Positions 1 through 64,000 of a DNA stretch of 64,000 nucleotides are shown piece after piece; position 1 is the first letter of the stretch; the number at the start of each line of letters is the position of its first letter. The position numbers and the translations under genes are program-made. The DNA lies in the IMG/VR virus record IMGVR_UViG_3300045988_085064; one strand, written 5' to 3'. The notes below the pieces were generated by a model. That model ran no database searches and was not told where the DNA came from. It saw only the letters and a list, made by a program, of their open reading frames with translations. The DNA comes from a virus.

Positions 1-97
1 AAAAATCCCATGCGTTATATGTAATTTTGGAAAATGACAACTAAAGAATTTCGCAGACAGTTTGAAAATTAACATATGTTAGGGAGGAACAAAAAAA

Positions 98-436
98 ATG
101 AAATACAAGACAACTATCAAAGCAGTCCGGCAATGCGCTTGCAATCCCCGCTCGGTTGGATATTGCGATCTCCAGTATCTGTTAACTAACCATAGTCCAA
201 ACGCTTATACTTGCGGAGTTTACGGGTGGAATTTTGATGTATATGACGTGTACGGCGTGACTATTTGCACCGGATACCGTGGGATGATCGGCCCGCGCTG
301 CGAAGGTGTCAGGGAGTACGAAGAAAAAGCCGCAAAGATTCTTTCATGGGAAAATAAGGAAATGACATACGACGAAAAGCGGGAAGCTGTAGAAAATTTA
401 CTGCATGAATTTTGCAAACTAAATGGAGGATATTAA
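98..436 (+). CDS. hypothetical small Cys-rich protein
   Basis: 112-aa ORF with an AGGGAGG SD about 10 nt upstream. No family recognised. Confidence 0.5.
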   Translation: MKYKTTIKAVRQCACNPRSVGYCDLQYLLTNHSPNAYTCGVYGWNFDVYDVYGVTICTGYRGMIGPRCEGVREYEEKAAKILSWENKEMTYDEKREAVENLLHEFCKLNGGY

Positions 437-437
437 A

Positions 438-845
438 ATGTATATGTATAACTATTTGGAAGCAGTTACCAACGACGCAAAACAAGCTATTCTCGAAAAC
501 ATGAATGACTGGAACTTTGCAGACCGGGAAGAACTGGAAGAAATCGCAAGTGATGAGTTGTGGGTAGATGATAACGTGACCGGCAATGGAAGTGGAAGCT
601 ACAGTTTCAATTCTGAAATGGCAAAAGAATATGTGCTTGAGTCTGATGACGGGCTAGACACTCTCCGCGATGCAGCCAAGGATTATAACTGTGAACACAA
701 AGCATTCACAGCGTTTTTAGAAGAGAACTGGGAATATCTGGATGTTACAATCCGTTGCTATCTTTTATCGCAGGCAATCAGCGCCGCCATTGATGAGCTG
801 GAAGAAGAAGGGAAAATTCAGTATTCGGAAGAAGAAGAAAAGTAA
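438..845 (+). CDS. hypothetical strongly acidic protein
   Basis: ATG 438 follows GGAGGA (424-429) and abuts the upstream stop. Asp/Glu-rich composition only; function unknown. Confidence 0.5.
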   Translation: MYMYNYLEAVTNDAKQAILENMNDWNFADREELEEIASDELWVDDNVTGNGSGSYSFNSEMAKEYVLESDDGLDTLRDAAKDYNCEHKAFTAFLEENWEYLDVTIRCYLLSQAISAAIDELEEEGKIQYSEEEEK

Positions 846-921
846 ACATTTCCGCGCGGTTTCCAAAGGGTTTCCGCTCAAAAATCCATGAACATTTTAT
901 AAAAAAGGAGATTTTTTTGCA

Positions 922-1176
922 ATGAAATATAAAGCCAATTTAATTGGAAAACGATATATAAAAAATGGATATGCTACAGAGCTTTTTTATGAATATCGCG
1001 GAAAAGAATACATGTTAACCGCGTACAATAACGGATATATGGAAGATTCGCTATATAAGCGACATAAAGAAGAACAATATAAGATCGATGAAATGATCAA
1101 GAATGAGAATAAATCAGTTCAGCAAGGAACTTTCAATCTTGATGAAATATTCAATATTTTAGAATCGGAGGAATAA
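922..1176 (+). CDS. hypothetical protein
   Basis: 84-aa ORF with AAGGAG upstream. Confidence 0.45.
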   Translation: MKYKANLIGKRYIKNGYATELFYEYRGKEYMLTAYNNGYMEDSLYKRHKEEQYKIDEMIKNENKSVQQGTFNLDEIFNILESEE

Positions 1177-1179
1177 AAA

Positions 1180-1449
1180 ATGAAAAACGACATATCTAAA
1201 ATTTCTATATCCGTTATTGTAAACCATACGGAAAGAACGACGACGGTTAAAATGTCAGGAGAAAAAACGCCAGTGTCATTTATTCAAACTGCCAGTCAAT
1301 CCGCATACGTCGCCGCTCTTCGAGATGCTGCATTTTATTTACTTGAAAAGGCTGCTTTACTTGATGAAAAAAGTCCGTATAATACACGGGAGCAGGTGGT
1401 CAAAATGTTTAATGAGCATCGCGGATTCAATGAAAAGGAGCTTTTTTAA
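1180..1449 (+). CDS. hypothetical protein
   Basis: 89-aa ORF tightly packed after the previous gene (GGAGGA upstream). Confidence 0.45.
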   Translation: MKNDISKISISVIVNHTERTTTVKMSGEKTPVSFIQTASQSAYVAALRDAAFYLLEKAALLDEKSPYNTREQVVKMFNEHRGFNEKELF

Positions 1450-1450
1450 T

Positions 1451-1576
1451 ATGAAAAAATCTAAAAAACGTTTCAATCCCATTTACTGGATGTTCCAGTA
1501 TTTGGGCGGTCTGATAGCAATTTCCAGCTTGTTTTGGATTCCTGTAATTGTCTGTAAAATTTTAGGAGGTTGTTAA
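1451..1576 (+). CDS. small membrane protein (41 aa)
   Basis: ATG 1451 directly follows the upstream stop. Hydrophobic helix IAISSLFWIPVIV. Confidence 0.35.
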   Translation: MKKSKKRFNPIYWMFQYLGGLIAISSLFWIPVIVCKILGGC

Positions 1577-1577
1577 A

Positions 1578-1790
1578 ATGAAAAGATTTGTTCTCGAATA
1601 TGCACATTTTGAAAAAGCAAAGCCGCGTGAATATATGCCGGAATGCGGACGTATTTTACATAATAAGGAATTGGACAAAATAGAATGTTCATATGTTCGT
1701 GGGTTTATCACGGAAGCGGAAGCCGTTAAAATGATACTAGAATCAGAAGGTAAAATAATTGACGGATTGCAGAAAGAAGATATAATGTGA
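1578..1790 (+). CDS. hypothetical protein
   Basis: 70-aa ORF with a TAGGAGG SD upstream. Confidence 0.45.
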   Translation: MKRFVLEYAHFEKAKPREYMPECGRILHNKELDKIECSYVRGFITEAEAVKMILESEGKIIDGLQKEDIM

Positions 1791-1996
1791 TGCATACTGT
1801 AAAATACTGGGATTCCAAATTGTACCAACTCCAGAAACTGGCAGATTCCATAAACTACCATATAGATAGTGATACAGACTATCTGACTATCTGCCAGCTT
1901 TTGCCAGTATCAAGAAACAAGTCAGCACCCGTCGAGATTCTGCCACTTTTTTGCAAGGTAGTTGAGCGGGTGCAAAGCGTAAAAAATTGTAAATAA
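1787..1996 (+). CDS. hypothetical protein
   Basis: 69-aa ORF with an ATGA overlap to the upstream gene. Confidence 0.4.
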   Translation: MMHTVKYWDSKLYQLQKLADSINYHIDSDTDYLTICQLLPVSRNKSAPVEILPLFCKVVERVQSVKNCK

Positions 1997-2012
1997 TAGG
2001 GAGGGTTTTACC

Positions 2013-2201
2013 ATGGAAAGAAATAGGAAAATCCGTTGCTATATTAACGGGGAATATCTTTTCACTACCGCAAAATTTTCCAGTCAAAAGGCGCTAAAAA
2101 ATCATCTGCGCAGCGTGAAACATATCGAAATCGCATCAATTCCAGTCAAATATATTACGATTTACGACTATGACAAATTGACTTTTGAATATGTTGAATG
2201 A
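2013..2201 (+). CDS. hypothetical protein
   Basis: 62-aa ORF with a GGGAGGG SD upstream. Confidence 0.45.
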   Translation: MERNRKIRCYINGEYLFTTAKFSSQKALKNHLRSVKHIEIASIPVKYITIYDYDKLTFEYVE

Positions 2202-2216
2202 TAGGAGGATTTTACA

Positions 2217-2399
2217 ATGCTATTTTATGGAAATTATGAAAACGGAAAGCGTTATATTTGCGCGTACGATGAAAAAAAGCACGGAGCGCCGCGCGTGATC
2301 TCGGAAGATATAACTTTTATCTATCATAATTCGATCAGTGTTTACCGGATTTACAAAACAGAGCGGGAAGCAATGTCTGGCAGCTGGGGGGAAGTATAG
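2217..2399 (+). CDS. hypothetical protein
   Basis: 60-aa ORF with a TAGGAGGA SD. Ends TAG TAA TAA. Confidence 0.45.
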   Translation: MLFYGNYENGKRYICAYDEKKHGAPRVISEDITFIYHNSISVYRIYKTEREAMSGSWGEV

Positions 2400-2587
2400 T
2401 AATAAGCCCGTTATCATGCCAGACGGAACAGAGACAACGCCAGCGCGTTATTTCGGCACGGAGGATGTTCACGACGTGTTTATATCGTGGTATGACGTAA
2501 AGGGCGAACTTTGGCCGGGTGAAACGGCATAGAACGCCCACCACGCCCCGAACACAAAAAAACATATAAACATATGCCGCCGTTCTG

Positions 2588-2630
2588 AAAGCCCGTTGGC
2601 AAGCCGCTGACGGGCTTTTCTTTGCTTTTC
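2588..2630 (+). terminator. rho-independent terminator closing the left gene block
   Basis: AAAGCCCGT (2588-2596) pairs with ACGGGCTTT (2610-2618), followed by a T-rich run. Confidence 0.7.
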
Positions 2631-2742
2631 TATGTTCCTATAGCACTAGCATAGTTTGCGCCGTATACGTCCACCAGAGCCGCCAGAATGGCATTGTACA
2701 ATATACCTAAAATAGACGGCTTATTTTTGTGCAATTTTTTTG

Positions 2743-2771
2743 TTGACATATGGCGCACGATCTGTTATAAT
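2743..2771 (+). promoter_or_regulatory. consensus sigma70-type promoter (P1)
   Basis: TTGACA 2743-2748, 17-nt spacer, TGtTATAAT ending at 2771. Confidence 0.7.
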
Positions 2772-2777
2772 CAAAAA

Positions 2778-3340
2778 TGACCTATGGGCAACATATGAGG
2801 GGGGAGGAGAAGATATGCTAGTTAGAGACGGCTAACTATGTTGTTTAGACAATCTGCACAATTCCCAACTTTCCGGCACACTTTACTCAACTAAAGTATT
2901 TAGCTAGTCCAAGCTAACTCCAGAAGTTGCTCTTCACTAACTTCATTTCGTTAAAGTGAAAATCCAGGGTCATGTGCGCCTATGCGTATGCATACGCCCA
3001 AGAGATTTTTATTTTTCCGGGCCGGAGTATATAATATTATATATAGCGCGGCGGCTGGTCCTTCGCGTTGCCTAGCGCCATGTCCTGGACTAGCGGATCA
3101 GGGCTATGCGCACAACGGTATTCTTCAGCTCGAGTATGTAAAAGCCGTAGCGACGTTTTGCCGAAAGATTTTGACAGAGGTATAAATATTCTTAGTGAAA
3201 TGTGAACTTAACTCAAATCGGCACCGACGGCGCGACATGATTATGATGAAATTTGCGCTCACAGTTTGCACGTCTTATGCCATATAGACAAGTTACCAAC
3301 CGACAGCCACACATTATTTTACGATGGAAAAATGTGTGAG
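2778..3340 (+). ncRNA. candidate large structured non-coding RNA (class unknown)
   Basis: About 560 nt downstream of P1 with no credible ORF. G+C is visibly higher than in the flanks. Many local helices, for example 2819-2825/2832-2838, 2900-2905/2912-2917 and 3054-3061/3087-3094. Confidence 0.35.
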
Positions 3341-3399
3341 TGTACACAAATCTCCTACGAAAAATGTGATGATGTTGACTTTGATGCTAATACGCTAAT

Positions 3400-3720
3400 C
3401 AATATGTATATGAAAGTATGATAATGCTTCTATTCATAGACATAAAACTGTATATTGCTTATAAATACATATATCTATATCATGTGTATTTCTATCTGCA
3501 TCATTTATGTGCATGATGATGTAGATGTATCTGCATATGAATATGTAAATGTATATGCAGGTGGATGTGTAAATGATAATGATTATTGTTATTGTATATG
3601 TATATAGGTATCTATATATACACGAGCTGGAAAATGAAAAATGACTTTCCTATATGTAAATACAGCCCGAAAATGAAATTCTAAAATTGGAATTGATATT
3701 TACAATTCCAAAATGAAAAT
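3400..3720. repeat. AT-rich low-complexity tract plus phased AAAATGAAA 9-mers (candidate origin or DNA-bending region)
   Basis: TATR-type low complexity over 3400-3620. TATCTGCAT appears twice and TGTAAATG twice. AAAATGAAA occurs at 3631, 3670 and 3710, about 40 nt apart. Confidence 0.4.
3687..3711. promoter_or_regulatory. operator-like perfect inverted repeat TTGGAATTG-N7-CAATTCCAA
   Basis: 9-bp arms at 3687-3695 and 3703-3711, just upstream of P2. A third TTGGAATTG lies at 3797-3805, downstream of the predicted start site. Confidence 0.45.
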
Positions 3721-3732
3721 TAAAATTCGTAC

Positions 3733-3761
3733 TTGACAAATAGAATCAAATGTGGTATACA
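3733..3761 (+). promoter_or_regulatory. sigma70-type promoter (P2)
   Basis: TTGACA 3733-3738, 17-nt spacer, TGgTATACA. Confidence 0.65.
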
Positions 3762-4024
3762 TATATACGAGGTGATAATTATGACGTGACTAATTATTGG
3801 AATTGTATTTTTTGTATTCTTTTTTTTATTTGCATTTTTTGGATTGGTAATGGTACATTGTATTTACGTCAAAAATGGAGGGAAATTATATTTTGATGAG
3901 TGGATTAAAAAAGTATGGCACAAAATTTGGTGATGATGATGTATGTACTCTATAATCACAAATACTATCTTATACACAATGCCATAGGACAATATTATGT
4001 TAGAGAAATGGAGGAGCTGTTTGA

Positions 4025-4156
4025 ATGATTGATGTATTGTGGAATGTCGTTTGTTGCATTGGATATGTCGCGTTTGCTTTGATTGGGATTTTATTGTGTG
4101 TTGCATTAGTTGGTTGTATTTTGAAATTGATTAAAATTTTTAAGGAGAATATCTAA
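4025..4156 (+). CDS. 43-aa membrane micro-protein
   Basis: GGAGGAG SD, then ATG 4025. Sequence MIDVLWNVVCCIGYVAFALIGILLCVALVGCILKLIKIFKENI. Too short for the ORF track. Confidence 0.35.
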   Translation: MIDVLWNVVCCIGYVAFALIGILLCVALVGCILKLIKIFKENI

Positions 4157-4220
4157 TGATTGAAACAAGAATTTATAAATGCGAATATTGCGGTGCAGGT
4201 TACGATTTCTGAGGTATATT

Positions 4221-4427
4221 ATGGATAATGTGTTAGTTAAATTTATAAAAATAATGTATGAACAGGCTAAAATGTCAAAAGATTCGTTAGATATCCATCT
4301 GTATATTGCAAATTGCGTAGGCGCTTGTGCATATGAGCATATGAGAACAGGAGAGAGACTTGCATTTAATTTATGGAAGAACGAATGGAGTGAAAAATTT
4401 AACAAATTGCTTGAAAATAATTCTTGA
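4221..4427 (+). CDS. hypothetical protein (68 aa)
   Basis: ATG 4221 follows TGAGGT. This is the in-frame inner start of track ORF 4179-4427. Confidence 0.4.
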   Translation: MDNVLVKFIKIMYEQAKMSKDSLDIHLYIANCVGACAYEHMRTGERLAFNLWKNEWSEKFNKLLENNS

Positions 4428-4452
4428 CAAACAATAAATCATATGGTATAAT
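4424..4452 (+). promoter_or_regulatory. consensus promoter (P3) driving tRNA and zinc-ribbon gene
   Basis: TTGACA 4424-4429, 17-nt spacer, TGgTATAAT. Confidence 0.7.
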
Positions 4453-4555
4453 ACAGATGTGGTTGAGAGATTGGGTAATCTCAATTACAATTCTTCATTG
4501 TGAACCTCCTGAAAATATAGTCCTGAGCATGACGCTAAAAGGCTCAATCAAATAT

Positions 4556-4648
4556 GGCGGTGTCGGTTAATGGTAAGCCAGCGGTCTTATAAACCGTTTA
4601 GCTCTAGATTGGGGCAAAATCAGAGTTCGACCCTCTGCGCCGCTACCA
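4556..4648 (+). tRNA. atypical class-II (long variable arm) tRNA, formal anticodon UAU, CCA encoded
   Basis: Manual cloverleaf. Acceptor GGCGGTG/CGCCGCT, D arm GGTT-AATGGTA-AGCC, anticodon arm GCGGT-CTTATAA-ACCGT, 23-nt variable region, T arm CAGAG-TTCGACC-CTCTG, discriminator A plus CCA. Confidence 0.6.
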
Positions 4649-4678
4649 GATAAAATCCAAATCCAATGAGGTGATAAT

Positions 4679-4915
4679 ATGGAAAAATCTCCACTAAAAG
4701 CCATCCGCGCAAAATGCTTGGATTGTACTTGTGGTCAAGCAAGCGAAGTTAAAAATTGCCAAATCAAGCAATGTCCACTTTGGGAATATAGATTTGGCAA
4801 ATCAGGGCGTACCCGCTCAATGACCGACGAGCAGAGGCAAGCTGCGGCAGAACGGCTCAAATCAGCTCGTCTGGCAAAGAAATCATTGACTAATAATGAA
4901 GAAAATTCAGATTAG
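4679..4915 (+). CDS. small zinc-ribbon protein (CxxC...CxxxxC)
   Basis: 78-aa ORF with a GAGGTGA SD. N-terminus KAIRAKCLDCTCGQASEVKNCQIKQCPLWEYRFG. Confidence 0.6.
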   Translation: MEKSPLKAIRAKCLDCTCGQASEVKNCQIKQCPLWEYRFGKSGRTRSMTDEQRQAAAERLKSARLAKKSLTNNEENSD

Positions 4916-5052
4916 TTGATTAAGTAAGGTAAGTTGTAGGGTAAGTAGTTAAGAGGAATTTATTGATTATTAGTGTATGATTATTTTATTTGCTTGTTTA
5001 GGCTCGTTTGCGGCTGGCGTTGCAGTTGGGATGCTGATTGCAAAAACAATGC

Positions 5053-5081
5053 TTGACAAATAAAATCAAGTATGGTATAAT
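5053..5081 (+). promoter_or_regulatory. consensus promoter (P4) of the 1-kb tRNA/structured-RNA transcript
   Basis: TTGACA 5053-5058, 17-nt spacer, TGgTATAAT. Confidence 0.7.
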
Positions 5082-5092
5082 TGAAAATGTAA

Positions 5093-5267
5093 ATAATATC
5101 CGACCGGATTTGAAGATAACCGTCAAAATCTATATCACGCCTGTACTGAGGTCTGCGCAGAGTTTGAGAAGCGGCAGATACAGACTAGAGAATTGGGGTC
5201 GCGCCTGAGCGTGTTCCGTTAGCATGAGGACAAAAACATAACGGCAAAGGTGATATAAGGATATTAT
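5093..5267 (+). ncRNA. closed structured RNA domain D1 (unknown class)
   Basis: ATAATATCC (5093-5101) pairs with GGATATTAT (5259-5267). Nested inside it, TATATCAC (5131-5138) pairs with GTGATATA (5250-5257). No ORF. Confidence 0.35.
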
Positions 5268-5335
5268 GTAAACATCATTCACGGGTCAGTGCTAGAAATA
5301 GCTATGAGGTAGGAAGCTGGCTTGAGATAAAATAT

Positions 5336-5420
5336 GCGGGATTGGTGGAATTGGCAGACACATCTGATTCAAGCTCAGATGCCGTAAGGCGTAGGGATTC
5401 GAGTTCCCTATCCCGCACCA
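5336..5420 (+). tRNA. tRNA-Leu (anticodon CAA)
   Basis: Canonical class-II cloverleaf. Acceptor GCGGGAT/ATCCCGC, D region GTGGAATTGGCAGACAC, anticodon arm TCTGA-TTCAAGC-TCAGA, long variable arm, T arm AGGGA-TTCGAGT-TCCCT, ACCA end. Confidence 0.9.
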
Positions 5421-5512
5421 TTAAGTCCACAGCTTGTTGGATGCATACGGCTTGCTAAACTGAATAGGAATCCAATGCTTCTAATGGGTTGATGCTTAAA
5501 GCCCATTTCCAT

Positions 5513-5607
5513 ATGATAGCAAGTAGCGCAAATTTTATATAAGATGCTCAATGAGAATTGGGGAATGTATATAAGATGAGGTCATGCGCGGCCTCGCTTG
5601 CTATCAT
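5513..5607 (+). ncRNA. closed structured RNA domain D2 in a tRNA-equivalent position
   Basis: An 11-bp terminal helix: ATGATAGCAAG (5513-5523) pairs with CTTGCTATCAT (5597-5607). It is preceded by the same leader hairpin and CCATAT motif as the tRNA-like element at 5726. Contains an internal direct repeat TATATAAGATG twice. Confidence 0.3.
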
Positions 5608-5725
5608 AACCAGTAGTTATGGTTTGTTGACCATTGTTTGGATTACTAGCCAATCGATGCCTAGAGTCGATAAAAACAAATCAATGGCGGTTCTGGTAGG
5701 TTGAGCCTAAAGCCTACTACCATAT

Positions 5726-5799
5726 GACCGTATCAGCTAATTGGTAAGCCCAAGCTGTTCAGAGCAGTTGGAATGCAGATTCAAATCCTGCTTCGGTCA
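5726..5799 (+). tRNA. tRNA-like element, formal anticodon CAG, imperfect
   Basis: Acceptor GACCGTA/TTCGGTC has one T-T mismatch. There is an extra nt between the D and anticodon stems. Anticodon arm AGCTG-TTCAGAG-CAGTT. T arm GCAGA-TTCAAAT-CCTGC has an A-C mismatch. No encoded CCA. Needs tRNAscan-SE. Confidence 0.35.
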
Positions 5800-5805
5800 T
5801 ACGAT

Positions 5806-5987
5806 TATAGGATTGCACACAGTTATGCCCACCATTGTAACTGACCCAGATGCAAACCTAAGAAAATCTTAAAACCCTTAGTAAATAACGCGCGTCACTG
5901 CTAAGGTTGGCTGTTGGTCGAATCTCATCTAGTACCATCCGAAGAGCAAAACTGGAAAATGTGCTCATAGTGCGGTGATAATCCTAT
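5806..5987 (+). ncRNA. closed structured RNA domain D3 (unknown class)
   Basis: ATAGGATT (5807-5814) plus GCAC (5815-5818) pairs with GTGC (5970-5973) plus AATCCTAT (5980-5987). Followed by hairpin ATAGGG (6001-6006) with CCCTAT (6052-6057). Confidence 0.3.
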
Positions 5988-6140
5988 TCCGTGCATTGGT
6001 ATAGGGCTTGGGTAAAGATGACCTTGTAAGTAGTTGATAGTGGAACAATAACCCTATATATCAAGTCAATATGCGCATGAACATTGCGACTTGTTTTAAT
6101 AAAATTTTATTAGAAATTGAAAGGAAATTAAAAGGAATTT

Positions 6141-6416
6141 ATGACAAAGAAGGAACTAATCAAGTTTGTAGCAGATAGTACAGAGAATACGGTCAAGGAC
6201 ACAACTGAGATCGTAGATACGTTCATTGACTATATCAGACATAGCCTAGTTCAGCATGAAGATGTGGTGATTCATGGCTTTGGCAAGTTTACAACTAAGC
6301 TGCGAGATGCAAGAACTGCTCGTAATCCACAGACTGGTAAAATCATTGAAGTCCCTGCCAAGTATGCTCTGACGTTTAAGCCGACAAGCACACTAAAGGC
6401 AGAAATCAATGAGTAA
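6141..6416 (+). CDS. hup: HU/IHF-family DNA-binding protein
   Basis: 91 aa. Sequence KKELIKFVA...VVIHGFGKFTTKLRDARTARNPQTGKIIEVPAKYALTFKP is the classic HU arm motif. Confidence 0.85.
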   Translation: MTKKELIKFVADSTENTVKDTTEIVDTFIDYIRHSLVQHEDVVIHGFGKFTTKLRDARTARNPQTGKIIEVPAKYALTFKPTSTLKAEINE

Positions 6417-6430
6417 ATAATCCTCCTGTT

Positions 6431-6467
6431 AAAATCCCTATGGTCGAAAGATTGTAGGGATTTTTCT
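6431..6467 (+). terminator. rho-independent terminator after hup
   Basis: AAAATCCCTA (6431-6440) pairs with TAGGGATTTT (6455-6464), then a T run. Confidence 0.7.
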
Positions 6468-6477
6468 AAAATAACCC

Positions 6478-6506
6478 TTGACAAATTGTCGCTATGGTGC
6501 TATACT
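6478..6506 (+). promoter_or_regulatory. sigma70-type promoter (P5)
   Basis: TTGACA 6478-6483, 17-nt spacer, TGcTATACT. Confidence 0.7.
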
Positions 6507-6535
6507 TAAATCATCAAATGAAGGAGCTGAACATT

Positions 6536-7375
6536 ATGAATGAACTGTTTATTATGAGCCTCAAGGCAAAGCATCGTAGCGAAGGCACTGTTCGTGAATA
6601 TACCAAGGCGATTGAGAATTGCATGGCTTATGTCAATAAGCCTGAAGCTGAAATCAAGCCGATTGACCTTGAATTGTGGCAGTCCAGCATGAGCAATCTC
6701 AGCTCTGCATCTGTTGCTCAGAGAACATCTGCGGTCAGAGAATACTTCAAATTCCTTTATCGGAATGAATTCATTAGCCGCAATCCGGCTGAGATGCTTG
6801 AAGCACCGCAGATTAAAAATCGTGAGCAGTCAGCTCTTAATGGTGAACAGGTCAGGGCAATGGTCAATGCGGCAACTAATGAGCGCAATAAAGCAATTAT
6901 TATGATGCTTGCTCAGACTGGTTTGCGTATTCATGAGCTTGCTAATATCACGCTTGAACAGTATGAATCCCGTAGTAATAATGTGCTGGTCATCCGTGGC
7001 AAGGGCGATAAGGATAGGCTGGTTGGTCTGGCAGATGAAACAATCGAGCTGATTGATAACTATATTTCCAATGAGCGCAAAGATGGATGCGAATATCTGT
7101 TCGTAGGCAATCGTGGAAATAAAATGGATGGCAAGAACACCAGCGCCATGCTCAAGGTATGTGCTAGAAAAGCTGGTATTGAAAATTGGGAAGAATTGCA
7201 TATTAGTAATCATACCATGCGCCGCACATTTGCTACTATGATGTCTGAGGCTGATGTACCTATTGAGATCATTAGTAAAGCAATGGGGCATAGTTCAGTT
7301 GCCATTACAGCGAATAGATATATTAAGCGTACAGAGCAGAGAGCAATTAACGCAATGAGCGTTGTTAATTTCTAA
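6536..7375 (+). CDS. tyrosine recombinase/integrase (XerC/D-like)
   Basis: The C-terminal sequence HTMRRTFATMM...MGHSSVAITANRYI carries the R..H..R..Y catalytic pattern. ATG 6536 follows GAAGGAG. Track start 6494 lies upstream of the predicted transcription start. Confidence 0.85.
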   Translation: MNELFIMSLKAKHRSEGTVREYTKAIENCMAYVNKPEAEIKPIDLELWQSSMSNLSSASVAQRTSAVREYFKFLYRNEFISRNPAEMLEAPQIKNREQSALNGEQVRAMVNAATNERNKAIIMMLAQTGLRIHELANITLEQYESRSNNVLVIRGKGDKDRLVGLADETIELIDNYISNERKDGCEYLFVGNRGNKMDGKNTSAMLKVCARKAGIENWEELHISNHTMRRTFATMMSEADVPIEIISKAMGHSSVAITANRYIKRTEQRAINAMSVVNF

Positions 7376-7403
7376 AATAAAAAATACAAGGAGGACAAAA
7401 ATA

Positions 7404-7898
7404 ATGTTTGAGTACAAATTCTTTACTGGTAACACTGCTCCGAAATATGTGGAGGGAGATTATTTGCTTACTGTAAAGGGAAATGTGATGGAAATGAAAA
7501 AGGTAGGTGAAGCAAATACCGTTAAGGTGTCTTCTATTTGTAAAGAGGGAGACACTTGGAGCCTTCAGGGTGGAATTGAAGACTGTCTTTCTAAGGTTCC
7601 AGAAAGCACCAGAATCAATGTTGGCGATACAGTCAAATTCAAGAATGACATGAATAATTTTTTCTCTTGGCGCGAAACGGCAGAGATGAGAGAATTTATC
7701 GAGAAAGAAAATATGCTCATGAAGTATGTTCTTAGTGCTGTTGAAACTGAACGAGCAATTGAAAATCTTGAAACATTTAAATATGTGCGCGATATGAGTT
7801 TTGTAGTGCTTTATATTGATTCCCGGTTTGCTTATATTTACGAAGGCCAGACTGGCTATGGGCTGTTTGTTGAAACAAAGGATATTAAGCGCGTATGA
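7404..7898 (+). CDS. hypothetical protein
   Basis: ATG 7404 follows AAGGAGG. 164 aa. Confidence 0.55.
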   Translation: MFEYKFFTGNTAPKYVEGDYLLTVKGNVMEMKKVGEANTVKVSSICKEGDTWSLQGGIEDCLSKVPESTRINVGDTVKFKNDMNNFFSWRETAEMREFIEKENMLMKYVLSAVETERAIENLETFKYVRDMSFVVLYIDSRFAYIYEGQTGYGLFVETKDIKRV

Positions 7899-8179
7899 TT
7901 TGTCAATATGATATTATAGAGGCTATGAAAGATTATTTCAAGGCTGATGAGGAGATTTTCGTAGAGGCGCTTATATATCTGCTAAAGAGCTGCGATCCAG
8001 TGCATGGCATATGGATCAAAGGTGAAATTGCTCATGAGCTAAGAATGATGGGCCGTTGCCCCAAGTGCGGTGCTAAACTTGAGCGAATTAAGACTTATGA
8101 ACCACATACTGAGTTGGATGATTGCCCATATGAAATTATTGTTGAGGATTGTTGTCCAAAATGCGATTGGAGGGAATGA
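7895..8179 (+). CDS. zinc-ribbon protein
   Basis: Two CxxC pairs (CPKCG...CCPKC). ATGA overlap with the upstream gene. Confidence 0.5.
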   Translation: MICQYDIIEAMKDYFKADEEIFVEALIYLLKSCDPVHGIWIKGEIAHELRMMGRCPKCGAKLERIKTYEPHTELDDCPYEIIVEDCCPKCDWRE

Positions 8180-8406
8180 TGGATAAAAACGAAGATTTTA
8201 ACAAAGTGCTAGAAGATAAGCTAAAGATGGAATTTGAGCGGCATTTTAATCGTGGACTAATAGCAGGTTGGGATGCTTGTATCTATGAAATTAGTAAACA
8301 GATTGCACCACTAACATCAGCTAAGTCCATAAAAGACCTAATTAAATCCAAGATGGGCGAGGCTGACAAGCGGAGAAATCGAGGTGATGCTAATGCGACC
8401 AATTGA
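8176..8406 (+). CDS. hypothetical protein
   Basis: ORF overlapping the upstream stop. The exact start (8161, 8176 or 8179) is uncertain. Confidence 0.45.
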   Translation: MMDKNEDFNKVLEDKLKMEFERHFNRGLIAGWDACIYEISKQIAPLTSAKSIKDLIKSKMGEADKRRNRGDANATN

Positions 8407-8647
8407 TGCTGACGAATTAGAGCAAATCCTCGTTAAAGATTTTGAATTTTATCCAGCAATTGTTCGCCGCGCCATTCAACGATGTAAGACTCTTGATATT
8501 CCAAATATTGTAAGATGTCGTAATTGCAAGTATTGTAAGCAAAATCTATTTATGGGGAACTATTGGTGTAATAAGTTTGTTGGTAAAATTAGTGTTTGTA
8601 ACCCAGATGGATTTTGTGAATATGGAGAAATGAAGAATGGATGGTAA
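8393..8647 (+). CDS. Cys-rich hypothetical protein
   Basis: ATG 8393 is 6 nt after GAGGTG. Confidence 0.5.
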   Translation: MRPIDADELEQILVKDFEFYPAIVRRAIQRCKTLDIPNIVRCRNCKYCKQNLFMGNYWCNKFVGKISVCNPDGFCEYGEMKNGW

Positions 8648-8903
8648 GGACCGTCTAACCCCGCTATGGATTGCAGGAGGCGCAGTCCTATTTGTAAGCT
8701 CACTGTTGCCTCTGTGCGGCTCGATTGTAGACTTTGTACAGTCAGTTATCAATGCTAAGATTAACCGTATGTCGTTTGAACTAGAGCTTGACAAGGCAGA
8801 ACATGAAGCTGCTGCTGAAAAGATTGCGCCTAGCCCTGCTATCACCCAAGCTATTGGGTTTAGCTTGCCGCCTGAGCCTGAATATGAGGAGGGACATGAA
8901 TGA
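8637..8903 (+). CDS. membrane protein
   Basis: N-terminal TM helix LWIAGGAVLFVSSLLPL. Confidence 0.45.
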   Translation: MDGKDRLTPLWIAGGAVLFVSSLLPLCGSIVDFVQSVINAKINRMSFELELDKAEHEAAAEKIAPSPAITQAIGFSLPPEPEYEEGHE

Positions 8904-9094
8904 GCCGTAGACCTAATCACGTCTATGACATTCCTTGTATGCGATGCGATTGTCAAACAGATTGTGACAAATATGTAAAAATCGACCCACGCATGACCGC
9001 ACAGAGAGATAAAATGTGGAATGACGCAGATTTGAATTGTATGGATTGTGTACTGAGAAATGTGCTAAAAATGAGGAAGGAGTCGGCTAATTGA
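8900..9094 (+). CDS. Cys-rich hypothetical protein
   Basis: 64-aa ORF coupled to its neighbours. Confidence 0.45.
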   Translation: MSRRPNHVYDIPCMRCDCQTDCDKYVKIDPRMTAQRDKMWNDADLNCMDCVLRNVLKMRKESAN

Positions 9095-10464
9095 CAGATA
9101 AAGGCTGTAAAAAGCCATATATTCATTTCTTGTCAAATGCCGCAGTTGACGTAACTGGCTCTTGTCATCATGTGCGATTCAAAAAATATAGCATCCTCCT
9201 AGATTGTGGCATGATACAGGGGATGGGAGATATTGTATCTAACTATAAGGCTAATCTTGCACAACTAAAAAAGATTAAACCAAGGGATGTAGATTTTATT
9301 GTATTGGGGCATAGCCATTTAGATCATATTGGGCTTGTTCCTGCATTATATGCTAAAGGATGCAATGCGCATCTCTATGTGCCATCTGGCTCTACTAATT
9401 TTCTCAAATTGTTATGGGAAGATAGCCTAAAAATCATGCGATCTGATTGTCTGAAAATTCAGAATAAGCACGGACAGAAAGCTGCGCCATTCTATGACGA
9501 ACAAGCTATTGAACGTGCGCTTAATCGCATTATAGAGATTGATTATAACATACCAATCTCGCTTGCACCAGACATTAAATTGACATATTATCCAGCCGGT
9601 CATATTATCAATTCGGCGCAATGCGTACTTGAGCTAAAAGATGGATATGTGACTAAGCGCATTGGTTTCACTAGTGATATTGGTGGTGTATCTGAAAAAC
9701 CGTACAAAGCGCGTAGACAGCCGTTGCCATTTGTTGATGTTCTTATCTCTGAATGCACATATTGCCAACAGGGGCGACCCAACAGCCACAAGGATAGAGA
9801 TAAGGATATTGAGAAGATTAAGACGGTTATTGCTGAATCCAATAAAATACTAATCCCATGTTTTTCTCTTGACCGAACACAATCTATGTTGCGCCTATTA
9901 CATGATAAGGGTATTGATAAGCAAATCAAAATTTATCTTGATTCCCCTCTTGCATCTAAATTCTGTGCAATCTGGCCGTGGGAAGAAGATGAAATTGAGA
10001 ATGTGCGAATTGTTGAATCTCAAGAAGAATCAGTTAATCTACAAATGCGAAATGAGCATTGCTTAATCATAAGTGCATCAGGCTTCCTTGTCGGAGGCCG
10101 GATTATGAGTCATCTAAAAACGGCTCTGCCTGATAGTTGCAATCATATCTTATTCTGCGGCTTTGCTGGGGAAAATGGACTTGCGTCTCAAATTAAATCC
10201 AATATGCCAGAGGTCAATATTGATGGCGTGAATGTAGCGAACAAAGCCAATATCACAGAACTGCGCTCATTTAGTAGCCATGCTAGTTATGAAGAATTGA
10301 TTGACTACTTAACAAATCAATGCCGTTTCAATAAACTATGCTTAGTGCATGGGAACTATGAGAACAAAGTAGAATTTTCTCATACATTACAAGATGAGCT
10401 AATAAAACAAGGTAAATCAAGTAGAGTAGTATGCACTCAACAAGATCAGCGAATTTATTTGTAA
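9091..10464 (+). CDS. MBL-fold / beta-CASP-type metallo-nuclease
   Basis: HxHxDH motif (LGHSHLDHIGLVP). 457 aa, a length typical of RNase J/CPSF/SNM1-like enzymes. TTG start. Confidence 0.8.
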   Translation: MTDKGCKKPYIHFLSNAAVDVTGSCHHVRFKKYSILLDCGMIQGMGDIVSNYKANLAQLKKIKPRDVDFIVLGHSHLDHIGLVPALYAKGCNAHLYVPSGSTNFLKLLWEDSLKIMRSDCLKIQNKHGQKAAPFYDEQAIERALNRIIEIDYNIPISLAPDIKLTYYPAGHIINSAQCVLELKDGYVTKRIGFTSDIGGVSEKPYKARRQPLPFVDVLISECTYCQQGRPNSHKDRDKDIEKIKTVIAESNKILIPCFSLDRTQSMLRLLHDKGIDKQIKIYLDSPLASKFCAIWPWEEDEIENVRIVESQEESVNLQMRNEHCLIISASGFLVGGRIMSHLKTALPDSCNHILFCGFAGENGLASQIKSNMPEVNIDGVNVANKANITELRSFSSHASYEELIDYLTNQCRFNKLCLVHGNYENKVEFSHTLQDELIKQGKSSRVVCTQQDQRIYL

Positions 10465-10480
10465 AATTAAATAAACCCTC

Positions 10481-10509
10481 TTGACAACCGCTCTAATCTA
10501 TGATATAAT
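10481..10509 (+). promoter_or_regulatory. consensus promoter (P6) with SD-complementary spacer
   Basis: TTGACA 10481-10486, 17-nt spacer, TGaTATAAT. Positions 10484-10493 are complementary to 10528-10537. Confidence 0.65.
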
Positions 10510-10520
10510 CCAAGTATCAA

Positions 10521-10826
10521 ATGAAAGGGGCGGTTGTTATTATAAAATTCTGTTTGAACATCACGTCGATTGGTTATCCATTTTATGTAGAGGCGATTAA
10601 CAAGTATCCTTGTCTTGTGGATGAAAAGTATAAGATGTCCACGACGCGAGTATGGAACAAGGACAAAAGCATTGTGCAGAATATTACATATATTGACATT
10701 TCATCTATAGCTAAACTAAAAGAACTGATTGATGAAACAGGACATGATGTTATAATTGCACCACCACGCAAGTGGCGCGACAAGAAGCATTATGAGCTTG
10801 AAATTTATGATGATTATAGGGAGTAA
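10521..10826 (+). CDS. hypothetical protein (ends ...YELEIYDDYRE)
   Basis: 101-aa ORF. The start is uncertain: ATG 10521 would be almost leaderless from P6, and an in-frame ATT at 10539 follows a GGGG-rich SD-like site. Confidence 0.5.
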   Translation: MKGAVVIIKFCLNITSIGYPFYVEAINKYPCLVDEKYKMSTTRVWNKDKSIVQNITYIDISSIAKLKELIDETGHDVIIAPPRKWRDKKHYELEIYDDYRE

Positions 10827-10832
10827 GTAATT

Positions 10833-11475
10833 ATGACCACTAAAAAATTGTATGACATTATCAAAGCATGGCGTGATTCCTGTGATACTGCCGGGTTGTA
10901 TCTAATTGTCAAGGATATGGATACTACACTGAAGCAGCTTGAATCTGATATGCTCATTGAGCAATCAAAGAAATCTGGTACTAAATCCATTGTGACTGCG
11001 GCGAATAGGATTATTAAAAAACGCTGAATCGCGCAATAAGCCTATGCTTGAAGGTATGTTTACCAATCAGACAAGAGATGGATTAACGCTATATTGTGTA
11101 TGTGATAGCTTTGTAGCTATTAGATTCAACGAAAAGCCGCTCCTGCCTGAGATTGATGAAAAATATCACGGATAGGAAATGCAGCTTGAACAGATTGTTA
11201 AGTTTATGGACGGCTCTAAGGAAATTAAGCTGCCTAATATTGGCGAACTCAAGGTATATATCAAGACGCATAAAATTAAAGAAAAGGATAATCCTAAGAA
11301 AGTGGCTGATTATCTGCTTGATGAGGAATTAAATCTGTAGATAAATCCACAGTATTTACTTAATACTATGGAATGTCTGCCTGATTGTAAGGCGTATGCG
11401 GCAAATAGAATCAGTCCGATTTATTTCAAGGCAGAAAATGGTGATGGCGTGGTTATGCCGGTAAATCATCAATAA
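10833..11475 (+). pseudogene. sliding-clamp-like gene, disrupted or recoded (one frame change at an A6 tract, two in-frame TAG)
   Basis: Frame 0 runs 10833-11027. Frame +1 is open from 10996 to TAA 11473-11475 except for TAG codons at 11173 and 11338. Motifs KPMLEGMF...LYCVCDSFVAIRF and NPQYLLNTME...SPIYFKAENGDGVVMPV recall DnaN-type clamps (recalled from memory). Confidence 0.4.
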
Positions 11476-11489
11476 GGAGGAATAAAAAG

Positions 11490-11810
11490 ATGGAATATAA
11501 TATTGGAGACATCATAAAGTTCAAAAATGAAGCCGGTGTATTTCAGGTTGAGATTAAGAGTGAGATTCCAACAATAGATGCTATTCAAGGATTTGCTGAC
11601 GATATGATTTTTGAAGGCAAAATGCGGTTTGAAGTACACCACAGAGACTATGGAGAATATATTATTACCATGACAAGCCGTGAAGAATCCAATGATACGG
11701 GTAAAATTATCGTATGTTTGCTTGATACTTGTAATGATGAGGTTGAATATTATCTTGGACAGATTATTCAGTATGAAGATGAAGAAGATGTATTTGAGTT
11801 GATGAAGTGA
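11490..11810 (+). CDS. hypothetical protein
   Basis: 106-aa ORF with a TAAGGAGGA SD. Confidence 0.5.
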   Translation: MEYNIGDIIKFKNEAGVFQVEIKSEIPTIDAIQGFADDMIFEGKMRFEVHHRDYGEYIITMTSREESNDTGKIIVCLLDTCNDEVEYYLGQIIQYEDEEDVFELMK

Positions 11811-14800
11811 TGAATACAAACTATACAATCCTTCACCTTCATTCTATGCTATCTAATGGCGTAACCAACATAGATTCTGTGACGCGCTACGACCAATATA
11901 TAGACCGCGCCGCAGAGTTAGGGATGAAGGCAATAGCATTTTCTGAACACGGGTCAATTTTTCAATGGGTAAAGAAAAAATTGCATACTGAAGAAATGGG
12001 TATGAAATATATCCATGCTCAAGAATTTTATCTAACTCAGACCTTGGATGAAAAAATCCGTGATAATTACCACTGTCTGTTAATTGCTAAAAATTATGAT
12101 GGCATATTAGAGCTGAACAAGTTATCAAGTAAGGCATTTAACCGTGACGATAATTCATTTTATTATGTACCGCGAATCACGATTGATGACGTAAAGAATA
12201 CCAGTGATAATATCATTGTATCTACAGCTTGTCTTGGCGGCGTATTGAACAAAGCACCAGATGATGTTCGATGGGATTTCTACCATTGGCTATGTGAGCA
12301 TAGAGACAGATGTTTTCTTGAGATTCAGCCCCATCTTGACCCCGCTCAAAAGAGCTATAACAACACGCTATGGGCACTATCTAAACAAAGCGGCTTGCGG
12401 CTATTGATGTGTACTGATACTCATGCGCTCAATTCTACTCATGTAGATGGGCGACGCATCCTACAAAAAGCCAAGAATATTCATTTTGACGGTGAAGATA
12501 AATTTCATCTTGAAATGATGAGCTATGATGAGTTAGTGCAACTATGCTGCATGCAAGACGCGCTACCTATAGATGTGTACTTGGATGCTATTGAGATGAC
12601 AAACACGGTAGCAGATATGATTGAACCGTTTGAGCTTGATTATAGCTATAAATATCCTCATCTATGGGGTGATGATAGTGAGGCTGTGCTTAGAGATAAG
12701 ATCGCAGACGGTATTATGTGGCGCGGTGTTGATAAGCTGCCTAATTATCAAGAATACCTAGATCGCATCGAATACGAGATGAAAGCATATATCCATAATA
12801 GCGCGATTGACTTTATGTTGCTCATGGAGGACATCATAGCATGGTGCAAGACACAGGGTATTCTTGTGGGATATGGGCGCGGCTCATGTAATGGCTCAGT
12901 CATTGCTTATCTGCTTGGAATTACTGAGATGGATAGCATCAAGCACGGGCTTAATTTTGAGCGATTCATGAATACGGAGCGTGTATCACTGTCTGATATT
13001 GATACAGATTTTCCTCCTAGTAGAATCAATGAGGTCAAGCAATATATATTTAACAAACACGGATTACACTGTTCTGACATTGTAACATTTAATACGATTG
13101 CTCTGAAGGGCGCTATTCGTGATGTTGGTAGAGCGTTGGAAATGCCACTTGATGAAGTAGGGCAAATCTGTAATACCGTAGAACAAGATGAGCACAAATG
13201 CCGCACTAAATATCCAGAGCTATTCAAATATGTCGATATTGTAAATGGTTGCGTTGTATCAGTTGGCAATCATCCTTGCGGCTTAGTTGTATCACCTCAT
13301 TCTATTGATGACCGTATGGGGCTATTCACCACATCAACAGACGATGTTCCAATCAGTCAAATTAATATGAAAGAGGTTGATTTGCAGAATTATGTCAAGC
13401 TAGATTTACTCAAACTAGACACCATTGAACTAATCAACGAGACGTGTAAATTAGCTGGTATTGAGCGCCTAACACCTGACAATGTTGATATAAATGATAA
13501 AGTCGTGTGGGATAGCATTAGAGATGATACTACGGCTATATTCCAGTGGGAAGGCATGACTGGCGATAGATATATCAAGCAACTCTTGTCTGAATCTAAT
13601 ATTCAGAAATTCAAGGCATTGAACCCAAATATTGACTATATGACATTGCTATCAATCGGTAATGGCGCAATTCGTCCTGCCGGTGCATCATATCGTGATG
13701 ACCTTGCTAATGGTGTTATCCGCAAATCTGGAAATGCGGCGATTGATGAATTTATGAAGCCGACATTTGGCTATCTTGTATTCCAGTGTCAAATTATTCA
13801 ATTCTTACATGAATATTGTGGCTATACTATGGGCGAAGCCGATGTTGTGCGCCGCCATTTTGCTAAAAAGACTGGTACAGACAAGGATATACCACAAATC
13901 AAGGCTGGTTTTGCTGAGACAATGGCAGAGCGATATAATATGAGCCAAGATGAATCAGATAAGGTTATAGCTGATTTTATCCAAGTCATTATCGACGCTA
14001 GTAATTATCTGTTCTCTCTAAATCATAGTCAGCCATATAGCTATGAGGGATATGTATCAGGTTGGCTTAGATACCACTATCCACTTCAATTCCTTACGGT
14101 TGCTATGAATATCAATCAAGGTAAAGAGGAAAAGACGGCGGCACTAACGGCATATGCTCATAAAGTCGGCATTAAAATTAAATCTCCTAAATTTCGTCAT
14201 TCTCGCTCAGATTATTTTTACGATATAAACGAAAATACAATCTATAAGGGGCTTGGCTCAATCAAGTATATGAGCACCGATGTAGCCGAGGCATTATATG
14301 GTATGCGCGATATGCAGTTTAAGAATTTTATTGATGTGCTATTTGCTATTCAACAGCTCAACTCTAAACCAGATGCGCGGCAACTTGATATTCTAGTTAA
14401 AATTGGTTATTTTGCAGAATTTGGACCAGCCAAGGCACTATTGCTAGGTATTGAGATTTTTAATAAATTTTCAAAATGCAAGACAATTAAACTTGACAAA
14501 TGGGTTGGAATGGGTTATAATGTAGATATGCTCAAGCCGTATGCTGGTAATCTAACAGAGAAAACAGCTAGTCAACTTGATAATCGCGGCATCATATTAT
14601 CGATTCTGCGCTCAATGAAAATGCCAAAGACAACTATTGCTGATAAACTGAAATGGCAGATTGAGTTATTAGGCTATGTGGATGGCAACGACCCCAATTC
14701 AGACCTTAATGATTGGCTAGTGCTAGATGTTAAGACAACAGGATATGGTACGATTTATTGTATGCTTTATAACCTATGCTATGGCGCAGAACGCACATAT

Positions 14801-14968
14801 CGAGCTAATAAGAAATTCTGGACAAATCATCAATTATCAAAGGGTGATGCAATTAGAGTTGTATTGCAAGAGAAAAATAAAATGAAAAAGGATGAAAATG
14901 GTGAATGGGTAACATTATCGGAAACGTATCAGGAGATGAAAGTGTGGAAGAAGCATGAAGAAATGTAA
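11807..14968 (+). CDS. dnaE: DNA polymerase III alpha subunit (DnaE-type, N-terminal PHP domain)
   Basis: 1053 aa. PHP motif ILHLHSMLSNG...AFSEHGS, and GYGRGSCNGSVIAYLLGIT typical of Pol IIIalpha. Confidence 0.9.
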   Translation: MMNTNYTILHLHSMLSNGVTNIDSVTRYDQYIDRAAELGMKAIAFSEHGSIFQWVKKKLHTEEMGMKYIHAQEFYLTQTLDEKIRDNYHCLLIAKNYDGILELNKLSSKAFNRDDNSFYYVPRITIDDVKNTSDNIIVSTACLGGVLNKAPDDVRWDFYHWLCEHRDRCFLEIQPHLDPAQKSYNNTLWALSKQSGLRLLMCTDTHALNSTHVDGRRILQKAKNIHFDGEDKFHLEMMSYDELVQLCCMQDALPIDVYLDAIEMTNTVADMIEPFELDYSYKYPHLWGDDSEAVLRDKIADGIMWRGVDKLPNYQEYLDRIEYEMKAYIHNSAIDFMLLMEDIIAWCKTQGILVGYGRGSCNGSVIAYLLGITEMDSIKHGLNFERFMNTERVSLSDIDTDFPPSRINEVKQYIFNKHGLHCSDIVTFNTIALKGAIRDVGRALEMPLDEVGQICNTVEQDEHKCRTKYPELFKYVDIVNGCVVSVGNHPCGLVVSPHSIDDRMGLFTTSTDDVPISQINMKEVDLQNYVKLDLLKLDTIELINETCKLAGIERLTPDNVDINDKVVWDSIRDDTTAIFQWEGMTGDRYIKQLLSESNIQKFKALNPNIDYMTLLSIGNGAIRPAGASYRDDLANGVIRKSGNAAIDEFMKPTFGYLVFQCQIIQFLHEYCGYTMGEADVVRRHFAKKTGTDKDIPQIKAGFAETMAERYNMSQDESDKVIADFIQVIIDASNYLFSLNHSQPYSYEGYVSGWLRYHYPLQFLTVAMNINQGKEEKTAALTAYAHKVGIKIKSPKFRHSRSDYFYDINENTIYKGLGSIKYMSTDVAEALYGMRDMQFKNFIDVLFAIQQLNSKPDARQLDILVKIGYFAEFGPAKALLLGIEIFNKFSKCKTIKLDKWVGMGYNVDMLKPYAGNLTEKTASQLDNRGIILSILRSMKMPKTTIADKLKWQIELLGYVDGNDPNSDLNDWLVLDVKTTGYGTIYCMLYNLCYGAERTYRANKKFWTNHQLSKGDAIRVVLQEKNKMKKDENGEWVTLSETYQEMKVWKKHEEM
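14493..14521 (+). promoter_or_regulatory. perfect consensus promoter inside the dnaE coding sequence (P7)
   Basis: TTGACA 14493-14498, 17-nt spacer, TATAAT 14516-14521. No TG extension. Confidence 0.4.
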
Positions 14969-15161
14969 AGGATTCTGTGCAAATGAATGTGTGACCGGAT
15001 ATTGCCCGATTGCGCTTGATAGGAAATACGATTGGTATAGTGATATGGGATATGATGTGCCAAAGAACTGCAAAGAATGTTACTACAATACATTTAATTG
15101 TGCAGATTGCATTTTCCAAAAATCAAAATATTGTATAAAATTAGAGGGGGGCGTAAAATAA
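14955..15161 (+). CDS. Cys-rich hypothetical protein
   Basis: 68-aa ORF overlapping the dnaE end. Confidence 0.5.
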   Translation: MKKCKGFCANECVTGYCPIALDRKYDWYSDMGYDVPKNCKECYYNTFNCADCIFQKSKYCIKLEGGVK

Positions 15162-15520
15162 TGGATGCTGTTGAATTTTTGAAACAGCTTAATTGAATGT
15201 GTAAAGCATACAACGATGATGGATGTAAGGAATGTCCTGCTTATGGGTATCGTTGCGGAGAAGAATTTGATGGACAAGAAGAAGATGGTGTTTTTATTGT
15301 AGAACAATGGGCAAAAGAATACCCGGTCAAAACGAGGCAGAGCGAATTGCTCAAGCTATTTCCTAAAGCTAATATGCTATATGATGGATATCTAAGTATT
15401 TGCCCAGCTCAAATTTCAAGTGAATATCGTGATAAGGAAACTGGTGGATGTGGATGTCGTACCCCCGGAATAGGTTGTGATAAATGCAAACGTAATTTTT
15501 GGCTAAAAGAAATTCAATGA
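15161..15520 (+). CDS. Cys-rich protein with in-frame TGA at codon 12
   Basis: A GAGGGGGG SD precedes ATG 15161 (TAATG coupling). The sequence reads MDAVEFLKQLN-TGA-MCKAYNDDGCKECP... in one frame. No SD precedes ATG 15197. Confidence 0.45.
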
Positions 15521-15525
15521 GGTGA

Positions 15526-15690
15526 ATGATGACCAATCAAGAAGCTTCCACATTGATAGTTAAGGAATATGGTAATTATAGAGGACTTTGCATTGAATAC
15601 AAACAATTTTCTTATATCAACCCAAATCTATCTGAAGCTATTGCTATGGCTGTAGCAGCATTAAGTAAAGAAAATAATAAGGAGGATTAA
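15526..15690 (+). CDS. hypothetical protein (54 aa)
   Basis: TGAGGTGA SD, then ATG 15526. Below the track cutoff. Confidence 0.35.
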   Translation: MMTNQEASTLIVKEYGNYRGLCIEYKQFSYINPNLSEAIAMAVAALSKENNKED

Positions 15691-15698
15691 GTAAGTAA

Positions 15699-16367
15699 AT
15701 GGGCGTAGCAGTTCTTATTTTAGGTGAAAGTGGCTCTGGTAAATCAGCGTCACTTAGAAATTTCAAGCAAGAGGATGTTGGCATCCTAAATGTAGCATCT
15801 AAACCGCTACCATTCAGAAATGTAAATAAACTACAAAGTATGAATAAAGCAACATATGCCAGTATCAAAGGCGCGGTATGTAGCGGCAAAAAGCTAAGTT
15901 GGGTCGTAGACGATGCTCAGTATCTTATGGCTTTTGAGAGCTTTGATAAAGTAAATGAAGTCGGATATGGCAAGTTCACTACGATGGCTAAGAACTATGA
16001 AGATATGTTGCGTGTTGTTCAGGAAGATACAAATCCAGATACGATTGTATATATCATGCAACATATTGATACCGATGAAAATGGCAAGGTAAAGGCTAAG
16101 ACGCTTGGCAAGATGCTAGACCAGCAGCTCACAGTAGAGGGACTGTTTAGCATTGTCCTGCTATGTAAAGCTGATGAGCGCAAGCATTATTTTATCACAC
16201 AGTCTGACGGCTCGAATCCATGCAAGTCTCCAATGGGTATGTTTGATTCTCTTGAGATTGACAATGACCTAAAGATGGTTGATGATACAATCAGAGAATA
16301 TTATGGGCTAAAGAAGGCAAGTGCGCCAAAGGCTAAACCTACTACTCCAGCTAAAAAGGCTGAGTAA
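15699..16367 (+). CDS. P-loop ATPase (Sak4/AAA_24-like recombination ATPase)
   Basis: Walker A LILGESGSGKSAS. 222 aa. Sits beside an SSB-like gene. Confidence 0.7.
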   Translation: MGVAVLILGESGSGKSASLRNFKQEDVGILNVASKPLPFRNVNKLQSMNKATYASIKGAVCSGKKLSWVVDDAQYLMAFESFDKVNEVGYGKFTTMAKNYEDMLRVVQEDTNPDTIVYIMQHIDTDENGKVKAKTLGKMLDQQLTVEGLFSIVLLCKADERKHYFITQSDGSNPCKSPMGMFDSLEIDNDLKMVDDTIREYYGLKKASAPKAKPTTPAKKAE

Positions 16368-16383
16368 GATATAAAAATAATAC

Positions 16384-16412
16384 TTGACAAATATATGGCA
16401 ATGTGATATAAT
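16384..16412 (+). promoter_or_regulatory. consensus promoter (P8)
   Basis: TTGACA 16384-16389, 17-nt spacer, TGaTATAAT. Followed by a roughly 90-nt hairpin-rich leader. Confidence 0.65.
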
Positions 16413-16514
16413 ATAGTAGAGGTCAAAGCTGGGTTGCAAACTGGCTTAGTTTAAGAGGGTTGCCTATATCAGCCCTCTACTCTAAATAAATCTTATATAG
16501 GGAGATTGATAAAG

Positions 16515-17084
16515 ATGCACAAAACTCATAATATGTCAAATACGAGAATATATCGAATTTGGAGCGATGTTAAGGCAAGATGTTATTATGTTGGCAATGA
16601 TAATTATAAATATTATGGTGAACGTGGCATAGCAATGTGTGAGGAATGGAAGGATTCATTTGAAAATTTCTATAATTGGGCAATTAGTGCTGGATATAAT
16701 GATGATTTGACATTAGATAGAATTGATACGAATAAAGGATATTACCCAGCTAATTGTAGATGGATAACCTTGACTGAACAATGTAGAAATAGGCGAAATA
16801 ACGTAAGATATAAATATAATGGTGAAGAAAAAACATTAAAAGAATGGGAAGAAATTTATGGAGTTCCTTCGGCAACATCTTGGGCACGTATAAATAAATA
16901 TGGTTGGGATGTTGCAAAAGCTATTACATATAATGAAGAAGAATTATATGAATACAATGGGAAATCTCAAATATTATCTGATTGGGCAACTGAATTAGGT
17001 ATAAAATATACAACTTTAAGAGCTAGAATAAAGGCATATAAATGGCCTATAGAAAAAGCATTTAACACAAAAACATTAAAGTGA
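16515..17084 (+). CDS. free-standing homing-endonuclease-like DNA-binding protein (AP2/HNH-associated family)
   Basis: TRIYRIWSDVKARCY...YYGERGIAMCEEW...LTLDRIDTNKGYYPANCRWIT is the pattern commonly annotated HNH/AP2 homing endonuclease in phages. Confidence 0.65.
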   Translation: MHKTHNMSNTRIYRIWSDVKARCYYVGNDNYKYYGERGIAMCEEWKDSFENFYNWAISAGYNDDLTLDRIDTNKGYYPANCRWITLTEQCRNRRNNVRYKYNGEEKTLKEWEEIYGVPSATSWARINKYGWDVAKAITYNEEELYEYNGKSQILSDWATELGIKYTTLRARIKAYKWPIEKAFNTKTLK

Positions 17085-17094
17085 GGTAATCAAA

Positions 17095-17718
17095 TTGAAA
17101 AGAATTGAAAATTGGGACTCTATCGTTGAAAGCACGTCTTTTAAGCGTCTAACACCAAATGGCTATATTTGTAAGATTTTGAAGGTGGAAGATCATCCTG
17201 AGAAAGAATATCTAAAGATTTATTTTGATATTTTCAAGGGCGATGACAAGGGATATTTCAAGAAGCAGTATGATGGAGATACACGCAAGGAAAAGAAATG
17301 GCCTAATGCTGGCACATTCATTCGCTCTTATAAGGATAGTGCGGCATCTATGTTCAAGGGCTTTACCAATGCTATTGAGCGTTCAAATAAGGGCTATCAG
17401 TGGAATTTTGATGAAAAGACACTTGTCAATAAGATCATTGGTCTAATCATTGCAGATGAGCAGTATCAGAACCAGAAGGGTCAGGTTCGTGTCCGTAACT
17501 ATGTCGCGGCTGTTCGCTCTGTTGAAACCATTGAAAAGGGCGAATATGAAATTCCTGCGCTAAAGGAACTAACAACCACTAAGACTACTACATCTACTCC
17601 TGCTAATGACCCACTACCTGATTTTGGGGATGTGTTCAATACTACGTCTACTGATACGTCTACTCCTGCTGAATCAGAAAATCCTTGGGATGATTCCGAC
17701 GAGAATCCATTTAGCTAA
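17095..17718 (+). CDS. putative ssDNA-binding protein (DUF669-like) with acidic C-terminal tip
   Basis: TTG start after GAGGTAA. The C-terminus NPWDDSDENPFS resembles SSB tails. Lies next to the Sak4-like ATPase. Confidence 0.55.
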   Translation: MKRIENWDSIVESTSFKRLTPNGYICKILKVEDHPEKEYLKIYFDIFKGDDKGYFKKQYDGDTRKEKKWPNAGTFIRSYKDSAASMFKGFTNAIERSNKGYQWNFDEKTLVNKIIGLIIADEQYQNQKGQVRVRNYVAAVRSVETIEKGEYEIPALKELTTTKTTTSTPANDPLPDFGDVFNTTSTDTSTPAESENPWDDSDENPFS

Positions 17719-17732
17719 TCTATAAAAATATT

Positions 17733-17765
17733 AAAGGCGGGGCTTGACAATCCCGCCTTTTTATT
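17733..17765 (+). terminator. rho-independent terminator with a promoter -35 in its loop
   Basis: AAAGGCGGG (17733-17741) pairs with CCCGCCTTT (17752-17760), then a T run. The loop is GCTTGACAAT. Confidence 0.7.
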
Positions 17766-17772
17766 ATATAAT
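17744..17772 (+). promoter_or_regulatory. consensus promoter (P9)
   Basis: TTGACA 17744-17749, 17-nt spacer, TATAAT 17767-17772. Confidence 0.6.
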
Positions 17773-17791
17773 AGCTGTGAGGTGATGATGT

Positions 17792-18421
17792 TTGAATAGA
17801 TTTCTATGTATATCCCAGCTACAAGAGCTGCGAATCGACATATATCAGACCCACATGAAAGCCAGATTCAGTGTCATCACCAACAATCAATGCCTCACAA
17901 TGAGCCAAACATTAAGCCGCAAATGGAATGAGGCGCAAATCAAATCATGGCTGGGTATGGCGCAATATATCCATCCACGAATAGACAGCTATATATATGT
18001 CAAAAATAAACATTATTATACAATGAAAAAATCTGATATACCTACTAGACTATTGGTATCAGGCAATATCAACGAATGGAAAAAATCATTGTATTATAAT
18101 GTACAATATTGCCGCATAATTGAAGATAATACGGCTGATAGCATGAATATAGAAATGGATGGGCAATGGGTCGATTCGAGCCGATTCCTGAACATATGCG
18201 GCGATTCACCTAGGGTATTTAATATTAAGTGTCCTGACGGCTGTGAGGGCTGTGTATGCCGATTGCGGCTTGAATATGATGCAGGATATAGCATAGAGCA
18301 AAATCGGGTTATAACGCATCCTAGCGGTATTAGAGTGGTTGATTGTAAGAGGATAGATGCGGCTATGAGCCAAGAAGAAATTGATAAGTGGATGTTAGAA
18401 TATGAGATAATTTCCTCTTGA
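17792..18421 (+). CDS. hypothetical protein
   Basis: 209-aa ORF. TTG start after GAGGTGA. Confidence 0.5.
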   Translation: MNRFLCISQLQELRIDIYQTHMKARFSVITNNQCLTMSQTLSRKWNEAQIKSWLGMAQYIHPRIDSYIYVKNKHYYTMKKSDIPTRLLVSGNINEWKKSLYYNVQYCRIIEDNTADSMNIEMDGQWVDSSRFLNICGDSPRVFNIKCPDGCEGCVCRLRLEYDAGYSIEQNRVITHPSGIRVVDCKRIDAAMSQEEIDKWMLEYEIISS

Positions 18422-18446
18422 CAACCTCCTATTTCTATGCTATAAT
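18418..18446 (+). promoter_or_regulatory. consensus promoter (P10) with SD-complementary spacer
   Basis: TTGACA 18418-18423, 17-nt spacer, TGcTATAAT. Positions 18421-18430 are the perfect complement of 18465-18474. Confidence 0.65.
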
Positions 18447-18480
18447 TAAGTCAACAAATGAAACAGGAGGTTGTTTTATT

Positions 18481-18618
18481 ATGACTTGGAAAGTATGGTT
18501 TGATGGTGATGAATGCCAGAACGTGATTATTGTTCAGTGTGATTCTTTTGATGAGGCAATTAAATATGTACGAACGATTGATGAACGGTATGACACAGCA
18601 CAGGTGGTAAGCAAATGA
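18481..18618 (+). CDS. hypothetical small protein (45 aa)
   Basis: ATG 18481 follows AGGAGG (18465-18470). Track start 18418 is the promoter -35 itself. Confidence 0.5.
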   Translation: MTWKVWFDGDECQNVIIVQCDSFDEAIKYVRTIDERYDTAQVVSK

Positions 18619-19097
18619 GAAAGCCACCTACAATTAAATGCCGCCAATGCGGTAAATCAACGTTAAAACAAAATGCAATTGAATATAAGCCTAAATTCTA
18701 TTTTTGTTGTGAACAATGCAAGCAAGATTATATCAATACTCATACTGCTAAGTCAAAGCCAGAATCAAAAGATGATAGGCGCAAATTGTTAGATTATATA
18801 CGTCAAATCTCCCCTGATGCCAATATGCGGCTTGTAGGTATACAGCTTGCTCAGTTAATGAAAGATAATCCTGATATGACATGTGGCGGCATTGCTTATA
18901 CCATTAGATATATCCATAAGGAGCAAGGATTGGATATATCTAAATCACCACTTGGACTGGTCAAATATAAATATGATGAATGTAAAAAATATTATACTTG
19001 GCTAAATCAGGTAAAGCAGAATATACAGCAATGGAAAGCTGAAGATGGGGTTGAGACGATTATGAAAAGAAATGATGAGGAGGATGTGTTTGGATGA
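18615..19097 (+). CDS. zinc-ribbon protein
   Basis: N-terminal CRQCG...CCEQC motif. 160 aa. Confidence 0.55.
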   Translation: MRKPPTIKCRQCGKSTLKQNAIEYKPKFYFCCEQCKQDYINTHTAKSKPESKDDRRKLLDYIRQISPDANMRLVGIQLAQLMKDNPDMTCGGIAYTIRYIHKEQGLDISKSPLGLVKYKYDECKKYYTWLNQVKQNIQQWKAEDGVETIMKRNDEEDVFG

Positions 19098-19312
19098 TTT
19101 TAATTGAATACTATCCGGGATATGATATTGGCTATGACGCTACTAAGATGTATGTTGATATTTCAAGTATTCAATATATTACTTATACTTATGTCAGAGG
19201 GCATAAGTATCTAGTTATTGGACTCAATGGGGAATCTTTTACTCTAACAGATGAGAGTGGCAAGGATTTGTTGGGTATCATGGGATTGTCTAAGGAGGAT
19301 TTGATGTCATGA
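19094..19312 (+). CDS. hypothetical protein
   Basis: 72-aa coupled ORF. Confidence 0.5.
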   Translation: MILIEYYPGYDIGYDATKMYVDISSIQYITYTYVRGHKYLVIGLNGESFTLTDESGKDLLGIMGLSKEDLMS

Positions 19313-19560
19313 AACAATATGTCAATGAATATGATGAAGCTCTCAATGCTCTAACTAGCGGTATGCTTGATACAAGTGATATTGAGCCATATATGGGTGC
19401 TATTGTTGGAGCATTGCAGAAACAAATCCCCATATATGCGGTTGGTGTGCGCTCATCTGGATTGTACAAAGATAGTGGCATTTGCCAGTTATGTGGTAAT
19501 GATGTCAACTCATATATGCAATATTGTGAATGTTGTGGGCAAGCGTTGAAATGGAAATGA
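19309..19560 (+). CDS. hypothetical protein with C-terminal zinc ribbon
   Basis: 83 aa, with CQLCGN...CECCG. Confidence 0.5.
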   Translation: MKQYVNEYDEALNALTSGMLDTSDIEPYMGAIVGALQKQIPIYAVGVRSSGLYKDSGICQLCGNDVNSYMQYCECCGQALKWK

Positions 19561-19670
19561 TAATGTGTCCATATAAAGATGGTGCTAAATGTACCGCTCC
19601 TGATACAGATTGCCTGCATTGGCAAGGCACATTTTGTGAATTAGATGAATCGAGCAAGGAGGAATAATCA

Positions 19671-21143
19671 TTGCTCTATGACCAAAATTCTGTTAGGTTG
19701 CTATTGGGTTGTTTGCTAATTAAGTCGTCTCTTGCTATTTCCGACAAGTATCCTTTAAGCCGTGATGATTTCACGGTCGATTTCCATCTCAGATTGTGGC
19801 AAGGGTGCGTTGCTCTAGCTAAACGTGGGGCTGAATCTATATCTGCCCTAGACCTCTATATGCTATGTAAGAATAATAAGCAGGTAGAGGATATATTCAA
19901 GTTAAATCAGCTAGACGATTTTATTGATACTGTTAAGCAACTTGCTAATGTGGGCAATTTTGAGGTATATTACAACAATGTGCGCCGCGCAACATTACTC
20001 CGTTCATATAAAAATGCTGGCTATAACGTAGACAAATTTGAGCAAGACGATAAAGCAACCATAGAAGATATAGTACAATATTTTGACGCACAACAGATAG
20101 CTATAAAGAAGCAATTCTATAAAGACAAAGATATAGATGAGCTAAAAGCCGGTGATGGATTTGAGGCGGTTAAAGAGGGTTTCAAAGCAGAACCGCTATT
20201 CGGCGCAACAACTTTTAGTGAATATCTAAACACAGCTGCTAGAGGTTGGATTCCGGGACAGCTATCTATCTATTCAGTCGGCTCAGGTGTAGGCAAGTCA
20301 ACTATTGGCTTGGCTAATCTTGTGCAAGTATGTTGCCCTAGAATCTATGATATAGACAAGGGGCAATATGTAGATAATCCATGTTATCAGCATAAGGCTG
20401 GTCTATATCTTCAATTTGAGATGGCTGGTGATACTGAAATCACGCCCAAGATTGTGGCTACAATTAGCGGCGTACCATGTTTTAGCATCTTAAATGGGCG
20501 ATATGAAGAAGGTGAAGAAGAACGTGTAGATGAGGCTATTAAAATCCTGCATGAATCTAAGCTATATATTGTCACCATGCCTAATTATACTGTTGATTTG
20601 ATTGAATCATATGTAAAGGATTATGTGGTAAATAAGCAAGTAGGCTTTCTATGTTATGATTATATCGTTGAATCATCATCCGTATCGAGTGACCTAGCTA
20701 AAAAGAACGGCGTATCTACTCGTTCAGATCAGGTGCTATCTGGTATAGCAAGTAAGCTCAAGGATTTAGCTGTTGAATATAATATAGCAGTACTTACATT
20801 TACTCAGGTCAATGCTAATGCTATGACGCAAGAAATTATGGATAGTGGTGTTGCGGCTGGTTCAAGAGCGATTCAGAACAAGGCTGATGTGGCCGGTGTA
20901 ATTATGCCTTTGCGCCGTAAAGAGCAAGAGATAGCTGATATGATGATGGAGAAATATCCTGATAAAACAAAGCCAAATCGCGTGCTGCATCTCTATAAAA
21001 TGCGCTTTTCACAGGTTGAACAGGGTATTAAGATATATTTTAATCTTGACTTGAATACTGGACGAACAAAGGATTGTTTTGTAACGAGCAAGTTCGACAA
21101 TCCAATACAGCTTCAAAGAACAAGGTTGGTGTATGCGAAATGA
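19671..21143 (+). CDS. dnaB: replicative DNA helicase (DnaB family)
   Basis: 490 aa. Walker A SVGSGVGKSTIGLAN. RecA-like C-terminal domain. TTG start after AAGGAGGA. Confidence 0.85.
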   Translation: MLYDQNSVRLLLGCLLIKSSLAISDKYPLSRDDFTVDFHLRLWQGCVALAKRGAESISALDLYMLCKNNKQVEDIFKLNQLDDFIDTVKQLANVGNFEVYYNNVRRATLLRSYKNAGYNVDKFEQDDKATIEDIVQYFDAQQIAIKKQFYKDKDIDELKAGDGFEAVKEGFKAEPLFGATTFSEYLNTAARGWIPGQLSIYSVGSGVGKSTIGLANLVQVCCPRIYDIDKGQYVDNPCYQHKAGLYLQFEMAGDTEITPKIVATISGVPCFSILNGRYEEGEEERVDEAIKILHESKLYIVTMPNYTVDLIESYVKDYVVNKQVGFLCYDYIVESSSVSSDLAKKNGVSTRSDQVLSGIASKLKDLAVEYNIAVLTFTQVNANAMTQEIMDSGVAAGSRAIQNKADVAGVIMPLRRKEQEIADMMMEKYPDKTKPNRVLHLYKMRFSQVEQGIKIYFNLDLNTGRTKDCFVTSKFDNPIQLQRTRLVYAK

Positions 21144-22192
21144 TTGACATTCAATCTCTCAAATCCCAACTAACCGATGACCGCATTATAGAGCTAATGG
21201 ACGCTATGGGTGCGCCATTAATGAAGGCTGATAGTAATAATTTGATATTCGGCTCAATTTGTCATTGGGGTGCTGATTGGGATAAACACAAGCCCAAATT
21301 ATGGTACTATATAAAATCAGGTTCATTTCACTGTTGGAGCTGCGGCTTTTCAGGCGATACCATATCTCTAGTTCAGTACGTCAAGCATCTTGACTTCAAT
21401 CAAGCTGTATCATATATCTGCTCAATCCTACATCTACAAGTAGGGCAAATAGAACAGAATGGGCAGATTGATAATTGGGCTGAATTGCGCCGATTCTTAC
21501 CTAATGCTGAGCCAGAGCCAGACAAGCTATTGACATATGACAAGTCCATATTATCTCTATTTGACCATTTATATCCGCAAGAATGGCTGGATTATGGTAT
21601 TTCAGCGGATATACTTGATAAATTTGGTATAGGCTGGTATGCGCGTCAGGCGTGCATATCAATACCTGTCGTGTTTAATGGACAACTAGTAGGTGTAAGG
21701 GGGCGATATACAAGAGAGCAGGATGTGGTTAAAGGCAAATATAGACAAATATGTACGCTGGATGGTACAGTGCTAAAGCTGGCAACATCACAAGTCATGT
21801 ATGGCTACGACCAAAATAAAGCCGCTATTGAAAAGTCGCGTCAAGTGGTGCTATTTGAATCAGAAAAAAGCGTACTCAAGTCGCCCAAATACGGTATAAA
21901 TAATGCTCTAGCCGTCTTTGGCTCTAATATAAGCAAGCAGCATATACAACTATTGCTAGAGCTGGGCGTGAATGATGTGGTGCTTGCGTTTGATAGCGAT
22001 TATAAGCAAGTAGGCGATGAGGAATTTAAGTTCTTTGTAGTCAAGCTGAAGAAATTAGCGGTTAAGTTAAAGCCTTTCTTCAACTGTTCGATAGTCTATA
22101 ATAATCAAGGTTATGATATGTATAAATGCAATATGATGGACATACCATATGAGCAAGCAATGAAATTATGGGAAAGTAGGGTAAAAATATGA
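21140..22192 (+). CDS. dnaG: DNA primase (zinc-finger + TOPRIM)
   Basis: ATG 21140 overlaps the dnaB stop. CHC2-type zinc finger FHCWSCGFSGDTISL. TOPRIM-like VVLFESEKSVL...VLAFDSD. Confidence 0.8.
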   Translation: MIDIQSLKSQLTDDRIIELMDAMGAPLMKADSNNLIFGSICHWGADWDKHKPKLWYYIKSGSFHCWSCGFSGDTISLVQYVKHLDFNQAVSYICSILHLQVGQIEQNGQIDNWAELRRFLPNAEPEPDKLLTYDKSILSLFDHLYPQEWLDYGISADILDKFGIGWYARQACISIPVVFNGQLVGVRGRYTREQDVVKGKYRQICTLDGTVLKLATSQVMYGYDQNKAAIEKSRQVVLFESEKSVLKSPKYGINNALAVFGSNISKQHIQLLLELGVNDVVLAFDSDYKQVGDEEFKFFVVKLKKLAVKLKPFFNCSIVYNNQGYDMYKCNMMDIPYEQAMKLWESRVKI

Positions 22193-22488
22193 GTAAACCA
22201 GTTATGGAAAAATTTCTGAATGGAGAAAAGCTAACAGAAGAAGATCGCTCTAATTTAGCATGGGGTTTTCTTGATGATGAAGGATATGAATATGTAGACC
22301 AAATTGATGGCGCATCTGGTAGATGGACACAAGAGACGCAAACTGTGTTTAAATATAATGGTGAATATTGGGCTATTGACTGGCGCTTTGGTTTAACTGA
22401 ATATCAAGAAAATGAATATCCGTCAAATCCATATCGTGTTGAGCGTAAAGAACGTGTTGTTACTGTTGTGGATTGGGTGAGAGTATGA
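22189..22488 (+). CDS. hypothetical protein
   Basis: 99-aa coupled ORF. Confidence 0.5.
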   Translation: MSKPVMEKFLNGEKLTEEDRSNLAWGFLDDEGYEYVDQIDGASGRWTQETQTVFKYNGEYWAIDWRFGLTEYQENEYPSNPYRVERKERVVTVVDWVRV

Positions 22489-22611
22489 GAGGCAAATGTA
22501 AGTATGCGCATGAATGCCGTTATCAGCGATATGTGGACGGAAAATAGCGCACTGTGGTTAGAACAGAATGTTGGGCTACCAAAGAGCCGTTTATAAGGAG
22601 GCTGATTTTTT

Positions 22612-24288
22612 ATTAAGATTCATCCACTACTTGGTTCCCTTAATGAAGCCACATTTTTAAGGGATTTACTTCATACCTACGGCATATCTGATATTGACGC
22701 ATATCTAAATCCAGATAAGATTGAATATCAATCGCCCGATATGTATAAGAATATGGATGTGGCTGTGAATCTATTCAATCATACCAAAGGCTCTGTTGGT
22801 ATTGTTATTGATAGTGATCTTGATGGAGCTTGTTCGGCGGCTATTGCCTATATGCTATGTATTGAGAACGGGCTAGAGGACATTCGTATTTATAGTCATG
22901 CTGGTAAAGAGCATGGGTTATCAGACCTAACAGGTCAAATCACCATTGATGAATTAGATTTGTTAATTGTGCCAGATGCCGGGTCGAACGATATATATCA
23001 ATGTGAAGAACTGATGTGTATGGGTATTGATGTTATAATCTTAGACCATCACATCATTGAGAAGTCAAATAAGTATGCTACAGTAGTCAATCCATATAAT
23101 AGTGCTATTATTCGACCAATGCCAGATGACCAAATGGAGTCAATCGAACACAAATATTGGGGCGTTGGTGGCGATGTCACATACACTTGTAATGCCGACA
23201 TCAGTGGCACAGGCGTTGTAGAAAAATTTGCTTGTGCACTTGGCTCTAAGCAATCTTTCAAAGACCTAGTAGCTGTTAGCCTAATCTCTGATATTTGCAA
23301 TTTGCGCTCACTTGAGAATCGCAAATATGTATATGACGGATTGACTAATCCTACTAATCCATTTATCAAATACTGCCTAGAGCATTGTTGCAATCGCGGC
23401 GTTAATCCAGAGGGTGTGGCATTTGGGATAGCGCCTCTTGCTAATGCGCTTGCTCGTAGCGATGACCAGTCTACTAAGCGGCTATTCTTTGATGCGCTGA
23501 TTGGCAAGATTGAGCCAGAAGCCGCAGTAAAGGCTATGAAAGCCGTAAAATCTAAGCAGGATTATCAAGTCAAGAAGGTCGTAGATAAGCTGTCTGATGG
23601 ACTTGACACATCTCATAAGGTCATTATCGGCTTTGGTGAACCTGAGAATAAGTCCTATTTAGGGCTTGTAGCCAATAAATTCTGTGGAAAATACAATAAG
23701 CCGACATTCCTATTGAGAGAACTAAATAGCACAACATGGTCTGGCTCGATGCGTAGTCCTATTGATTTACTTGAGATTATCAATAAATCAGGATTGGCTA
23801 AATGTCAAGGACATGGCGCCGCAGCTGGCATAACCGTCAAGAAAAGCAACTTAAAGAGATTTGCACGATTCTTAGACGGGCTTGATTTGGACGTAGAGCC
23901 AGATATTGAGGTGGCGGCTCAGATCGCGCCTAATAATATCACACACAATCTTGCAAATCTGTGTGTAGAAAATAATATTCTATGGGGTCAAGGTGTACCG
24001 AAGCCGCTATTCCATCTAACCCTATCATCCCCTCAAATCTATATCTATCGTAATCGCTCAACTACTGTCAAGTTGATTCAGGATGATGTTGAGTTCATTA
24101 AATTCTTTGTTAGTAATGAAGAGGCAAGCCAATTTGAATCAGCTCAAGGTAAATCTATTGAGGTGGTAGTATCGCTTGGATTGAATGAATATAATGGACA
24201 GATTAAGCCACAAGCAATTATTGAGCTATATGAAATTATTGATAAACCAAATGATAATGAAATTGATTGGGAGGTGATTTTCCACTAA
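22612..24288 (+). CDS. DHH-family phosphoesterase / RecJ-like exonuclease
   Basis: Motifs DSDLDGACSAA, VPDAGSND, LDHH and GHGAAAG. Conserved-looking sequence extends upstream of ATG 22741 to a stop at 22603. The only plausible start after AAGGAGG is ATT 22612. Confidence 0.75.
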   Translation: MKIHPLLGSLNEATFLRDLLHTYGISDIDAYLNPDKIEYQSPDMYKNMDVAVNLFNHTKGSVGIVIDSDLDGACSAAIAYMLCIENGLEDIRIYSHAGKEHGLSDLTGQITIDELDLLIVPDAGSNDIYQCEELMCMGIDVIILDHHIIEKSNKYATVVNPYNSAIIRPMPDDQMESIEHKYWGVGGDVTYTCNADISGTGVVEKFACALGSKQSFKDLVAVSLISDICNLRSLENRKYVYDGLTNPTNPFIKYCLEHCCNRGVNPEGVAFGIAPLANALARSDDQSTKRLFFDALIGKIEPEAAVKAMKAVKSKQDYQVKKVVDKLSDGLDTSHKVIIGFGEPENKSYLGLVANKFCGKYNKPTFLLRELNSTTWSGSMRSPIDLLEIINKSGLAKCQGHGAAAGITVKKSNLKRFARFLDGLDLDVEPDIEVAAQIAPNNITHNLANLCVENNILWGQGVPKPLFHLTLSSPQIYIYRNRSTTVKLIQDDVEFIKFFVSNEEASQFESAQGKSIEVVVSLGLNEYNGQIKPQAIIELYEIIDKPNDNEIDWEVIFH

Positions 24289-24479
24289 TGTATATCGCAA
24301 AGAGGCACATCAAACAGGCCATCATGGAGAATGGTGGAAATGCCACATTTGACAAGATTGCTGATTGGACTGAATATGAGTGTATCAATCTGAATGCCCG
24401 TATCAATGAGATGGTAAATAATGGCGAGCTGGTCAGACGTGACAATAGATATTATTTGAAAGGAGAAAGAAGAAATTGA
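24288..24479 (+). CDS. hypothetical small protein
   Basis: ATG 24288 overlaps the upstream stop. Confidence 0.45.
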   Translation: MYIAKRHIKQAIMENGGNATFDKIADWTEYECINLNARINEMVNNGELVRRDNRYYLKGERRN

Positions 24480-24655
24480 GCAGAGCAGAAAGAAATCGTC
24501 GCAAACGGACTGAGCATCCCCTAAAATATGCTCCTATCAAATGTCCAAATTGCGGCTTAATGGTAGATGAAAAATATGTAGTTGACATAAATTCTACTTG
24601 TCCTATTTGTGGCAGAGAGCTATTTGCAGAGTTAAAGAAAATGATTGAAAAATAA
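24476..24655 (+). CDS. zinc-ribbon protein (59 aa)
   Basis: TTG 24476 overlaps the upstream TGA. Contains CPNCG...CPICG. Below the track cutoff. Confidence 0.4.
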   Translation: MSRAERNRRKRTEHPLKYAPIKCPNCGLMVDEKYVVDINSTCPICGRELFAELKKMIEK

Positions 24656-24667
24656 TTAAAATAATGC

Positions 24668-24696
24668 TTGACAACCTCTTGTTACTATGATATACT
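24668..24696 (+). promoter_or_regulatory. sigma70-type promoter (P11) with SD-complementary spacer
   Basis: TTGACA 24668-24673, 17-nt spacer, TGaTATACT. Positions 24671-24683 pair with 24710-24722. Confidence 0.65.
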
Positions 24697-24729
24697 TGAT
24701 TTATCAAAGAACAGGAGGTTGTTTTAATT

Positions 24730-24921
24730 ATGAAACGGGTAAAAGGTTCTATCTACGTCAGAGCATTAGGTGAATATAATTGGGAATTTTATGTACCAGA
24801 CGATGCGACAGATGACGAAATTAGAGAACAAGTTGAAGAAATCTGTAACTATGATATTGACTATACTGTAGAAGAGGGATATGAAGAGTACACTGAAACG
24901 CGCTATAGAAAGAAGTGGTGA
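24730..24921 (+). CDS. hypothetical acidic small protein
   Basis: ATG 24730 follows AGGAGG (24713-24718). Confidence 0.5.
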   Translation: MKRVKGSIYVRALGEYNWEFYVPDDATDDEIREQVEEICNYDIDYTVEEGYEEYTETRYRKKW

Positions 24922-24924
24922 CAA

Positions 24925-25182
24925 ATGCAAGACGTATTAACCTATGAAGCATGGCTCGAGTCTGTATGTCATATCTGTAATAGCTTGCTGAAAGCGAATG
25001 TAAGCATCATTGGTAATGAATTTAAGGTGGTAGCAAGCAAATATAGATGGATTACATTCATTGATGTAGCGCATATTCGTTACGCATATAGTGTCGGATT
25101 TGAGCCGGCTTGGGGAGCAACTGAGCTGATGAAGCTGATTATTGATGAATGGGACAAATTGCTGGTTGAGGAGGATGATTGA
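24925..25182 (+). CDS. hypothetical protein
   Basis: 85-aa ORF. Confidence 0.5.
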   Translation: MQDVLTYEAWLESVCHICNSLLKANVSIIGNEFKVVASKYRWITFIDVAHIRYAYSVGFEPAWGATELMKLIIDEWDKLLVEEDD

Positions 25183-25909
25183 CATAAAATACGTTGGAAG
25201 CAAGAATCGCCTGAGCAAGTACATCGCGCCTATTATCCAGTCATATATTGATAATATGCCTGATTGCCGTGGTTATTTAGAGCCATTTGTTGGCGGCGCT
25301 AATATGATTGATAAAATTAAATGTCCATGTAAGATTGGTAACGATATTCATAAATATCTGATTGCATTGCTAAATCATGTATCAGAGACAACAGATGATT
25401 TTCCTGATACCATCACAGAAGAAGAATATAATGCTGTAAGAATCAATCCATCCAATTATCCAGATTGGTATGTAGGGTTTGTTGGATTCTGTACGTTCGG
25501 CGCAAAATGGTTTGGCGGCTATCCAAGAAGCTTCAAAGCAGATGGCGTAACGCCAAGAGATATTGCCAATGAAGCTATCCGCAATATCAAGAAGCAAGCA
25601 CCTAAGCTAAAAGGCACAATTTTTGTATGCGGCGATTTCTGGAAATTGAGTGCAAGCAATATGGTTATCTATTGTGACCCGCCTTACCGTGATACAACAA
25701 AATATGCAACAAGCGATTTTGACTATGATAAATTCTATGCTTGGTGTAAAGAGATGGCTAAAACCAATATTGTATTGGTAAGTGAATACTGGATGCCAGA
25801 GGATGGATTTGAATGTATCTGGGAAGGTAAGTTGAAATGCACATTAGATAAATCAAGCCGCATAGATAAAACAGAAAAATTATATAGGTGTATTCCATGC
25901 AAACAGTAA
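25175..25909 (+). CDS. dam: DNA N6-adenine methyltransferase (Dam-like)
   Basis: KYVGSKNRL at the N-terminus, FVGGAN, and the catalytic DPPY motif (IYCDPPYRD). Confidence 0.85.
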   Translation: MIDIKYVGSKNRLSKYIAPIIQSYIDNMPDCRGYLEPFVGGANMIDKIKCPCKIGNDIHKYLIALLNHVSETTDDFPDTITEEEYNAVRINPSNYPDWYVGFVGFCTFGAKWFGGYPRSFKADGVTPRDIANEAIRNIKKQAPKLKGTIFVCGDFWKLSASNMVIYCDPPYRDTTKYATSDFDYDKFYAWCKEMAKTNIVLVSEYWMPEDGFECIWEGKLKCTLDKSSRIDKTEKLYRCIPCKQ

Positions 25910-28065
25910 AATTAACCCCAATGCGCATGATATTCAATAATCCTGAATCCAATTTCTCGATTATATCATGCAGCACTAAGGACGAATCAATAGAAGCCCA
26001 TCCTAAATATGGCACAATCAGTCTAAAAGGGACTGGAATTGCTGATCTAAAAATGGGGCAATCCATTGATTGTATCATAGAGACATGCGTGGATGACAAA
26101 TATAAATATAGCTATAAATTCATTGGTTTTGCTGGATTTGTAGCTAAAGATGGTAAATTCAATCTAACAGAGAAAGCCGAATTACAGACACTACGCAGCT
26201 TAATGACCAATGGGCAAGCTGAATCATGCCATGTAGCATATCCTCATTTTGTTAGTATGGTGCTGAATGGCGAAGAAGCCAAGTTGGACTATAAAAAAAT
26301 TAAAGGTGTAGGCAAGGTACTATTGCCAAGATATATTGCAAAAATCAAGACAATCAACAAGCGCGTTGAATTTATGGGCGAAACATATGCTTGGGGTATT
26401 GAGAATGATGAGGATATAAACAAAATCGCCGCGACATATAAAAATGTATATGAATTTAGCAAGGATATAAACGCTAATCCATATGCCGTTATAATTAACT
26501 TGCTTGAATGGTCATTTGATAGAGTTGATAGAGCAATAATCAATAAAACAGCAATTTGGTTGGATAGCTATGAACGATGTGAAGCGGCTACTATATATGC
26601 TCTAAAGCATAATGAGCTGGACGGCAATACAAGAATGCAAGCCAAGATGCTATTCAATATGGTTAAGCAGAAAACGCCTCAATGCGTTCATCATCTCCTC
26701 GATGTTGTGACGAAATCGGCGCAAGTACACTATGACGCGCCTAGCCAAAATACCGCCCTACAAGCCACATATAGCGCTGAAAAGCATATTGCTGATGTCA
26801 TCAAGAAAAAAATAGCCAATCCACATTATTATCCTATGGATTGGCAGAAGTTTACAAGTGTAGACGGCTTAGAGCTTACAGATGAACAAGCGCAGATTCT
26901 TGAAATGGCTTGTAAGCAAGATGTGATGATGCTGACTGGCTCGGCTGGCGTTGGAAAATCGGCTACAACTAAGGCAATCATTGAGATGCTAGAAGCCAAT
27001 GATTATAGTTATACCCTGTTATCCCCGACCGGTATAGCTACAAAGAGACTAAGAGAAGCAACGGGTCGTAAAGCAAGCACCATTCATATGTTCTTGACTT
27101 GTGACGGCAATCTAGGCGATTATGTACTAATTGATGAGATGGGCATGGTTAGCGTTCATTTACTGTCAATGCTATTCGATAAAGTAACAGACCGTACCAA
27201 AATCATCTTTATAGCCGACCCATCTCAGCTTGCATCTATTGCTTGCGGCAACATTGTGGAGGATATGCTTGATAGCGGCATCGTGCCTGTTTGTAACTTG
27301 ACTAAGGTATTCAGATACAACACATCTGGCATTATTACCATAGCTACTGATGTACGAAATGGAGTAAATGAACACCTGACAGATACTTTCACAGATTATA
27401 AGTTCATTGAAACTGATACATTAGTAATCAATCAAATTGAACAAGAATATGCGTGGCTATTAGCAAATGGGTATAGTAAAGATGATGTGCTGATTCTATC
27501 GCCATTTAATAAGGGCGAAGTTGGCTCATTGGCTATCAATGCGGCGATTCAAGCCAAATTCAATCCAAATGAATTGAGTAAGGTTGGGCATACTGTTAAT
27601 AATGTGCCTATTTATTTCAAAGTTGGCGATAAGGTAATTAACAAAAAGAATGAATATGCTATGCCGCTTGCTGATAATGACGATACGGCTTTTGTAGCCA
27701 ATGGAGATATTGGCACAGTAATGGAGATTGTGCCTGATGGAAAAGAGCCATATATGATTGTGCGATATGATTGCGGCGATTGCATAGTAGATAAGGCGCA
27801 TATTAAGAATACGCTGTTGGCATATGCAATTTCTATTCATAGCTGCCAAGGTAGCCAAGCAAAGGCTGTAATTGTGGTGATTGATAGAAGCCATGTAAGG
27901 ATGTTAAGTCGTAACTTGTGCTATACAGCGGTATCACGTGCACAAGAGCGGCTAATATTGATTGGAGATGAAGTGGCTATTCAAGAGGGATTGAGAGTAC
28001 AAGAGGAAATGGAAAGGAACACAGAATTATGTGAAATGTTACTTGACAAATCAACCAAATCGTGA
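25897..28065 (+). CDS. SF1 ATP-dependent helicase, RecD-like
   Basis: Walker A LTGSAGVGKSATT, Walker B VLIDEMGMV, then SIHSCQGSQA and YTAVSRAQERLILIG. Confidence 0.85.
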   Translation: MQTVKLTPMRMIFNNPESNFSIISCSTKDESIEAHPKYGTISLKGTGIADLKMGQSIDCIIETCVDDKYKYSYKFIGFAGFVAKDGKFNLTEKAELQTLRSLMTNGQAESCHVAYPHFVSMVLNGEEAKLDYKKIKGVGKVLLPRYIAKIKTINKRVEFMGETYAWGIENDEDINKIAATYKNVYEFSKDINANPYAVIINLLEWSFDRVDRAIINKTAIWLDSYERCEAATIYALKHNELDGNTRMQAKMLFNMVKQKTPQCVHHLLDVVTKSAQVHYDAPSQNTALQATYSAEKHIADVIKKKIANPHYYPMDWQKFTSVDGLELTDEQAQILEMACKQDVMMLTGSAGVGKSATTKAIIEMLEANDYSYTLLSPTGIATKRLREATGRKASTIHMFLTCDGNLGDYVLIDEMGMVSVHLLSMLFDKVTDRTKIIFIADPSQLASIACGNIVEDMLDSGIVPVCNLTKVFRYNTSGIITIATDVRNGVNEHLTDTFTDYKFIETDTLVINQIEQEYAWLLANGYSKDDVLILSPFNKGEVGSLAINAAIQAKFNPNELSKVGHTVNNVPIYFKVGDKVINKKNEYAMPLADNDDTAFVANGDIGTVMEIVPDGKEPYMIVRYDCGDCIVDKAHIKNTLLAYAISIHSCQGSQAKAVIVVIDRSHVRMLSRNLCYTAVSRAQERLILIGDEVAIQEGLRVQEEMERNTELCEMLLDKSTKS

Positions 28066-28071
28066 TAGTAT
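28043..28071 (+). promoter_or_regulatory. sigma70-type promoter (P12) inside the helicase 3' end
   Basis: TTGACA 28043-28048, 17-nt spacer, TGaTAGTAT. Confidence 0.55.
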
Positions 28072-28093
28072 ATATGACAAGGAGGTAATGTAA

Positions 28094-28276
28094 TTGAAAG
28101 TAAACCAATTTTATGGCGAGGTATATGATTGTGTTATGCAATCACCTGGCTATATTTTCGATCAATTTGTTCGCGTCCACATTGGCAATCTACTATATGA
28201 TGTTGACCACATTGACACAGTAATTGATATGGATAGCAATAAGCCAAATATTGTTATTCATGTTAAGGAGAAGTAA
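28094..28276 (+). CDS. hypothetical protein
   Basis: TTG start after AAGGAGG. Confidence 0.45.
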   Translation: MKVNQFYGEVYDCVMQSPGYIFDQFVRVHIGNLLYDVDHIDTVIDMDSNKPNIVIHVKEK

Positions 28277-28278
28277 AC

Positions 28279-28659
28279 ATGAAAATGAATAAAGAACAAT
28301 TCAAGAAAATCATTGATACTTATTACGCTCAATCGCCGCCTACTAAATTTGTATTAGCAGTGGATTTTGACCATACACTATGTTACAGCTTATATCCGCT
28401 ATGTGGTGAAGAAACGCCAATTGCAGCATTTATTCGCTCTGTACAGGATTTGGACATGATTATCATTATTGCCACTTGTCGCGAAGGACATGTCGCCGAA
28501 TTTGCTAAAGAATGGCTAAATGCGCATAATATCCGTTGGGATTATTTCAATGAAAATGACCCAGCAAGAATTGAGATATATAAGGATTGCCGCAAGATTT
28601 ATTGCGATATGCTAATTGATGATACTGCGTATTGCTTTAATATGGATGATTTTGAATAA
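28279..28659 (+). CDS. HAD-superfamily phosphatase (nucleotidase-like)
   Basis: DxDxT motif (LAVDFDHTLC). 126 aa. Confidence 0.6.
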   Translation: MKMNKEQFKKIIDTYYAQSPPTKFVLAVDFDHTLCYSLYPLCGEETPIAAFIRSVQDLDMIIIIATCREGHVAEFAKEWLNAHNIRWDYFNENDPARIEIYKDCRKIYCDMLIDDTAYCFNMDDFE

Positions 28660-28674
28660 AAGGAGGACGATTTA

Positions 28675-30939
28675 TTGTTTGTTGAAGAGTGGCTAGGTAA
28701 AGAAAATCAGCTTGGTATTGACATCTGGAATAAGAAATATCAACGTAATAATGAATCTTTTGAAGATTGGCTTGATCGTGTAAGTGGTGGCGATGCAGAT
28801 GTAGCAGAGCTTATTGCTGATAAGAAATTCTTGTTTGGTGGGCGCATCTTGAGCAATCGAGGTATTGATGATGAAAAGGTAACATATAGCAACTGTTATG
28901 TGATTGCGCCTCCAGAAGATAATATTGAGTCAATTTATGATACCGCTAAAAAGCTGGCTCGTACTTATAGTTATGGAGGAGGCTGCGGCATTGACATCAG
29001 TAAACTTGCTCCATGTGGTGCAAAGGTAAATAATCAAGCCAAATCAACATCAGGTGCAGTCAGCTTTATGGACACATTTGGTCAAGTAACAGAGCAGATT
29101 GGTCAGAATGGTAGACGTGGCGCATTGATGATTAGCATTGATTGTACCCATCCAGACCTAGAAAAATTCATTACGGTCAAATCCGACTTGAATAAAGTAA
29201 CATCTGCTAATATCTCAGTTCGCGTCACAGACCGTTTTATGGTAGCAGTCAAAAATAATGAAGATTGGGAATTGTACTATAAGCGTAATGAAACAGGCGA
29301 AGAAATCAAAAAGACTGTAAAAGCACGAGATATTTTTGACCTGTTATGCCGTAATAATTGGGATTATGCTGAACCGGGTATTCTCTATTGGGATAGAATT
29401 ACCAACTGGAATTTGGTAAGTAATGATAAGGATTTTGAATATGCTGGTGTAAATCCATGCGCAGAAGAACCACTACCGGCAGGAGGCTCATGCCTACTTG
29501 GTGCAATCAATCTAGCTGCATTTGCCGATAACGGCAAGTTTGATTGGGATGATTTTAACAGAACTGTAAAGATTTCCGTTAGAGCATTGAATGATGTATT
29601 GGATGAAGGGCTTGAACGCCATCCGCTTGCTGAACAGCGCAAAACAGTAAGAGATTGGCGGCAGATTGGGCTTGGAATCATGGGTTTAGCCGATATGCTA
29701 ATCAAATTAGGTATTGAATACGGCTCTCCTGATTCTATTACTCTATGCGATGCTATTGGCTATTCTATGGCTAGAAATGCCATTGTAGCTAGTGCTAGAG
29801 TAGCTAAGGATAAGGGATGCTATGATAGGTATAGTCAAGATACAGTAGTATCATCTCCATTCTTTACTGAACATATTAAAGAGGATGATTTTGAGTCAAT
29901 TGACCTTATTCAAGTAAACGGGCTAAGAAATAGCCAGCTATTGACAATCGCGCCAACTGGCTCTATTAGCACCATGATTGGTGTATCAGGCGGTATTGAG
30001 CCAATCTTTGCTAACTACTACGAACGTACTACAAAATCCCTGCATGGGCATGATGAGGTATATAAGGTATATACAGCAATTGTCAAGGAATATATGGATG
30101 CTCATGATATTAAAGACGAACTTGGGCTACCATCCTATTTTGTCACATCTGCGACCATTCCCATTAAGCGGCGCATTGATATGCAGTCAGTATGGCAGAA
30201 ACATATTGATGCGAGTATTAGCTCAACTGTTAATCTACCAAATGAGGCGACAGTAGATGATGTGAAAGACCTATATATGTATGCTTGGGAAAAGCATCTA
30301 AAGGGCATCACAGTATATCGTGCAGGATGTAAAAGAGCTGGGATTCTCAATGCTGATACAAAGAAAGACGCTGAGCATAAGTTAGAATGTGCATCTACTA
30401 TTCTCCCTCGCGGCTCAATCATCGAACCAAGTAATGACCTGATTGGCAAAAAGCGCAAAATCCAGACAGGATGTGGCTCACTTCATGTTCTAGCATTCTT
30501 TGACCCTATTGACGGTAATCTACAAGAGGTATATTTTAACAAAGGCTCGACAGGCGGATGCGCTAATTTTATGACAGGTCTAAGCCGAATGGTCAGCCTA
30601 CTATGCCGTGCAGGTGTAGATATTATGACAATTAAAGACCAGCTTGATTCAACTGGGGTATGCCCATCATATGCTACTAGAAAGGCAACTCACCACGATA
30701 CTAGTAAAGGCTCATGTTGTCCTATGGCTATTGGTAATGCTCTAATAGATATGTATAATGAGATGCAAGCAGAACTAGATGATAAAGACGAGGAAGAAAA
30801 GCCAGCTAAGAAAATCGATATGAAGTCTAAAGTTGCCAAAGTAAAAGAAGCTCAGACTTGTCCCGAATGTGGCGAACCTTTAGTATTTGAGGGAGGTTGC
30901 TGCACCTGTAAATCCTGTGGATATACAAAATGTGAATAA
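28675..30939 (+). CDS. nrdJ: ribonucleotide reductase, class II (adenosylcobalamin-dependent type)
   Basis: 754 aa. NPCAEEPLPAGGSCLLGAINL active-site region. C-terminal CPECG...CCTCKSCG zinc ribbon. No NrdB partner is present. Confidence 0.8.
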   Translation: MFVEEWLGKENQLGIDIWNKKYQRNNESFEDWLDRVSGGDADVAELIADKKFLFGGRILSNRGIDDEKVTYSNCYVIAPPEDNIESIYDTAKKLARTYSYGGGCGIDISKLAPCGAKVNNQAKSTSGAVSFMDTFGQVTEQIGQNGRRGALMISIDCTHPDLEKFITVKSDLNKVTSANISVRVTDRFMVAVKNNEDWELYYKRNETGEEIKKTVKARDIFDLLCRNNWDYAEPGILYWDRITNWNLVSNDKDFEYAGVNPCAEEPLPAGGSCLLGAINLAAFADNGKFDWDDFNRTVKISVRALNDVLDEGLERHPLAEQRKTVRDWRQIGLGIMGLADMLIKLGIEYGSPDSITLCDAIGYSMARNAIVASARVAKDKGCYDRYSQDTVVSSPFFTEHIKEDDFESIDLIQVNGLRNSQLLTIAPTGSISTMIGVSGGIEPIFANYYERTTKSLHGHDEVYKVYTAIVKEYMDAHDIKDELGLPSYFVTSATIPIKRRIDMQSVWQKHIDASISSTVNLPNEATVDDVKDLYMYAWEKHLKGITVYRAGCKRAGILNADTKKDAEHKLECASTILPRGSIIEPSNDLIGKKRKIQTGCGSLHVLAFFDPIDGNLQEVYFNKGSTGGCANFMTGLSRMVSLLCRAGVDIMTIKDQLDSTGVCPSYATRKATHHDTSKGSCCPMAIGNALIDMYNEMQAELDDKDEEEKPAKKIDMKSKVAKVKEAQTCPECGEPLVFEGGCCTCKSCGYTKCE

Positions 30940-30957
30940 GATAAGGAGTAAACTAAA

Positions 30958-31182
30958 ATGACAGAAAATCGTATCAATTTCTATCTAGGCAGACTAGGTA
31001 ATGAGGACTGGATTTGTTCATGTGATGAACTAGACCTGATGGGCGAACCAAATAAGGACGATTTGGTATGGCTACCACTAGATGCGCCGGATGAAGAGCG
31101 TGAAATGTATGTGGTCATGCAGAAATATATCTCAGATGATGAACTTAGCTATTTCTGTAAACTATATAATTGGGAGGATTGA
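30958..31182 (+). CDS. hypothetical protein
   Basis: 74-aa ORF with an AAGGAG SD. Confidence 0.45.
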   Translation: MTENRINFYLGRLGNEDWICSCDELDLMGEPNKDDLVWLPLDAPDEEREMYVVMQKYISDDELSYFCKLYNWED

Positions 31183-31186
31183 GCGA

Positions 31187-31435
31187 ATGGAATTTCTGCT
31201 AAGATATTTTATTGATGATAGTGAAAGCTGTGAAGGGCATGAATGGTCATACACCCATGCCGCACGTATGATTATCCCTCGCATTGGTGAGCGCGTATGG
31301 GTCGATGATGACACTTGTGTAGAGGTTGATATGGTCACATATTATCCTAATCGCCATGATGATGACAAGTTATATTTTGTGGATATTGAATGCCATGATA
31401 TTACGGAGGAAAAATGTGATGAGGAGGACTACTAA
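31187..31435 (+). CDS. hypothetical protein
   Basis: ATG 31187 follows GGGAGGA. Confidence 0.45.
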   Translation: MEFLLRYFIDDSESCEGHEWSYTHAARMIIPRIGERVWVDDDTCVEVDMVTYYPNRHDDDKLYFVDIECHDITEEKCDEEDY

Positions 31436-32053
31436 TTGCCTAATGTATCTAATGTTCGTGTATATGGACTAGATGAGGCGATTAGAGCAGCTAAGTACCC
31501 AAAGGCGGTTGAGCTTGACGGCTTGACCGCCGAGCTTACTAAGGGTATTAAGGCTTGCTTGAATTGCCCGACAGGTGAAGGACATGATAATGCTCTGAAT
31601 GGAATTATCGTACAATTTGACCTTACATTCAGCCAGAAAGCATGGGTAGAATTGCAAAGATACCACTTCATTGATTTTGTTTCATCTTGCTCTACAATGC
31701 ACAAGTTACAGAATATGAACCCCAGACTACAATGTAACCGTTATGTAGACCCAAGAACTATTAACATCCTACAAGAAAAGATTAACCGCTATAATTGGCT
31801 AGTTGCTATGAATAAGAAGCCAGAATATAACATCAGCTCAAATGAGCTAAAGCAAGCACGACTTGAGATGCTATATAATATCCCTAGCGGTTTTGAGCTT
31901 ACAGCTGCAATGACCACAAATTATAGGCAACTCAAGACAATCTATCAGCAGAGACGGCATCACGCCCTTCCTGACTGGCAGATGTTCTGTGACTTTTGCG
32001 AGACACTACCTCGATTTCTTGAACTGACACAAAAGGAGAAAAACAATGCTTAA
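31436..32053 (+). CDS. ThyX-like protein with a degenerate signature motif
   Basis: ELQRYHFIDFVSSCSTMH sits where ThyX carries RHRxxSxxxxSxR. TTG start after GAGGAGGA. Neighbours RNR and dUTPase. Confidence 0.5.
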   Translation: MPNVSNVRVYGLDEAIRAAKYPKAVELDGLTAELTKGIKACLNCPTGEGHDNALNGIIVQFDLTFSQKAWVELQRYHFIDFVSSCSTMHKLQNMNPRLQCNRYVDPRTINILQEKINRYNWLVAMNKKPEYNISSNELKQARLEMLYNIPSGFELTAAMTTNYRQLKTIYQQRRHHALPDWQMFCDFCETLPRFLELTQKEKNNA

Positions 32054-32525
32054 CGTTAAAATCAAGCGGTTGTCTGTTAGTGCTTGCATTCCCACCTATG
32101 GTTCTAATAAGGCCGCTGGGCTTGACCTATATGCTAATATTGGTTGTGAATACGCCCGTACTACAGATGGTATGCGTCTTTTCCCAAAGTCCATTGATAT
32201 TGCCCCTCATACCACAGTAAAAGTAGGCACTGGTTTGGCAATTCAGCCCCCGGAAGGCTATTGTGGACTTATCTTTGCCCGTTCTGGACTTGCTACTAAA
32301 CAGGGTCTAAGACCAGCCAACTGTGTTGGCCTTTGTGATGAGGATTATACAGGTGAGTATATTGTTGCTCTGCACAACGATACAGACGAAGCTCAAATCG
32401 TCTATCATGGAGAACGCATTGCACAGCTTGTATTTATGCCCTATGAACGGGTGTCCTTTACCGAAGTAGATGAACTTGATTCTACTGAACGTGGTGATAG
32501 AGGCTTTGGCTCTAGTGGCGTATGA
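32046..32525 (+). CDS. dut: dUTP diphosphatase
   Basis: AAGLDLYA, RSGLATKQGL and the C-terminal GDRGFGSSG motif. Confidence 0.9.
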   Translation: MLNVKIKRLSVSACIPTYGSNKAAGLDLYANIGCEYARTTDGMRLFPKSIDIAPHTTVKVGTGLAIQPPEGYCGLIFARSGLATKQGLRPANCVGLCDEDYTGEYIVALHNDTDEAQIVYHGERIAQLVFMPYERVSFTEVDELDSTERGDRGFGSSGV

Positions 32526-32743
32526 TTCTACCACGGCTACAAATCAATCAAGAAGGAAAATGTAAACTAGAATTATATTATCCAGATGAGACTTGTGATG
32601 AAACAGTATTTAGTATATCTGGAGCAGATAAGCCAATTTGTGAGATGTTCCTAAACATTTTATACATGTCTTTAGATAATTACGATGAAGGCTATAATGA
32701 CGGCTATATTGACGCCATGAATGACATGAATCCTCTAGAGTAA
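32522..32743 (+). CDS. hypothetical protein
   Basis: 73-aa ORF, the last gene of the plus arm. Confidence 0.45.
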   Translation: MILPRLQINQEGKCKLELYYPDETCDETVFSISGADKPICEMFLNILYMSLDNYDEGYNDGYIDAMNDMNPLE

Positions 32744-32746
32744 AAA

Positions 32747-32783
32747 ATAGGGTAGTATAGATTTAATTTCTATACTACCCTAT
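32747..32783. terminator. bidirectional terminator between the convergent arms
   Basis: Perfect 15-bp inverted repeat ATAGGGTAGTATAGA / TCTATACTACCCTAT with a 7-nt loop. Flanked by an A run on one side and T-rich sequence on the other. Confidence 0.75.
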
Positions 32784-32788
32784 AATTA

Positions 32789-33829
32789 TTATGCTCTAGC
32801 TGTATATTTTAGATAAATCCAGCCATTACGATTATTAGAATATGCTTTGAGTAGCCCCCATCCATTTTGTTCTTCGACGATAGTATAGCCACCGCCATAT
32901 GGAATCGATTGTACAATACTGTAGCCAGTACCTGGTCCACTACGGACGTTTAACCCACTCTTAGCTGTAATTCGAACAACATAGCTAGTCTTGTTTGTAT
33001 TTGGTTGGGTATCAGGCTTCACCGCTTCCAGTGCAGCCCAAGTGAGCTTCCCACAGATGCCGTCGGAACTCAGACCTGACTTGCACTGGAAAGCTCGAAC
33101 AACACTATCCGTATAGTCGCCCCAAATACCATCAGCACCCCAAGGACTAAAACTATATCCAGCCTTGATGAGCAACTTTTGCATTCTTGCCACAGCCTCG
33201 CCTCTGTCGCCCTTACGAAGCGTCGGATGATTTGAGGATGTAGGAGTAGAAGGAGTTGCCGGAGTAGAACTACTGCCACCCATCTCTGCCGCGACATCCT
33301 TACGGAGCTTTGCAATATCATAGCCCAGGCCCAGGCCGTCCCAGAGGTGCTGCGGGTCCACATGGTCCGTATTGCTAAGACCCCGCCGGGTGATATCATA
33401 GTGTGTTTCTACTGCTGTATATGGGTCCCAGCCGTACTTCTTACACAGTTGCGCAATCAGCCAAACGGCATTTTTATATGTGGCCTTGGCGTAATTCTGC
33501 GCGGAGGCTAGGTCGGAAACAGTAAACCGAGCGCCTGACGTGTAATGAATCTGACGAGGTTCACCCATTTCAATGCCAAGATACTGAGCATTGCCAGGAC
33601 TACCAATGTGCCAGCATTTATAATTGTCTGGCATACAATGCAAAATAGTTGCATCATCCACCATATAATGAACTACATATTGTGAGCCATTATTTTGCCA
33701 ATAATTATATAGTGCCTTAGCACTTGGTTGTGGTGTACCAATAGAATGTAGCACAACGCCTCTAGGTGTAAATTTTTGAGCTGCCTTGTATCGACTGTTC
33801 CCAGTACAAATTGCTTCTGTAATGACCAT
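32789..33829 (-). CDS. endolysin: N-acetylmuramoyl-L-alanine amidase + PG_binding_1 + SH3-like domain
   Basis: Amidase_2-like VVLHSIG...CWHIGSPGNAQYLGIEM...HVDP. LRKGDRGEAVARMQKLLIKAGY matches a PG-binding repeat. The C-terminal LNVRSGPGTGYSIV is SH3-like. Confidence 0.9.
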   Translation of the reverse strand: MVITEAICTGNSRYKAAQKFTPRGVVLHSIGTPQPSAKALYNYWQNNGSQYVVHYMVDDATILHCMPDNYKCWHIGSPGNAQYLGIEMGEPRQIHYTSGARFTVSDLASAQNYAKATYKNAVWLIAQLCKKYGWDPYTAVETHYDITRRGLSNTDHVDPQHLWDGLGLGYDIAKLRKDVAAEMGGSSSTPATPSTPTSSNHPTLRKGDRGEAVARMQKLLIKAGYSFSPWGADGIWGDYTDSVVRAFQCKSGLSSDGICGKLTWAALEAVKPDTQPNTNKTSYVVRITAKSGLNVRSGPGTGYSIVQSIPYGGGYTIVEEQNGWGLLKAYSNNRNGWIYLKYTARA

Positions 33830-33877
33830 TCAATATCCCTTCCTTTTCTTTATCAAATATAAAATTTCATCTATCTA

Positions 33878-34408
33878 TTAGCCACCAACAGCTTCTTGCA
33901 TTACAATAGTAAACGTCTGGTCGCCTGTATTCTTGACCTGTTTAGCCTCAGTAGTATATCCTTCTCTAGTAGCTGTAACGGTATATGTATCGCCAATGCC
34001 ACTCAGTATGAATTGCTTAGCATTGCCACTAACTGGGTCAACCTCTGTACCATCAACATCAGTCACAGTGATAAGAGCATCCTTTGGCGTTACATCAACA
34101 GTAAGCAGAAAGCCTTCTTGTAGAGTAACAGCGCCCTTAACTACCTTGAAAAAACGTCCATCAAGACCAACGCCGCAATTGCCCCTACTCATAATAGGCG
34201 CACCAATTCCCTCGCCTTCAGAACCATGCAAAGTGATATAGCCAGCACCACCAATTTTGGCTACGGTAAATAATGCGCCATCCCAGAGCTGACCGCAAGT
34301 AGATACTGCTTTACTCTTATCAACGGTTGTTGCATTTACATCACAAATTACACCATCAATAATCTTGAGTCCATCGCCTAAGCGGATGCCACCACAAAAA
34401 TTAGCCAT
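33878..34408 (-). CDS. structural-type protein with C-terminal Ig/PEGA-like beta-sandwich
   Basis: 176 aa. LLTVDVTPKDALITVTDVDGTEV...YTVTATREGYTT. Confidence 0.45.
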   Translation of the reverse strand: MANFCGGIRLGDGLKIIDGVICDVNATTVDKSKAVSTCGQLWDGALFTVAKIGGAGYITLHGSEGEGIGAPIMSRGNCGVGLDGRFFKVVKGAVTLQEGFLLTVDVTPKDALITVTDVDGTEVDPVSGNAKQFILSGIGDTYTVTATREGYTTEAKQVKNTGDQTFTIVMQEAVGG

Positions 34409-34428
34409 ATTTTATTCCCCTCTCTATA

Positions 34429-35241
34429 TTATGCTTTAGCGACCCATGCTAATGCGCCATTTACAATGCCTAGCACCTTGTCATTGTCGGCAGCCGTGAA
34501 TGGTGGCAGAATAGCGTCAACATATGCCTTATCAACTGCGTCATTATCTTCAGTTGGTTCGGCAGTTAGCTTGAGCTTACCTACCATAGTACCACCCGAT
34601 TTAAGGATTGCACTAGCTTGAATTGCACCTGTCTTGCCATCTACATATTCTTTAGTAGTAGCATGATTTGTTGATGTTGGCACACCTACACTAACAGGTA
34701 CATAAGTAGACTGTGTATCAGCCTTAACAAATGCCGCTGTGCCATCATTTGAGCTAGTCAATCTAGGCGCATTTGTGCCGGTTGGTTCAATAGTTGATCC
34801 AATATATAATAGAGCTGGACCGTCCGTGCTAATTCTATGCGCATTAACAATACCATGCTCATTCATATTTAGGTCACTATCAATCTTGCCATCATCGCCA
34901 AGTAGGCTATGCCCATCTACATATGCCTTAGTTGCCGCGTCTTGGTCTGTAACTGGGTCGAGCAGGTCAGTGATTTTATGATTGTTCAAGCTGACCTCTG
35001 ATTCAATAGCCATGCCACTATCTGTATTGCTAATGGACTTAACGCCCATAATATTATTGCCGTTCATGTATAGGTTGCCACTCATAGGCACTGTGCCATC
35101 CGACTTAAAATCGCCTGATGCGCCATCAGCACCAGTTGTACCCTTTATATTAAGCACGGGTCTGCCCTGTGCATCCTTGGTATAATTAAATTGATCTGAA
35201 TTTAATAGATAACCACCATCTGCGGCTCTGATTGTTGCCAT
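34429..35241 (-). CDS. tail-fibre-like protein
   Basis: Contains ATKAYVDG, TTKEYVDG and VDKAYVDA repeats typical of fibre proteins. Confidence 0.55.
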   Translation of the reverse strand: MATIRAADGGYLLNSDQFNYTKDAQGRPVLNIKGTTGADGASGDFKSDGTVPMSGNLYMNGNNIMGVKSISNTDSGMAIESEVSLNNHKITDLLDPVTDQDAATKAYVDGHSLLGDDGKIDSDLNMNEHGIVNAHRISTDGPALLYIGSTIEPTGTNAPRLTSSNDGTAAFVKADTQSTYVPVSVGVPTSTNHATTKEYVDGKTGAIQASAILKSGGTMVGKLKLTAEPTEDNDAVDKAYVDAILPPFTAADNDKVLGIVNGALAWVAKA

Positions 35242-35313
35242 ATATTATCACATCCCTTTCTGAAATAATAATAGAGCACCCTAAATAAAAGGATGCTCTA
35301 TTATTATGTGATA

Positions 35314-35577
35314 TTACTCTTGTTTTAGTTGCTTGAACACCTGATTTACACCAGTAGCGGCCAAGCCAGAAACAATACCTACAGCTACAGCCGTAATCAT
35401 ATCTTGCGCAGGATAATCGGGCATGACACGCATAGCAACAGCACCTAAAATGCCACCTAGAACACCACAGATAGCTGGTAGCCACTTGTTATCCAATGCT
35501 GTTGCTTTTAAACCAAGAGCCAATAGATAACATATAACCGTAATTGCCGCGATTGAACTAATACCTAGAATTTCCAT
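35314..35577 (-). CDS. holin
   Basis: 87 aa with predicted TM helices and a charged C-terminus (KQLKQE). Lies in the lysis region. Confidence 0.75.
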   Translation of the reverse strand: MEILGISSIAAITVICYLLALGLKATALDNKWLPAICGVLGGILGAVAMRVMPDYPAQDMITAVAVGIVSGLAATGVNQVFKQLKQE

Positions 35578-35599
35578 ATTATTTTACCTCCATTATTTT

Positions 35600-36553
35600 T
35601 TAAGATGCTGTACCACGAACATAAATTTTTAATGCGCCACTGACTGCTAAGTTGGTAGGCCGAACAATGGCAATTTGTCCTGGATTTTGCATTGATGCAC
35701 CAGTCCCGGAATACGAAACCGCCCATGCTCCGGCAGTTGTATTTGTGTTACACATAAATGAATATTGTATATTCGGCCATGTTGTAAATGTAATGGGATA
35801 GTTTGGGACCGTTACTGGGAGTACATATAAATTACTCCATTGTTCAGATGGATTGCCAGAGACAGATAGACTACCCCAACATTCCGCAATCCCATCTCTA
35901 TATTTCTTATAAGACCAAATGCCAGAAGACCCTTCTTCTATTAGGGATTCTACTTTTCTCCATCCTGGCTCAGCAAATGTGGAAGAACTTCTTCCATAGA
36001 ACATTCGATTATATTCATCAATATAAATATGTAAGGCATACTCAGCCTTAAAAATTACAAGAACGCCGTAGTTCCCGTGGGTGAACGAAAGGTTCTTGAA
36101 AATATCCGTCCCGACGGTCCGATAAATACCTGGAGATGTTGGATATGTCGTAACAGATTGCCAGCTTCCATATCGCTCACCAAATACCGTATGGATAAGG
36201 CCCTCTAGTGTTTGCGTTCCAGTACCACCACTTTCAAGGGGTACTGGATTAGTAAATGATGGTAAACAATCAAACAGAAGTTGTCCTGCTTGTTGCTCAA
36301 TAATACGCGATGTGAAATTACTTGTATTACCAGCATAGTGAAAATCAACATAGCCACCATTAGTAGTCTCATCCATGCCAAGTTCAATACCTGAATCAAA
36401 TGAATTAACCTTAACCTCGCCACTATTGTTAGGCATTGCCCCGTTTACAGAGGTAACCCCGCCTTCAACTTGAGAAACTTTCGTTTTTGGATATAATGTA
36501 TCATAATCCGACCCATTATATTGTTTCATTGTAATATTTTTATTTTCAGCCAT
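35600..36553 (-). CDS. tail fibre / receptor-binding protein
   Basis: N-terminus MKQYNGSDYDTLYPKT...ESGGTGTQT is typical of Firmicute phage fibres. Confidence 0.55.
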   Translation of the reverse strand: MAENKNITMKQYNGSDYDTLYPKTKVSQVEGGVTSVNGAMPNNSGEVKVNSFDSGIELGMDETTNGGYVDFHYAGNTSNFTSRIIEQQAGQLLFDCLPSFTNPVPLESGGTGTQTLEGLIHTVFGERYGSWQSVTTYPTSPGIYRTVGTDIFKNLSFTHGNYGVLVIFKAEYALHIYIDEYNRMFYGRSSSTFAEPGWRKVESLIEEGSSGIWSYKKYRDGIAECWGSLSVSGNPSEQWSNLYVLPVTVPNYPITFTTWPNIQYSFMCNTNTTAGAWAVSYSGTGASMQNPGQIAIVRPTNLAVSGALKIYVRGTAS

Positions 36554-36565
36554 TTCTTACCTCTA

Positions 36566-36844
36566 TCATCCTGTTAATTCAAAATAAACTTGACCAGATT
36601 GCAAAGTTGGAGCCGTAGTCGCCACTTGAATTCTATCAGCCTTAAATGTTGCGTCGTTTAGATTTTCGGTCGCTTCGATCTCAGATGCAACATGATTAAT
36701 GTTGACCGCAATCAATGCCTTTGGAGACATTGCGTCAGCCGTTACAATAGCATGAGCTGTAGTATAATTTCCAGCTTCAACATCTGCAATAAACTCATCT
36801 CGCTTATTTACATCAGAAATTCTAATATCCTGATATTTCAACAT
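36566..36844 (-). CDS. hypothetical tail-module protein
   Basis: 92-aa coupled ORF. Confidence 0.45.
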   Translation of the reverse strand: MLKYQDIRISDVNKRDEFIADVEAGNYTTAHAIVTADAMSPKALIAVNINHVASEIEATENLNDATFKADRIQVATTAPTLQSGQVYFELTG

Positions 36845-37158
36845 TATGCTGTCACCTCAAACCAAAAATCACCATTTTCTTGAGATACTGGTTTAGTTGA
36901 TGACACCACATATGCTGGGCTATATCTTGCTGCAAAATAATCCTGTACGGCCTCAATCGTATCATTCATATCGTTGAGGTAGTTTGCTTGAATAATCTTT
37001 CTCGCATAGTTTGGAATTTGAACAAGAATTTGTCTCGCCAACGCATAATCTTTATTTTTCATTGCTGTCTGGTATTGATTAACAAGCTGCAAATCAGATT
37101 GCTCAATATCCATCATCCTAGGAAATGTCTGCGTTGACTCTGGGAATGTAGTTGCCAT
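36844..37158 (-). CDS. hypothetical tail-module protein
   Basis: 104-aa coupled ORF. Confidence 0.45.
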   Translation of the reverse strand: MATTFPESTQTFPRMMDIEQSDLQLVNQYQTAMKNKDYALARQILVQIPNYARKIIQANYLNDMNDTIEAVQDYFAARYSPAYVVSSTKPVSQENGDFWFEVTA

Positions 37159-37161
37159 TTA

Positions 37162-38595
37162 TCATCCCTCCTTATAGTAAGGGTAGTATTTACTTGTTGT
37201 TATAGTCATTGAATTTGATTCTCCATAATCTGCCTTGATACTCTGTATCATATATTTATCGGATGCTGATTGATTTGACAGTGTGTATGATATAATATAG
37301 TTTACATCGAGCCATGGAATAGGAATACACCCAAGCGACATAGCATCATTTAGGCGGCATCTCCAGTATAATTCAATGTCGGCCCGTTGTTTTGCCAGAT
37401 TATCTGACATGATGTTATCATATTCACCACCGTATAGAGCAATCCGAATAATGCCAATATCGCCGTTAATATAAAATGGGCTATCAGGGTTTGTATCAGA
37501 AGCAATGGCCTGAGCCTGATTATGTCCAAGAAACAGCCATGTGTTATTGCTTTGATATACTGCAACATAATATTCATTGGCTTTGAGCATTTTGATTTGT
37601 ACTCCACTTTCATCTACAAGTTTATGAAAACCAGATATGTTGTTGATTCCAATAGCTACAGGGGAATTGATATCTGTTGTAAGCGTGAATCCTATCATCG
37701 TATTTGCTTTAATGGTTGTCTCTGTAATAGAGCCATATGCCAATCTAATATTGCCGCCGCTGACTGTTGCCGTAGATGAATAATGTTGAACATCATGACT
37801 ACGCCCATATACCTCTATATAGTTCTTGACGCTCTCAAAATCTGTGTCTACGCTCTCCGATGTAGTAATGCGGCTCAAAATATCATCATCTAATATAACA
37901 GGCGCATCATATCCAAACGGAATTTGCTCATAATGGAATACACCATCCACATCGAAATACATTTGATATTGAGGCAAGATATCTCGCAACTCAGATAGAA
38001 TATTGTATATAGTTCCGCCTTGATTTATAGTAATATCATATGGAACGTTTTGAATAGCTCCATCAGTATTGACACACTCAGATACAATATACTTGTTCAT
38101 ATTAGCCAGCTTTAACGTGGCAATAATAGCTTGGCGAACATTTGACCCAGTTGTAATCACCGTAGGAATACTAGGAAGATTACCGTTGCGTAAACCAGTC
38201 AATTTGGACATCATATCCAACCCTTGTAATTGCAATGTTCGACTTGCCCCATCATATGAAAACGACGGAGCATTGATTAAATACGTGCCCTGATTATACC
38301 ATTGAATTTCTTTAGTATGAATATTTTCATAGCCGATATATGGTTGAATATACTTATCTAGCCAAATTTTACCGCCAGGCTGAATATCAAATGAGCTGTT
38401 CTGAACGACTAAGTTTACAGTACATGAACGTCGCAAGTCGCTATTGGCATCTATGGACACCTCAAGTCCAATTAAATCTCCACTAATCTCATCGACGATA
38501 TTTAACTGAAAATTTAACAAATATAGCTTGATATATTTTTTGATATATGATTGCTTCAGGATAGAATAATCATTTGCCCCAATATTAAAGCCCAT
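37162..38595 (-). CDS. baseplate / tail-tip protein
   Basis: 477 aa. Call rests on position in the tail module. Confidence 0.5.
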   Translation of the reverse strand: MGFNIGANDYSILKQSYIKKYIKLYLLNFQLNIVDEISGDLIGLEVSIDANSDLRRSCTVNLVVQNSSFDIQPGGKIWLDKYIQPYIGYENIHTKEIQWYNQGTYLINAPSFSYDGASRTLQLQGLDMMSKLTGLRNGNLPSIPTVITTGSNVRQAIIATLKLANMNKYIVSECVNTDGAIQNVPYDITINQGGTIYNILSELRDILPQYQMYFDVDGVFHYEQIPFGYDAPVILDDDILSRITTSESVDTDFESVKNYIEVYGRSHDVQHYSSTATVSGGNIRLAYGSITETTIKANTMIGFTLTTDINSPVAIGINNISGFHKLVDESGVQIKMLKANEYYVAVYQSNNTWLFLGHNQAQAIASDTNPDSPFYINGDIGIIRIALYGGEYDNIMSDNLAKQRADIELYWRCRLNDAMSLGCIPIPWLDVNYIISYTLSNQSASDKYMIQSIKADYGESNSMTITTSKYYPYYKEG

Positions 38596-38597
38596 GT

Positions 38598-39506
38598 TTA
38601 ATCCTCCGTTGGAATCATATTTGTATCATATAAGTCGGACTTAGAATCCATAGAACCAATCTCTGTCCAATCAGCAGACACATCCATAATACCCATTCCA
38701 TATTCATTACTATACGTCACAGATGGGTTACCCGTAATATATACGAGCCAAGCATTACCATTCCAGTCCTTGATGATTTTCGGCTCTTTATTTGTCAAAT
38801 AATCAAGTAATGCCGTCTTTTCTTGCTGAATGGCATTTCTATCGATTTTACCTGTTTTCTCAAATGATTTGTTTATAATCTTACCACTAATATTCCCCGT
38901 CTCGTAATTCAACAGCCCATTGCTAACCACAACTGGCATACGCCGCCCAAATGGGGTAAATACACCGACCTGTTGGACGCGGTCATTTGAATTGTAGGCT
39001 ACACCATACTTGAATTTATAGATTGTATTAGCATCACAAATATATATACCCTTAAAATTTGATACTACATCATCCGTAATATAATTTCCTTCCACGCCTT
39101 CCATTACTGGAACAAACGCATACTCATATTCTTTAAAGTTGACGTTTAGCCTATCAATATAAGAAAATGATAAATCGTCCAGACTATTGACAGTAGTCTC
39201 ATATAGCGTAACCCATTCAAAAGCGCCCTTCTCCCGACGCTTGACTCGAACAGATGTAATCTGCGAACCAATCTCAGCCAAAGAGCCGCCATTCAGATTC
39301 CCATTAAATCCAGCGTTGATAATTGTAGAGAAATCCCAAGATGCTGGGATTGTATCGTCAAAATCCATGGAACCGTTAGAACTTAAATTGAAATGATTAA
39401 CTACACCACTTGAAATCTTAGTTCGTTGAATATTCGTAATTCCAGTCGGAGATGGGTCTAAAGCGTTGACATCTCCGCAAAAATTATATCCAATCAATCC
39501 AATCAT
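38598..39506 (-). CDS. tail protein (distal-tail-like)
   Basis: ATG 39506 follows AAGGAGGTGG. Sequence KDWNGNAWLVYITGNPSV. Confidence 0.5.
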   Translation of the reverse strand: MIGLIGYNFCGDVNALDPSPTGITNIQRTKISSGVVNHFNLSSNGSMDFDDTIPASWDFSTIINAGFNGNLNGGSLAEIGSQITSVRVKRREKGAFEWVTLYETTVNSLDDLSFSYIDRLNVNFKEYEYAFVPVMEGVEGNYITDDVVSNFKGIYICDANTIYKFKYGVAYNSNDRVQQVGVFTPFGRRMPVVVSNGLLNYETGNISGKIINKSFEKTGKIDRNAIQQEKTALLDYLTNKEPKIIKDWNGNAWLVYITGNPSVTYSNEYGMGIMDVSADWTEIGSMDSKSDLYDTNMIPTED

Positions 39507-39522
39507 ATTAGACCACCTCCTT

Positions 39523-40593
39523 TTAGGTTGTCTTACCGATGGTAACATCATATATATTATTTCGTTTCTGTATAAAAATACACAGATTAGTTGTGCTCGT
39601 TACGTTTGACACCTCGTCACCTTTTATAGCGTAATAATATGCAACCCCAGCATTCCTTGCCGTTAGCTCAGGCCATATCGTATTGCCAGTATGCCGTAAC
39701 GCTACAGTCACAATATCCCCTGATACTGTTGAAAATGTTATTAAGTCGCCATTTGTATCAAAGTCATAACCCCAAATTCTTGCCGTAAAATCATCAGTAA
39801 CCGTATATCCTTCATTGAATGCTACGTAGTCGCCATCACCACGTAGGTCAATGGCCGTATTATCAATATAAATAGGGTCTTTTGGAGTCTCACCATCAAT
39901 GACTGTTACATTTGATTGGAACACAATATATCCATTTTCACAATCATTGACCAACACAATGTTTGAAAATACTTCTGGAATATCAAATGCTGTCAAAAAA
40001 TGAACTTTGCCAGTATCAACTTGAACGCCAGCATCAGATACCCCAATACATTCAATATAATATTTGGTATTATTTCTAAACCCAGCGAATGTATAGCTCA
40101 TCGTATATGGCAATGTCTTATCTTGAATATATATTTCATTACTGGTTGATAACAAAATTTGAGCATCGCTATATAAATTAAATATGCAACTATTCAATGC
40201 GTCCTTCTCTTCTTGATTATACATCACAGAGAATGAATATGATGCATTATTTACTTTTGCTCCACTTGAGATATTGTTAAACCCGAATGTCGCCGCAGTC
40301 AAACATTGAAAAGATATCGTATTTGAAGCAATAGATATGTCGCCAGTTGCGTTGATAGTTTGAATATAAGCTAGATATTGCGTTCCATTAGTCAACGTTC
40401 CAGATGGTAACATATGCTCATACCTAAACGTGGTGGTTTCTACACTATATACAATAGCCAACGTATCAGCATTTTGTATTGTCAATTTGTTTTTTACGAC
40501 TTGGTCCCCACCAATAACCGTAAATACAAACGTGTGTGATGTGGATGCGTCAAATGGCATTGTTGAATATAAAATTGGTTGAGTTAAAGCCAT
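39523..40593 (-). CDS. tail protein with repeated beta-sandwich (FN3-like) modules
   Basis: 356 aa. Call rests on position and composition. Confidence 0.45.
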   Translation of the reverse strand: MALTQPILYSTMPFDASTSHTFVFTVIGGDQVVKNKLTIQNADTLAIVYSVETTTFRYEHMLPSGTLTNGTQYLAYIQTINATGDISIASNTISFQCLTAATFGFNNISSGAKVNNASYSFSVMYNQEEKDALNSCIFNLYSDAQILLSTSNEIYIQDKTLPYTMSYTFAGFRNNTKYYIECIGVSDAGVQVDTGKVHFLTAFDIPEVFSNIVLVNDCENGYIVFQSNVTVIDGETPKDPIYIDNTAIDLRGDGDYVAFNEGYTVTDDFTARIWGYDFDTNGDLITFSTVSGDIVTVALRHTGNTIWPELTARNAGVAYYYAIKGDEVSNVTSTTNLCIFIQKRNNIYDVTIGKTT

Positions 40594-40636
40594 TTCTTCA
40601 CCTCCAGTATAATTAACTAAAACAAATATTTTTTAA

Positions 40637-40735
40637 TTACTTTAGATTTTCCCTTACGGCCTCCCGGTATTTTGCGGGTACCTGGGCCAGGGTGATGCGC
40701 CCCAGCCGCACCTGCAAGGTCAAAAACTGCACCAT
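40637..40735 (-). CDS. small protein (32 aa) in high-GC cassette
   Basis: MVQFLTLQVRLGRITLAQVPAKYREAVRENLK. TAAATG coupling to the upstream small ORF. Below the track cutoff. Confidence 0.45.
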   Translation of the reverse strand: MVQFLTLQVRLGRITLAQVPAKYREAVRENLK

Positions 40736-40909
40736 TTACTCCGTGCCTCCCATCACAAGCTCCAGCATCGCCGCCTCCAGCGCCTCCAGTCGCTCCTCCG
40801 CCGTCGGCCCCGGCTCCGGCTGCGCGGCCAGCATGGCGTTGTATTCCGCCTCTTCTTCCGGCGTCATGTTCCGGATGACCCCGTTGTCGCTGATCCTCAA
40901 TTTGCTCAC
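40736..40909 (-). CDS. small protein (57 aa) in high-GC cassette
   Basis: A GTG overlaps the fibre stop. ...MTPEEEAEYNAMLAAQPEPGPTAEERLEALEAAMLELVMGGTE. The inner ATG is also possible. Confidence 0.45.
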   Translation of the reverse strand: MSKLRISDNGVIRNMTPEEEAEYNAMLAAQPEPGPTAEERLEALEAAMLELVMGGTE

Positions 40910-42147
40910 CCCATTTTGTAAATGTTGACGGTCGTCCCGCTGATGATTTTGACGCCGGATGTTTGGGAGTAGATGTATATTTTGTTTGCTTTATATTCTG
41001 CATTTTGTGGGACGTTTTGGGAGTTTTGTGTCCTGTCCGACACCGAGTGGATCGTCCCTCCCAACACAAAAAAGGTCCACCTGGATTGTATGACCGAGTA
41101 TTTGTATTGTCCGGTGACCGTCCCCACCATCATACCGGTGTATGTGTTTCCTTCCGACCCGATCCTGACGTTTACAACAGGTGTTGTAACGTTGGCGGTC
41201 AAATCTCCGTTGTTCGGTACAATCGTCTCACAAAAATACAGCTTGCCCGGCTCAATCGTCAGATCGTTTATTGCCGACATGGTCGTCCCGTCTGCGGTCC
41301 AGGTATACACCAGCTCGATGCCGCTTGAGCTTCCACCGCCCCCCGGCGCGGTCCACAGCTTGCCGTCTGTGTCCATGCCCACGGTCTTGGTCATGTCATC
41401 TGTTTTACTATCAGGTCCAGGAATTTTTTGTAACACACGCGAAACATTGCCGTTAGACATAACGGTGAACTGGGATATGCTATTATTAAAAGTTAGTCCA
41501 GAGAAGAATGCAACCTGCGGTCCTTGTGCCCCAGCAAGATTGTGCATGATAGTAACGTACTGCGCAACCACCCGTTTCCCGGCCTGTATCGCAGCCCAGA
41601 TTTCTGTCGTAGTTTTGTTGCAAACATACGGAGATGCCGTTGTGCCGATCCCGGTAATCATGCAAACGAGAACCCCTGGACTATGGTTTGCCACATAATC
41701 TGCAATACCACCCGAATTGGCAACATTATTATCTGGATCATATACAGATTTAAGCATATCACCAGCTCCAGCTGCCGATAATGCGTCAGAAACAGCCTTT
41801 TCAGATGGAACTTTTGTTGTAGATACACCTAGTGTCTGAGACATATCACTTGTACTAATAGCCCCAATATCAGATGCATTCAGCACCACAGCACCAGTTT
41901 TTGAATTGACGCTAGTAACTGGGGCGGATGTTAATGGCGTAATCGTCTTATCACCAAGCGTAATCACGCCATTATCAATCTTAGCATCAGTAATACCATA
42001 ACCAACTATTGTGGTAGGTTTATTTTTTACATTATCCCATTCAACATCACTAGCTGTGCCGCCTCCTGATTTTACGGCGGCAATTAATTCATCCATTTTC
42101 CCTACATAGGATGAATTTTTTAGTAAGTCGATAGTAGTATCTGCCAT
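40906..42147 (-). CDS. mosaic tail fibre (low-GC N-terminal anchor, high-GC C-terminal domain)
   Basis: ATG 42147 follows GGAGGG. Contains an SVNSKTGAVVL repeat. Composition switches near 41700. Confidence 0.65.
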   Translation of the reverse strand: MADTTIDLLKNSSYVGKMDELIAAVKSGGGTASDVEWDNVKNKPTTIVGYGITDAKIDNGVITLGDKTITPLTSAPVTSVNSKTGAVVLNASDIGAISTSDMSQTLGVSTTKVPSEKAVSDALSAAGAGDMLKSVYDPDNNVANSGGIADYVANHSPGVLVCMITGIGTTASPYVCNKTTTEIWAAIQAGKRVVAQYVTIMHNLAGAQGPQVAFFSGLTFNNSISQFTVMSNGNVSRVLQKIPGPDSKTDDMTKTVGMDTDGKLWTAPGGGGSSSGIELVYTWTADGTTMSAINDLTIEPGKLYFCETIVPNNGDLTANVTTPVVNVRIGSEGNTYTGMMVGTVTGQYKYSVIQSRWTFFVLGGTIHSVSDRTQNSQNVPQNAEYKANKIYIYSQTSGVKIISGTTVNIYKMG

Positions 42148-42165
42148 ATATCCCTCCAAGTAATT

Positions 42166-42993
42166 TTACTCACTCCATACTAAGTTTAGACTATTATCTT
42201 CATTTTTTGTCAGTTTATAATTTATCCCTATATCATTTGGGGTTAATACAACTACGCCTGTTTTACCATTAACTGAATCAACATTGCCGCCAGTAGATAT
42301 TGTCACATCACCAGTCTGCCCGTTTACAGATGTTACAGGATATGGAGGTGGATTACTTATACTATATTGTTTAACATTATCAACATTCCCAAGCCCAACA
42401 TCAGTTTTCCCAATCACCACCGTGCCAGTCTTGCTATTAACGCTCTGAACCGGAGCGGCATTCTTAGCAGCTGTAATATCTACATATTCACTATCGTTCT
42501 CAAGTTGACTCGTTTTAGTCGGAACAGCGGATTCCGTGATATAGCCACTATCATTGGTAAGGTCTGACGTTTTATTAGGAATTTTTGTCCCAGACGGCAA
42601 CGCTCCAACATCTGCCGCTGTCAAAACCACATCTCCTGTTTTGCCATTAACCGACTGCACCCCAGATTCACCAGTGCTTGTATCTGCAAATATGAGCGTA
42701 AACGCTTGAGACATATTACCAAATGGAACAAATACTCTATAGGCATTGCCAACAATAGGCGTACCACCATAATAAGCAATATTGCTATATGTGTTGCCAT
42801 TTATTTTCATCGTACAGACGCTAGTTGATATCTCTGTAACTATGCCACTATATATCACGGCATTATTCTTTGCCGATTTCTCTGCTAAAATTTCAATAGC
42901 ATCTAGTAGTTCATTTGCTTCGTTAATGTTGTACACCTCTATTCTTATAAAAATCCGGGTCAACACCGTGGTATCAACCCGGATATATATCAA
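42166..42993 (-). CDS. tail fibre protein with SVNGKTG repeats
   Basis: VQSVNGKTGDVVL, VQSVNSKTGTVVI, VTSVNGQTGDVTI and VDSVNGKTGVVVL. TTG start overlaps the TMP stop. Confidence 0.55.
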   Translation of the reverse strand: MIYIRVDTTVLTRIFIRIEVYNINEANELLDAIEILAEKSAKNNAVIYSGIVTEISTSVCTMKINGNTYSNIAYYGGTPIVGNAYRVFVPFGNMSQAFTLIFADTSTGESGVQSVNGKTGDVVLTAADVGALPSGTKIPNKTSDLTNDSGYITESAVPTKTSQLENDSEYVDITAAKNAAPVQSVNSKTGTVVIGKTDVGLGNVDNVKQYSISNPPPYPVTSVNGQTGDVTISTGGNVDSVNGKTGVVVLTPNDIGINYKLTKNEDNSLNLVWSE

Positions 42994-45900
42994 CGTCTGC
43001 TAAAAGCTCTCTGGTATGCTAATGCTTTTACATTTTCTACAAATTTCCTTGCATCTGCCGCAGTCTGAATATTCGGGAATGACATAGTAGTATTATTAAA
43101 TTCCATACTCATACCCGCTGGATTTCTATTTGATATAGCAATACCTTTATTATCTATAACAGACCTACCCAGATTCCAAAGATTCTTTGTGATATTGCTT
43201 GGAATAATTCCATCACCAGAGTTAAGTACCCTAAGTTCTGGGCCATTTTCACCAACCATATGAAGCCCACTTGTGCTAGATAATGTTCCATTTGCATATC
43301 CAGTAATAGAACTTAGTTTCTTATTGATTTCGTCCTGTTGCTTGATTACCTTGGCAAGTTCAGCGTCGCGTTTTGCCTCAATCACAGATTTCTTTGCTTC
43401 AAGGCTCTTGCTACGATTGTATTCATTTAGAGCTTCTTGCGCCGTGGCAATTGCATCATAATCTTGAGCGTATTGATATCGTCCATCCTTAAAAGTATAC
43501 ACCCGCTTAGAACGAGCCTCTGCTAGGTTCTTTAGCAACCCCTCATATTTAATTTGGTCTTCTAACTTATTGTTTGTATCTTCAAGCGCCTTAATCTCTG
43601 CATTATACTTATCATTGATTGCGCTCTGAGTCTCTTTGAGGGCTTTAAGCTGCGCATTCAAATTATCCTTTATCTGGGATTTTTCCCATTTGTATATCTC
43701 CTCTTGATATTTCCAATATTCCTTTTGATACTCTTGCCGCCCTTGGAAATATTTTTTATTCATCTCTTCAAGCTCTTTATAATATTGAGCTTCAGAAATT
43801 TCATCCATTGCCAAAGCGTGTTTCTTGGCGTCTAACCAAGCATCAAATTCATCTTTCCAAATATCTTTAGAACTCTTACTAGAACCTGAAGATGAAGATG
43901 AACTTGAACCAGATGAGCCAGAACTACTAGCAGAAGAATAAGACGAAGTAGGATATGAGCCACTTGTTTCCCTGCTTTTAGACGTTTTAGGGATTTTGCC
44001 CTTAGCCGTAATAGGCGTTAGTCTCGAAACAAGGTCGAACGAAACTCTTGGGATGTATCCAAGTCTATGTGCTTGAATCGCGCCATGTAATTTTTTCCCA
44101 TTTAGAATAGCTCTAGTCTCTTCTGCCGTATACACATAATCTCCATCGTGCATCTGAGTAATTGTCGGCATACCATTACCAGCGATATATGCCTCATTAC
44201 CACTTTGGATAAGCTCAGGGCCTTCCTCATTTACAAGAGATGGCCCTTCTTTTGTTCTACCGCCATCTGCATTGACTTGGTATCTTGTGTCGCCAAGATT
44301 CTGAATGTTATTCTTTGCGTTTTGCGCTTGATTGGACACTCTAAGTAGTTGATCGCCAAGAGACCTAACCTGACTCGTAATACCCGACAGAGACGTACTA
44401 TTCAAATCTTCCAACTCAGATGTCATCTCTGCCGTTGCAGATTCCGTCTCACCAGCTTTTTTGATAATATCGTCTATGCTCTCAGGTACATTTGTCAATC
44501 TTACATTATCCGCATCTTCCAAAGAACGCTTCATGTCTAAGATGGCATCCTTAGAATAACCAACCTCAGATAACCCCTCTACAACCTTAGTAAAATCGAT
44601 TTCATTAACGCCATTTTTGACTGTAACAATAGAACTATCAAGATTGCTAAATGCAGATATGAGCGCATCAATGTTCCAATCAACATCCGCTCCATATACC
44701 TTGCCAGCCTCAATAAGTGCCCAAAGCTGAGATGTTGTCAGCCCCATAGAATTGGCAAGTTGGTCAAAATCAGTAATATTATAGGATATAGAGTCTCCCG
44801 TTGTATCTAATGTCGCGCCAACAAGCTCTCCAGCATCTGCCAATTCTTGCATAACTGTAACAAATCCAAGCCCGCCCGATTCAGCGTCAGAATACAAGGT
44901 TGACAATCTATCCATAATACCGGCCATATACTCAGCCTTATCAGAAGCGTTGTCAAATCTAGTTAAAATGTCATCCCCGACAAGTTGAGATAAGGCATTT
45001 CTGAATGTTAGAGAGCCAATTTGCCCAGCTTCAAATTCGTCATTAAGAGTTGAGAACACAGATGCAAGCCCCTTAAAAGCATCATCATAGTCGCCCGTTT
45101 GGGACATGGCATTGTCAAAATTCGTTTTAGCATCTGTCGCGCCTTGAATCATGTCGGCCCATCTTAGAACCGTTTCAGCAGACGATTTGAATTTAGAATC
45201 CATATCGCTGGTCGCATCGCCTATACTACCAGCTAGATCGCTAAACCTCTTATATAGCTCATAGACTTCATCCTTGGTAATAGATAATCTTTGAGCAATA
45301 GTATCAGCAACATCAGAAAACGACCGCCCCTCAGAATTAGCAACCGTTTGTACCACTACCAATTGCTGATAACTATTATATTCATCCATCAAAGCATCAG
45401 ATACTTGATTCCCAGCATCTATCTGTTGCTTGATGATTTCATAATATTGTTTGCCGCTTTGAATCGCATTGTCAACATCTTCGGCCCAGCGCTTAGTTTG
45501 TGCTCTGGGACTATCAAATATATTCTTAGACATCCCAGAATAGGTATATAAAGATTTGTAATATTCAGCATTGGACTTTGCGGCCTCGTTCTGAGATACA
45601 GTATTTTCCTTAATGGCAATTCCATATTTCTTAGCGGCTTTGGCAAGAGCCTCGGTATCTGCCTCATAATCGCCTGTTACCTCAATAAGGTCAATCAATT
45701 TGGCCTTTTGAGCAATTATAGTTTGGCTATTTGTAGCGGACGCTATCGTAACAGTGATCTCGGCATCAGCAATATCCCATAGAGCATCAGACATATCTTT
45801 GTATACCTTAGTATTATCAATACCAGATATATTAATATTTGAATTCTTGGTGCCAACAGATACACCTTCAACCCTATCCTTGCTAAGGATTGACGCGCCT

Positions 45901-46833
45901 TCAGCAATTTGAGCTTTCTGTTGGATATCTAGCAACTTTTCATAATATGCAATGACGTGCTCTAGGTATTCCGCTTCTTTATCAATATCAGCGGTCCTGT
46001 CCTCCCATGGCGTTGCATTGATTTCCTGAAGACTGGACTTAGCATCATCGTATTTGCCGCTAATTTCTTGGACTTTATCTCCAAGTTCATTATATTCATC
46101 AATATGCTCTTGGATGGATTTATTTGCTTCGGCAATAAGCCCAGATATGCCTCTAAACACCTCGGCTAATCCAGCCACAGCCACAGCAACAGCAGCTATA
46201 ATTACCAATGTTTTCGGAGCTAATAATGTTGCAAGTAAGCCACCGCCACCAGCAGTTGCCGCTAATGTGGCACTCAATTTAGCCATAGCCGCAATTATAG
46301 TGCCAACAATGCCAACTAATGCAGTTAATGCCGCAGCAAATCCACCTACACGGGCGATAACAGCCACAACATCATTATTGGCAAAACTAAGCATTGTATG
46401 CCCAGCATCAAGGAAACCGCTTACTAAATCCTTTGATAAGACACGATTGGAAAAATCCTCAAATTCAGCCTTGAGCAGTTGTTCTTTAGCTCCAAGACTT
46501 TCCATATACCGCTCATTTTCTTTCATGGCCGAGCCATTGGATTCTAGTGCTGTATTAGTTGCATTGATAGCTGTTTGGTAATTCTTTAAAAGAGCGGCTA
46601 GATTTTGAGTTTGAGTGGTTCCTGCTTGCTGTTGCAGATAATACATCTGCTCATTCTTAGTTAATGTCGGCCAGATTTTTGCTACATCAGTCAATACATC
46701 ATATAGACTGCGAATCTGACCTTCGTCATCTTTTATCGCAATTTCGTGTTCTTGATACCATTTTGTAAGCGCCTTACCAGTGTCAGATGATTCATCTACG
46801 ACTTGGTTTAAGCGGGCTTGTACAGTGATAAGT
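42990..46833 (-). CDS. tape measure protein, exon 3
   Basis: The frame is open from 46832 (after an in-frame TGA at 46835-46833). Sequence LITVQARLNQ..., TM/Gly-Ala region, long coiled coils. Confidence 0.85.
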
Positions 46834-48385
46834 CAATGTATTAACTCGGATTCGTCACATCCGATAAGGAGAATTTATTTATAAAATCAGTTAACAAGAC
46901 ATCGTGCTCGTCTTTTTCTAACACCCAAAATGGAACCCGCAATAACGGAATGTTATTATCTTCACAGTATTTAGTTTTTATCTCGTCATTCTCTTTCACT
47001 GTCTCATATTTCTTTTCTGCTTGTTCTCTATATTTTTTACCACCAAATGAAACTGGCCTATAATGTCCTATTCCATCAACCTCAATGCAAGCATTAAAAT
47101 CTGTTAAATAAAAATCAAATGGTAATGCTCTTTTATTGACACATCTATCAAATGTTTTTTCTTTTTCATATAGTATATTATTATTATTTAGCCACAGCTC
47201 TACTTTTGCAGAAATAGCAGATTGTTTCATTCTACATTCATTGCATTGATACTTTCCATCTGCGAAATGATATGCATCAACCTTAAAGTCGTTGCCACAA
47301 GAGCATTGAACAATAAATGGCGATTTTACACCATTGTATTCTTGATTATAAATGGTACAATCCCAATCTTTTAGAAAAGCATATATCCTTAAATTATCAA
47401 GAGCGTATGGGTTTGATTTGCCGAATCTCTCAAATGAACACCCGTTATATAGCGAGGTAACACTAATAAGCCCACGATAACCGTTTTTGTCCTGAACAAC
47501 AACATTATCTTTTGACCTTATCGTTGAATCATTCAAAATACACAATCCAGATTTCCTAGCAATTTCATGATATTTGTTAGAATCAATATGGTTTGTATTG
47601 ACTTCTCCCCTACTTCTTTTTATCTTGTAACATCTATTGCAGCATTTATCATCTTTTGAATAATATTTATGCCATGTTGATGTAAATTCACCGCCACATA
47701 TTCCGCACTTAAACATGATTGGCATATCAATGTTTGATATATCTTCTTTTTTTGTTAATAAAATAGTACCATACTCATTTGTCTTTTTGATATATAACAT
47801 CATATTGTCATAAAAATATGGGTTTTTTGTGCTAAATGTATGCTCTACATCCACAGAGTAACGTTTTTTATATGTTAAAGTGTGTTTACAAGTGTGGTAG
47901 CTTCTTTTGTATTTATATCCATCAGAATCAACACAGTCATATTTATAATCTACGCCACGCGCAATATCTTCCAATAACGTTAATCCAACTTGTTCAAATA
48001 ATTTCCTTGTTTCTTCTATTGTTATTTTTTTCGACATAAATTCTCCTTCTTGCATTTTCATGCAATGTTTAGACTATTTCTTCATCTCATAGTATTGAGA
48101 GTCTATCATTTCGATTTAAGGGAATCTCACCCACAAGCTTAGACGTACTTGCCCTACTCCTATTGTGATATAGTCACCAATGGGATAGTCGTTTGACTCA
48201 CTCCTATTCGGAGCTTTGCGCCCAAACATCCATTATAAAATACTTAGGTGTTTCCACCATATATCATCTCTATCGTTTTTAATACTTTCGCACATTCACG
48301 CTTGTCAATCTTTCAAGACTACGTTGTAGTGATAGAGCTTTAGGAATTACTGGGTTTAGATAGATATCATGAGGCATATTACTAT
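46834..48385 (-). mobile_element. group-I-like intron 2 (1552 nt) with endonuclease ORF
   Basis: 5' exon GAGGU pairs with internal GCCUC (48375-48371). The last nt is G (46834). Shares core blocks and covarying helices with intron 1. Confidence 0.7.
46841..48037 (-). CDS. intron-encoded homing-endonuclease-like protein (zinc ribbons + PD-(D/E)XK/Vsr-like C-terminal domain)
   Basis: ATG 48037 follows AAGGAG. Several CxxC...CxxC modules. C-terminal LPFDFYLTDFNACIEVDGIGHY matches the nuclease-type motif. Confidence 0.55.
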   Translation of the reverse strand: MSKKITIEETRKLFEQVGLTLLEDIARGVDYKYDCVDSDGYKYKRSYHTCKHTLTYKKRYSVDVEHTFSTKNPYFYDNMMLYIKKTNEYGTILLTKKEDISNIDMPIMFKCGICGGEFTSTWHKYYSKDDKCCNRCYKIKRSRGEVNTNHIDSNKYHEIARKSGLCILNDSTIRSKDNVVVQDKNGYRGLISVTSLYNGCSFERFGKSNPYALDNLRIYAFLKDWDCTIYNQEYNGVKSPFIVQCSCGNDFKVDAYHFADGKYQCNECRMKQSAISAKVELWLNNNNILYEKEKTFDRCVNKRALPFDFYLTDFNACIEVDGIGHYRPVSFGGKKYREQAEKKYETVKENDEIKTKYCEDNNIPLLRVPFWVLEKDEHDVLLTDFINKFSLSDVTNPS

Positions 48386-48774
48386 ACCTCTAGGCACTTA
48401 TTGTTTGCCCTACTTCCCTTGGCGGCGTTCCTCGTGATTTCAGTCATAGCCGTAAGCATACCAAGGGATTGTTCAAATGTATTATTGCCTGTTGCCATAG
48501 CAGCAGACATATTACCTAGGTTCTGTGCTAATTGCCCAGATGAAACAGCATAATTATTTGATACAGCATTAACCGCATCGATAATATGCTCAGCATTATC
48601 CGCTTCAATATTGAACGCCTTCATCTGCGCAACAATAAATGATGCGCTATCTGCCGCAGAAACCGATTCATCCGCTACGTTCTGAAAAGTAGTCGCAACT
48701 TTAGCTAGAGTTGCCGAGTCAGAATCATTAAAGCTGTTTTTACGGAATTGAGTTGCGGCCTCAACCATCTCTGA
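48386..48774 (-). CDS. tape measure protein, exon 2 (TP901-type core)
   Basis: SEMVEAATQFRKN...NVADE...AVSSGQLAQNLGNMSAAMATGN...TEITRNAAKG. The 5' splice site could alternatively lie at 48410|48409. Confidence 0.8.
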
Positions 48775-48795
48775 CGGTTATAAATTATCCAATGC

Positions 48796-48882
48796 TTACT
48801 TGCCCTTCCAGCAAGCAACTGTATATGCAATCATAAATGTAAACCAGCCAACAATGAAAATTGTAGCGTAGAAATCTCCCAT
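48796..48882 (-). CDS. 28-aa hydrophobic micro-ORF inside intron 1
   Basis: TAATG coupling to the upstream ORF. MGDFYATIFIVGWFTFMIAYTVACWKGK. Confidence 0.3.
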   Translation of the reverse strand: MGDFYATIFIVGWFTFMIAYTVACWKGK

Positions 48883-49112
48883 TACAGCTTCCCCCATCTT
48901 TCATCGTCACACCCATATTCAGCCGTTCTTTTCTGCTCTTCTTCAGCGGTTTCATAATGAATGTTGTACTGTTCATCATCAGGCTCTTTTTTAATAAGCC
49001 CATGGTCGTGGTTGTTACGAATACCATACACAATCATCTTGATTAGTGTAACCAGTCCAACAATAAAGAACGCTGGAACAACAAAAATAAAAACCATAAT
49101 TGAGAGAATCAT
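48882..49112 (-). CDS. 76-aa single-pass membrane protein inside intron 1
   Basis: AAAGGA SD, then ATG 49112. N-terminal TM MILSIMVFIFVVPAFFIVGLVTLI and an acidic C-terminal tail. Confidence 0.45.
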   Translation of the reverse strand: MILSIMVFIFVVPAFFIVGLVTLIKMIVYGIRNNHDHGLIKKEPDDEQYNIHYETAEEEQKRTAEYGCDDERWGKL

Positions 49113-49145
49113 AATGTAACATCCTTTCTTTTATTTGGTGTCTAC

Positions 49146-49174
49146 ACTATAACACATATTAGATAATTTGTCAA
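49146..49174 (-). promoter_or_regulatory. consensus promoter inside intron 1 (P13)
   Basis: On the minus strand: TTGACA (49174-49169), 17-nt spacer, TGtTATAGT (ends 49146). Confidence 0.55.
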
Positions 49175-49520
49175 GGGGTTTTTAATCCCTTCCTGAATAT
49201 TTCTTCGCCCTATTTTATTGGAGGGTCGCCCTGTATATTCGATTGACACATCCCTCATCAGGACTTCGCGCCCAATTTGCCCTTTTGTCCCAAATATTAT
49301 ACATTATTTGTGACAGATTCTTTAGGTTTTTCAACCATGGAATCATCCTTATCGTCTTTCTGCTTTCGCACTAATTGTTCATTACTAATGAACATATCAC
49401 ACTCAGGCATATCTCATCCTCATGTTGTAGTGATAAGGCTCTTGAGGCTTTCAAGGGTTTAGGGGCTGTTCTCTATGCTGCTTTACCATCGCAACATACC
49501 GGCTCAGACCGATTTGGTTT

Positions 49521-49892
49521 ACCGGTTCGTCCTACTTCCTTGCCCATATTGGCAAGTTTCTGCGTATATGAATCAAGCGCCGCGCCAGTTAAATCCGACA
49601 CCTTTTTAAATTCTGTTTGTGCCGTGTCAAGCGCTTTAACTTGAGTATACATTTTGCTTGTAACATCCACAACGGCATCGAATACTTGTCGTAATTGTTG
49701 ATACGTTATAGATAGCTCTTTTGTGGCGTTATCAAGCGATTGCGTTGCACCAGTTGTTTCTTTTATTCCTTTACCATTTACGGTTGTTTCAACGTCAACG
49801 CTATATTTCCTAGAGCTTAGGTTTCTTTGTATTTTTTCAAGATCGAGTACAGCATCGAGAACTATACTATAATTACTATTTGTTCCAGCCAT
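49521..49892 (-). CDS. tape measure protein, exon 1
   Basis: 124 codons ending ...TEFKKVSDLTGAALDSYTQKLANMGKEVGRTG. The unspliced frame stops 15 codons later. Confidence 0.8.
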
Positions 49893-50397
49893 TCATCACA
49901 CTCCCTTTTTTTATTTGTGAGTAGGCTATAAGGATTCCTTCTGCGCAATCATCCTCATTCTTTTTGCTACTTGGGGCAACCCATGCCAATTCGAGGCCAA
50001 ATTCTTCATTCGCCATCTCTATAGCTTTTTTCTTCAGAACATCTCTTTGTAAACCAGCTCTTGTACCATCAAAGAGATTAAGGTCGCCACGCCATTTACT
50101 TGGCATCAAGAAGCATGGCTTTATCTTGAAGCCAGCGCATAATGCTAATATCACACCCTGTACTGCGCCCAATTTCTCTATGGTAGACGCGCCTTTCTTT
50201 AATGGTACTTCTTCAGCATAGAGAATTGTCGGTTTATACTGTTTAAATATACTTGACAATTCCATAGTAAGCCCCATTACCCTATCGTGCCAATCATCGC
50301 CCTTTGGCTTAATTGTACCATATGCAATGAGTTCTCCATTATCAAATATGGACCATCCTGTAGAAGATGTGCTAGCGTCCAATCCGGCTATAATCAT
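49876..50397 (-). CDS. ruvC: RuvC-family Holliday-junction resolvase
   Basis: MIIAGLDASTSSTGWS (catalytic Asp), YAEEV, and DDCAEGILIAY. 173 aa. Confidence 0.8.
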   Translation of the reverse strand: MIIAGLDASTSSTGWSIFDNGELIAYGTIKPKGDDWHDRVMGLTMELSSIFKQYKPTILYAEEVPLKKGASTIEKLGAVQGVILALCAGFKIKPCFLMPSKWRGDLNLFDGTRAGLQRDVLKKKAIEMANEEFGLELAWVAPSSKKNEDDCAEGILIAYSQIKKGSVMNGWNK

Positions 50398-50400
50398 ACA

Positions 50401-50958
50401 TCAATTCTCTGTGACTTGAATAGCCGTATTATGCATTTGTACTGTAAGCCCAGCCATCTCAAGCCCCTCTTTCATCCATTGTTTAACCTTACGTCTTCCA
50501 ATACGCTCGTTAAGCTCTTTCCAAGCGTTCCTTGCCTTTTGCCAATATCCATTGCCAAACGCATCACCAGCACCGCCGCAACCGTTCATATGATAAATAA
50601 TGTCAGCCAAATATGATCTTGCATCTTCGCCTTCATATGGGCTTGCAACACCTATATGTTGCCCAAAATTATCATCACCAAGAATCATGCTACCTACAGA
50701 CATTGAATTTGGATTGTAATAAAATTCGCTTCGTGCATCATGCCCATGCGTCAAATTATGCTTTCCTTGAGTATAATTCCAAGCATTCAAAAACCCGTAT
50801 GTTCTTTTATATTCTTGAGGCAACCCGGTCTCATATACCACGACACGAACAATTTCACGGTTCTCATTCCATATTTTTTGAATGACATAATCACAGGCTT
50901 TTTGAATAGCAGGCTGAAGAAGACTCTTCAACTCATCTTTACTTTTTGCTTGTGGCAC
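50401..50958 (-). CDS. hypothetical protein
   Basis: 185 aa. GTG start after GGTGA. Confidence 0.5.
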   Translation of the reverse strand: MPQAKSKDELKSLLQPAIQKACDYVIQKIWNENREIVRVVVYETGLPQEYKRTYGFLNAWNYTQGKHNLTHGHDARSEFYYNPNSMSVGSMILGDDNFGQHIGVASPYEGEDARSYLADIIYHMNGCGGAGDAFGNGYWQKARNAWKELNERIGRRKVKQWMKEGLEMAGLTVQMHNTAIQVTEN

Positions 50959-51328
50959 TCTTCATCACCGCATCGACCTTCTTATTGAATTCAGGGATTT
51001 CCTTAGCAAGTTGTAGCAAAATACGAACTGGCGATTCCTCATATTTAAGAGCGTCTTCAATCTGAATATAATTCTTAATGTGTTGTTCTACATCTGGAAT
51101 CAATCCAATTGTCAGCCAATAATCATGGTTGTGCGCGTCTAGTTCCTCTTTAGAGATATCCGTAGCAAATGCAAGAACCAACATATCGATACACTGCTGT
51201 CTATCTGCCCAAGATTCAAATTGCCGCGCTTGATTAACAATGCTCTGAATCTGTGCATATGTTAAATACTGATTGACGTTAATGTTATAATCGCCAAGAT
51301 GAATCTTAATTGTTTCAAGTTTCTCCAT
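50939..51328 (-). CDS. possible tail assembly chaperone
   Basis: 129 aa. The call rests only on its position between the tube and tape-measure genes. Confidence 0.35.
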   Translation of the reverse strand: MEKLETIKIHLGDYNINVNQYLTYAQIQSIVNQARQFESWADRQQCIDMLVLAFATDISKEELDAHNHDYWLTIGLIPDVEQHIKNYIQIEDALKYEESPVRILLQLAKEIPEFNKKVDAVMKSATSKK

Positions 51329-51638
51329 TTTCTTTATTCTCCTTTACTACCTTATAATTTCCTTTATATTTCCTTAGTTGTACATTCTCCGGAATGTAAT
51401 CGTATGGGTTTTCTACCTTGATAATTTGATTGCCAACTTGTACATATAGATAGCCATGCCGCGCCATCTTGACATTACCCTGTCTCCTACGAATTGGACA
51501 ATTTAACATAGCGTCTAATTGCTTCCAAATTTGAAGTTTGGCGCATCTATATACATGGGGACAAATTGGAGCGCCTTCTTGCTTGGTGCATTTACAAAAA
51601 TCCATATATGCACCTACTTTGCAATATGGACAATCCAT
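51315..51638 (-). CDS. Cys-rich hypothetical protein
   Basis: 107 aa, with a CPYC...CKC...CPH...C pattern. Confidence 0.45.
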   Translation of the reverse strand: MDCPYCKVGAYMDFCKCTKQEGAPICPHVYRCAKLQIWKQLDAMLNCPIRRRQGNVKMARHGYLYVQVGNQIIKVENPYDYIPENVQLRKYKGNYKVVKENKENGET

Positions 51639-51653
51639 AAATATCGCCTCCGT

Positions 51654-51684
51654 AATAAAATGGGGTAGCCGAAACTACCCCATT
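51654..51684 (-). terminator. rho-independent terminator after the tail tube gene
   Basis: On the minus strand AATGGGGTAG pairs with CTACCCCATT (51684-51675 / 51668-51659), then UUUAUU. Confidence 0.6.
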
Positions 51685-51706
51685 ATTTTAATTTATTTAA
51701 TTGTAA

Positions 51707-52774
51707 TTAAGCTGGCGTGACGTTAGCATAACCAACCTTATCGGTAGGCTTGCCAGCAGCGTCTTTTAGAGTTGCAGAAATAACAGTGACCCCAGTGCCA
51801 TCTGCCTTAGTGACAACGCCAGTGCTTGCATCAACAGTTGCAGAAGTGCCAGATTCAACCGCAAAAGTAAAGTTGCTATTGTCCATCAGACGAGAAGCAA
51901 CAGAACCGCCGAAGACGGCGTAAACCTGAAGAGCTTCGGAAGTAGCACCGATCTCAAGGTCTGCATTACCAATAGCAATAGCTTTAACTTCATCCTGCCA
52001 CTTAGTGCCAAAGATTTCCTGAGTCATAGTACCGTAAATGGAGTTCTCCTCGCAGGATAGTTCATCGTCAACTGCTAGAGCAGAGCCATTCAGAGAAACG
52101 GTTGCCGCAGAAGTAGCAGACCATGCTAGATTCTGTTCACCAGAAAGCTGGAACTGAGGAATATCAGTAATGAGACGGCCATACTTGGAAGTAGAAGCGG
52201 CAACATTAGCAACATCACCAGAGTATAGGTCGTTAATCAGAACAAGGTGCAGGGTCTTAGGCACATACTGAGCCTTAATAGTGATAGACTTAGCATTTAG
52301 ATTCTGATAGAAATACTTAACGCAGTAATGGTCGCCAACAACTGCGCCAGGGACAGTAATTGCATTTTGAGAAACAGATGCAACAGTCCAATCATCATCT
52401 GCTGGCTTTTTGTACCATGCGAGAATGGAACCGTCAAATGCTACAGCAGTCTCGGTCAGAGCAATCTTGCCACCAGCCGCAACAGTTTCACCAGCCTTTG
52501 CAGACTCATACAAGGATAGTCCACCCTGCTCAACATCAACACCTAGAGATGCAGCAACATACTGGAGGTTGAACATTGCATCAGTGATGGAAATGTTCAG
52601 AGAAGAATCGTGGAAATACTTACCGTATAGAAGATTACCAGGGCCGCCACGGACTTCTTCACCAGTGATTGTAGAATCAAACGTACTATCGGATAGGGTG
52701 CGACCAACACCAATTAGTTGCTGGCCGTAGAAGAATAGTGCTCTTGCAGGGCCAGCCGTAAAAATATTAGCCAT
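51707..52774 (-). CDS. major tail (tube) protein with C-terminal Ig-like domain
   Basis: 355 aa. Higher-GC codon usage typical of abundant virion proteins. The C-terminal FTFAVESGTSATVDASTGVVTKADGTGVTVISATL is Big_2-like. Confidence 0.7.
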   Translation of the reverse strand: MANIFTAGPARALFFYGQQLIGVGRTLSDSTFDSTITGEEVRGGPGNLLYGKYFHDSSLNISITDAMFNLQYVAASLGVDVEQGGLSLYESAKAGETVAAGGKIALTETAVAFDGSILAWYKKPADDDWTVASVSQNAITVPGAVVGDHYCVKYFYQNLNAKSITIKAQYVPKTLHLVLINDLYSGDVANVAASTSKYGRLITDIPQFQLSGEQNLAWSATSAATVSLNGSALAVDDELSCEENSIYGTMTQEIFGTKWQDEVKAIAIGNADLEIGATSEALQVYAVFGGSVASRLMDNSNFTFAVESGTSATVDASTGVVTKADGTGVTVISATLKDAAGKPTDKVGYANVTPA

Positions 52775-52791
52775 ATATTTTCATTTCCTCC

Positions 52792-53658
52792 TCAATCATT
52801 TTGAGTTGTATTCATATTATACATAGCATCTAAAGCTGCCCCATCTTGAGGCACATTCTTCGATGCTCTAAATTTTCCATCAGCGACTTTACCATCACCG
52901 CCCATAGATTTATTATAATCCTCAATCGTCATGATATAATCGCTATATTTGTCTTTCTTCTTCTTATAAATCCATTCTATTTCATTTGCTTTACCAGCAT
53001 ATAGAGCAATTGGTCGAGTTGTAGTATAATTGATTTCTGCCACGCATTCTTCAAATAATGATTCATGCGCTCTCATAGTCATAGCCATCTGATCCTTTTT
53101 AGATAAACCGCAATGCGCCGTTATAATAGACATTTTACGTTCGATAGACGGTAGTTCGATATCCCTTAACCGTAGCTTATCAGTTTCCTCTATTGATTTT
53201 TTTAAGTCAGGATCAATATATTCATCTGTGTACCCTAGTAAATTTTGATATAATATAATACGTTTAATATCATCAAAATCCTTAGCAGATATGATATCGC
53301 TGTTGTCAGTATTTATGATAAATGGTTTATTCGTGCTATCAAAGCTAACGCTCCAATTATCCCATTTTAAACACAACGACATTATATTACGAACCTTATC
53401 TGCCATCGCCTCGTTTTTATCTATCTGTAAGATGACGCCCATAAGAAATTCTAGATAGGACATCTGTATAATTTCAACAGATGAAGACGAATTTTTATCA
53501 AATTGCAATATATCTACACTCGACATAAATATTTCATAATCAGAAACAAACACAGGATATATAGGTATCGTCTTTTTTTTGCGAGTTATATATAAAACTG
53601 GCTTATCAAAATAGAAATACGCCTTTTCCAAAAATGCAATGTCAACGGCCACAGCCAA
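52792..53658 (-). CDS. hypothetical head-tail module protein
   Basis: 288-aa ORF. Confidence 0.45.
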   Translation of the reverse strand: MAVAVDIAFLEKAYFYFDKPVLYITRKKKTIPIYPVFVSDYEIFMSSVDILQFDKNSSSSVEIIQMSYLEFLMGVILQIDKNEAMADKVRNIMSLCLKWDNWSVSFDSTNKPFIINTDNSDIISAKDFDDIKRIILYQNLLGYTDEYIDPDLKKSIEETDKLRLRDIELPSIERKMSIITAHCGLSKKDQMAMTMRAHESLFEECVAEINYTTTRPIALYAGKANEIEWIYKKKKDKYSDYIMTIEDYNKSMGGDGKVADGKFRASKNVPQDGAALDAMYNMNTTQND

Positions 53659-54220
53659 CCTCCTCGCCAGTGTCGCCTACGTTGACTGCCATATATAACT
53701 GTACTCCTGTAAAAGTCTTGTTGTTACCAATGATTGAACGTGCCGCGCTATATCGGCTCATATCATCCAAGAATGTCAGCTTGCCTACCCCGCCGACCTC
53801 TACTCCATTCAATAGAGTAAGGATGCAATGGATAAATAAATCACCGCGATTGACAGGAACACCATTATATTCAACTAGGCTCATTTGACCGCCATATAGA
53901 CAATCGAACGCATAGACTACTGTGCTAGTATACAGCTCAGAGGCATGGATATAATATTGATATATCTTAACAATCTGCTTAGATTCAGCCATAGCGTCCT
54001 CAATTAGATTAGTTAAAAATACACTATATGTGTCCTGCTTGCCCTGCGCCCATACTAACTTCATCTTCTGTTGAAATGTAAGCGGCTCATGGCTCAATGT
54101 CTTGTAGTCCTTATATGCTAGCATTTTCCAAAAAACATCAGCAATAGGGTCGGTCGATTTTGCTAGATATACCATAATATTATATGGTATTGTCGGTAAA
54201 CGACTTAATGAATTATACAT
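53642..54220 (-). CDS. hypothetical head-tail module protein
   Basis: 192-aa ORF. Confidence 0.45.
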   Translation of the reverse strand: MYNSLSRLPTIPYNIMVYLAKSTDPIADVFWKMLAYKDYKTLSHEPLTFQQKMKLVWAQGKQDTYSVFLTNLIEDAMAESKQIVKIYQYYIHASELYTSTVVYAFDCLYGGQMSLVEYNGVPVNRGDLFIHCILTLLNGVEVGGVGKLTFLDDMSRYSAARSIIGNNKTFTGVQLYMAVNVGDTGEEVGCGR

Positions 54221-54234
54221 CTAACCGCCCTCCT

Positions 54235-54987
54235 TTAGCCCATTGGAAATGGCTCGTTTTCATCCATTGGATAATCAATAGAGCTGTTATCCGCAAGCTG
54301 ATTAACGAGGTCATCACCAGCATGAGCCTCATCAAAATATAGCTCAAGAGTAAGTAGCGTCGGCTTGTTATCGCCATATGCGTTGATTGCATTTTGATAA
54401 GCCAACAGCTTGAATGGTCTGCCACCTAAAATATATCTGGTATTTAACTTAAATAGCCTATATACGTCCTCATTACCCTGAACCATAACAACGGCATGAT
54501 TGTTTGGCGTAATAATAGGCGTACTTACCTTTGCTGATGGTGATTGCGTATTATATTCAATAACGCATGGTGCGCTAAAGATTACGTCATTGACCCCATC
54601 TTTAATCCGCATCACATTATTGCAACGGCGCACACCAACACCACGGGGCAAGCCATCAAATTTACCTGAATCGTGGACAATCCACACATTATTATCGAAC
54701 TTGTAATACAGTCCACGCACAACAAAATGGTCAATATCTCTAAATATTAGCTGTAAAAAATCAATCGTATCTTTTTGTCCGGTCGATGTAGTTGCCACAG
54801 TAGGAGCAACCCATGCCTCTACAACATTATATTCATTAGACCCTATTCCATTTTGTTCTAACAATTCACCGCCATTCTCAGGTGTTTTAGCAGACGTGTT
54901 ATCCCACTGCGCGTTTATATATTCCTGTGTCAAATCGCGGTAATAATCATTGGGGTTTGATTGATATTGAAACATCTCATATACCAT
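54235..54987 (-). CDS. hypothetical head-tail module protein
   Basis: ATG 54987 follows AAAGGATGGGTGA and abuts the upstream stop. Confidence 0.45.
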   Translation of the reverse strand: MVYEMFQYQSNPNDYYRDLTQEYINAQWDNTSAKTPENGGELLEQNGIGSNEYNVVEAWVAPTVATTSTGQKDTIDFLQLIFRDIDHFVVRGLYYKFDNNVWIVHDSGKFDGLPRGVGVRRCNNVMRIKDGVNDVIFSAPCVIEYNTQSPSAKVSTPIITPNNHAVVMVQGNEDVYRLFKLNTRYILGGRPFKLLAYQNAINAYGDNKPTLLTLELYFDEAHAGDDLVNQLADNSSIDYPMDENEPFPMG

Positions 54988-54988
54988 A

Positions 54989-55255
54989 TCAATCACCCAT
55001 CCTTTCAATCCTGTTCGTCATGCGTAGTACGCATGAACGAATAATAGGATGAGTAAGCTCAAGCCCCATCTTACTTAGTCCTGCTAATGTATCAGCGATT
55101 TCACCATCAACCGCCCTAAATCGCACAGATAGCCGCTTACAATATGCTGTATAGTCGGCTTCTTCGATTGTTGGCTCAAGACTGGTCAAATCTTCAAACA
55201 GCAACAAGACTTTATATAAAGCATGAATTTTATCTCGTTTATCTGTTCTACTCAT
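54989..55255 (-). CDS. hypothetical protein
   Basis: 88-aa ORF. Confidence 0.45.
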   Translation of the reverse strand: MSRTDKRDKIHALYKVLLLFEDLTSLEPTIEEADYTAYCKRLSVRFRAVDGEIADTLAGLSKMGLELTHPIIRSCVLRMTNRIERMGD

Positions 55256-55269
55256 ATATCCACCCCTCT

Positions 55270-55710
55270 TTAATAATTATAGGAGGATAGATATAAGAGC
55301 TGGTATTTATCATGAATGAGCCTATCTACATCTTCTTCTAGCTTATCAATGACGTTCTGTTTTTCTTTGAAATTCTGTGAGGATACGCCATCCATCTGAA
55401 AAGAGGATGGAACTTTAAGTTTTTGTGCAATCTGTGTTGCTACGTCCGTCTCGCCGCGCCACCAGTAAATTACCCAATATTCGGCAAGAATCTGAATCTC
55501 TAAATTTGTTAAATCTTCGTCAAATTGTCTAAGCTCTGAATCATATGTTAATGGTTGCTCACATTCTATAAACTTCGCGGCTGAACTAATGACCCATCCA
55601 TCAATCTTGTCATGAAATAAGGCGATATTCGCGTCATATAGCTTGCGCAGTTTATAGTCATCAATTACACTTAATGCTCTTTGCCCAATAACATCAAATG
55701 ATGTTGCCAT
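55270..55710 (-). CDS. possible head-tail connector protein
   Basis: 146 aa. Call rests on position downstream of the capsid gene. Confidence 0.4.
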   Translation of the reverse strand: MATSFDVIGQRALSVIDDYKLRKLYDANIALFHDKIDGWVISSAAKFIECEQPLTYDSELRQFDEDLTNLEIQILAEYWVIYWWRGETDVATQIAQKLKVPSSFQMDGVSSQNFKEKQNVIDKLEEDVDRLIHDKYQLLYLSSYNY

Positions 55711-55716
55711 AATTTA

Positions 55717-56364
55717 TCACTCCTCTTCGAGGGGTTCAATATCAATTAGATTTTTACCACTAAGCTCACCAAGTTTTACTAGAACATTGGCGTCAACGTG
55801 CTTTCCGTCCATAACTGAATTTGCAATCATATCTGTAATAATTTTCTTCTGTTGATCTGAACATTGTTTGTAAATTTCACAAATATCATCCACATTCTTA
55901 GTAAGAAGGTTTTTTAGTTGCTCATCACTTAGAATATTACGATAAATTTCATCCAAATCACAATCATCAACGAATTTTTTGTCTGCAATATATACCATGC
56001 CGCTAGATATAGTTTCTGGCATATTATTAACAACAGCAAGTGCTTCAGACTCAGGAATCATTTTATATTTAAATTGTCCTTCAATTCTATGGAATCTAGT
56101 ACCACGCAAATTCAAATTGCCAGAACACAGATTGATAAATTTAATATTGCGAATGGATTTTTCAGACTTCTGCTCATCTAATTTTTTACCATCTGCTTGA
56201 GCTTGCATGAGAACTTTCATCTGTACCATCATTTCAGACATCTGCTTCTGTTGTTCTGCAAGTTGTGCTCTTAGCTGTTCCTTTTCGGCATCAACGACAG
56301 GTGTTTCAGTCTGCTTGATTGTCTTGGTAGTCGTAGTGGATTTAGTGTTTGTAGTATTTGCCAT
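55717..56364 (-). CDS. hypothetical protein with N-terminal coiled coil
   Basis: 215 aa. Confidence 0.45.
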   Translation of the reverse strand: MANTTNTKSTTTTKTIKQTETPVVDAEKEQLRAQLAEQQKQMSEMMVQMKVLMQAQADGKKLDEQKSEKSIRNIKFINLCSGNLNLRGTRFHRIEGQFKYKMIPESEALAVVNNMPETISSGMVYIADKKFVDDCDLDEIYRNILSDEQLKNLLTKNVDDICEIYKQCSDQQKKIITDMIANSVMDGKHVDANVLVKLGELSGKNLIDIEPLEEE

Positions 56365-56401
56365 TCCTTTTATTTTCCTTTCTAATTTCCAATTTTAAAT
56401 A

Positions 56402-56424
56402 GAGAGGGGCTATTAACCCCTCTC
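56402..56424 (-). terminator. hairpin (attenuator/terminator) after the capsid gene
   Basis: GAGAGGGG pairs with CCCCTCTC (8 bp, 7-nt loop). The trailing U run is weak. Confidence 0.5.
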
Positions 56425-56433
56425 AGAAAAATA

Positions 56434-57525
56434 TTATTCAGTGATGGTATAGCAACCAGCAAACTGAGCACCAACAAATTCCATACCATAATTCTTACGC
56501 ATGGTGAAATTCTGAGTAAGATCAGCATTCTCATAGAACTGGTTGCTATTGGTTAGAGTCGTAGACATTGCGCCCACAACTAGCTTGGAGCCAACAGGAG
56601 ACACGACATATAGCTTATTGTCAGCAAGAGCTAGACCATAATCAGAGCCAGTTGGCATCTGGGGTAGCTCATAAAGAGCAAAGCCATAGAAATCACGGAG
56701 AACGTGAACAGCGCCACCATTGGCATCATAAGTGCCACGATAGCCCATAGTGCTATCAGGTAGAACATTGGATAGAGCAGCAGCAGTACCCATGATAATT
56801 GGCTTAATGCCATTGTTATAAGCCTGAACGCGTTGTGCTAGAGCAATGAGCTTCTTGGCATCAAACGCAGCATTTTCAAGGAACGCCTGGGGATAAGATG
56901 CGCCAGCTAGACCAGCATCAAGAGCAGATACTGCCATCTTCTGCATATCAATCTCAATGGAAAGAACAATAGCGCGAACGAAATCAGCAATATCTTCCTT
57001 GCCAGCCATTACACGGTACATATCTACATAAGTAGTGATGATGCGCTCCTGCATAGGAATGATTACATCGCCAGCAAACTTTTTCTGACGGAAAGTGGTA
57101 CGCTCACCGGTGCCGCCAGCAGATACAGTGTAAAGAGTACGAGGCAGAACCTTTACCTTTACAATATCACCAATACCAGCCATCCGAAGATCAACAAATG
57201 GAGCAAGAGACTCAGTGACATATGCAGGAAGAACTGCATTAACTAATGCGTTGATGACGGCGAAGTTTGCCCAGCGAACCATAGGATTGGCAGACCAAGC
57301 GTCGGTATTGTCAGCGTTACGAACACAATTAGAAAGACGCTCAACCTCTGCAAAATATGCCGCATTGACCTTATCATGCTTTTCAGACAGAAGAATGCTA
57401 GAATCATAAGCCCCTAGCTTACGACCCTGCTCGACATCAGACTTGTGGAAATGATAATCCATGAACTGCTCATAGAACTTAGTGTTGCCAGCAGAAAAAG
57501 CAACAATCTCTTTACTTAGATTCAT
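56434..57525 (-). CDS. major capsid protein
   Basis: 363 aa. Supported by position, size and abundant-protein codon bias. Followed by a hairpin. Confidence 0.7.
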   Translation of the reverse strand: MNLSKEIVAFSAGNTKFYEQFMDYHFHKSDVEQGRKLGAYDSSILLSEKHDKVNAAYFAEVERLSNCVRNADNTDAWSANPMVRWANFAVINALVNAVLPAYVTESLAPFVDLRMAGIGDIVKVKVLPRTLYTVSAGGTGERTTFRQKKFAGDVIIPMQERIITTYVDMYRVMAGKEDIADFVRAIVLSIEIDMQKMAVSALDAGLAGASYPQAFLENAAFDAKKLIALAQRVQAYNNGIKPIIMGTAAALSNVLPDSTMGYRGTYDANGGAVHVLRDFYGFALYELPQMPTGSDYGLALADNKLYVVSPVGSKLVVGAMSTTLTNSNQFYENADLTQNFTMRKNYGMEFVGAQFAGCYTITE

Positions 57526-57560
57526 AATATATATCTCCTTTACTTATTTATTAAATTTAA

Positions 57561-58082
57561 TTAGTTACGGGCGCACTTGAGAATCCAAGTAGGAACAGCT
57601 TCAATACCAATATCAACGGTATGCTCAGCCTCAATGGTAAAATAAGTACCAGAAGCAGGAGCACTAGCAGCTGCAACCAGACGGCCATCAGTACCAACAG
57701 AGGCAACAGTAGCACTGGCAACAGTCTTGGGGTCCTTAGAAACGGCAAACGCAGAAGCGGGAACCTCAATGAAAGTGCGGCCAGCAGTTAGACCCTTGAT
57801 GGAAAATGCGCTGCCCTTGGGGTTATAGAAATAACGGGGGTCGCTCATCTCCTGCATTTCAACAGTAGAGCCAACAGGAGGAATTTCGACAAGCCATAGA
57901 TCGGTAGCATTAGCAACGGGTAGTGCGCAAGCAAATTCATAGCCGCCATCGGTCTTTAGACCAAGAGCGCCACGAGTAACAAACTGACCATTGTCTAGGT
58001 CAACAGTAGCAACGCCAGCACAGTTGATGGCGTCATTCTGCCAATCATCAAGAGTGCGGATAACAAAAGAGTGATTATTCAT
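57561..58082 (-). CDS. possible head decoration / auxiliary capsid protein
   Basis: 173 aa, directly upstream of the capsid gene, with the same codon bias. Confidence 0.4.
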   Translation of the reverse strand: MNNHSFVIRTLDDWQNDAINCAGVATVDLDNGQFVTRGALGLKTDGGYEFACALPVANATDLWLVEIPPVGSTVEMQEMSDPRYFYNPKGSAFSIKGLTAGRTFIEVPASAFAVSKDPKTVASATVASVGTDGRLVAAASAPASGTYFTIEAEHTVDIGIEAVPTWILKCARN

Positions 58083-58117
58083 AATATATTTGTCTCCTTT
58101 TTAATCAATTTTAGTTT

Positions 58118-59617
58118 TTAGTCCCATAGACTAGTTCTTTTCTTGCCCTCGATTGGGGCCGCAAATGAAAACACGTCAGATTTTTCTTTCTTATTTACTT
58201 TCTTAGCCACAGAGAAACAACACGCTTTAACCTTATTGCTCCAAGCGTCAACTTCTTCAAACTTACATTCAAGACCCTCTTGACGAAGCTGCTTATATGC
58301 GTCATCCGCTAGATAATCCTTGCATTCTGTCATTACGGATTCTACACAAATAGCCTTTTCCTTGTCCTCTACATCTTTCTTAAACTGACGTAGCGTCTCA
58401 AGCTCAGAATTTTGACCCATGATGATATTGTCTCTATCTTCAATATCTTTTTCAAGTTGCGCAATACGAGCCTTCATTTCGTCCGCAGACATTTCTTCCT
58501 CATGCACATCATCGTCATGCTCGTCACAATCGTCACAGTTCGGTTCTTCCGCCTTAACCTCAATCTCTGGCTCGGCCATTTCTTCTTTCTTTTCTTCAAG
58601 AGTGGATTCAGCCTCAACCTCGGTAGCGGCAAGTTCTTTAATCTCTTCCATTTTAGCCTCCTCCTTTCTTTCAGAATCGTCATCAAGGTCTAACTTCTTA
58701 TAGATAGCCTTAATTTTATTTACAACCTCAGTCTCATCATTCTGCTTTGCATATGCTAGCGCAGATGATAGAGCGTTTCGGTTATAGATGAATTTGTCAC
58801 CATCAAGCATCATAACTGGGTACTTGAGGTGTTCAGATGGCACATCTTTCCAACCATCTTCTACAAGTAGATATACAGATTTTACAAGTGTGTCACGATT
58901 CTTAGCTTCCATGATCTTATCTCTCATAGCTGCCTTGTCGTAATCGCCCCAATCAGCCGTAGACATGACTTCTTTTGACTTGTCAATCTTGTATGTTTTC
59001 TTTTCAGCCATTGATTGTTTCCTTTCTTCGACAAATTGCTTTAGATTAGATAGAGAATCAGATTTAGCAAAATAAGCATCCGCATCTTCAGTAGAAAATC
59101 TAACCATTTTAATATCTGCATCTGGGCAACTGCCGTTTATGGCCTTCCCAAGTACAGTTAGCCCAAAAATGTCTAGCGCTACTACCTTGCCTTCATCCTC
59201 ATCATTATCTGTTGTTACTGTCATTTCGACAGAGCTATTGCGAAGATTATCAAACTCAAAGATATTGTTTAGTTCCTTGCTATAGTGTTTACTTACAACC
59301 GCATAAGCATATGCTTTAGTAACGCCATCTTCCTCAACAAACTCAATCTCTTGTTCGCGTGGAAAATAGCCATATTGAATTTCTGATGGTAGGTGCGTAG
59401 TTGCATCGCCATTCTGTATTTTCGCCACAAGCATATTGCCAAGAATAGATTGAGCGTCGCGCCGCAGTACATCATTGCTAATATCTAATTTATGTGAATT
59501 TGGCTTAGTGCTTAGAAAGCAACACTTAAACACAGTAAATTTATGCTCTGGATAATTATCACACCATTCAGGATATTCAACAGCGTCTTCAAGCTGAAAT
59601 TTTACATCTTTCTGCAA
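58118..59617 (-). CDS. scaffold / prohead-protease-like protein
   Basis: 499 aa. The C-terminal half is an acidic coiled coil. TTG start after AAGGAGGAAG. Confidence 0.45.
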   Translation of the reverse strand: MQKDVKFQLEDAVEYPEWCDNYPEHKFTVFKCCFLSTKPNSHKLDISNDVLRRDAQSILGNMLVAKIQNGDATTHLPSEIQYGYFPREQEIEFVEEDGVTKAYAYAVVSKHYSKELNNIFEFDNLRNSSVEMTVTTDNDEDEGKVVALDIFGLTVLGKAINGSCPDADIKMVRFSTEDADAYFAKSDSLSNLKQFVEERKQSMAEKKTYKIDKSKEVMSTADWGDYDKAAMRDKIMEAKNRDTLVKSVYLLVEDGWKDVPSEHLKYPVMMLDGDKFIYNRNALSSALAYAKQNDETEVVNKIKAIYKKLDLDDDSERKEEAKMEEIKELAATEVEAESTLEEKKEEMAEPEIEVKAEEPNCDDCDEHDDDVHEEEMSADEMKARIAQLEKDIEDRDNIIMGQNSELETLRQFKKDVEDKEKAICVESVMTECKDYLADDAYKQLRQEGLECKFEEVDAWSNKVKACCFSVAKKVNKKEKSDVFSFAAPIEGKKRTSLWD

Positions 59618-59654
59618 TTATCTTCCTCCTTTCTTCAAGGATGGTAATATATGG

Positions 59655-60074
59655 TTAATTGACATCTTGTGAATCAACACCAGTATAGTCAACAGACCAC
59701 GTTTTCATTTCCTCAATAAGCCCCTTAGTATAATGATTCTTTTGCAGCTTATTGACATAAATATCCTCAATCTGTAGCATGTGCATCTTTTCATAATATG
59801 GTAGTGTCTTGGTGCCCATATATCTATAGAATATATTCTTAATTTCACCACGACACGCCTCGGTTGTATATGCTACAGTTGCATCTAGCTTACTCTCAAT
59901 TCTCTTGAGCGTCGCTTTGAGGGCATTTTGCTTTAATTTATCATCTTGTTCGCTCTGATATTTTTTTAGAGCATTCGCAATATATAGTTTAATAGGTTTG
60001 CAACATAGGGTAATAACCGCTGCCAAAGAAAGGATTGCTCCTAAAATTGCGGCAATGTTCTTGACTGTTTCCAA
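59655..60074 (-). CDS. membrane-anchored protein
   Basis: N-terminal TM IAAILGAILSLAAVITLCC. TTG start after AAAGGAGGTG. Confidence 0.45.
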   Translation of the reverse strand: METVKNIAAILGAILSLAAVITLCCKPIKLYIANALKKYQSEQDDKLKQNALKATLKRIESKLDATVAYTTEACRGEIKNIFYRYMGTKTLPYYEKMHMLQIEDIYVNKLQKNHYTKGLIEEMKTWSVDYTGVDSQDVN

Positions 60075-60099
60075 TCATAGACACCTCCTTTCTAGCGTA

Positions 60100-60276
60100 T
60101 TATCCTTCTATTCCGTTCTTATTTAACCATTTTAGCAATTTTGCGTTTCGCTTATAATAATGCGCGTCCTCATCTAGGTATTTAGCAGAAAATCCAGCTC
60201 TATCTAATTCCCAAGCAAGGGTATCATCAGCAATAAAATAATCTTCTGGATTCTTTGGGATTCCAAGGATAATCAT
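60100..60276 (-). CDS. hypothetical small protein
   Basis: ATG 60276 follows GGAGGA, with an ATGA overlap to the upstream stop. Confidence 0.4.
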   Translation of the reverse strand: MIILGIPKNPEDYFIADDTLAWELDRAGFSAKYLDEDAHYYKRNAKLLKWLNKNGIEG

Positions 60277-60785
60277 TGATAATCCTCCAAGCCAACAATT
60301 CCCCAACTATCAATATGACGGTCATATTCGTCATATTCTGTTGGCATTTGTTTGGCTTTGTCATCCAATAGAATAATCTGCGCTACAACTTTATTCATAT
60401 CCTGCATAAGCTCTTGTAGCATAGCATTGGCGTTAAAATCTTTTTCTTCTTTTGCGATATAATACGTCTGCTTAATAACTTGATATAGGTCAACCGTTTC
60501 TCTAAGCATAGTATCCATCATTTGCTCAAGATTATCATACTCGCGCTTATCGCCGCGAGTCTCAGGATAATATGTAGTAATATTCCACTGATGCTTAAAA
60601 TCGCTTACAGCATCAGCCATAAGCGGCCAGAGATGCGCTAATTTGTGATGGATAATATTTGCCGCATTTGGCATAGCAAATTTTACTTCCATCCACGATA
60701 CGCAACGATCAAACGTGCGGTTCAACTGAAAATACTGCCCAACTAGAATATCTAGAGCTTCACTTGTTCTTTCTGATAACATCAT
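60273..60785 (-). CDS. hypothetical helical protein
   Basis: 170 aa. A ferritin/Dps-like helix-bundle impression only. Confidence 0.4.
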   Translation of the reverse strand: MMLSERTSEALDILVGQYFQLNRTFDRCVSWMEVKFAMPNAANIIHHKLAHLWPLMADAVSDFKHQWNITTYYPETRGDKREYDNLEQMMDTMLRETVDLYQVIKQTYYIAKEEKDFNANAMLQELMQDMNKVVAQIILLDDKAKQMPTEYDEYDRHIDSWGIVGLEDYQ

Positions 60786-60796
60786 AATATTTCACC

Positions 60797-62374
60797 TTAT
60801 TCTAATGAATCTCGGCTTGCTTCGCCCGATTCGGTAAGTGCGGTCGAATTTTCTCTGGGTCTACCACCCTCATTATCTGAGCCACCCTTAGTTGTATTGG
60901 TATTTTTCAAGAGCTGTGTATATTTATCAATCCAACCAGTATATTTACTCTCAGCCATCATTGCTTCAAATACCTGTGGCTGATAGCCAGATACAGACGC
61001 CCACGTCTGCATAGGTAGAACAATGCCAGAATCGGCCATTTTCTTCACTTTATCAAATCGAGCCTCGCGCTCAAATGGATAATTAGACCCGTCAAAAATA
61101 AATTTCCACTTGTATTTCTTTGTTAATTTATTTGCATAATATTCTACAAAATTAGCAAATTGATGATACATAGGGTGCATAGTCTGATACATATCATTAA
61201 GTCCAGCCTCAATCTCAGCATTGGACTGTCTATCAGAACTATAAATAACGCGGCTAATACCAGAACCAACACCAGCAGATGTGGCTAGTTGCGTTGAATA
61301 CATATCCGTATTCTTATCCTCAAATTGATAAAATTTTAAATTTTCAGTAGGCATTGCAGCAAGTCTAATTAAACTACCTAGTCCAGTTTTAGCTTTCTGC
61401 ATAAATCCGCCCAGGGTTTTTGGATCAATAGCAAACTGATTGGATTTAGTGCCAGATTTTGCATTGTCAAATAGACGAATTTCACCAGCCAAAATAGCAT
61501 AAGCTGAAGCCATATCTTTGTTATATTGAAGTTGCGCAATTTCATCATTTTGAATAGCATTCTTTAAGAATGGAGCAAGATATGGTGTTGTATTAAAGTT
61601 GGAAGAATCAAATTTAAATGCCCATGCCCCATCCTCAGGCGATGTCTGCGCCCATGTCGAATATGCACCATCACGCTTCCAAAGCGGGTTTGTAGGACGA
61701 TAATTTTTAATGGAATCTTCTTGAACCCCAAAAACACGCTGAAAATATTTCTTAAATGCTGGGTCATACGCATCAATATCAACACCAGCTTGTAAGAAAT
61801 AGTTCATATCAAAATCAAATAATAGACCCTTTTCCCAATATCCGGTTAGCAAACATCTGTCTTGAGGCAAAATTTGCAATGCAAATTTCATGCCCTTATT
61901 TCCCCATTTAGTTTTTCTAAACCATGTGAAATAAACCTCATGAGACATAATCTGTTGAATAACTTTTCTAAATTCATATTTATAATTAAATTTATTCAAA
62001 AAATCATAGATGCGCTTTTTATCTTCTTGATATCCATTTGATTCATAATCTGATTGTGTAAACGCATTGATGCAAACCGGCTCTAAATCAAAAGCAAGCG
62101 CATTTGCATAAGATTGTAATGTTCTAGCAAATATCATATCGAAAAACTTCATATATTCCATGTAGCCATGAATATTTTCTCCACTTTCACGATATGTACT
62201 CAATGCTTTTCTAATAGATTCTGATGTCGGTAGTCTTGGATTATTATTTAAACCTTGTAGCAACTCATTACTTGTATATGGCGACCAAAAACCAATTTGG
62301 TCATACGCATATAATGCTGTTGCAAAGTCAACAACATCTTTACTTTGTTCAAATGAAATTAGCGGTTCTGCCAA
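60797..62374 (-). CDS. portal protein
   Basis: 525 aa, directly downstream of the terminase. TTG start after AAAGGAGGG. Confidence 0.7.
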   Translation of the reverse strand: MAEPLISFEQSKDVVDFATALYAYDQIGFWSPYTSNELLQGLNNNPRLPTSESIRKALSTYRESGENIHGYMEYMKFFDMIFARTLQSYANALAFDLEPVCINAFTQSDYESNGYQEDKKRIYDFLNKFNYKYEFRKVIQQIMSHEVYFTWFRKTKWGNKGMKFALQILPQDRCLLTGYWEKGLLFDFDMNYFLQAGVDIDAYDPAFKKYFQRVFGVQEDSIKNYRPTNPLWKRDGAYSTWAQTSPEDGAWAFKFDSSNFNTTPYLAPFLKNAIQNDEIAQLQYNKDMASAYAILAGEIRLFDNAKSGTKSNQFAIDPKTLGGFMQKAKTGLGSLIRLAAMPTENLKFYQFEDKNTDMYSTQLATSAGVGSGISRVIYSSDRQSNAEIEAGLNDMYQTMHPMYHQFANFVEYYANKLTKKYKWKFIFDGSNYPFEREARFDKVKKMADSGIVLPMQTWASVSGYQPQVFEAMMAESKYTGWIDKYTQLLKNTNTTKGGSDNEGGRPRENSTALTESGEASRDSLE

Positions 62375-62494
62375 ATTTCGCCCTCCTTTCTTTGTTTTAT
62401 ATTTTGAGTATTTTTATTTTCTAGTTGGAACTTATAATCCTAATAATATCTCCACGGCAACACACCATCATAGTTGCCGCTCCATAGATAAATA

Positions 62495-64000
62495 CTAATA
62501 TACTAATTGAATGGAATCTATATCAAACTCATCTTCTTGTAACTGTTGTTGCCATGCGTTCTCAATCAAATCGATAATATGATTCCCATACATAATAGTT
62601 ACAATTCTATCCTTTGTGCCATTTCGTGGTTCTTCTAGCTTGATTTTATCTTGCTTGATAACCGTCTTTAGGTTGACCGCCTCTATGATTGTCATATCTG
62701 TTTGACCATATGGCTCAAGCTGATTAGCTAATTCCTCAGCTGTATATTTATAATATTCACCACTATCTGTTAGCTCGTTCTGATAATCTTGCATAGAAAT
62801 AAGAAATTTCATATTGTTAGTCTCAAGCTGTTTGCGCAATGACAACCAACCAGTAGAGTTTAGCTCTGGTGTGCCTATCACGGGTATAATAGCTGGAACT
62901 GCATCTTTGTCAACGACACGACTTCTGTAATCATCCAATTTTGCTTGTGGAACCATCTGGTATTTATCTGCAAGACCTAGTCCGTGCTTATTCCACCTCA
63001 ACCCTAATTCTGGCCAAGATAATGGCTCTGTCATATGGTTAAATAGAACTTCGCCACCTGAACGTCCATCAGGACATAGATAATCCGCATCATATACCCA
63101 CCATAAGTATCTTGCTCTGTCAGACGCGCCGATGGTATCAGATGCGTCATGACCTTCTATGTAATCAATATGACGCTCAAACCGATTTTTCTTTTTATCC
63201 CAATGCGCCGACATAAGCGTAATAATGGTATTGTCGTTCTTTGTACAACCAGTAGTGTTGGAAAATGCGTAGTCAACCACAACAAGCCGCACTTCATCTT
63301 CCTTTTTCTCTGGAAAATCAACCTGCTCACCAGAGAAAAAATCAAGGTAAGTAAGAGGTCTAAAACAATGCTGTAAAATTTGTGCCGTCTTGAATTGTTC
63401 ATATGTGAAAAACGCATCTTCAGCCTCACCAATCATTTGATTGAGGTCTTCCATTTTCCAGTCCATCTCAGACTCCGCTTTATCTTTACGATAATCAGCC
63501 CATGTTTTCAAGCGATTGTCTATTGCCATAAATATATCACCGGCAAACACATTATGATTAACACGCTTATCTACAAAATGCTGAGTGAACACATTCTTGA
63601 AAGAACGCCAAAACCATTCGTATTTGTATCTTGCAGACGTAATATAAATACGTTGACATTCTTCAATCCATCGTTTATTATTCCCATAAACAGGATTATC
63701 CATGTATTTAGCCTGTCTTGGATGTGGCATCTTTTCAAATACTGCATCAAGAATTGTCTTTTTAAGCAAACGCACCTCTTCATAAATAAGTAATGTTGCA
63801 CGTTCACCACGGCTTGCCTCAGTACACGGCAACACAACAATAGTTGAGCCATTCAGCTTATTTTCTATCTTTGTGCCATCATCTGGCTTTGTTATGACTA
63901 TATACTCATGCTCGTACATATATAGCAAATAGCTTGAGAGCTTTTTAATTATTTCATCACGTATCTTTTTATCAGCCAATTTATTAGCCTGTTGAACAGT
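62495..64000 (-). CDS. terL: terminase large subunit (partial; N-terminus beyond the window)
   Basis: The frame stays open to position 64000. C-terminal nuclease-domain-like sequence. Ends in TAG. Confidence 0.8.
   Translation of the reverse strand, partial: TVQQANKLADKKIRDEIIKKLSSYLLYMYEHEYIVITKPDDGTKIENKLNGSTIVVLPCTEASRGERATLLIYEEVRLLKKTILDAVFEKMPHPRQAKYMDNPVYGNNKRWIEECQRIYITSARYKYEWFWRSFKNVFTQHFVDKRVNHNVFAGDIFMAIDNRLKTWADYRKDKAESEMDWKMEDLNQMIGEAEDAFFTYEQFKTAQILQHCFRPLTYLDFFSGEQVDFPEKKEDEVRLVVVDYAFSNTTGCTKNDNTIITLMSAHWDKKKNRFERHIDYIEGHDASDTIGASDRARYLWWVYDADYLCPDGRSGGEVLFNHMTEPLSWPELGLRWNKHGLGLADKYQMVPQAKLDDYRSRVVDKDAVPAIIPVIGTPELNSTGWLSLRKQLETNNMKFLISMQDYQNELTDSGEYYKYTAEELANQLEPYGQTDMTIIEAVNLKTVIKQDKIKLEEPRNGTKDRIVTIMYGNHIIDLIENAWQQQLQEDEFDIDSIQLVY

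Follow-up and report, generated by a model that had tools for sequence, protein, structure and literature searches.

A mosaic array of tRNA genes and small folded RNAs in a phage genome, including a conserved RNA family without an Rfam match

Anatomy of the array

The window, i.e., the whole stretch of viral DNA that was analysed (64,000 nucleotides, IMG/VR record IMGVR_UViG_3300045988_085064), contains upstream of a gene for an HU/IHF-family protein (hup) a non-coding region of about 1 kb in which the ORF list shows nothing longer than 56 aa. An earlier note, made from the letters alone, had described a non-coding region without ORFs, with a strong promoter upstream and modules closed by helices, and this description was borne out. 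The following features were recognized:

5053-5081, + strand: promoter of the sigma-70/sigmaA-type consensus (TTGACA, 17-nt spacer, TATAAT, TG upstream of the -10)
5093-5267, + strand: D1, a conserved multi-helix RNA of ~175 nt (44/48 arrays; covariation)
5282-5324, + strand: L element, a structured tRNA leader (47/48 arrays) with an outer stem (5282-5290 / 5316-5324), an inner hairpin GCUA-GAAA-UAGC (5291-5302) and a purine-rich internal loop of 13 nt (5303-5315)
5336-5420, + strand: tRNA-Leu(CAA), class II, with encoded CCA (ARAGORN; Rfam)
5483-5507, + strand: leader hairpin of the next slot, AAUGGGUU / AGCCCAUU, then CCAUAU (fold; 29/48 arrays)
5509-5608, + strand: D2, a rare cassette folding as a three-way junction (fold; 2/48 arrays), closed by a stem of 13 bp (5512-5524 / 5596-5608) and bearing a long arm rich in A/U and a 6-bp hairpin rich in G+C (5578-5595)
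5609-5725, + strand: spacer containing two hairpins, a small one (5653-5671) and a further leader hairpin (~5695-5720), and ending in CCAUAU
5726-5799, + strand: borderline tRNA-like gene, anticodon CAG (Rfam)
5800-5881, + strand: trailer module F, with a local hairpin; the module carries the 5' strand of a proposed helix D3 (z = -2.3)
5882-5962, + strand: module G, with no recognisable structure or family (9/48 arrays, 96-99% identity; z = 0.1)
5970-5994, + strand: small conserved hairpin GUGCGG / CCGUGC, preceded by CUCAUAG (24/48 arrays)
6000-6058, + strand: H element, closing helix UAUAGGG / CCCUAUA and inner hairpin 6010-6013 / 6021-6024 (31/48 arrays)
6062-6097, + strand: near-invariant hairpin (6062-6067 / 6088-6093) followed by UUUU, ahead of the hup ribosome-binding site (48/48 arrays)
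6141-6416, + strand: hup, HU/IHF-family DNA-binding protein (ORF; PHROG 379)

The promoter scored 12/12 and was kept in 47 of the 48 complete arrays; it would place the transcription start at ~5088. The comparison set consisted of 48 related phage contigs with complete arrays, in which the pieces come and go independently. The presence of single modules ranged from 2/48 to 48/48, each independent of the others, and the length of the array from ~370 to 2,000 nt. Because the pieces vary independently and the array varies in length, the region is regarded as a promoter-driven cassette array. The ~1 kb is a string of separate small RNA genes, both tRNAs and folded RNAs, and not one giant RNA. One array (L018) contains an HNH homing endonuclease gene. 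The relatives of the window phage derive from human-gut metagenomes, and its closest cultured DnaE polymerases are those of Clostridioides and Bacillus phages. In a blastn comparison of the region with cultured phages, only tRNA-level matches were obtained.

At the downstream end, hup is probably co-transcribed with the array; all matches of its product to the NCBIfam IHF/HU models were below the curated cut-offs. A gene for a Xer-like tyrosine recombinase (6494-7375) lies just downstream of hup. The earlier note had seen no obvious terminator before hup, and a terminator scan indeed made no call, but the hairpin at 6062-6093 with its UUUU does precede the hup ribosome-binding site. This hairpin is weak (-7.1 kcal/mol, z = -0.6) and is a candidate for a weak terminator, a processing site or a regulatory element of hup.

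D1, a conserved multi-helix RNA

D1 was found to consist of a closing helix, a nested 8-bp helix and five further helices:

5093-5101 / 5259-5267, + strand: P1, AUAAUAUCC perfectly complementary to GGAUAUUAU
5107-5113 / 5123-5130, + strand: P1a hairpin, with the near-invariant loop AGAUAACCG at 5114-5122
5131-5138 / 5250-5257, + strand: P2, UAUAUCAC perfectly complementary to GUGAUAUA
5140-5142 / 5149-5151, + strand: P3
5152-5158 / 5171-5178, + strand: P4, with the near-invariant loop AGAGUUUGAGAA at 5159-5170
5193-5197 / 5204-5208, + strand: P5
5216-5221 / 5239-5244, + strand: P6

P1 and P2, which the earlier note had already drawn, are both conserved and covary in homologues. In a MAFFT alignment of 45 distinct D1 sequences, 96.3% of cells were paired and 16 of 43 pairs showed compensatory changes, against 1-6 in slid controls. 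When divergent members were added, the figure rose to 35/43 against 5-14 in controls, in an alignment fitted to the D1 model itself. These counts overstate the number of independent events, because there are only ~6-8 independent lineages. Covariation of P1a was seen in L216, L226, L212 and a short paralogue of D1. Moreover, G.U pairs outnumber A.C pairs (91 vs 33), which favours an RNA read from the + strand. The single-sequence stability of D1 is unremarkable (z = -1.2, and -2.4 on the opposite strand), and the support for the predicted fold is comparison between sequences and not stability.

By searching with the D1 model, members were identified in three diverged lineages, in addition to the short paralogue. 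The proteins of L212 and L226 that match those of the window have only 24-45% identity (HU 30-39%, recombinase 35-39%), and the D1 loops are retained there. Furthermore, mosaic breakpoints coincide exactly with the ends of the P1 helix, with at least five different upstream flanks and 2-3 downstream flanks; P1 is weakened in a few recombinants, e.g., L024 and L050.

Pairing of the P3 loop with 5180-5185 in a pseudoknot is kept as tentative only, because per-sequence complementarity was not significant against shuffles in any single sequence; two recombinants break it. An alternative P1a pairing (GAC-GG / CCGUC) was dropped in favour of GAUUUGA / UCAAAUC, for which the divergent members covary. 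The two invariant loops, compared by eye, did not covary consistently across members.

No Rfam family was matched by D1, even at E≤10. D1 is a conserved RNA family without an Rfam match, and for D1 the alternative of a new family raised in the earlier note holds. The role of D1 as the conserved core of the array and the conserved leader at 5282-5324 do not appear in that note. Candidate structured RNAs predicted en masse from IMG/VR and human microbiomes are the subject of PMC10690425 and PMC8040213; a tRNA-adjacent motif of ~175 nt is mentioned neither in the text of the former nor in the abstract of the latter. Since the data sources and the kind of object are the same, D1 may be one of these thousands of unnamed candidates.

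The D1 models R1 and R2 found no further D1 lineages among distant relatives reached via an alignment of the recombinase. In some of these relatives, tRNA arrays adjoin the same recombinase gene and D1 was not found, so D1 is dispensable. A scan of GTDB genomes with a loose D1 pattern returned 120 loci, none of which was matched by the model, and gave no host information. One GTDB locus inspected by eye (L092) lies within coding sequence.

tRNA genes, their leaders and the cassettes between them

The tRNA-Leu(CAA) is a standard class II tRNA, called by ARAGORN and scored by Rfam (RF00005) at 50.9 bits, above gathering. It is present in 21-28 of the 48 arrays; elsewhere a tRNA for Ile, Val, Phe or Met occupies the slot. 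The L element stays upstream whichever tRNA is there (47/48 arrays), is followed by an A/U-rich stretch ending in AAAAUAU directly before the 5' end of the tRNA, and has compensatory changes at pairs 5288/5318, 5289/5317 and 5294/5299.

D1 is always located in tRNA arrays, both in the main clade and in the diverged lineages. In the main clade, a tRNA slot lies ~243 nt downstream of the D1 start and holds mostly Leu, also Ile, Val, Phe or Met. In L226, L212 and L216, D1 directly abuts a tRNA-Leu. We consider it possible, though on balance improbable, that D1, either alone or together with the L element, serves as a cis-acting 5' leader and controls transcription, stability or RNase P processing of the following tRNA. 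The constant position of D1 and the L element upstream of the tRNA slot in the main clade would fit such a role, as would the attachment of the L element to the slot regardless of the tRNA, and the dedicated unit of promoter, leader, D1 and tRNA in L226 and L212. However, in L216 the tRNA-Leu precedes and D1 is downstream of it, an insert of ~290 nt parts D1 from the L element and tRNA in about one-third of the main-clade arrays, and no alternative terminator/antiterminator pairing is evident. Nor is a T-box-like specifier kept: the Leu codon beside the conserved loop of D1 is UUG in the window, UUA in L216 and CUA in the paralogue, and the T-box-like idea was rejected by eye because a Leu codon is missing at this place in L226 and L212, where D1 abuts tRNA-Leu(UAA).

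As to the function of D1, it would be a bold and rather unlikely proposal that it represents a new functional class tied to tRNA biology, either as a putative self-processing ribozyme that frees the ends of the adjacent tRNA, or as a decoy or scaffold whose two invariant loops engage proteins of tRNA processing, tRNA modification or tRNA-targeting defence. If this were true, D1, D2, RAGATH-33 (see below) and others would form a shuffled RNA toolkit matured by the tRNA machinery. The Rfam models of the small self-cleaving ribozymes (hammerhead, twister, twister-sister, pistol, hatchet and HDV-like) gave no match in the window region at E≤10, and none in five related loci at E≤0.5.

Downstream of the tRNA-Leu, D2 occupies the position of a tRNA relative to its leader hairpin, as the earlier note had stated: in L004, L008, L014 and L023 the identical leader hairpin and CCAUAUGA are followed by tRNA(CAU). 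The 11-bp helix proposed for D2 (5513-5523 / 5597-5607) is perfect and extends to 13 bp. Its position and flanks are tRNA-like, but the suggestion that D2 is derived from a tRNA or mimics one finds no counterpart in its fold, which lacks the cloverleaf, D arm, anticodon arm and T loop of a tRNA. D2 had no Rfam tRNA match at E≤10 and was not called by ARAGORN even at -ps80. With the neighbouring CCA-less tRNA-like gene it has in common the leader, the first two bases and the style of the trailer. Relative to L001, L003, L011, L024 and L026, D2 is an insertion flanked by CCA. Its minimum free energy is -38.8 kcal/mol (z = -4.8), and only two sequence variants exist across everything searchable, the copy in L012/L022 having 54 extra nt in the arm. 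A scan of IMG/VR for D2 returned only the two already-known contigs, the remainder being chance matches in coding DNA. D2 is a natural case of a non-tRNA RNA placed exactly in a tRNA processing slot, and this position suggests that phages use tRNA maturation signals to make other small RNAs.

The spacer that follows is present in 18-28 of the 48 arrays. Its stem at 5653-5671 is replaced in L026 by a different complementary stem, and its leader hairpin at ~5695-5720 is a repeat of 5483-5514. The element at 5726-5799, which the earlier note had called tRNA-like, clears the Rfam gathering threshold by 0.5 bit (29.5 vs 29 bits) in the sensitive scan only and is not called by ARAGORN at default settings; at -ps90 it is reported as tRNA(CAG) with U.U and A.C mismatches. 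It differs from a standard tRNA in having a Leu anticodon on a body with a short variable arm, no encoded CCA, and mismatches in the acceptor and T-stem. Its homologues were called with the anticodons tat, tgt, tac and cat.

Module F (5800-5863) was found in 14/48 arrays, always following the tRNA-like gene. It carries one strand of D3, the other being in the hairpin at 5970-5994. Positions 5807-5818 are indeed complementary to 5970-5987 (8 + 4 bp with a 6-nt bulge), but the helix is not conserved, and both strands occur together only in the window, L069 and L086. D3 is not a conserved domain; its strands sit in modules that assort independently (14/48 and 24/48 arrays). The local stem 5970-5975 / 5989-5994 varies compensatorily between loci instead. 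As for the terminal hairpin, its 7-bp closing helix exists in the H element but shows no compensatory change and some mismatches; the inner stem covaries (GGGU/ACCC, GGCG/CGCC, GGUG/UACC). In some relatives a tRNA-like gene stands in the position of H.

It could be supposed that all modules other than true tRNAs are non-functional debris, i.e., decayed tRNA genes and recombination scars that fold by chance. We regard this as doubtful. What would agree with decay is the low frequency of D2, F and G, which are found in 2, 14 and 9 of 48 arrays with hardly any variation among copies; likewise, the element at 5726-5799 looks like a degraded tRNA, and the z-scores of G and H are near 0. However, the idea cannot hold for D1 and the L element, which occur in 44/48 and 47/48 arrays, show compensatory changes and have persisted in lineages with 24-45% identity between matching proteins; D2, for its part, is unusually stable, its fold being kept despite the 54-nt insertion in L012. 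D2, F and G themselves could be inert debris, their homologues being too few or too similar.

Maturation of the array and comparison with known systems

The observed anatomy is modular, modules are present or absent independently, the folds of D1 and its leader covary, and D1 is constantly associated with tRNA genes. From the sequence comparisons, we consider it likely that an uncultured human-gut phage with a Firmicutes-type host carries here a non-coding operon, in which one promoter drives separately evolving small-RNA cassettes that are cut to tRNAs and stable small RNAs. The likeliest mechanism would be a polycistronic precursor cut by tRNA-processing enzymes. On this reading, the cassettes behind the single strong promoter comprise tRNA genes, look-alikes of tRNA size and further structured RNAs; each has its own terminal helix as closure, and between them lie A/U-rich spacers with small hairpins, which end in AUAU just ahead of the tRNA-type 5' ends. 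Host enzymes would cut the primary transcript, RNase P at 5' ends and RNase Z or exonucleases at 3' ends, which would release the tRNAs, with stable small RNAs as by-products. D1 of the window would then start 4-5 nt past the transcription start, and its 3' end would come from cleavage either in the spacer or by RNase P at 5336. For the L226/L212 lineage, the 3' end of D1 would be made by the RNase P cut of the abutting tRNA-Leu, and in L216 its 5' end by 3'-end maturation of the tRNA-Leu. D1 may then act in trans; the most plausible way would be that its two invariant loops bind a protein or a second RNA. The mosaicism may result from recombination between co-infecting phages at shared spacers, with homing endonucleases helping.

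Among the products of the phage T4 tRNA cluster, which also includes the gene of the homing endonuclease segB, are two stable RNAs (species 1 and 2, bands C and D); these small RNAs of unknown function are matured by host tRNA-processing enzymes. The present array would resemble it in combining tRNAs and small stable RNAs within one phage operon, and it can likewise hold a homing endonuclease gene; this likeness implies no kinship of sequence or structure. The array differs in the much stronger mosaicism of its cassettes among relatives and in the tRNA slot that holds the non-tRNA D2. Phage tRNA clusters are usually annotated as tRNAs plus junk, whereas conservation in this cluster is highest for an element other than a tRNA, namely D1.

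GOLLD RNAs are larger than ROOL RNAs. Both (RF01998 and RF03087) are structured non-coding RNAs of phages and prophages, often found by tRNA genes, and the average length of ROOL is 581 nt (PMC5737381). The earlier note had regarded the region as the best candidate for a GOLLD-type RNA. That the whole ~1 kb is one large ornate RNA of the GOLLD/ROOL type, or of a new such family, with an embedded tRNA, is now largely refuted and seems highly improbable to us. What speaks for it is the non-coding phage context with tRNAs, as reported for GOLLD and ROOL (PMC5737381), and the minimum-free-energy fold of the whole region, which draws long-range helices; most of the helices listed in the note are also present in the sequence, but not as parts of one GOLLD-type RNA. 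The Rfam scan that the note had proposed as a check matched tRNA as the one family even at E≤10, and cmscan at the gathering threshold and, over 4300-6500, at E≤10 gave no GOLLD or ROOL match, only tRNA and chance-level matches. Moreover, the modules assort independently in the 48 related arrays of ~370-2,000 nt, D3 as the sole proposed inter-module helix is not conserved, and D1 recurs alone in other phages without the remaining modules. D1 itself has a context like that of GOLLD and ROOL, with phage genes throughout the window and tRNAs adjacent, but this is a matter of context and insufficient for membership. D1 has only ~175 nt, and the 1-kb region consists of independent modules and not of one fold. 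In practice, an annotation of the region as a giant RNA like GOLLD should be avoided. D1 offers a small, synthesisable candidate for experiments on the role of orphan phage RNAs beside tRNAs, a question that also concerns GOLLD and ROOL.

It is just as improbable that the hairpins act as DNA, i.e., as integron-like recombination sites for the tyrosine recombinase encoded nearby, as replication sites or as sites bound by HU: the Xer-like recombinase and HU genes just downstream and the cassette-like mosaicism would suit this, but the recombinase fails the integron integrase model TIGR02249 (66 bits vs a cut-off of 265) and scores higher with Xer models, is co-oriented with the array with hup between them, unlike intI/attI, the junctions inspected show no attC-like or shared repeat beyond the CCA duplication at D2, the G.U excess over A.C in D1 points to + strand RNA structure, and module edges coincide with RNA helix ends.

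Rfam scans of 30 related loci returned nothing except tRNAs and RAGATH-33 (RF03102), an orphan structured RNA that has no match in the window and no similarity to D1, and of which no mention was found in the literature searched. Because RAGATH-33 was found with 139.9 bits at a cassette position in the arrays of L012 and L022, there is at least one further module in these arrays that already has a catalogue entry as a candidate structured RNA.

A cassette array upstream of hup

The non-coding stretch 5082-6140, bounded by a promoter (5053-5081) and the HU/IHF-family gene hup (6141-6416), is a cassette array and not one folded RNA. This follows from the piecewise occurrence of its elements in 48 contigs holding both promoter and hup, and from the breakpoints, which coincide exactly with the ends of terminal helices. 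The region was a mosaic among relatives by blastn, the arrays ranged from about 370 to 2,000 nt, and at least five unrelated upstream flanks join D1, all at AUAAUAUCC. The described absence of open reading frames was borne out, as none exceeds 56 aa.

Array elements in the window and the number of arrays containing each
5053-5081, promoter, perfect TTGACA-17-TATAAT with TG upstream of the -10: 47/48
5093-5267, D1, structure on the + strand: 44/48
5271-5326, leader, including the L element (5282-5324): 47/48
5336-5420, tRNA-Leu(CAA): 21-28/48
5483-5511, leader hairpin: 29/48
5509-5608, D2: 2/48
5726-5799, tRNA-like gene: 25-31/48
5800-5881, trailer F: 14/48
5882-5962, G: 9/48
5964-5998, hairpin: 24/48
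6000-6058, H element: 31/48
6062-6093, hup-proximal hairpin: 48/48

The 64-kb window is most of the genome of an uncultured tailed phage. It codes for a DnaE-type polymerase, ribonucleotide reductase, helicase-nuclease and portal protein, with a single strand switch near 32 kb. The nearest DnaE-type polymerases are those of Clostridioides and Bacillus phages (42-50% identity). Close relatives, of about 85-100 kb, came from IMG/VR and ENA human-gut metagenome assemblies; 26 were fetched via the adjacent recombinase gene and 43 more via a D1 pattern. No cultured phage shares the region beyond tRNA-level similarity.

The earlier note had proposed a single transcript of about 1 kb, of GOLLD type or else a new family. 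GOLLD and ROOL also occur in phages or prophages adjoining tRNAs (PMC5737381), but membership of the region fails on both covariance model and architecture. In a scan of the region with 4,227 Rfam models down to E≤10, no GOLLD, ROOL, ribozyme or other non-tRNA match was found, and the modules are mosaic across relatives; thus, a GOLLD-type RNA is unsupported. All the helices listed in that note are literally present: perfect 9-bp and 8-bp duplexes as the outer and nested helices of D1, an 11-bp closing helix of D2 extending to 13 bp, and a 7-bp closing helix of 6000-6058. The strands of the proposed D3 (5807-5818/5970-5987) also pair, by 8 + 4 bp around a bulge, but D3 is not kept as a domain in relatives, for the same reason as the whole-region RNA: its strands sit in modules F and G-3', which assort as cassettes and occur together only in the window and contigs L069 and L086. 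The conserved structure around its 3' strand is a local hairpin. Overall, what the note observed is confirmed in part. An integron-like reading was rejected when the neighbouring recombinase failed the integrase test.

The region belongs with phage tRNA clusters that carry orphan structured RNAs. The tRNA cluster of phage T4 includes a homing endonuclease along with two stable RNAs whose function is unknown, and would be the closest analogue of how the array system might work. Some relatives' arrays hold cassettes absent from the window, namely RAGATH-33, a short D1 paralogue, other tRNAs and an HNH gene. RAGATH-33 (Rfam, 139.9 bits) follows the array promoter and precedes D1 in L012 (3770-3882) and L022 (3766-3878); the Rfam scan did not find it in the window. 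In contig L018, the RNA array is interrupted by a homing-endonuclease gene, a 185-aa ORF with HNH_3 and NUMOD1 domains (4055-4612), which would be a plausible driver of cassette shuffling.

Fold, family and neighbours of D1

The main interest of the region centres on D1, for which the alternative of a new family holds: it has no match in Rfam 15, and compensatory changes support the fold. Its seven helices are supported by an alignment of 45 distinct sequences, with 96.3% of cells paired and compensatory changes in 16 of 43 pairs, compared with 1-6 when partners were slid. With 91 G.U pairs against 33 A.C, the structure is placed on the + strand. The alignment was turned into a covariance model, which matched, beyond the window's close relatives (the main clade), a short D1 paralogue and members in contigs L216, L226 and L212, at 90, 37 and 27 bits respectively. 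The last two are only distantly related to the window's phage, with 24-45% identity between matching proteins (HU 30-39%, recombinase 35-39%), and the L216 locus has no protein detectably shared with the window. With divergent members included, compensatory change reached 35 of 43 pairs against 5-14 in slid controls, in a model-fitted alignment of few independent lineages. P1, P2 and P6 are fully re-written in L226 and L212, and P1a (GAUUUGA/UCAAAUC) is replaced across members by GAUUAGAA/UUCUAAUC, GGUCUAA/UUAGACC, GGCAG/CUGUC and GACAGC/GCUGUC. Two loops, A-AGAU-N-ACCG-U and AGAGUU-N-GAGA, are nearly invariant. Several different complementary sequence pairs tentatively suggest a pseudoknot that joins the P3 loop to the segment following P4; the pairing is short, lacks significance in individual sequences and is disrupted in two recombinants. 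The 135-nt paralogue without the two 3' hairpins stands upstream of full D1 within one array in two contigs (L014 4162-4296; L018 3359-3493). Predictions from IMG/VR or human microbiomes have yielded thousands of unnamed candidates, and D1 may already be one of them (PMC10690425, PMC8040213).

D1 was always found within a tRNA array. Main-clade arrays have a tRNA slot at about +243 nt, or about +535 nt where a cassette of ~290 nt intervenes; it mostly holds tRNA-Leu(CAA), and also Ile, Val, Phe or Met tRNAs. In L226 and L212, the order is consensus promoter, ~70-nt leader, D1, directly tRNA-Leu(UAA), then the next promoter, and in L216 D1 starts 1-2 nt past the CCA end of tRNA-Leu(CAA). Because the ends of D1 coincide with tRNA ends, it would be matured by RNase P and tRNA 3'-end enzymes.

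D2, the L element and tRNA-like genes

By single-sequence thermodynamics, D2 alone stands out (z = -4.8), with D1 at z = -1.2 and G and H near zero. By comparison with five relatives, D2 is an insertion, with CCA at its flanks, and occupies a tRNA position as had been suggested: its leader hairpin and CCAUAUGA are identical to the leader before tRNA(CAU) in L004, L008, L014 and L023. D2 shares its flanks (...CCAUAU|GA...UCA|UA...) with the CCA-less tRNA-like gene at 5726. Rfam and ARAGORN scans ruled D2 out as a tRNA. Only two variants occur among the contigs searched, one of them longer by 54 nt at the tip of the long arm, with the fold undisturbed. We infer that D2 is a cassette that fills a tRNA slot and undergoes processing as a tRNA would.

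The L element is a structured tRNA leader, in which an outer stem is combined with a hairpin capped by a GNRA loop and with a purine-rich internal loop of 13 nt. Present in 47 of the 48 arrays, the element shows compensatory changes, the window having the rarer CAG/CUG version, and is arguably a new family as well. In the H element, covariation is confined to the inner hairpin.

The tRNA-Leu(CAA) is certain. As a tRNA, 5726-5799 is borderline: Rfam gives it 29.5 bits, where the gathering score is 29, and ARAGORN called it at a relaxed threshold only, with anticodon CAG and mismatches in the acceptor and T stems. The H-element position is taken by a tRNA-like gene of ~91 nt (Rfam 37 bits), which carries additional sequence past the anticodon region, in four contigs (L003 5473-5563; L069 2242-2332; L086 7143-7233; L053 8267-8359). 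Several "tRNA-Leu" genes measure 72-77 nt and have a short variable arm (L226 5163-5234; L212 11045-11116; the 77-nt tRNA-Leu(CAA) of the window's clade, e.g., L004 4792-4868), whereas bacterial tRNA-Leu is class II.

The hup end and successive promoter units

Just before the HU gene, the hairpin 6062-6093 with UUUU (6062-6097) stays with hup and is nearly invariant in all 48 arrays, whatever stands before it. Its possible roles are as a weak terminator, as a processing site or in the control of hup. The hairpin is overlapped by a weak match to a promoter, TGAACA-16-TAAAAT (6078-6105). Directly 3' of the HU stop codon stands a strong hairpin read by eye (AAUCCCUA...UAGGGAUU, then UUUUCU; 6425-6460), which is likely to be where the array-hup unit truly terminates; the scan for terminator patterns missed it, probably on account of its 14-nt loop.

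Three near-perfect TTGACA-17-TATAAT promoters with TG extension (4424-4452, 5053-5081, 6478-6506) head successive short units: tRNA(UAU) with a small ORF, the RNA array with hup, and the recombinase. Between tRNA(UAU) and the array promoter lies a 78-aa Cys-rich ORF (4679-4915), without a match in PHROG, NCBIfam or Pfam, whose DNA is conserved among relatives. The tRNA(UAU) itself (4556-4648) has 93 nt and a ~20-nt variable arm, unusual for an Ile-type anticodon. In six relatives (L002, L006, L009, L012, L017, L026), the leader and trailer of this slot are kept, but the tRNA bodies between them are unrelated and 76-95 nt long, each with anticodon UAU.

Follow-up and report, generated by a model that had tools for sequence, protein, structure and literature searches.

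Promoter Spacers Complementary to Their Own Shine-Dalgarno Region in Early Cassettes of an Uncultivated Phage: A Candidate Lock on Read-Through RNA

The early RNA of phage T7 carries intergenic hairpins that are processed by RNase III. In phage T4, the genes e (lysozyme), soc, 49, and I-TevI are governed by RNA structures in which long transcripts sequester the ribosome-binding site (RBS) and a promoter located within the structure frees it, an arrangement in which lysozyme synthesis is down 100-fold (PMC3014915). The promoter-early stem-loop (PeSL) elements bear compact stem-loops that lie upstream of, between, or over the −35 and −10 hexamers, or just before the start site, and that terminate transcription, according to a reporter assay in the original work (PMC2839356). 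Among the papers covered by our literature search, none described a promoter spacer complementary to its own Shine-Dalgarno (SD) sequence in a sigma-A promoter cassette.

Here we describe three cassettes of this kind, P6, P10, and P11, in a 64,000-nucleotide stretch of viral DNA (IMG/VR record IMGVR_UViG_3300045988_085064), referred to as the window throughout (Table 1). Their sigma-A-type consensus promoters consist of a perfect TTGACA (starting at 10481, 18418, and 24668), a 17-nt spacer, TATAAT or TATACT, and a TG extension, and each spacer is complementary to the SD region 24–34 nt downstream. A first-pass annotation had placed these pairings at 18421–18430 with 18465–18474 in P10 (ACAACCTCCT with AGGAGGTTGT), 24671–24683 with 24710–24722 in P11 (ACAACCTCTTGTT with AACAGGAGGTTGT, one G·U), and 10484–10493 with 10528–10537 in P6 (ACAACCGCTC with GGGCGGTTGT, one G·U). 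All three arm pairs are found at these positions, and each 5′ arm opens within the −35, as proposed, at the ACA of TTGACA. The actual helices are longer than had been given, however, with 13 bp in P6, 15 nt in P10 (18421–18435 with 18460–18474, 93% complementarity), and 14 bp plus inner pairs in P11. The proposal that the 3′ arm overlies the SD of the next gene holds for every one of the roughly ten family types, but the P6 gene had been started wrongly, at 10521. Its start codon occupies 10542–10544, reading ATA in the window and ATG in the relatives L010, L024, L066, and L078, and it is with this start that the P6 3′ arm covers the SD of its own gene, which has no Pfam or PHROG match.

Table 1. 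Positions of the cassette elements, their first genes, and a neighboring terminator in the window
Feature	Position	Strand	Basis or remark
P6 cassette	10463..10543	+	81-bp conserved island: AT-rich upstream region, promoter, leader, SD
P6 promoter, TTGACA-17-TATAAT, TG extension	10481..10509	+	12/12 consensus positions
P6 5′ arm, UGACAACCGCUCU, upstream of predicted transcription start	10482..10494	+	Minimum-free-energy fold, covariation
P6 3′ arm, GGGGCGGUUGUUA, with SD GAAAGGGG inside	10527..10539	+	Fold, covariation
First gene after P6, ORFan	10542..10826	+	Start ATA here, ATG in relatives
Neighboring cassette of another class (PeSL-like)	17733..17772	+	Canonical terminator hairpin; loop is the −35 of promoter 17744
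P10 promoter, TTGACA-17-TATAAT	18418..18446	+	Sequence
P10 5′ arm, GACAACCUCCUaUUUC	18420..18435	+	Complementarity, fold, covariation
P10 3′ arm, GAAAcAGGAGGUUGUU, SD inside	18460..18475	+	Complementarity, fold, covariation
45-aa ORFan in slot after P10	18481..18618	+	Missing in L001–L004, L012, L013
P11 promoter, TTGACA-17-TATACT	24668..24696	+	Sequence
P11 5′ arm, 14-bp outer helix and inner pairs	24670..24692	+	Predicted fold
P11 3′ arm, with SD AACAGGAGGUUGUU inside	24702..24723	+	Predicted fold
63-aa ORFan in hypervariable slot after P11	24730..24921	+	Homology break in relatives

Judged from the alignments, the complementarity of the two arms is selected rather than due to chance. Related uncultivated phages have some ten variants of the arms. 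Every variant retains the helix, and among them are types identified without the ACAACC/GGTTGT anchor (AAATCAACCTCTTTAT/ATAAGGAGGTTGATTT, ACAAACCTCCTCTTG/CAAGAGGAGGTTTGT, and others). Alignment A1 comprises 23 distinct cassettes, and in it the fraction of cells that pair is 90.3%, versus 35–58% with the partner slid; seven pairs have changed on both sides, and the observed values are matched in 0–1 of 500 shuffles. RNAalifold recovers the same helix independently. The stem covariation remarked upon at first pass is thus seen across homologous as well as paralogous cassettes, with the helix kept through compensatory changes, and the search of related phages finds the complementarity preserved in homologous cassettes. 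Scanning GTDB genomes with the cassette pattern (TTGACAACC-N14-TATAMT-N10-30-GGTTGT) returned no family cassette, and the 100 bacterial matches served as a random background, in which pairing past the six forced base pairs amounts to zero in 65 matches and to one in 17; the phage cassettes have 4–10 more pairs. Across 123 promoter types, spacer–leader cross-pairing averages −7.1 kcal/mol (sd 3.1), with 1.7% at or below −15 kcal/mol. Manual counting of internal mismatches gives about 14–15 G·U and 1–2 A·C events, an excess that is indicative of + strand RNA.

These observations bear on the notion that the complementarity has no function, having arisen once by chance and then been passed on along with a duplicated cassette. 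P6, P10, and P11 are indeed paralogues with TTGACAACC...GGTTGT in common, the cassettes of relatives are so nearly identical that their conservation is in large part uninformative, and one relative has a hairpin-less cassette working at the same locus. However, the inner sequences of the variants, anchor-free types included, differ yet stay complementary, the random background lacks extended pairing, and the mismatches are skewed toward G·U. This reading is already disfavored, and we regard it as highly improbable.

By sequence comparison, the cassettes are islands of ~80 bp, better conserved than their flanks, each bordering a hypervariable ORFan slot on its 5′ side. The P6 island is 95–99% identical to 13 related loci, with flanks that are 68–89% identical or missing, and homology in the P11 slot ends at 24726–24736 and restarts at 24922–24924 in 23 of 24 related loci. 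The genes behind the cassettes differ (at least five after the P6 type and at least eight after the P11 type), and slot genes are present in some relatives and absent in others. At the orthologous P10 position, the relative L006 has a cassette without complementarity ahead of a homologous gene; the hairpin is therefore a property of the cassette rather than of the gene, and a dispensable one. Both this arrangement and the swappable nature of the first gene, an ORFan, weaken the original suggestion of gene-specific control over the next small gene. The relatives were located via their proteins, as megablast of the 10–25 kb region against known phages gave no match. By their DnaE-type polymerase, the nearest phages are Clostridioides phage pCD1602_4 (49.8%) and the Bacillus Tsamsa-like siphoviruses (about 42%). 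The cultured distant relatives pCD1602_4 and vB_BcoS-136 contain no SD-coupled promoter helices, so the comparison yielded no example amenable to experiment. Against Rfam, the window gives two tRNAs at the gathering threshold and nothing else, with no family over the cassettes.

Such mosaic junctions, better conserved than what surrounds them and with an outer six base pairs (ACAACC/GGTTGT) invariant in many types, could also be expected if the inverted repeat acted as DNA, whether as a symmetric operator bound by a protein, as a cruciform, or as a signal for the recombination that moves cassettes. We consider a DNA-level role very unlikely. The inner letters of the arms vary but remain complementary, which is unexpected for a protein-binding site, the preponderance of G·U over A·C fits an RNA made from one strand and not DNA, other types carry different outer sequences (AATCAACC, ACAAACC), and the cassettes have no linked recombinase gene. 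The protein operator was rejected because of the covariation together with the G·U bias.

Folding was predicted for both RNA forms. For read-through RNA of the three cassettes, the folding energies are −24.6, −18.9, and −27.4 kcal/mol, with z-scores of −6.2, −3.2, and −7.0; for RNA beginning at the predicted start site, placed ~7 nt past the −10 from promoter geometry, they are −3.7, −7.0, and −8.1 kcal/mol, not better than shuffled sequences. The SD is predicted to be base-paired in the long transcript by both the minimum-free-energy fold and the covariation. Spacer, −10, and start site are all enclosed by this helix, which has a loop of 24–34 nt and ends 3–8 nt ahead of the start codon. With the 5′ arm lodged in the −35 and spacer, the promoter geometry agrees with the earlier proposal that locally started RNA would exclude this arm.

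We propose that P6, P10, and P11 are three copies of one portable unit, in which an AT-rich region precedes a host-type (sigma-A/sigma-70) promoter, followed by a short leader and then an SD. The promoter spacer would have been selected for complementarity to the SD region of the unit itself. RNA entering from the co-directional upstream gene would carry both arms and fold into a helix of 10–16 bp that buries the SD, leaving the first gene untranslated from such RNA. RNA made from the cassette promoter would begin between the arms, without the 5′ arm, and thus present a free SD. Because read-through RNA would be locked and local RNA open, expression of the slot ORFan would depend on the cassette promoter alone. 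In this scheme we infer that the promoter fires at the predicted start, that upstream transcripts read through, and that the consequence is translational as opposed to termination or processing. The likeliest effect is that the SD is occluded when RNA reads through; for the cassette-level device as a whole, locked when read through and open when started locally, we see the chances as evenly balanced.

Read-through is plausible, since no canonical terminator lies upstream of P6, P10, or P11, the 6–26 kb region having a single + strand terminator, and every hairpin cassette sits directly 3′ of a co-directional ORF. Eight perfect (12/12) promoters are found on the + strand of the early region, and all + strand promoters of 1–32 kb belong to one host consensus type, so that none of the internal promoters is of a later temporal class than those upstream. 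Since local and upstream promoters alike match a sigma-A consensus of the host type, no temporal logic like that of the T4 examples is evident, and the lack of an apparent temporal switch among promoters of the same class counts against the lock. So does the context of P10, where the stop codon of the upstream ORF (TGA, 18419–18421) falls within the −35 hexamer, right next to the 5′ arm; ribosomes that terminate there would melt the helix, resulting in coupling, not a block. As a general explanation, translational coupling was rejected, given that only the P10 stop codon is so placed and that P6 and P11 have a gap of about 14–18 nt.

Also counting against the lock, the 10 nt past the SD contain more T in cassettes with a hairpin than in the others (5.8 vs. 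3.2 of 10), and in the non-family cassette L085 a T9 tract comes after the helix, the SD lying another 25 nt on. Both features are compatible with a terminator. The helix might act as a context-dependent terminator or attenuator, a PeSL-like insulator, in which polymerase arriving from upstream would make both arms and stop in the U-rich stretch before the start codon, and polymerase starting inside the helix would make only the 3′ arm and continue, the overlap with the SD being a by-product of compaction. T4-type PeSL stem-loops are terminators in or beside a promoter (PMC2839356), and this very phage wraps a canonical terminator round the −35 of promoter 17744. Directly after the stem, the P10, P11, and L060 types read UUU(U)A. 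In both L085 and L041, a helix that spans the promoter runs into T8–T9, and the SD is separate. P6, P10, and P11 lack any other upstream terminator, unlike the promoter at 6478, which has one with an imperfect stem.

Nevertheless, the cassettes do not have the short-loop (3–8 nt), G+C-rich stem of an intrinsic terminator. Their loops of 24–34 nt compare with 3–8 nt in the canonical terminators of the phage, and none of them was called in the consensus scan for terminators. The P6 types have a poor U-tract (UAUU, UGUU, or UGGU directly after the stem, as in UAUUAUG, UGUUAUG, and UGGUAUG), and the SD forms the 3′ arm in every family type, which a pure terminator would not need. On balance, termination as the primary function is a minority possibility, and we hold it to be rather unlikely. 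A mutual exclusion of hairpin and upstream terminator was considered but left out of the evidence: none of 15 hairpin types and 11 of 108 others have a terminator, a trend in the right direction that is not significant and comes from a finder that overlooked stems with imperfections, the one ahead of promoter 6478 included. A d'Aubenton-Carafa-type terminator score was discarded because the known terminators of the window also scored negative, owing to the stem-boundary setting.

A further alternative is that RNase III, or another nuclease specific for double strands, cuts the helix and so parts upstream from downstream RNA in read-through transcripts, or that the helix stabilizes the 3′ end of the upstream message. 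The site is intergenic, the helices span 13–16 bp, and inner pairs extend those of P6 and P11 to about 20 bp with internal loops. RNase III processing sites have roughly two turns of mostly double-stranded RNA. In the account cited in PMC4838370, Bacillus RNase III cuts the early mRNA of phage SP82 at hairpins. Yet P10 lacks the inner helix, offering 15 bp with one mismatch and an open loop of 24 nt, no feature of known RNase III sites was identified in the cassettes, and a cut within the helix would sever the SD. We find this alternative quite improbable, less so than a role in DNA.

Returning to the translational lock, a broader picture can be drawn in which the cassettes create self-insulating, plug-and-play slots. 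A mobile promoter–leader–SD module with an anti-SD in its spacer would ensure that a recombined ORFan is expressed only from the promoter of the module, with read-through RNA translationally locked and also partly terminated at the same helix, and this would be general in a large group of uncultivated Firmicute phages. We put forward this extended picture only tentatively, and doubt that all of it will hold. If the lock works as predicted, the mosaic cassette that shuffles ORFans and the RBS hairpin that forms only in long transcripts would be united in a module of ~80 bp, present in an unrelated phage lineage with Gram-positive-type hosts. Such a module would explain how small early genes are freely swapped with the expression of their neighbors undisturbed, as the cassette, not the gene, would set the transcription start, the translation start, and the insulation from upstream RNA. 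It could also serve as a compact insulating promoter–RBS part and as a template for synthetic biology.

Among known systems, the SP82 and T7 RNase III hairpins share with the cassettes their character as intergenic helices in early polycistronic RNA and the use of the host RNA polymerase; the P10 helix falls short of two turns, and that family is not known to include a link to promoter and SD. Promoter-overlapping intrinsic terminators, such as the one at 17733–17772, likewise have an A-rich 5′ flank, a G+C core, and a U-rich 3′ flank directly after a co-directional gene, but the cassette loop is three to four times longer than the canonical ones of this phage, and the P6 U-tract is weak. The PeSLs resemble the cassettes in combining a sigma-70-type early promoter, here TTGACA-17-TATAAT/TATACT with a TG extension and upstream sequences AAAATTAAATAAAC and similar, with AT-rich sequence upstream of it, with a stem-loop, and with a 3′ end that holds the SD and start codon. 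They, too, are conserved motifs of ~100 bp, repeated in the genome at the boundaries of ORFan insertion, deletion, or replacement (PMC2839356, PMC4122927). The likeness to T4-type promoter/stem-loop cassettes drawn at first pass stands for the mosaic-junction behavior (PMC2839356). PeSL hairpins are compact, often G/C-tract terminators, whereas the arms here lie 24–34 nt apart and the 3′ arm is the SD in the transcribed leader; promoter 17744, with its compact stem, is a closer structural analogue than P6, P10, or P11. The host and phage groups also differ, the cassettes here residing outside the T4-like myoviruses.

The T4 e, soc, 49, and I-TevI arrangements have in common with the cassettes an SD in the 3′ arm of a helix and a promoter whose transcripts begin between the two arms, so leaving out the 5′ one. 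Here as well, long transcripts from upstream are expected to be silent in translation. Unlike the T4 internal promoter, which is late and provides a temporal switch of one specific gene, the internal and upstream promoters here are all of the host-type consensus, the 5′ arm lies inside the −35 and spacer of the promoter itself, and the whole is a multi-copy, swappable cassette for interchangeable ORFans in an unrelated lineage, whose relatives are DnaE-encoding Tsamsa-like siphoviruses. That the cassettes represent a variant of devices familiar from T4 is well supported.

The promoter cassettes P6, P10 and P11 each carry a perfect TTGACA -35 hexamer, a 17-nt spacer and a TG-preceded TATAAT or TATACT element, and the sequence TTGACAACC occurs in three exact copies in the window, solely at these sites. 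The first-pass annotation had proposed that the -35/spacer stretch of each (5′ arm) is complementary to a downstream stretch (3′ arm) holding the Shine-Dalgarno sequence (SD) of the next small gene. All three arm pairs were found exactly where it had placed them, but the helices are longer than it gave (see table). The 5′ arms open with the last three bases of the -35 hexamer (ACA), or with the G before them when a closing G·U pair is counted, and the 3′ arms end 3-8 nt upstream of the start codon; the arms lie 24-34 nt apart and enclose the -10 element and the start site, with the SD serving as the 3′ arm. For RNA containing both arms, the predicted folding energies are -24.6, -18.9 and -27.4 kcal/mol, with z-scores of -6.2, -3.2 and -7.0 relative to dinucleotide shuffles; when the RNA starts at the predicted start site they are -3.7 to -8.1 kcal/mol, no better than those of shuffled sequences.

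Helix arms of the window cassettes and of further arm variants
Feature	Arm positions or sequences	Pairing	Variants
P6 helix	10482-10494 with 10527-10539	13 bp	
P10 helix	18421-18435 with 18460-18474	15 nt, 93% complementarity	
P11 helix	24670-24692 with 24702-24723	14 bp plus inner pairs	
Anchor-free type	TTGACAAATCAACCTCTTTAT...ATAAGGAGGTTGATTT	16 bp, one G·U	AATCAGCCTCCTT, AATCAACCTCCTT, AAATCAACTTCTTTAT
Anchor-free type	TTGACAAACCTCCTCTTG...CAAGAGGAGGTTTGT	15 bp	
Anchor-free type	ACAACCTCTGTT/AACGGAGGTTGT		
L042 arm variant		15 bp, perfect	
L095 arm variant		13 bp, perfect	
L060 arm variant		15 bp, two G·U	

Cross-pairing of spacers and leaders from 123 different promoter types yielded a mean duplex energy of -7.1 kcal/mol (sd 3.1), with values of -15 or lower in only 1.7% of pairings, a figure inflated by cross-pairs among related hairpin cassettes; P6, P10 and P11 score about -18 to -24 in the same analysis. 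A background scan of 185,579 bacterial and archaeal genomes with the pattern TTGACAACC-N14-TATAMT-N10-30-GGTTGT returned 100 matches, none of them a family cassette. Beyond the six forced base pairs, 65 of these matches add no further pair, 17 add one and 5 add two, near random expectation, and in the cassettes of the phage relatives pairing always extends 4-10 bp beyond the six.

No close match to the window was found among deposited phages. Its DnaE-type polymerase shares 49.8% amino-acid identity with that of Clostridioides phage pCD1602_4 and ~42% with those of Tsamsa-like Bacillus siphoviruses, and by this protein sequence the window phage is a distant relative of both. Early and replication genes (1-32.5 kb) are on the + strand and converge with long ORFs grouped on the minus strand (32.8-64 kb), which we took, after vB_BcoS-136, to be structural genes. 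IMG/VR holds many close and moderately distant relatives, mostly from one metagenome, and a scan of these supplied 58 distinct cassette sequences.

An alignment of 23 distinct promoter-to-SD segments contains a 15-bp helix in which 90.3% of cells are paired; sliding the 3′ partner by 1-3 columns lowers this to 35-58%. Changes on both sides are seen in seven pairs, and the observed values were reached by only 0-1 of 500 shuffles; the outer six pairs are uninformative, being forced by the search pattern, and the signal resides in the nine inner pairs. RNAalifold, run independently, predicts the same helix. An anchor-free search picks up types that the pattern search could not select, and the arm variants come to about ten in all (the anchor-free types, P6, P10, two P11 subtypes, and those of loci L042, L095 and L060), every one with the SD inside its 3′ arm. 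Internal mismatches of the family helix comprise ~14-15 G·U events, 1-2 A·C and two others, by a manual count of events that is not tree-based. A transition in a Watson-Crick pair produces G·U or A·C with equal probability, and the excess of G·U thus points to selection on the + strand RNA rather than on DNA or the opposite strand. That a + strand RNA helix is under selection is, in our judgment, very probable. The covariation and the G·U bias speak against explanations at the DNA level.

P6 is an isolated 81-bp island (10463-10543) with 95-99% identity to 13 related loci, against 68-89% in the flanking genes, and this identity holds even where the upstream protein of a locus is only ~52% identical. 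The adjoining genes are insertions or deletions among relatives: a ~200-bp gene upstream of P6, present in most relatives, is absent from the window, the gene at 10542-10826 is absent from L005, L006, L008 and L011, and the 45-aa gene at 18481-18618 is absent from L001-L004, L012 and L013. At P11, homology ends at 24726-24736 and restarts at 24922-24924 in 23 of 24 related loci, so this slot is hypervariable, and the 63-aa gene is one of the eight or more that fill it. None of these slot genes—swappable ORFans downstream of a cassette—has a Pfam or PHROG match.

The gene after P6 had been annotated as 10521-10826, with its start misplaced. The codon at 10542-10544, directly downstream of the SD spacer, is ATG in all gene-bearing relatives (L010, L024, L058, L066 and L078), and only ~4-5 nt separate the ATG at 10521 from the predicted transcription start, this ATG being part of a leader motif, ATCAAATGAA, common to other cassettes; the real start is thus 10542. 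The window itself has ATA there, which could reflect a start-codon mutation, a pseudogene or a sequencing error, or the in-frame ATG at 10521 could be used. The P10 leader (18457-18483) carries a conserved motif, CAAATGAA, also found in the leaders of P6 and of the promoter at 6478, that includes an ATG. At P10 this ATG begins a reading frame of 8 codons (MKQEVVLL), the stop of which overlaps the main start (ATGA); P6-type and 6478-type cassettes have the ATG in the frame of the main start. It is probably incidental. Many hairpin cassettes of the AATCAACC type (L017 (-) 756-860 and ~16 similar copies) present an ATT at the normal SD distance, in frame with the downstream ORF, and copies in L019 and L042 have ATG in its place. 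This ATT may be a non-canonical start.

A helix this stable over the SD (predicted at -19 to -27 kcal/mol) must, if it forms, greatly weaken 30S binding, so that SD occlusion would be the default physical consequence for any RNA reading in from upstream. Read-through RNA would thereby have its SD locked; the lock would belong to the cassette, and expression of the slot gene would depend on the cassette's own promoter. Such read-through is plausible, given that all hairpin cassettes lie directly downstream of a co-directional ORF, that none is preceded by a canonical terminator, and that only one + strand terminator is detectable in 6-26 kb. A canonical terminator does precede the related but hairpin-less cassette at 6478. 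We regard SD locking of read-through RNA as the most likely effect, a prediction held with even confidence. The earlier interpretation is partly supported: the lock itself is favoured, but as a property of the cassette, and the idea of gene-specific control is weakened. At the position orthologous to P10 in L006, the upstream gene is identical through the -35, the downstream gene is homologous and the cassette lacks complementarity; the hairpin is thus dispensable and not tied to that gene. P10 alone has the stop codon of its upstream ORF (18419-18421) directly against the 5′ arm; terminating ribosomes would open the helix there, and translational coupling could replace a simple block.

The main rival, a serious one although we give it only low confidence, is that the helix terminates or attenuates read-through RNA. 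It draws on the UUU that follows the helix in the P10, P11 and L060 types and on the 10 nt after the SD, which are 5.8/10 T in hairpin cassettes versus 3.2/10 in hairpin-less ones, although pairing to the -35 ACAA dictates four of these bases. Two loci of another phage group, L085 (-) 3286 and L041 (+) 9986, have a consensus promoter inside an inverted repeat of 10-12 bp; a run of T8-T9 follows, and the next co-directional gene has its SD and ATG ~25 nt farther on. This repeat looks like a terminator formed only by upstream transcripts and blind to those of its own promoter. Termination as the sole function is disfavoured by the very long loops, by the weak tail of P6 and by the fact that the 3′ arm is always the SD; termination or attenuation may also act together with the SD lock. 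RNase III processing is a further but unlikely possibility for P6 and P11, whose helices reach ~20 bp with internal loops.

Several other elements were noticed. A second repeated unit, at 16384-16480 and in many loci (e.g., L006 15405, L008 17876, L009 16248, L011 8971 and L013 15464), combines a perfect promoter, AGAGGT, a hairpin with a covarying stem and then TTTAAG(A/G)GG; the hairpin loop contains a 6-bp palindrome (TTGCAA, TAGCTA, TGCGCA or TGTACA). It has no Rfam match and could be a structured leader or small RNA family. Three unrelated viral contigs (L032 (-) 7944, L068 (+) 279 and L055 (-) 7157) contain 12-19 bp promoter-spanning inverted repeats without an SD, which precede ~60-70 nt RNAs with their own intrinsic terminator and adjoin a divergent or antisense gene, a context unlike that of P6, P10 and P11. 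The early region also holds two tRNA genes (4556-4645 and 5336-5417), preceded by perfect promoters at 4424 and 5053, respectively.

The closest parallels come from T4-type phages, whose promoter-early stem-loop (PeSL) cassettes are a conserved ~100-bp motif with a sigma-70 early promoter, a stem-loop and an SD that marks ORFan exchange points (PMC2839356; PMC4122927). The window cassettes behave alike, as conserved motifs at such points. However, PeSL stem-loops are compact terminators located upstream of, between or over the promoter boxes, or just upstream of the start site (PMC2839356), whereas the arms of P6, P10 and P11 are far apart, span the -10 and start site, and use the SD as 3′ arm. 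The PeSL class is itself present in the window: a canonical terminator at 17733-17772, AAAGGCGGGG-cttgacaa-TCCCGCCTTTTTATTA, has as its loop the -35 hexamer of the perfect promoter 17744, and recurs in relatives before several different downstream genes with compensatory stem changes (L063: GCCGGGG/CTCCGGC). In L001 (17270-17310) the loop of this hairpin is inverted, ATTGTCAAGC instead of GCTTGACAAT, as though the stretch between the two arms of the stem had been flipped. SD-coupled promoter helices were not found in two cultured distant relatives, pCD1602_4 and vB_BcoS-136; in the latter, a compact PeSL-like hairpin covers a -10, and a repeat of 16 bp spans a promoter but includes no SD.

In geometry, P6, P10 and P11 match a second T4 system, that of e, soc, 49 and I-TevI, where the ribosome-binding site is sequestered in long early transcripts and a promoter just upstream of it gives transcripts devoid of the 5′ part of the structure (PMC3014915); lysozyme synthesis from the long transcripts is 100-fold lower (PMC3014915). 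The T4 devices are temporal switches, whereas none is apparent in the window, where the upstream promoters share the host consensus type of the local one. In an unrelated lineage of phages, the device joins two paradigms known from T4 into a single mobile module.

Follow-up and report, generated by a model that had tools for sequence, protein, structure and literature searches.

Bacterial sliding clamps of the DnaN type are proteins of about 370 residues (360-380) that consist of three tandem domains, and each of these domains carries a clamp fold with two beta-alpha-beta-beta-beta motifs. Shorter proteins named Pol III beta-like processivity factors occur in phages, for instance in Bacillus phage vB_BcM_Sam46 (217 aa), Escherichia phage Seurat (246 aa) and Lactobacillus phage LfeInf (166 aa); these names are annotation only. 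Apparent breaks in a gene can be passed in several described ways, among them programmed +1 frameshifting of the prfB type and slippage on A-runs (dnaX type, transcriptional slippage). It is established that UAG is misread by near-cognate Gln- and Trp-tRNAs, and T4 gene 60 provides a case of bypassing, with the arrangement GGA-UAG...GGA. Short translational bypassing has been described in the terminase of Streptomyces phage Hau3, where it involves UUA plus 10-nt or 7-nt blocks (PMC10732093). Finally, there are gut phages in which TAG is reassigned (genetic code 15), such as crAss-like and Lak phages (bioRxiv 10.1101/2021.08.26.457843; PMC9523058).

The gene considered here occupies positions 10833-11475 of a 64,000-nt viral sequence (the window; IMG/VR record IMGVR_UViG_3300045988_085064), which together with loci L031 and L034 makes up a complete circular genome of 76.8 kb. 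A first-pass annotation, made from the sequence alone, had proposed that a DnaN-like clamp gene is broken at this locus by an A6 tract and two in-frame TAG codons, and had offered three explanations, namely a decaying pseudogene, assembly errors, or an essential replication factor whose synthesis is gated by slippage and amber suppression. The first of these is the best supported, with orthologues that are open and under selection and with lesions that are real and private to this copy. We thus consider it probable, at roughly 0.8, that 10833-11475 is a recently inactivated accessory replication gene, a pseudogene, and not a case of programmed recoding.

Table 1 Features of the disrupted clamp-like gene and its surroundings, in window coordinates
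Feature	Position	Strand	Remarks and basis
Metallo-beta-lactamase / beta-CASP nuclease, 457 aa	9091..10464	+	Conserved upstream neighbour; Pfam
Match to consensus sigma-70-type promoter, TTGACA-17-TATAAT with TG	10481..10509	+	12/12 matches; pattern only
Shine-Dalgarno-like AGGGAG	10818..10823	+	9 nt 5' of ATG 10833; read from sequence
Fragment 1, 64-codon ORF ending in TGA 11025-11027	10833..11027	+	...AANRIIKKR; profile match E = 1.8e-10
Fragment 2, +1 frame, residues about 63-113 of the intact protein	10996..11172	+	Profile match E = 6.6e-12
A6 tract, frameshifting lesion (one extra base)	11016..11021	+	Sequence and orthologue comparison
Nonsense codon TAG, codon 114 (..KYHG*EMQ..)	11173..11175	+	Sequence and orthologue codons
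Fragment 3, residues 115-168 of the intact protein	11176..11337	+	Profile match E = 2.9e-9
Nonsense codon TAG, codon 169 (..LNL*INPQ..)	11338..11340	+	Sequence and orthologue codons
Fragment 4, residues 170-213, normal stop TAA 11473-75	11341..11475	+	Profile match E = 2e-22
Conserved 106-aa gene between clamp-like gene and polymerase	11490..11810	+	Sequence, relatives
Pol III alpha (DnaE-type) replicative polymerase, 1052 aa	11807..14968	+	Pfam PHP, DNA_pol3_alpha, DNA_pol3_finger, HHH_6

The broken reading frame is present as it had been described: the ORF 10833-11027 stops at a TGA just past the A6 tract, the +1 frame runs from 10996 to the TAA at 11473-11475 and is interrupted only by the TAGs at 11173 and 11338, and the 20 nt that precede ATG 11044 contain no purine-rich SD (Table 1). 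Among the four pieces of the gene, a start codon and SD of its own are found for fragment 1 only, which corresponds to residues 1-62 of the intact protein, an N-terminal three-helix bundle, followed by two out-of-frame codons. In the full-length conceptual product, the peptide at the frameshift junction is AANRIIKNAESR, the peptide across the TAG at 11173 is KYHG[Q/x]EMQLEQIVK, and that across the TAG at 11338 is LNL[W/x]INPQYLLNTMECLPDCK, while the NPQYLL...MPV segment, which is similar to the C-terminus of DnaN, sits in fragment 4. The family profile is matched by all four ORF fragments (Table 1) and the repaired product has 213 aa, exactly the length of the orthologues; taken together, this places the pattern of a clamp-like gene beyond chance.

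The conceptual fusion of about 213 aa belongs to a real protein family, for which we found 1263 homologues and which comprises at least 500 clusters at 50% identity. The best 120 of the 1263 are uninterrupted, 213-221 aa long (nearly all 213) and 87-92% identical at 100% query coverage; truncated or chimeric forms also occur among the database proteins of the family. A tblastn search gave a single distant homologue, which is uninterrupted, a megablast of window positions 9000-15000 against INPHARED phages gave no match, and searches of the conceptual protein against Pfam and PHROGs returned nothing meaningful.

Full-length DNA copies (n = 22, drawn from loci L005, L007 and the IMG/VR loci L008-L029) are open at the three lesion sites in 22 of 22 cases, one of these copies having a TGA at codon 13, and open copies were also recovered by an unbiased retrieval via the neighbouring gene. 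At the position of the A6 tract, 21 of the 22 orthologues read AAG AAC or AAG AAT and one reads AAA AAT, the peptide being RIIKNAES. Codon 114 is CAG in 20 copies and CAA in 2, with Gln in 111 of 115 proteins, and codon 169 is TGG in 21 copies and TTG in 1, with Trp in all 115 proteins. The first-pass annotation had proposed asking whether orthologues hold sense codons or a conserved TAG at these positions, and the comparison gives a clear answer: the codons are sense codons for Gln and Trp, and TAG is not conserved. Since the two TAGs stand at two different amino acids and the A-tract is missing in the relatives, neither can be regarded as a conserved recoding signal. Each of the three lesions is a single mutational step away from the orthologue state. 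The window copy further has four private missense changes, three of them at positions that are at least 95% conserved, so that its private changes, lesions included, number 7; the 115 orthologues have 0.97 on average and 5 at most. The median pairwise omega in the family is 0.20, which denotes purifying selection, and the window copy gives an omega of 0.11 at a dS of about 0.4 against its nearest relatives, in a comparison from which a close intact sister sequence is absent; these two values suggest that the inactivation is recent relative to the divergence. An exact search of IMG/VR with 23-mers for the first TAG or the CAG allele found 0 matches, and thus no intermediate allele there, and the 90% cluster of the 64-aa fragment has no close intact sister sequence inside. 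Other lineages carry other lesions, a TGA at Trp13 in L028 and an in-frame deletion in L027.

The structure prediction that had been suggested for the fusion also gave a clear result, in that an AlphaFold model of an intact orthologue (pLDDT 96.4) has the clamp fold. The model comprises a three-helix bundle at residues 3-66 (helices 3-19, 23-48 and 51-66) and one domain with the beta-clamp fold, a single beta-alpha-beta domain at residues 75-207. With Foldseek against the PDB, all of the best 50 matches are beta clamps (E = 5e-4 to 1e-2, probability 0.98-1.0, TM (query) 0.3-0.5), and the two beta-alpha-beta-beta-beta motifs per domain that are typical of the clamp fold are seen in the model and in these matches. 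At the sequence level, a profile search against PDB sequences gave sub-threshold matches to the DnaN C-terminus only (E = 0.08-1.2), and Pfam DnaN matched neither the conceptual protein (E <= 1) nor any of 114 diverse members (E <= 0.01). The likeness to DnaN-type clamps claimed by the first-pass annotation therefore stands at the level of the fold, where model, PDB matches and weak C-terminal profile matches agree, but does not extend to DnaN proper. With bacterial DnaN (PDB 7ybd, 6dj8, 5frq) the family shares the clamp fold, which in the model is formed by its C-terminal 130 residues, and a gene location next to that of Pol III alpha; its NPQYLL...MPV segment can be aligned, weakly, to DnaN residues about 295-366. 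Unlike DnaN, the family has a chain of 213 aa with one clamp-fold domain and an extra N-terminal three-helix bundle, a putative ring would need six copies, and the phage genome has no clamp loader. Judged from the model and the profile searches, the clamp-like protein is thus not a DnaN. The short phage processivity-factor-like proteins are close in size, phage-encoded and replication-associated by annotation, and resemble the family in structure (BFVD, E about 1e-3 to 7e-3, TM 0.36-0.45), whereas sequence similarity to the clamp-like family is undetectable; the nearest BFVD matches are uncharacterised gut Siphoviridae proteins. The intact protein may act as a polymerase- or clamp-associated accessory factor. 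A fold is hereby assigned to a large uncharacterised phage family, in which a single clamp-fold domain is fused to a helical bundle.

As the first-pass annotation had stated, the gene lies two genes upstream of a gene for Pol III alpha, and in all relatives examined it is found between the beta-CASP nuclease gene and the replicative polymerase gene. In some relatives a different gene, one that matches family B faintly, has replaced that of the polymerase, and the clamp-like gene still adjoins it. The promoter match precedes a run of genes that begins at 10521 and continues through the clamp-like gene to DnaE, and may, to judge by its pattern, serve as their promoter. A second copy of the clamp-like family is absent from the genome, as are Pfam matches to DnaN or to a clamp loader, and clamp-loader genes are likewise missing from the replication module (Pfam). 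A 99.8%-identical relative, SRR28082630, has a different replication module from position 10835 onward.

The three lesions are real changes fixed in a circulating lineage, and not sequencing errors. Homopolymer length errors are a common artefact of some sequencing technologies, and one could suppose that the true genome has A5 (or AAG AAC), CAG and TGG at the three sites; however, two of the three lesions are base substitutions, and the allele recurs in independent data. Contigs of about 76.8 kb in ENA assemblies match the window at 100% identity, a segment of 721-987 bp is identical in four assemblies, including that of a strain from a different run (SRR28753479), and protein fragments of the disrupted gene have been deposited independently (DAZ67980-82). 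In the Logan assembly of SRR28753479, the flanks of the phage are 0.45% diverged from the window (65/13,728 and 19/4,272 positions), while the 987-bp allele is identical, which refutes assembly errors as an explanation and leaves an artefact extremely improbable. This contig was found by an exact match to the 64-aa ORF and the comparison is therefore biased, so that the 0 differences in the 987-bp segment, where about 4 are expected, count against a pseudogene only with this bias in mind. A different reading takes the lesions as real and regards the 64-aa N-terminal ORF as a functional unit kept by selection, putatively a polymerase- or partner-binding module, from which the clamp-fold domain has been discarded. 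The ORF has its SD and start codon and no lesion, the break falls at the domain boundary of the AlphaFold model, and two strains with differences elsewhere have the same ORF sequence. We nevertheless find this unlikely: no natural bundle-only member was seen, the short entries in the databases being ends of contigs, deletions or chimeras; the short forms that do occur naturally, of about 161-163 aa, start near residue 50 and so keep the clamp-fold domain and lose most of the bundle; and the break at the domain boundary may be a coincidence.

Gated expression would instead mean that the full-length protein is made at a low and regulated level, by +1 slippage on the A6 tract, ribosomal or transcriptional, with both UAGs read through by near-cognate tRNAs or by a suppressor of the host, whose termination at UAG would be slow. 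Several observations speak for this reading and, by the same token, against a pseudogene. A +1 slip on AAA AAA C would restore the orthologous peptide RIIKNAES exactly, both premature stops are UAG, the rarest stop codon, and near-cognate read-through by Gln- and Trp-tRNAs would bring back the wild-type residues. The remainder of the ORF is intact, an immediate TAA back-up follows 2 of about six TAG-terminated genes, and in the terminase gene of the same clade a conserved internal TAG, which the ribosome must pass, apparently serves for programmed recoding. As in the prfB and dnaX types, tRNA-Lys could re-pair in the +1 frame on the AAA AAA C run, and a frame-0 stop is near; in contrast to these types, 21 of the 22 orthologues lack the A-run, and the TGA follows at a distance of one codon and does not occupy the A site next to the slippery codon. 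Both kinds of stimulator are absent as well, since we found no GGAGG-like or SD-like element upstream of the A6 tract and no RNA structure after it, the 89 nt downstream folding no better than shuffles (z = 0.06). The contexts of the two TAGs, GGA TAG GAA and CTG TAG ATA, lack matched take-off and landing codons, unlike the terminase site, and a hop-type bypass at these TAGs was rejected on the same grounds. The complete genome nowhere encodes a tRNA with a CUA anticodon, three unassisted low-efficiency events would multiply to a negligible yield, and in all other lineages the gene remains a plain ORF subject to purifying selection. The proposal of an essential factor gated by slippage and amber suppression thus fails on orthologue codons, suppressor tRNA and stimulatory structure, and we regard gated expression as very unlikely. 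A broader idea, suggested by the conserved terminase TAG site, is that UAG is a deliberately slow control codon in this clade, under which the present lineage has also put its clamp-like factor; this seems highly improbable. Were it true, trace amounts of full-length protein would appear only when slippage on the A-tract coincides with two UAG read-throughs, for example when host RF1 is limiting, and the 64-aa helical fragment would be made constitutively.

The search for suppressor tRNAs suggested by the first-pass annotation was carried out for the phage, with ARAGORN and Rfam over the complete circular genome, and it yielded two tRNAs only, tRNA(UAU) and tRNA-Leu(CAA); a suppressor may still be encoded by the host. 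A class-II-like tRNA at 4556-4648 was considered as a suppressor and rejected, because its anticodon loop CUUAUAA gives UAU; it is also present in relatives with an intact gene. TAG is indeed rare in the window, ending 8 of 100 greedy ORFs as compared with 53 for TAA and 39 for TGA, and it terminates other genes, including those for the large terminase and a RuvC-like protein. Along the coding strands of the window, reading TAG as sense joins otherwise unexplained ORF segments at 10996-11475 only; the other candidates are off-frame inside longer standard ORFs or lie at the insertion in the tape-measure gene. One of these, ORF 49215-49892 with two in-frame TAGs, was dismissed as a second recoded gene, being the end of tape-measure exon A running into the insertion, and Rfam intron models gave no match in the tape-measure insertions. 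The present phage resembles the code 15 phages in that it comes from the human gut and has in-frame TAGs, with TAG as its rarest stop. It differs from them in that a suppressor tRNA is absent, in-frame TAGs occur at two places only, the clamp-like gene and the terminase site, with the standard code the late genes are intact and the structural genes form long unbroken ORFs, TAG stands in for two different residues, Gln and Trp, and gene callers use the standard code for its long contigs.

On the pseudogene reading, three ordinary mutations disabled the gene in this lineage, namely the insertion of one base, which gave the A6 tract and shifted the frame after codon 62, a change from CAG to TAG at codon 114, and a change from TGG to TAG at codon 169. 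The only product still made efficiently would then be the 64-residue N-terminal helical fragment, from the original SD and start codon, and no meaningful amount of the clamp-fold domain would be made. Since several gut samples yielded complete 76.8-kb genomes with the disrupted allele, replication of the phage evidently does not need the clamp-like protein, whose loss would seem to be tolerated. The varied lesions across lineages fit a gene that is useful but dispensable, and these natural knock-outs indicate that the protein is accessory and not essential. Some further features sit less easily with a pseudogene. Otherwise the ORF has no defects, and strong constraint in the past is evident from the way it diverged from its relatives (omega 0.11). 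Three disabling lesions against only about 4 private missense changes is an excess over a simple neutral expectation, in which about one substitution in 20 would yield a stop. Dead DNA is usually deleted fast by phages, and the full 643 bp is still retained. On balance, the probable recent pseudogene is an ordinary finding, a gene caught soon after its inactivation, and it disposes of an attractive but false candidate for programmed recoding by a route that combines orthologue codon states, a full-genome tRNA inventory and independent strains.

A separate observation concerns the large terminase gene of the clade, just past the end of the window, in which a conserved TAG stands between two codons that match, Phe/Phe or Tyr/Tyr. 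These flanking codons covary across gaps of 3, 4, 5 and 6 nt, and skipping the TAG block restores the sequence of insert-free relatives, a pattern that fits peptidyl-tRNA hopping and makes the site a candidate for a short translational hop. RNAalifold found no conserved structure at the site. The site resembles those of Hau3 and T4 gene 60 in having a slow codon, here UAG, after the take-off codon, with a matching codon further along, here after only 3-6 nt; unlike in Hau3, the trigger is a stop codon and not a rare sense codon, and the gap is far shorter than in T4 gene 60. The terminase TAG is a much stronger recoding candidate than the clamp-like gene of the same genome, and would, if true, add a further natural case of short translational bypassing to those described. 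As to the host, a scan of genome contigs for prophage copies found no relative; the 45% identity of the terminase to that of Enterocloster phage PMBT24, together with SPbeta-like structural genes, loosely points to gut Clostridia.

The interrupted gene reads as the first-pass annotation had placed it, with a short ORF that ends just after an A6 tract, a +1 frame that is open across that tract, two in-frame TAG codons and, on inspection of the sequence, no SD before ATG 11044. When the two frames are joined at the A-tract and both TAGs are read as sense, the result is a conceptual protein of 213 aa that retrieves 1263 homologues, the best 120 of which are uninterrupted, 213-221 aa long (nearly all 213) and 87-92% identical at 100% query coverage. 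Since the family profile moreover matches all four ORF fragments in the window (E = 2e-10 to 2e-22), the conceptual protein can be considered real. An exhaustive search of 50%-identity representatives yielded 501 clusters, typically of 205-240 aa, and a profile search found no second copy of the family elsewhere in the genome.

Features of the window and of the adjoining terminase region
Feature	Position	Strand	Remark
Fragment 1 ORF, 64 codons, ...AANRIIKKR-TGA	ATG 10833, TGA 11025-27	+	Read from sequence
AGGGAG	9 nt upstream of ATG 10833	+	Read from sequence
A6 tract	11016-21	+	TGA 11025-27 comes just after
+1 frame	10996 to TAA 11473-75	+	Open except TAG 11173-75 and TAG 11338-40
Neighbours of clamp-like gene			Beta-CASP nuclease gene on one side; 106-codon gene, then 1052-codon Pol III alpha on the other
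TAG stop with immediate TAA back-up	2397-2402	+	Two of about six TAG-terminated genes
TAG stop with immediate TAA back-up	49873-49878	-	Two of about six TAG-terminated genes
tRNA, 90-93 nt, long variable arm (class II-like), anticodon UAU (would read AUA, Ile)	4556-4648	+	Also in related loci L005, L007, L032
G+C-rich island, two small ORFs (40736-40909; about 40640-40735)	40640-41100	-	Between 417-aa and 356-aa tail genes
Tape-measure gene	42990-49892	-	Three collinear pieces, two insertions
Tape-measure pieces	about 49892-49524; 48771-48406; about 46832-42990	-	Alignment to PMBT24
In-frame TAG in terminase	L034 6576-78 (about 64208-64210 if window extended)	-	Sequence
Terminase TAG with flanking codons	L034 6573-6581 (about 64205-64213 if window extended)	-	Sequence

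Pfam and PHROGs returned nothing for the conceptual protein or its family. An AlphaFold2 model of the intact orthologue P0001, built with a 114-sequence alignment, is confident (pLDDT 96.4, pTM 0.88) and places three helices at residues 3-66 ahead of a single beta-alpha-beta domain at residues 75-207. With Foldseek, every one of the top 50 PDB matches of this model is a beta sliding clamp from bacteria (best E = 5e-4, TM 0.3-0.5, probability about 1); its matches among predicted viral structures are uncharacterised proteins of gut siphoviruses and, at a weaker level, short phage proteins that carry the annotation Pol III beta-like processivity factor. A sequence profile gave only sub-threshold hits to PDB chains, consistently at DnaN residues about 295-366. 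The likeness to DnaN proposed in the first-pass annotation thus holds at the level of the fold, which the predicted structure supports, whereas membership of DnaN is unsupported: DnaN has three domains, and this family joins one clamp-fold domain to a helical bundle. The intact protein may play an accessory role at the replisome.

The gene does lie two genes upstream of Pol III alpha, as had been proposed, and relatives keep the order nuclease, clamp-like gene, gene of about 106 aa, polymerase. In the related locus L007 (10001-13766) an intact clamp-like gene and two small ORFs (one extra small ORF stands ahead of the gene of about 106 aa) stand before an 808-aa gene that matches family-B polymerases faintly and takes the place of DnaE, so that the clamp-like gene holds its position beside a swapped polymerase. 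The replication module contains DnaB, primase, RecJ, RecD2, RNR, ThyX and dUTPase, and no DnaN or clamp loader was found in it. A relative from SRR28082630 (L032) shares 99.8% identity with the window as far as the clamp-like start codon and switches abruptly to unrelated ORFs from its position 19917 (window 10835), which marks a recombination (module-swap) breakpoint exactly at the start of the gene.

Assembly errors, one of the explanations offered initially, are refuted as the source of the lesions. Contigs of about 76.8 kb in ENA assemblies ERZ28657857, ERZ915365 and ERZ27262637 match the window at 100% identity, and in the independent run SRR28753479 a phage that differs by 0.45% in the flanks (65/13,728 and 19/4,272 positions) carries all three lesions on an identical 987-bp segment; the same allele in independent data likewise refutes sequencing error. 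Fragments of the gene are deposited in NCBI (DAZ67980-82). On the 987-bp contig (L004, SRR28753479_99438) the public gene call translates the two TAGs as Gln and arrives at a 143-aa product; calls on the long contigs of the same phage use the standard code, and the Gln reading reflects a code picked automatically and is no evidence of recoding. That contig is broken at both ends of the clamp-like gene, which suggests strain heterogeneity there.

Across the frameshift site the orthologues read RIIKNAES, with AAG AAC or AAT in 21 of 22 orthologous DNA sequences and AAA AAT in the other, which makes the A6 tract a private insertion of one base rather than a slippery site that is conserved. Where conserved TAG might have been expected under recoding, the orthologues have sense codons, CAG or CAA at the first position (Gln in 111/115 proteins) and TGG at the second (Trp in 115/115). 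Each TAG is one G:C to A:T transition away, as are most private missense changes in the window copy (codons read by eye); this copy has 4 missense changes and 3 lesions of its own, where 115 orthologues average 0.97 private changes. The family is under purifying selection (median pairwise omega 0.20), and the low omega between the window copy and its nearest relatives, 0.11 at dS about 0.4, indicates that most of its history passed under constraint and that inactivation is recent.

The other option, that slippage and amber suppression still yield the full-length protein, draws on several features: both premature stops are TAG, indeed the rarest stop in the window (8/100 ORFs, vs 53 TAA and 39 TGA); tandem TAA stands behind two TAG-ending genes, which may hint at leaky or slow UAG termination in the host; a +1 slip at the A-tract restores the exact orthologous peptide; the ORF is clean apart from the lesions; and the same clade has a TAG used inside its terminase gene. 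Against this, the two TAG sites correspond to different residues in the orthologues, and the codons flanking both are unmatched, unlike those at the terminase site. Over the circular genome, fully covered by the window and the completing contigs L031 and L034, ARAGORN and Rfam give only two tRNAs, with anticodons UAU and CAA and none with CUA; the one at 4556-4648 is ruled out as a suppressor by its UAU anticodon. Folding of the 89 nt downstream of the A-tract does not exceed that of shuffled sequence (z = 0.06), no SD-like element lies upstream of the tract, and the 0-frame stop is outside the A site when a ribosome occupies the slippery codon. If TAG is read as sense, no further ORFs that lack another explanation are joined within the window, and the terminase and RuvC-like genes end in TAG, with a TGA nine codons past the terminase stop (read-through would add 8 residues).

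With three low-efficiency events, all of them unassisted, essentially no full-length protein would result, and we regard programmed recoding as very improbable. With the recoding tests failed, the lesions private and the orthologues intact, the best explanation, to which we assign a probability of roughly 0.8, is the decaying pseudogene already considered in the first-pass annotation, here a recent one, of a clamp-fold family that is uncharacterised and polymerase-adjacent; all of it that can still be translated efficiently is the 64-aa helical fragment. The gene is also defective elsewhere: related loci carry a TGA at Trp13 (L028 3037-3039) and an in-frame N-terminal deletion (L027 3001-3546), and homologues P0124 and P0130 have deletions, one lying between two AANRI repeats. 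In P0159 and P0181 the ORF passes, after codon 61 and codon 43 respectively, into one and the same foreign sequence (RFSVL..RSYNRL..), a pattern suggestive of a mobile insertion targeting the gene, and database entries of the family include truncated or chimeric ones. Such varied lesions across lineages fit a gene that is useful but dispensable.

The terminase TAG site, just beyond the window end, deserves separate attention. In this lineage the large terminase gene is called as two pieces of 43 + 515 aa, vs one 614-aa ORF in a close relative, and the TAG sits between the conserved IEWLTLF and RRNWHIYVD..LRPFQ..SRGLSKS (Walker A-like). Loci with the site are L034, L035, L037-L050, L054, L056, L073 and L074. 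Its forms across IMG/VR relatives, TTC TAG TTC, TTT TAG TTC, TTC TAG TTA (14 loci), TAT TAG C TAT, TAT TAG G TAT, TAT TAG TT TAC and TTC TAG CAA TTC, always keep TAG as the stop, and gaps of 3, 4, 5 or 6 nt between the flanking codons set the frame after the site off by 0, +1, +2 or 0 from the one before it. The codon before TAG covaries with that before CGN-MGN-AAY-TGG (Phe/Phe or Tyr/Tyr, the TTA form being the single near-match). Insert-free relatives, including that from SRR28082630 (L032; L036), read continuously as ..T[LFY][FY]RRNW.. or ..[TS]LYRYNW.., and skipping the block restores their ..TLF-RRNW... The commonest form has synonymous variation between TAG and the LRPFQ motif, and no ATG, GTG or TTG there. 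Neither read-through nor one frameshift type can account for all forms; a short peptidyl-tRNA hop, from the take-off codon to a matching landing codon over a slow UAG, is a candidate that would explain every one. A search for conserved RNA structure around the site detected none. The closest precedents, which the site resembles, are T4 gene 60 and the terminase blocks of Streptomyces phage Hau3, although the gap here is much shorter. The Hau3 blocks, of 7 nt and 10 nt, are proposed to be bypassed by a UUA trigger (PMC10732093). Contigs with the terminase site keep intact clamp-like genes, and the feature is thus clade-wide and unrelated to the clamp-like lesions.

The phage is SPbeta-like, with structural genes of the YomU/YomW/YomX/YonB/YonG type; it also has an 854-aa gene that hits Pfam RdRP weakly and that we take to resemble the SPbeta polymerase YonO. 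Judged by terminase, the closest cultured relative is Enterocloster phage PMBT24 (45% identity). The PMBT24 tape-measure gene aligns as one unbroken stretch to the region where ours is interrupted by insertions of about 750 nt and about 1.55 kb, the latter holding a 406-aa ORF (46841-48061) that contains CxxC motifs and is without a Pfam match. Both upstream pieces terminate in TAG. Rfam has no intron model in the insertions, which are probably introns or homing-endonuclease elements, and the split gene implies that this genome tolerates interrupted essential genes, presumably by splicing. The tRNA with a UAU anticodon combines it unusually with a class II-like arm, and the G+C-rich island, in a genome of 39% G+C, was probably acquired horizontally.
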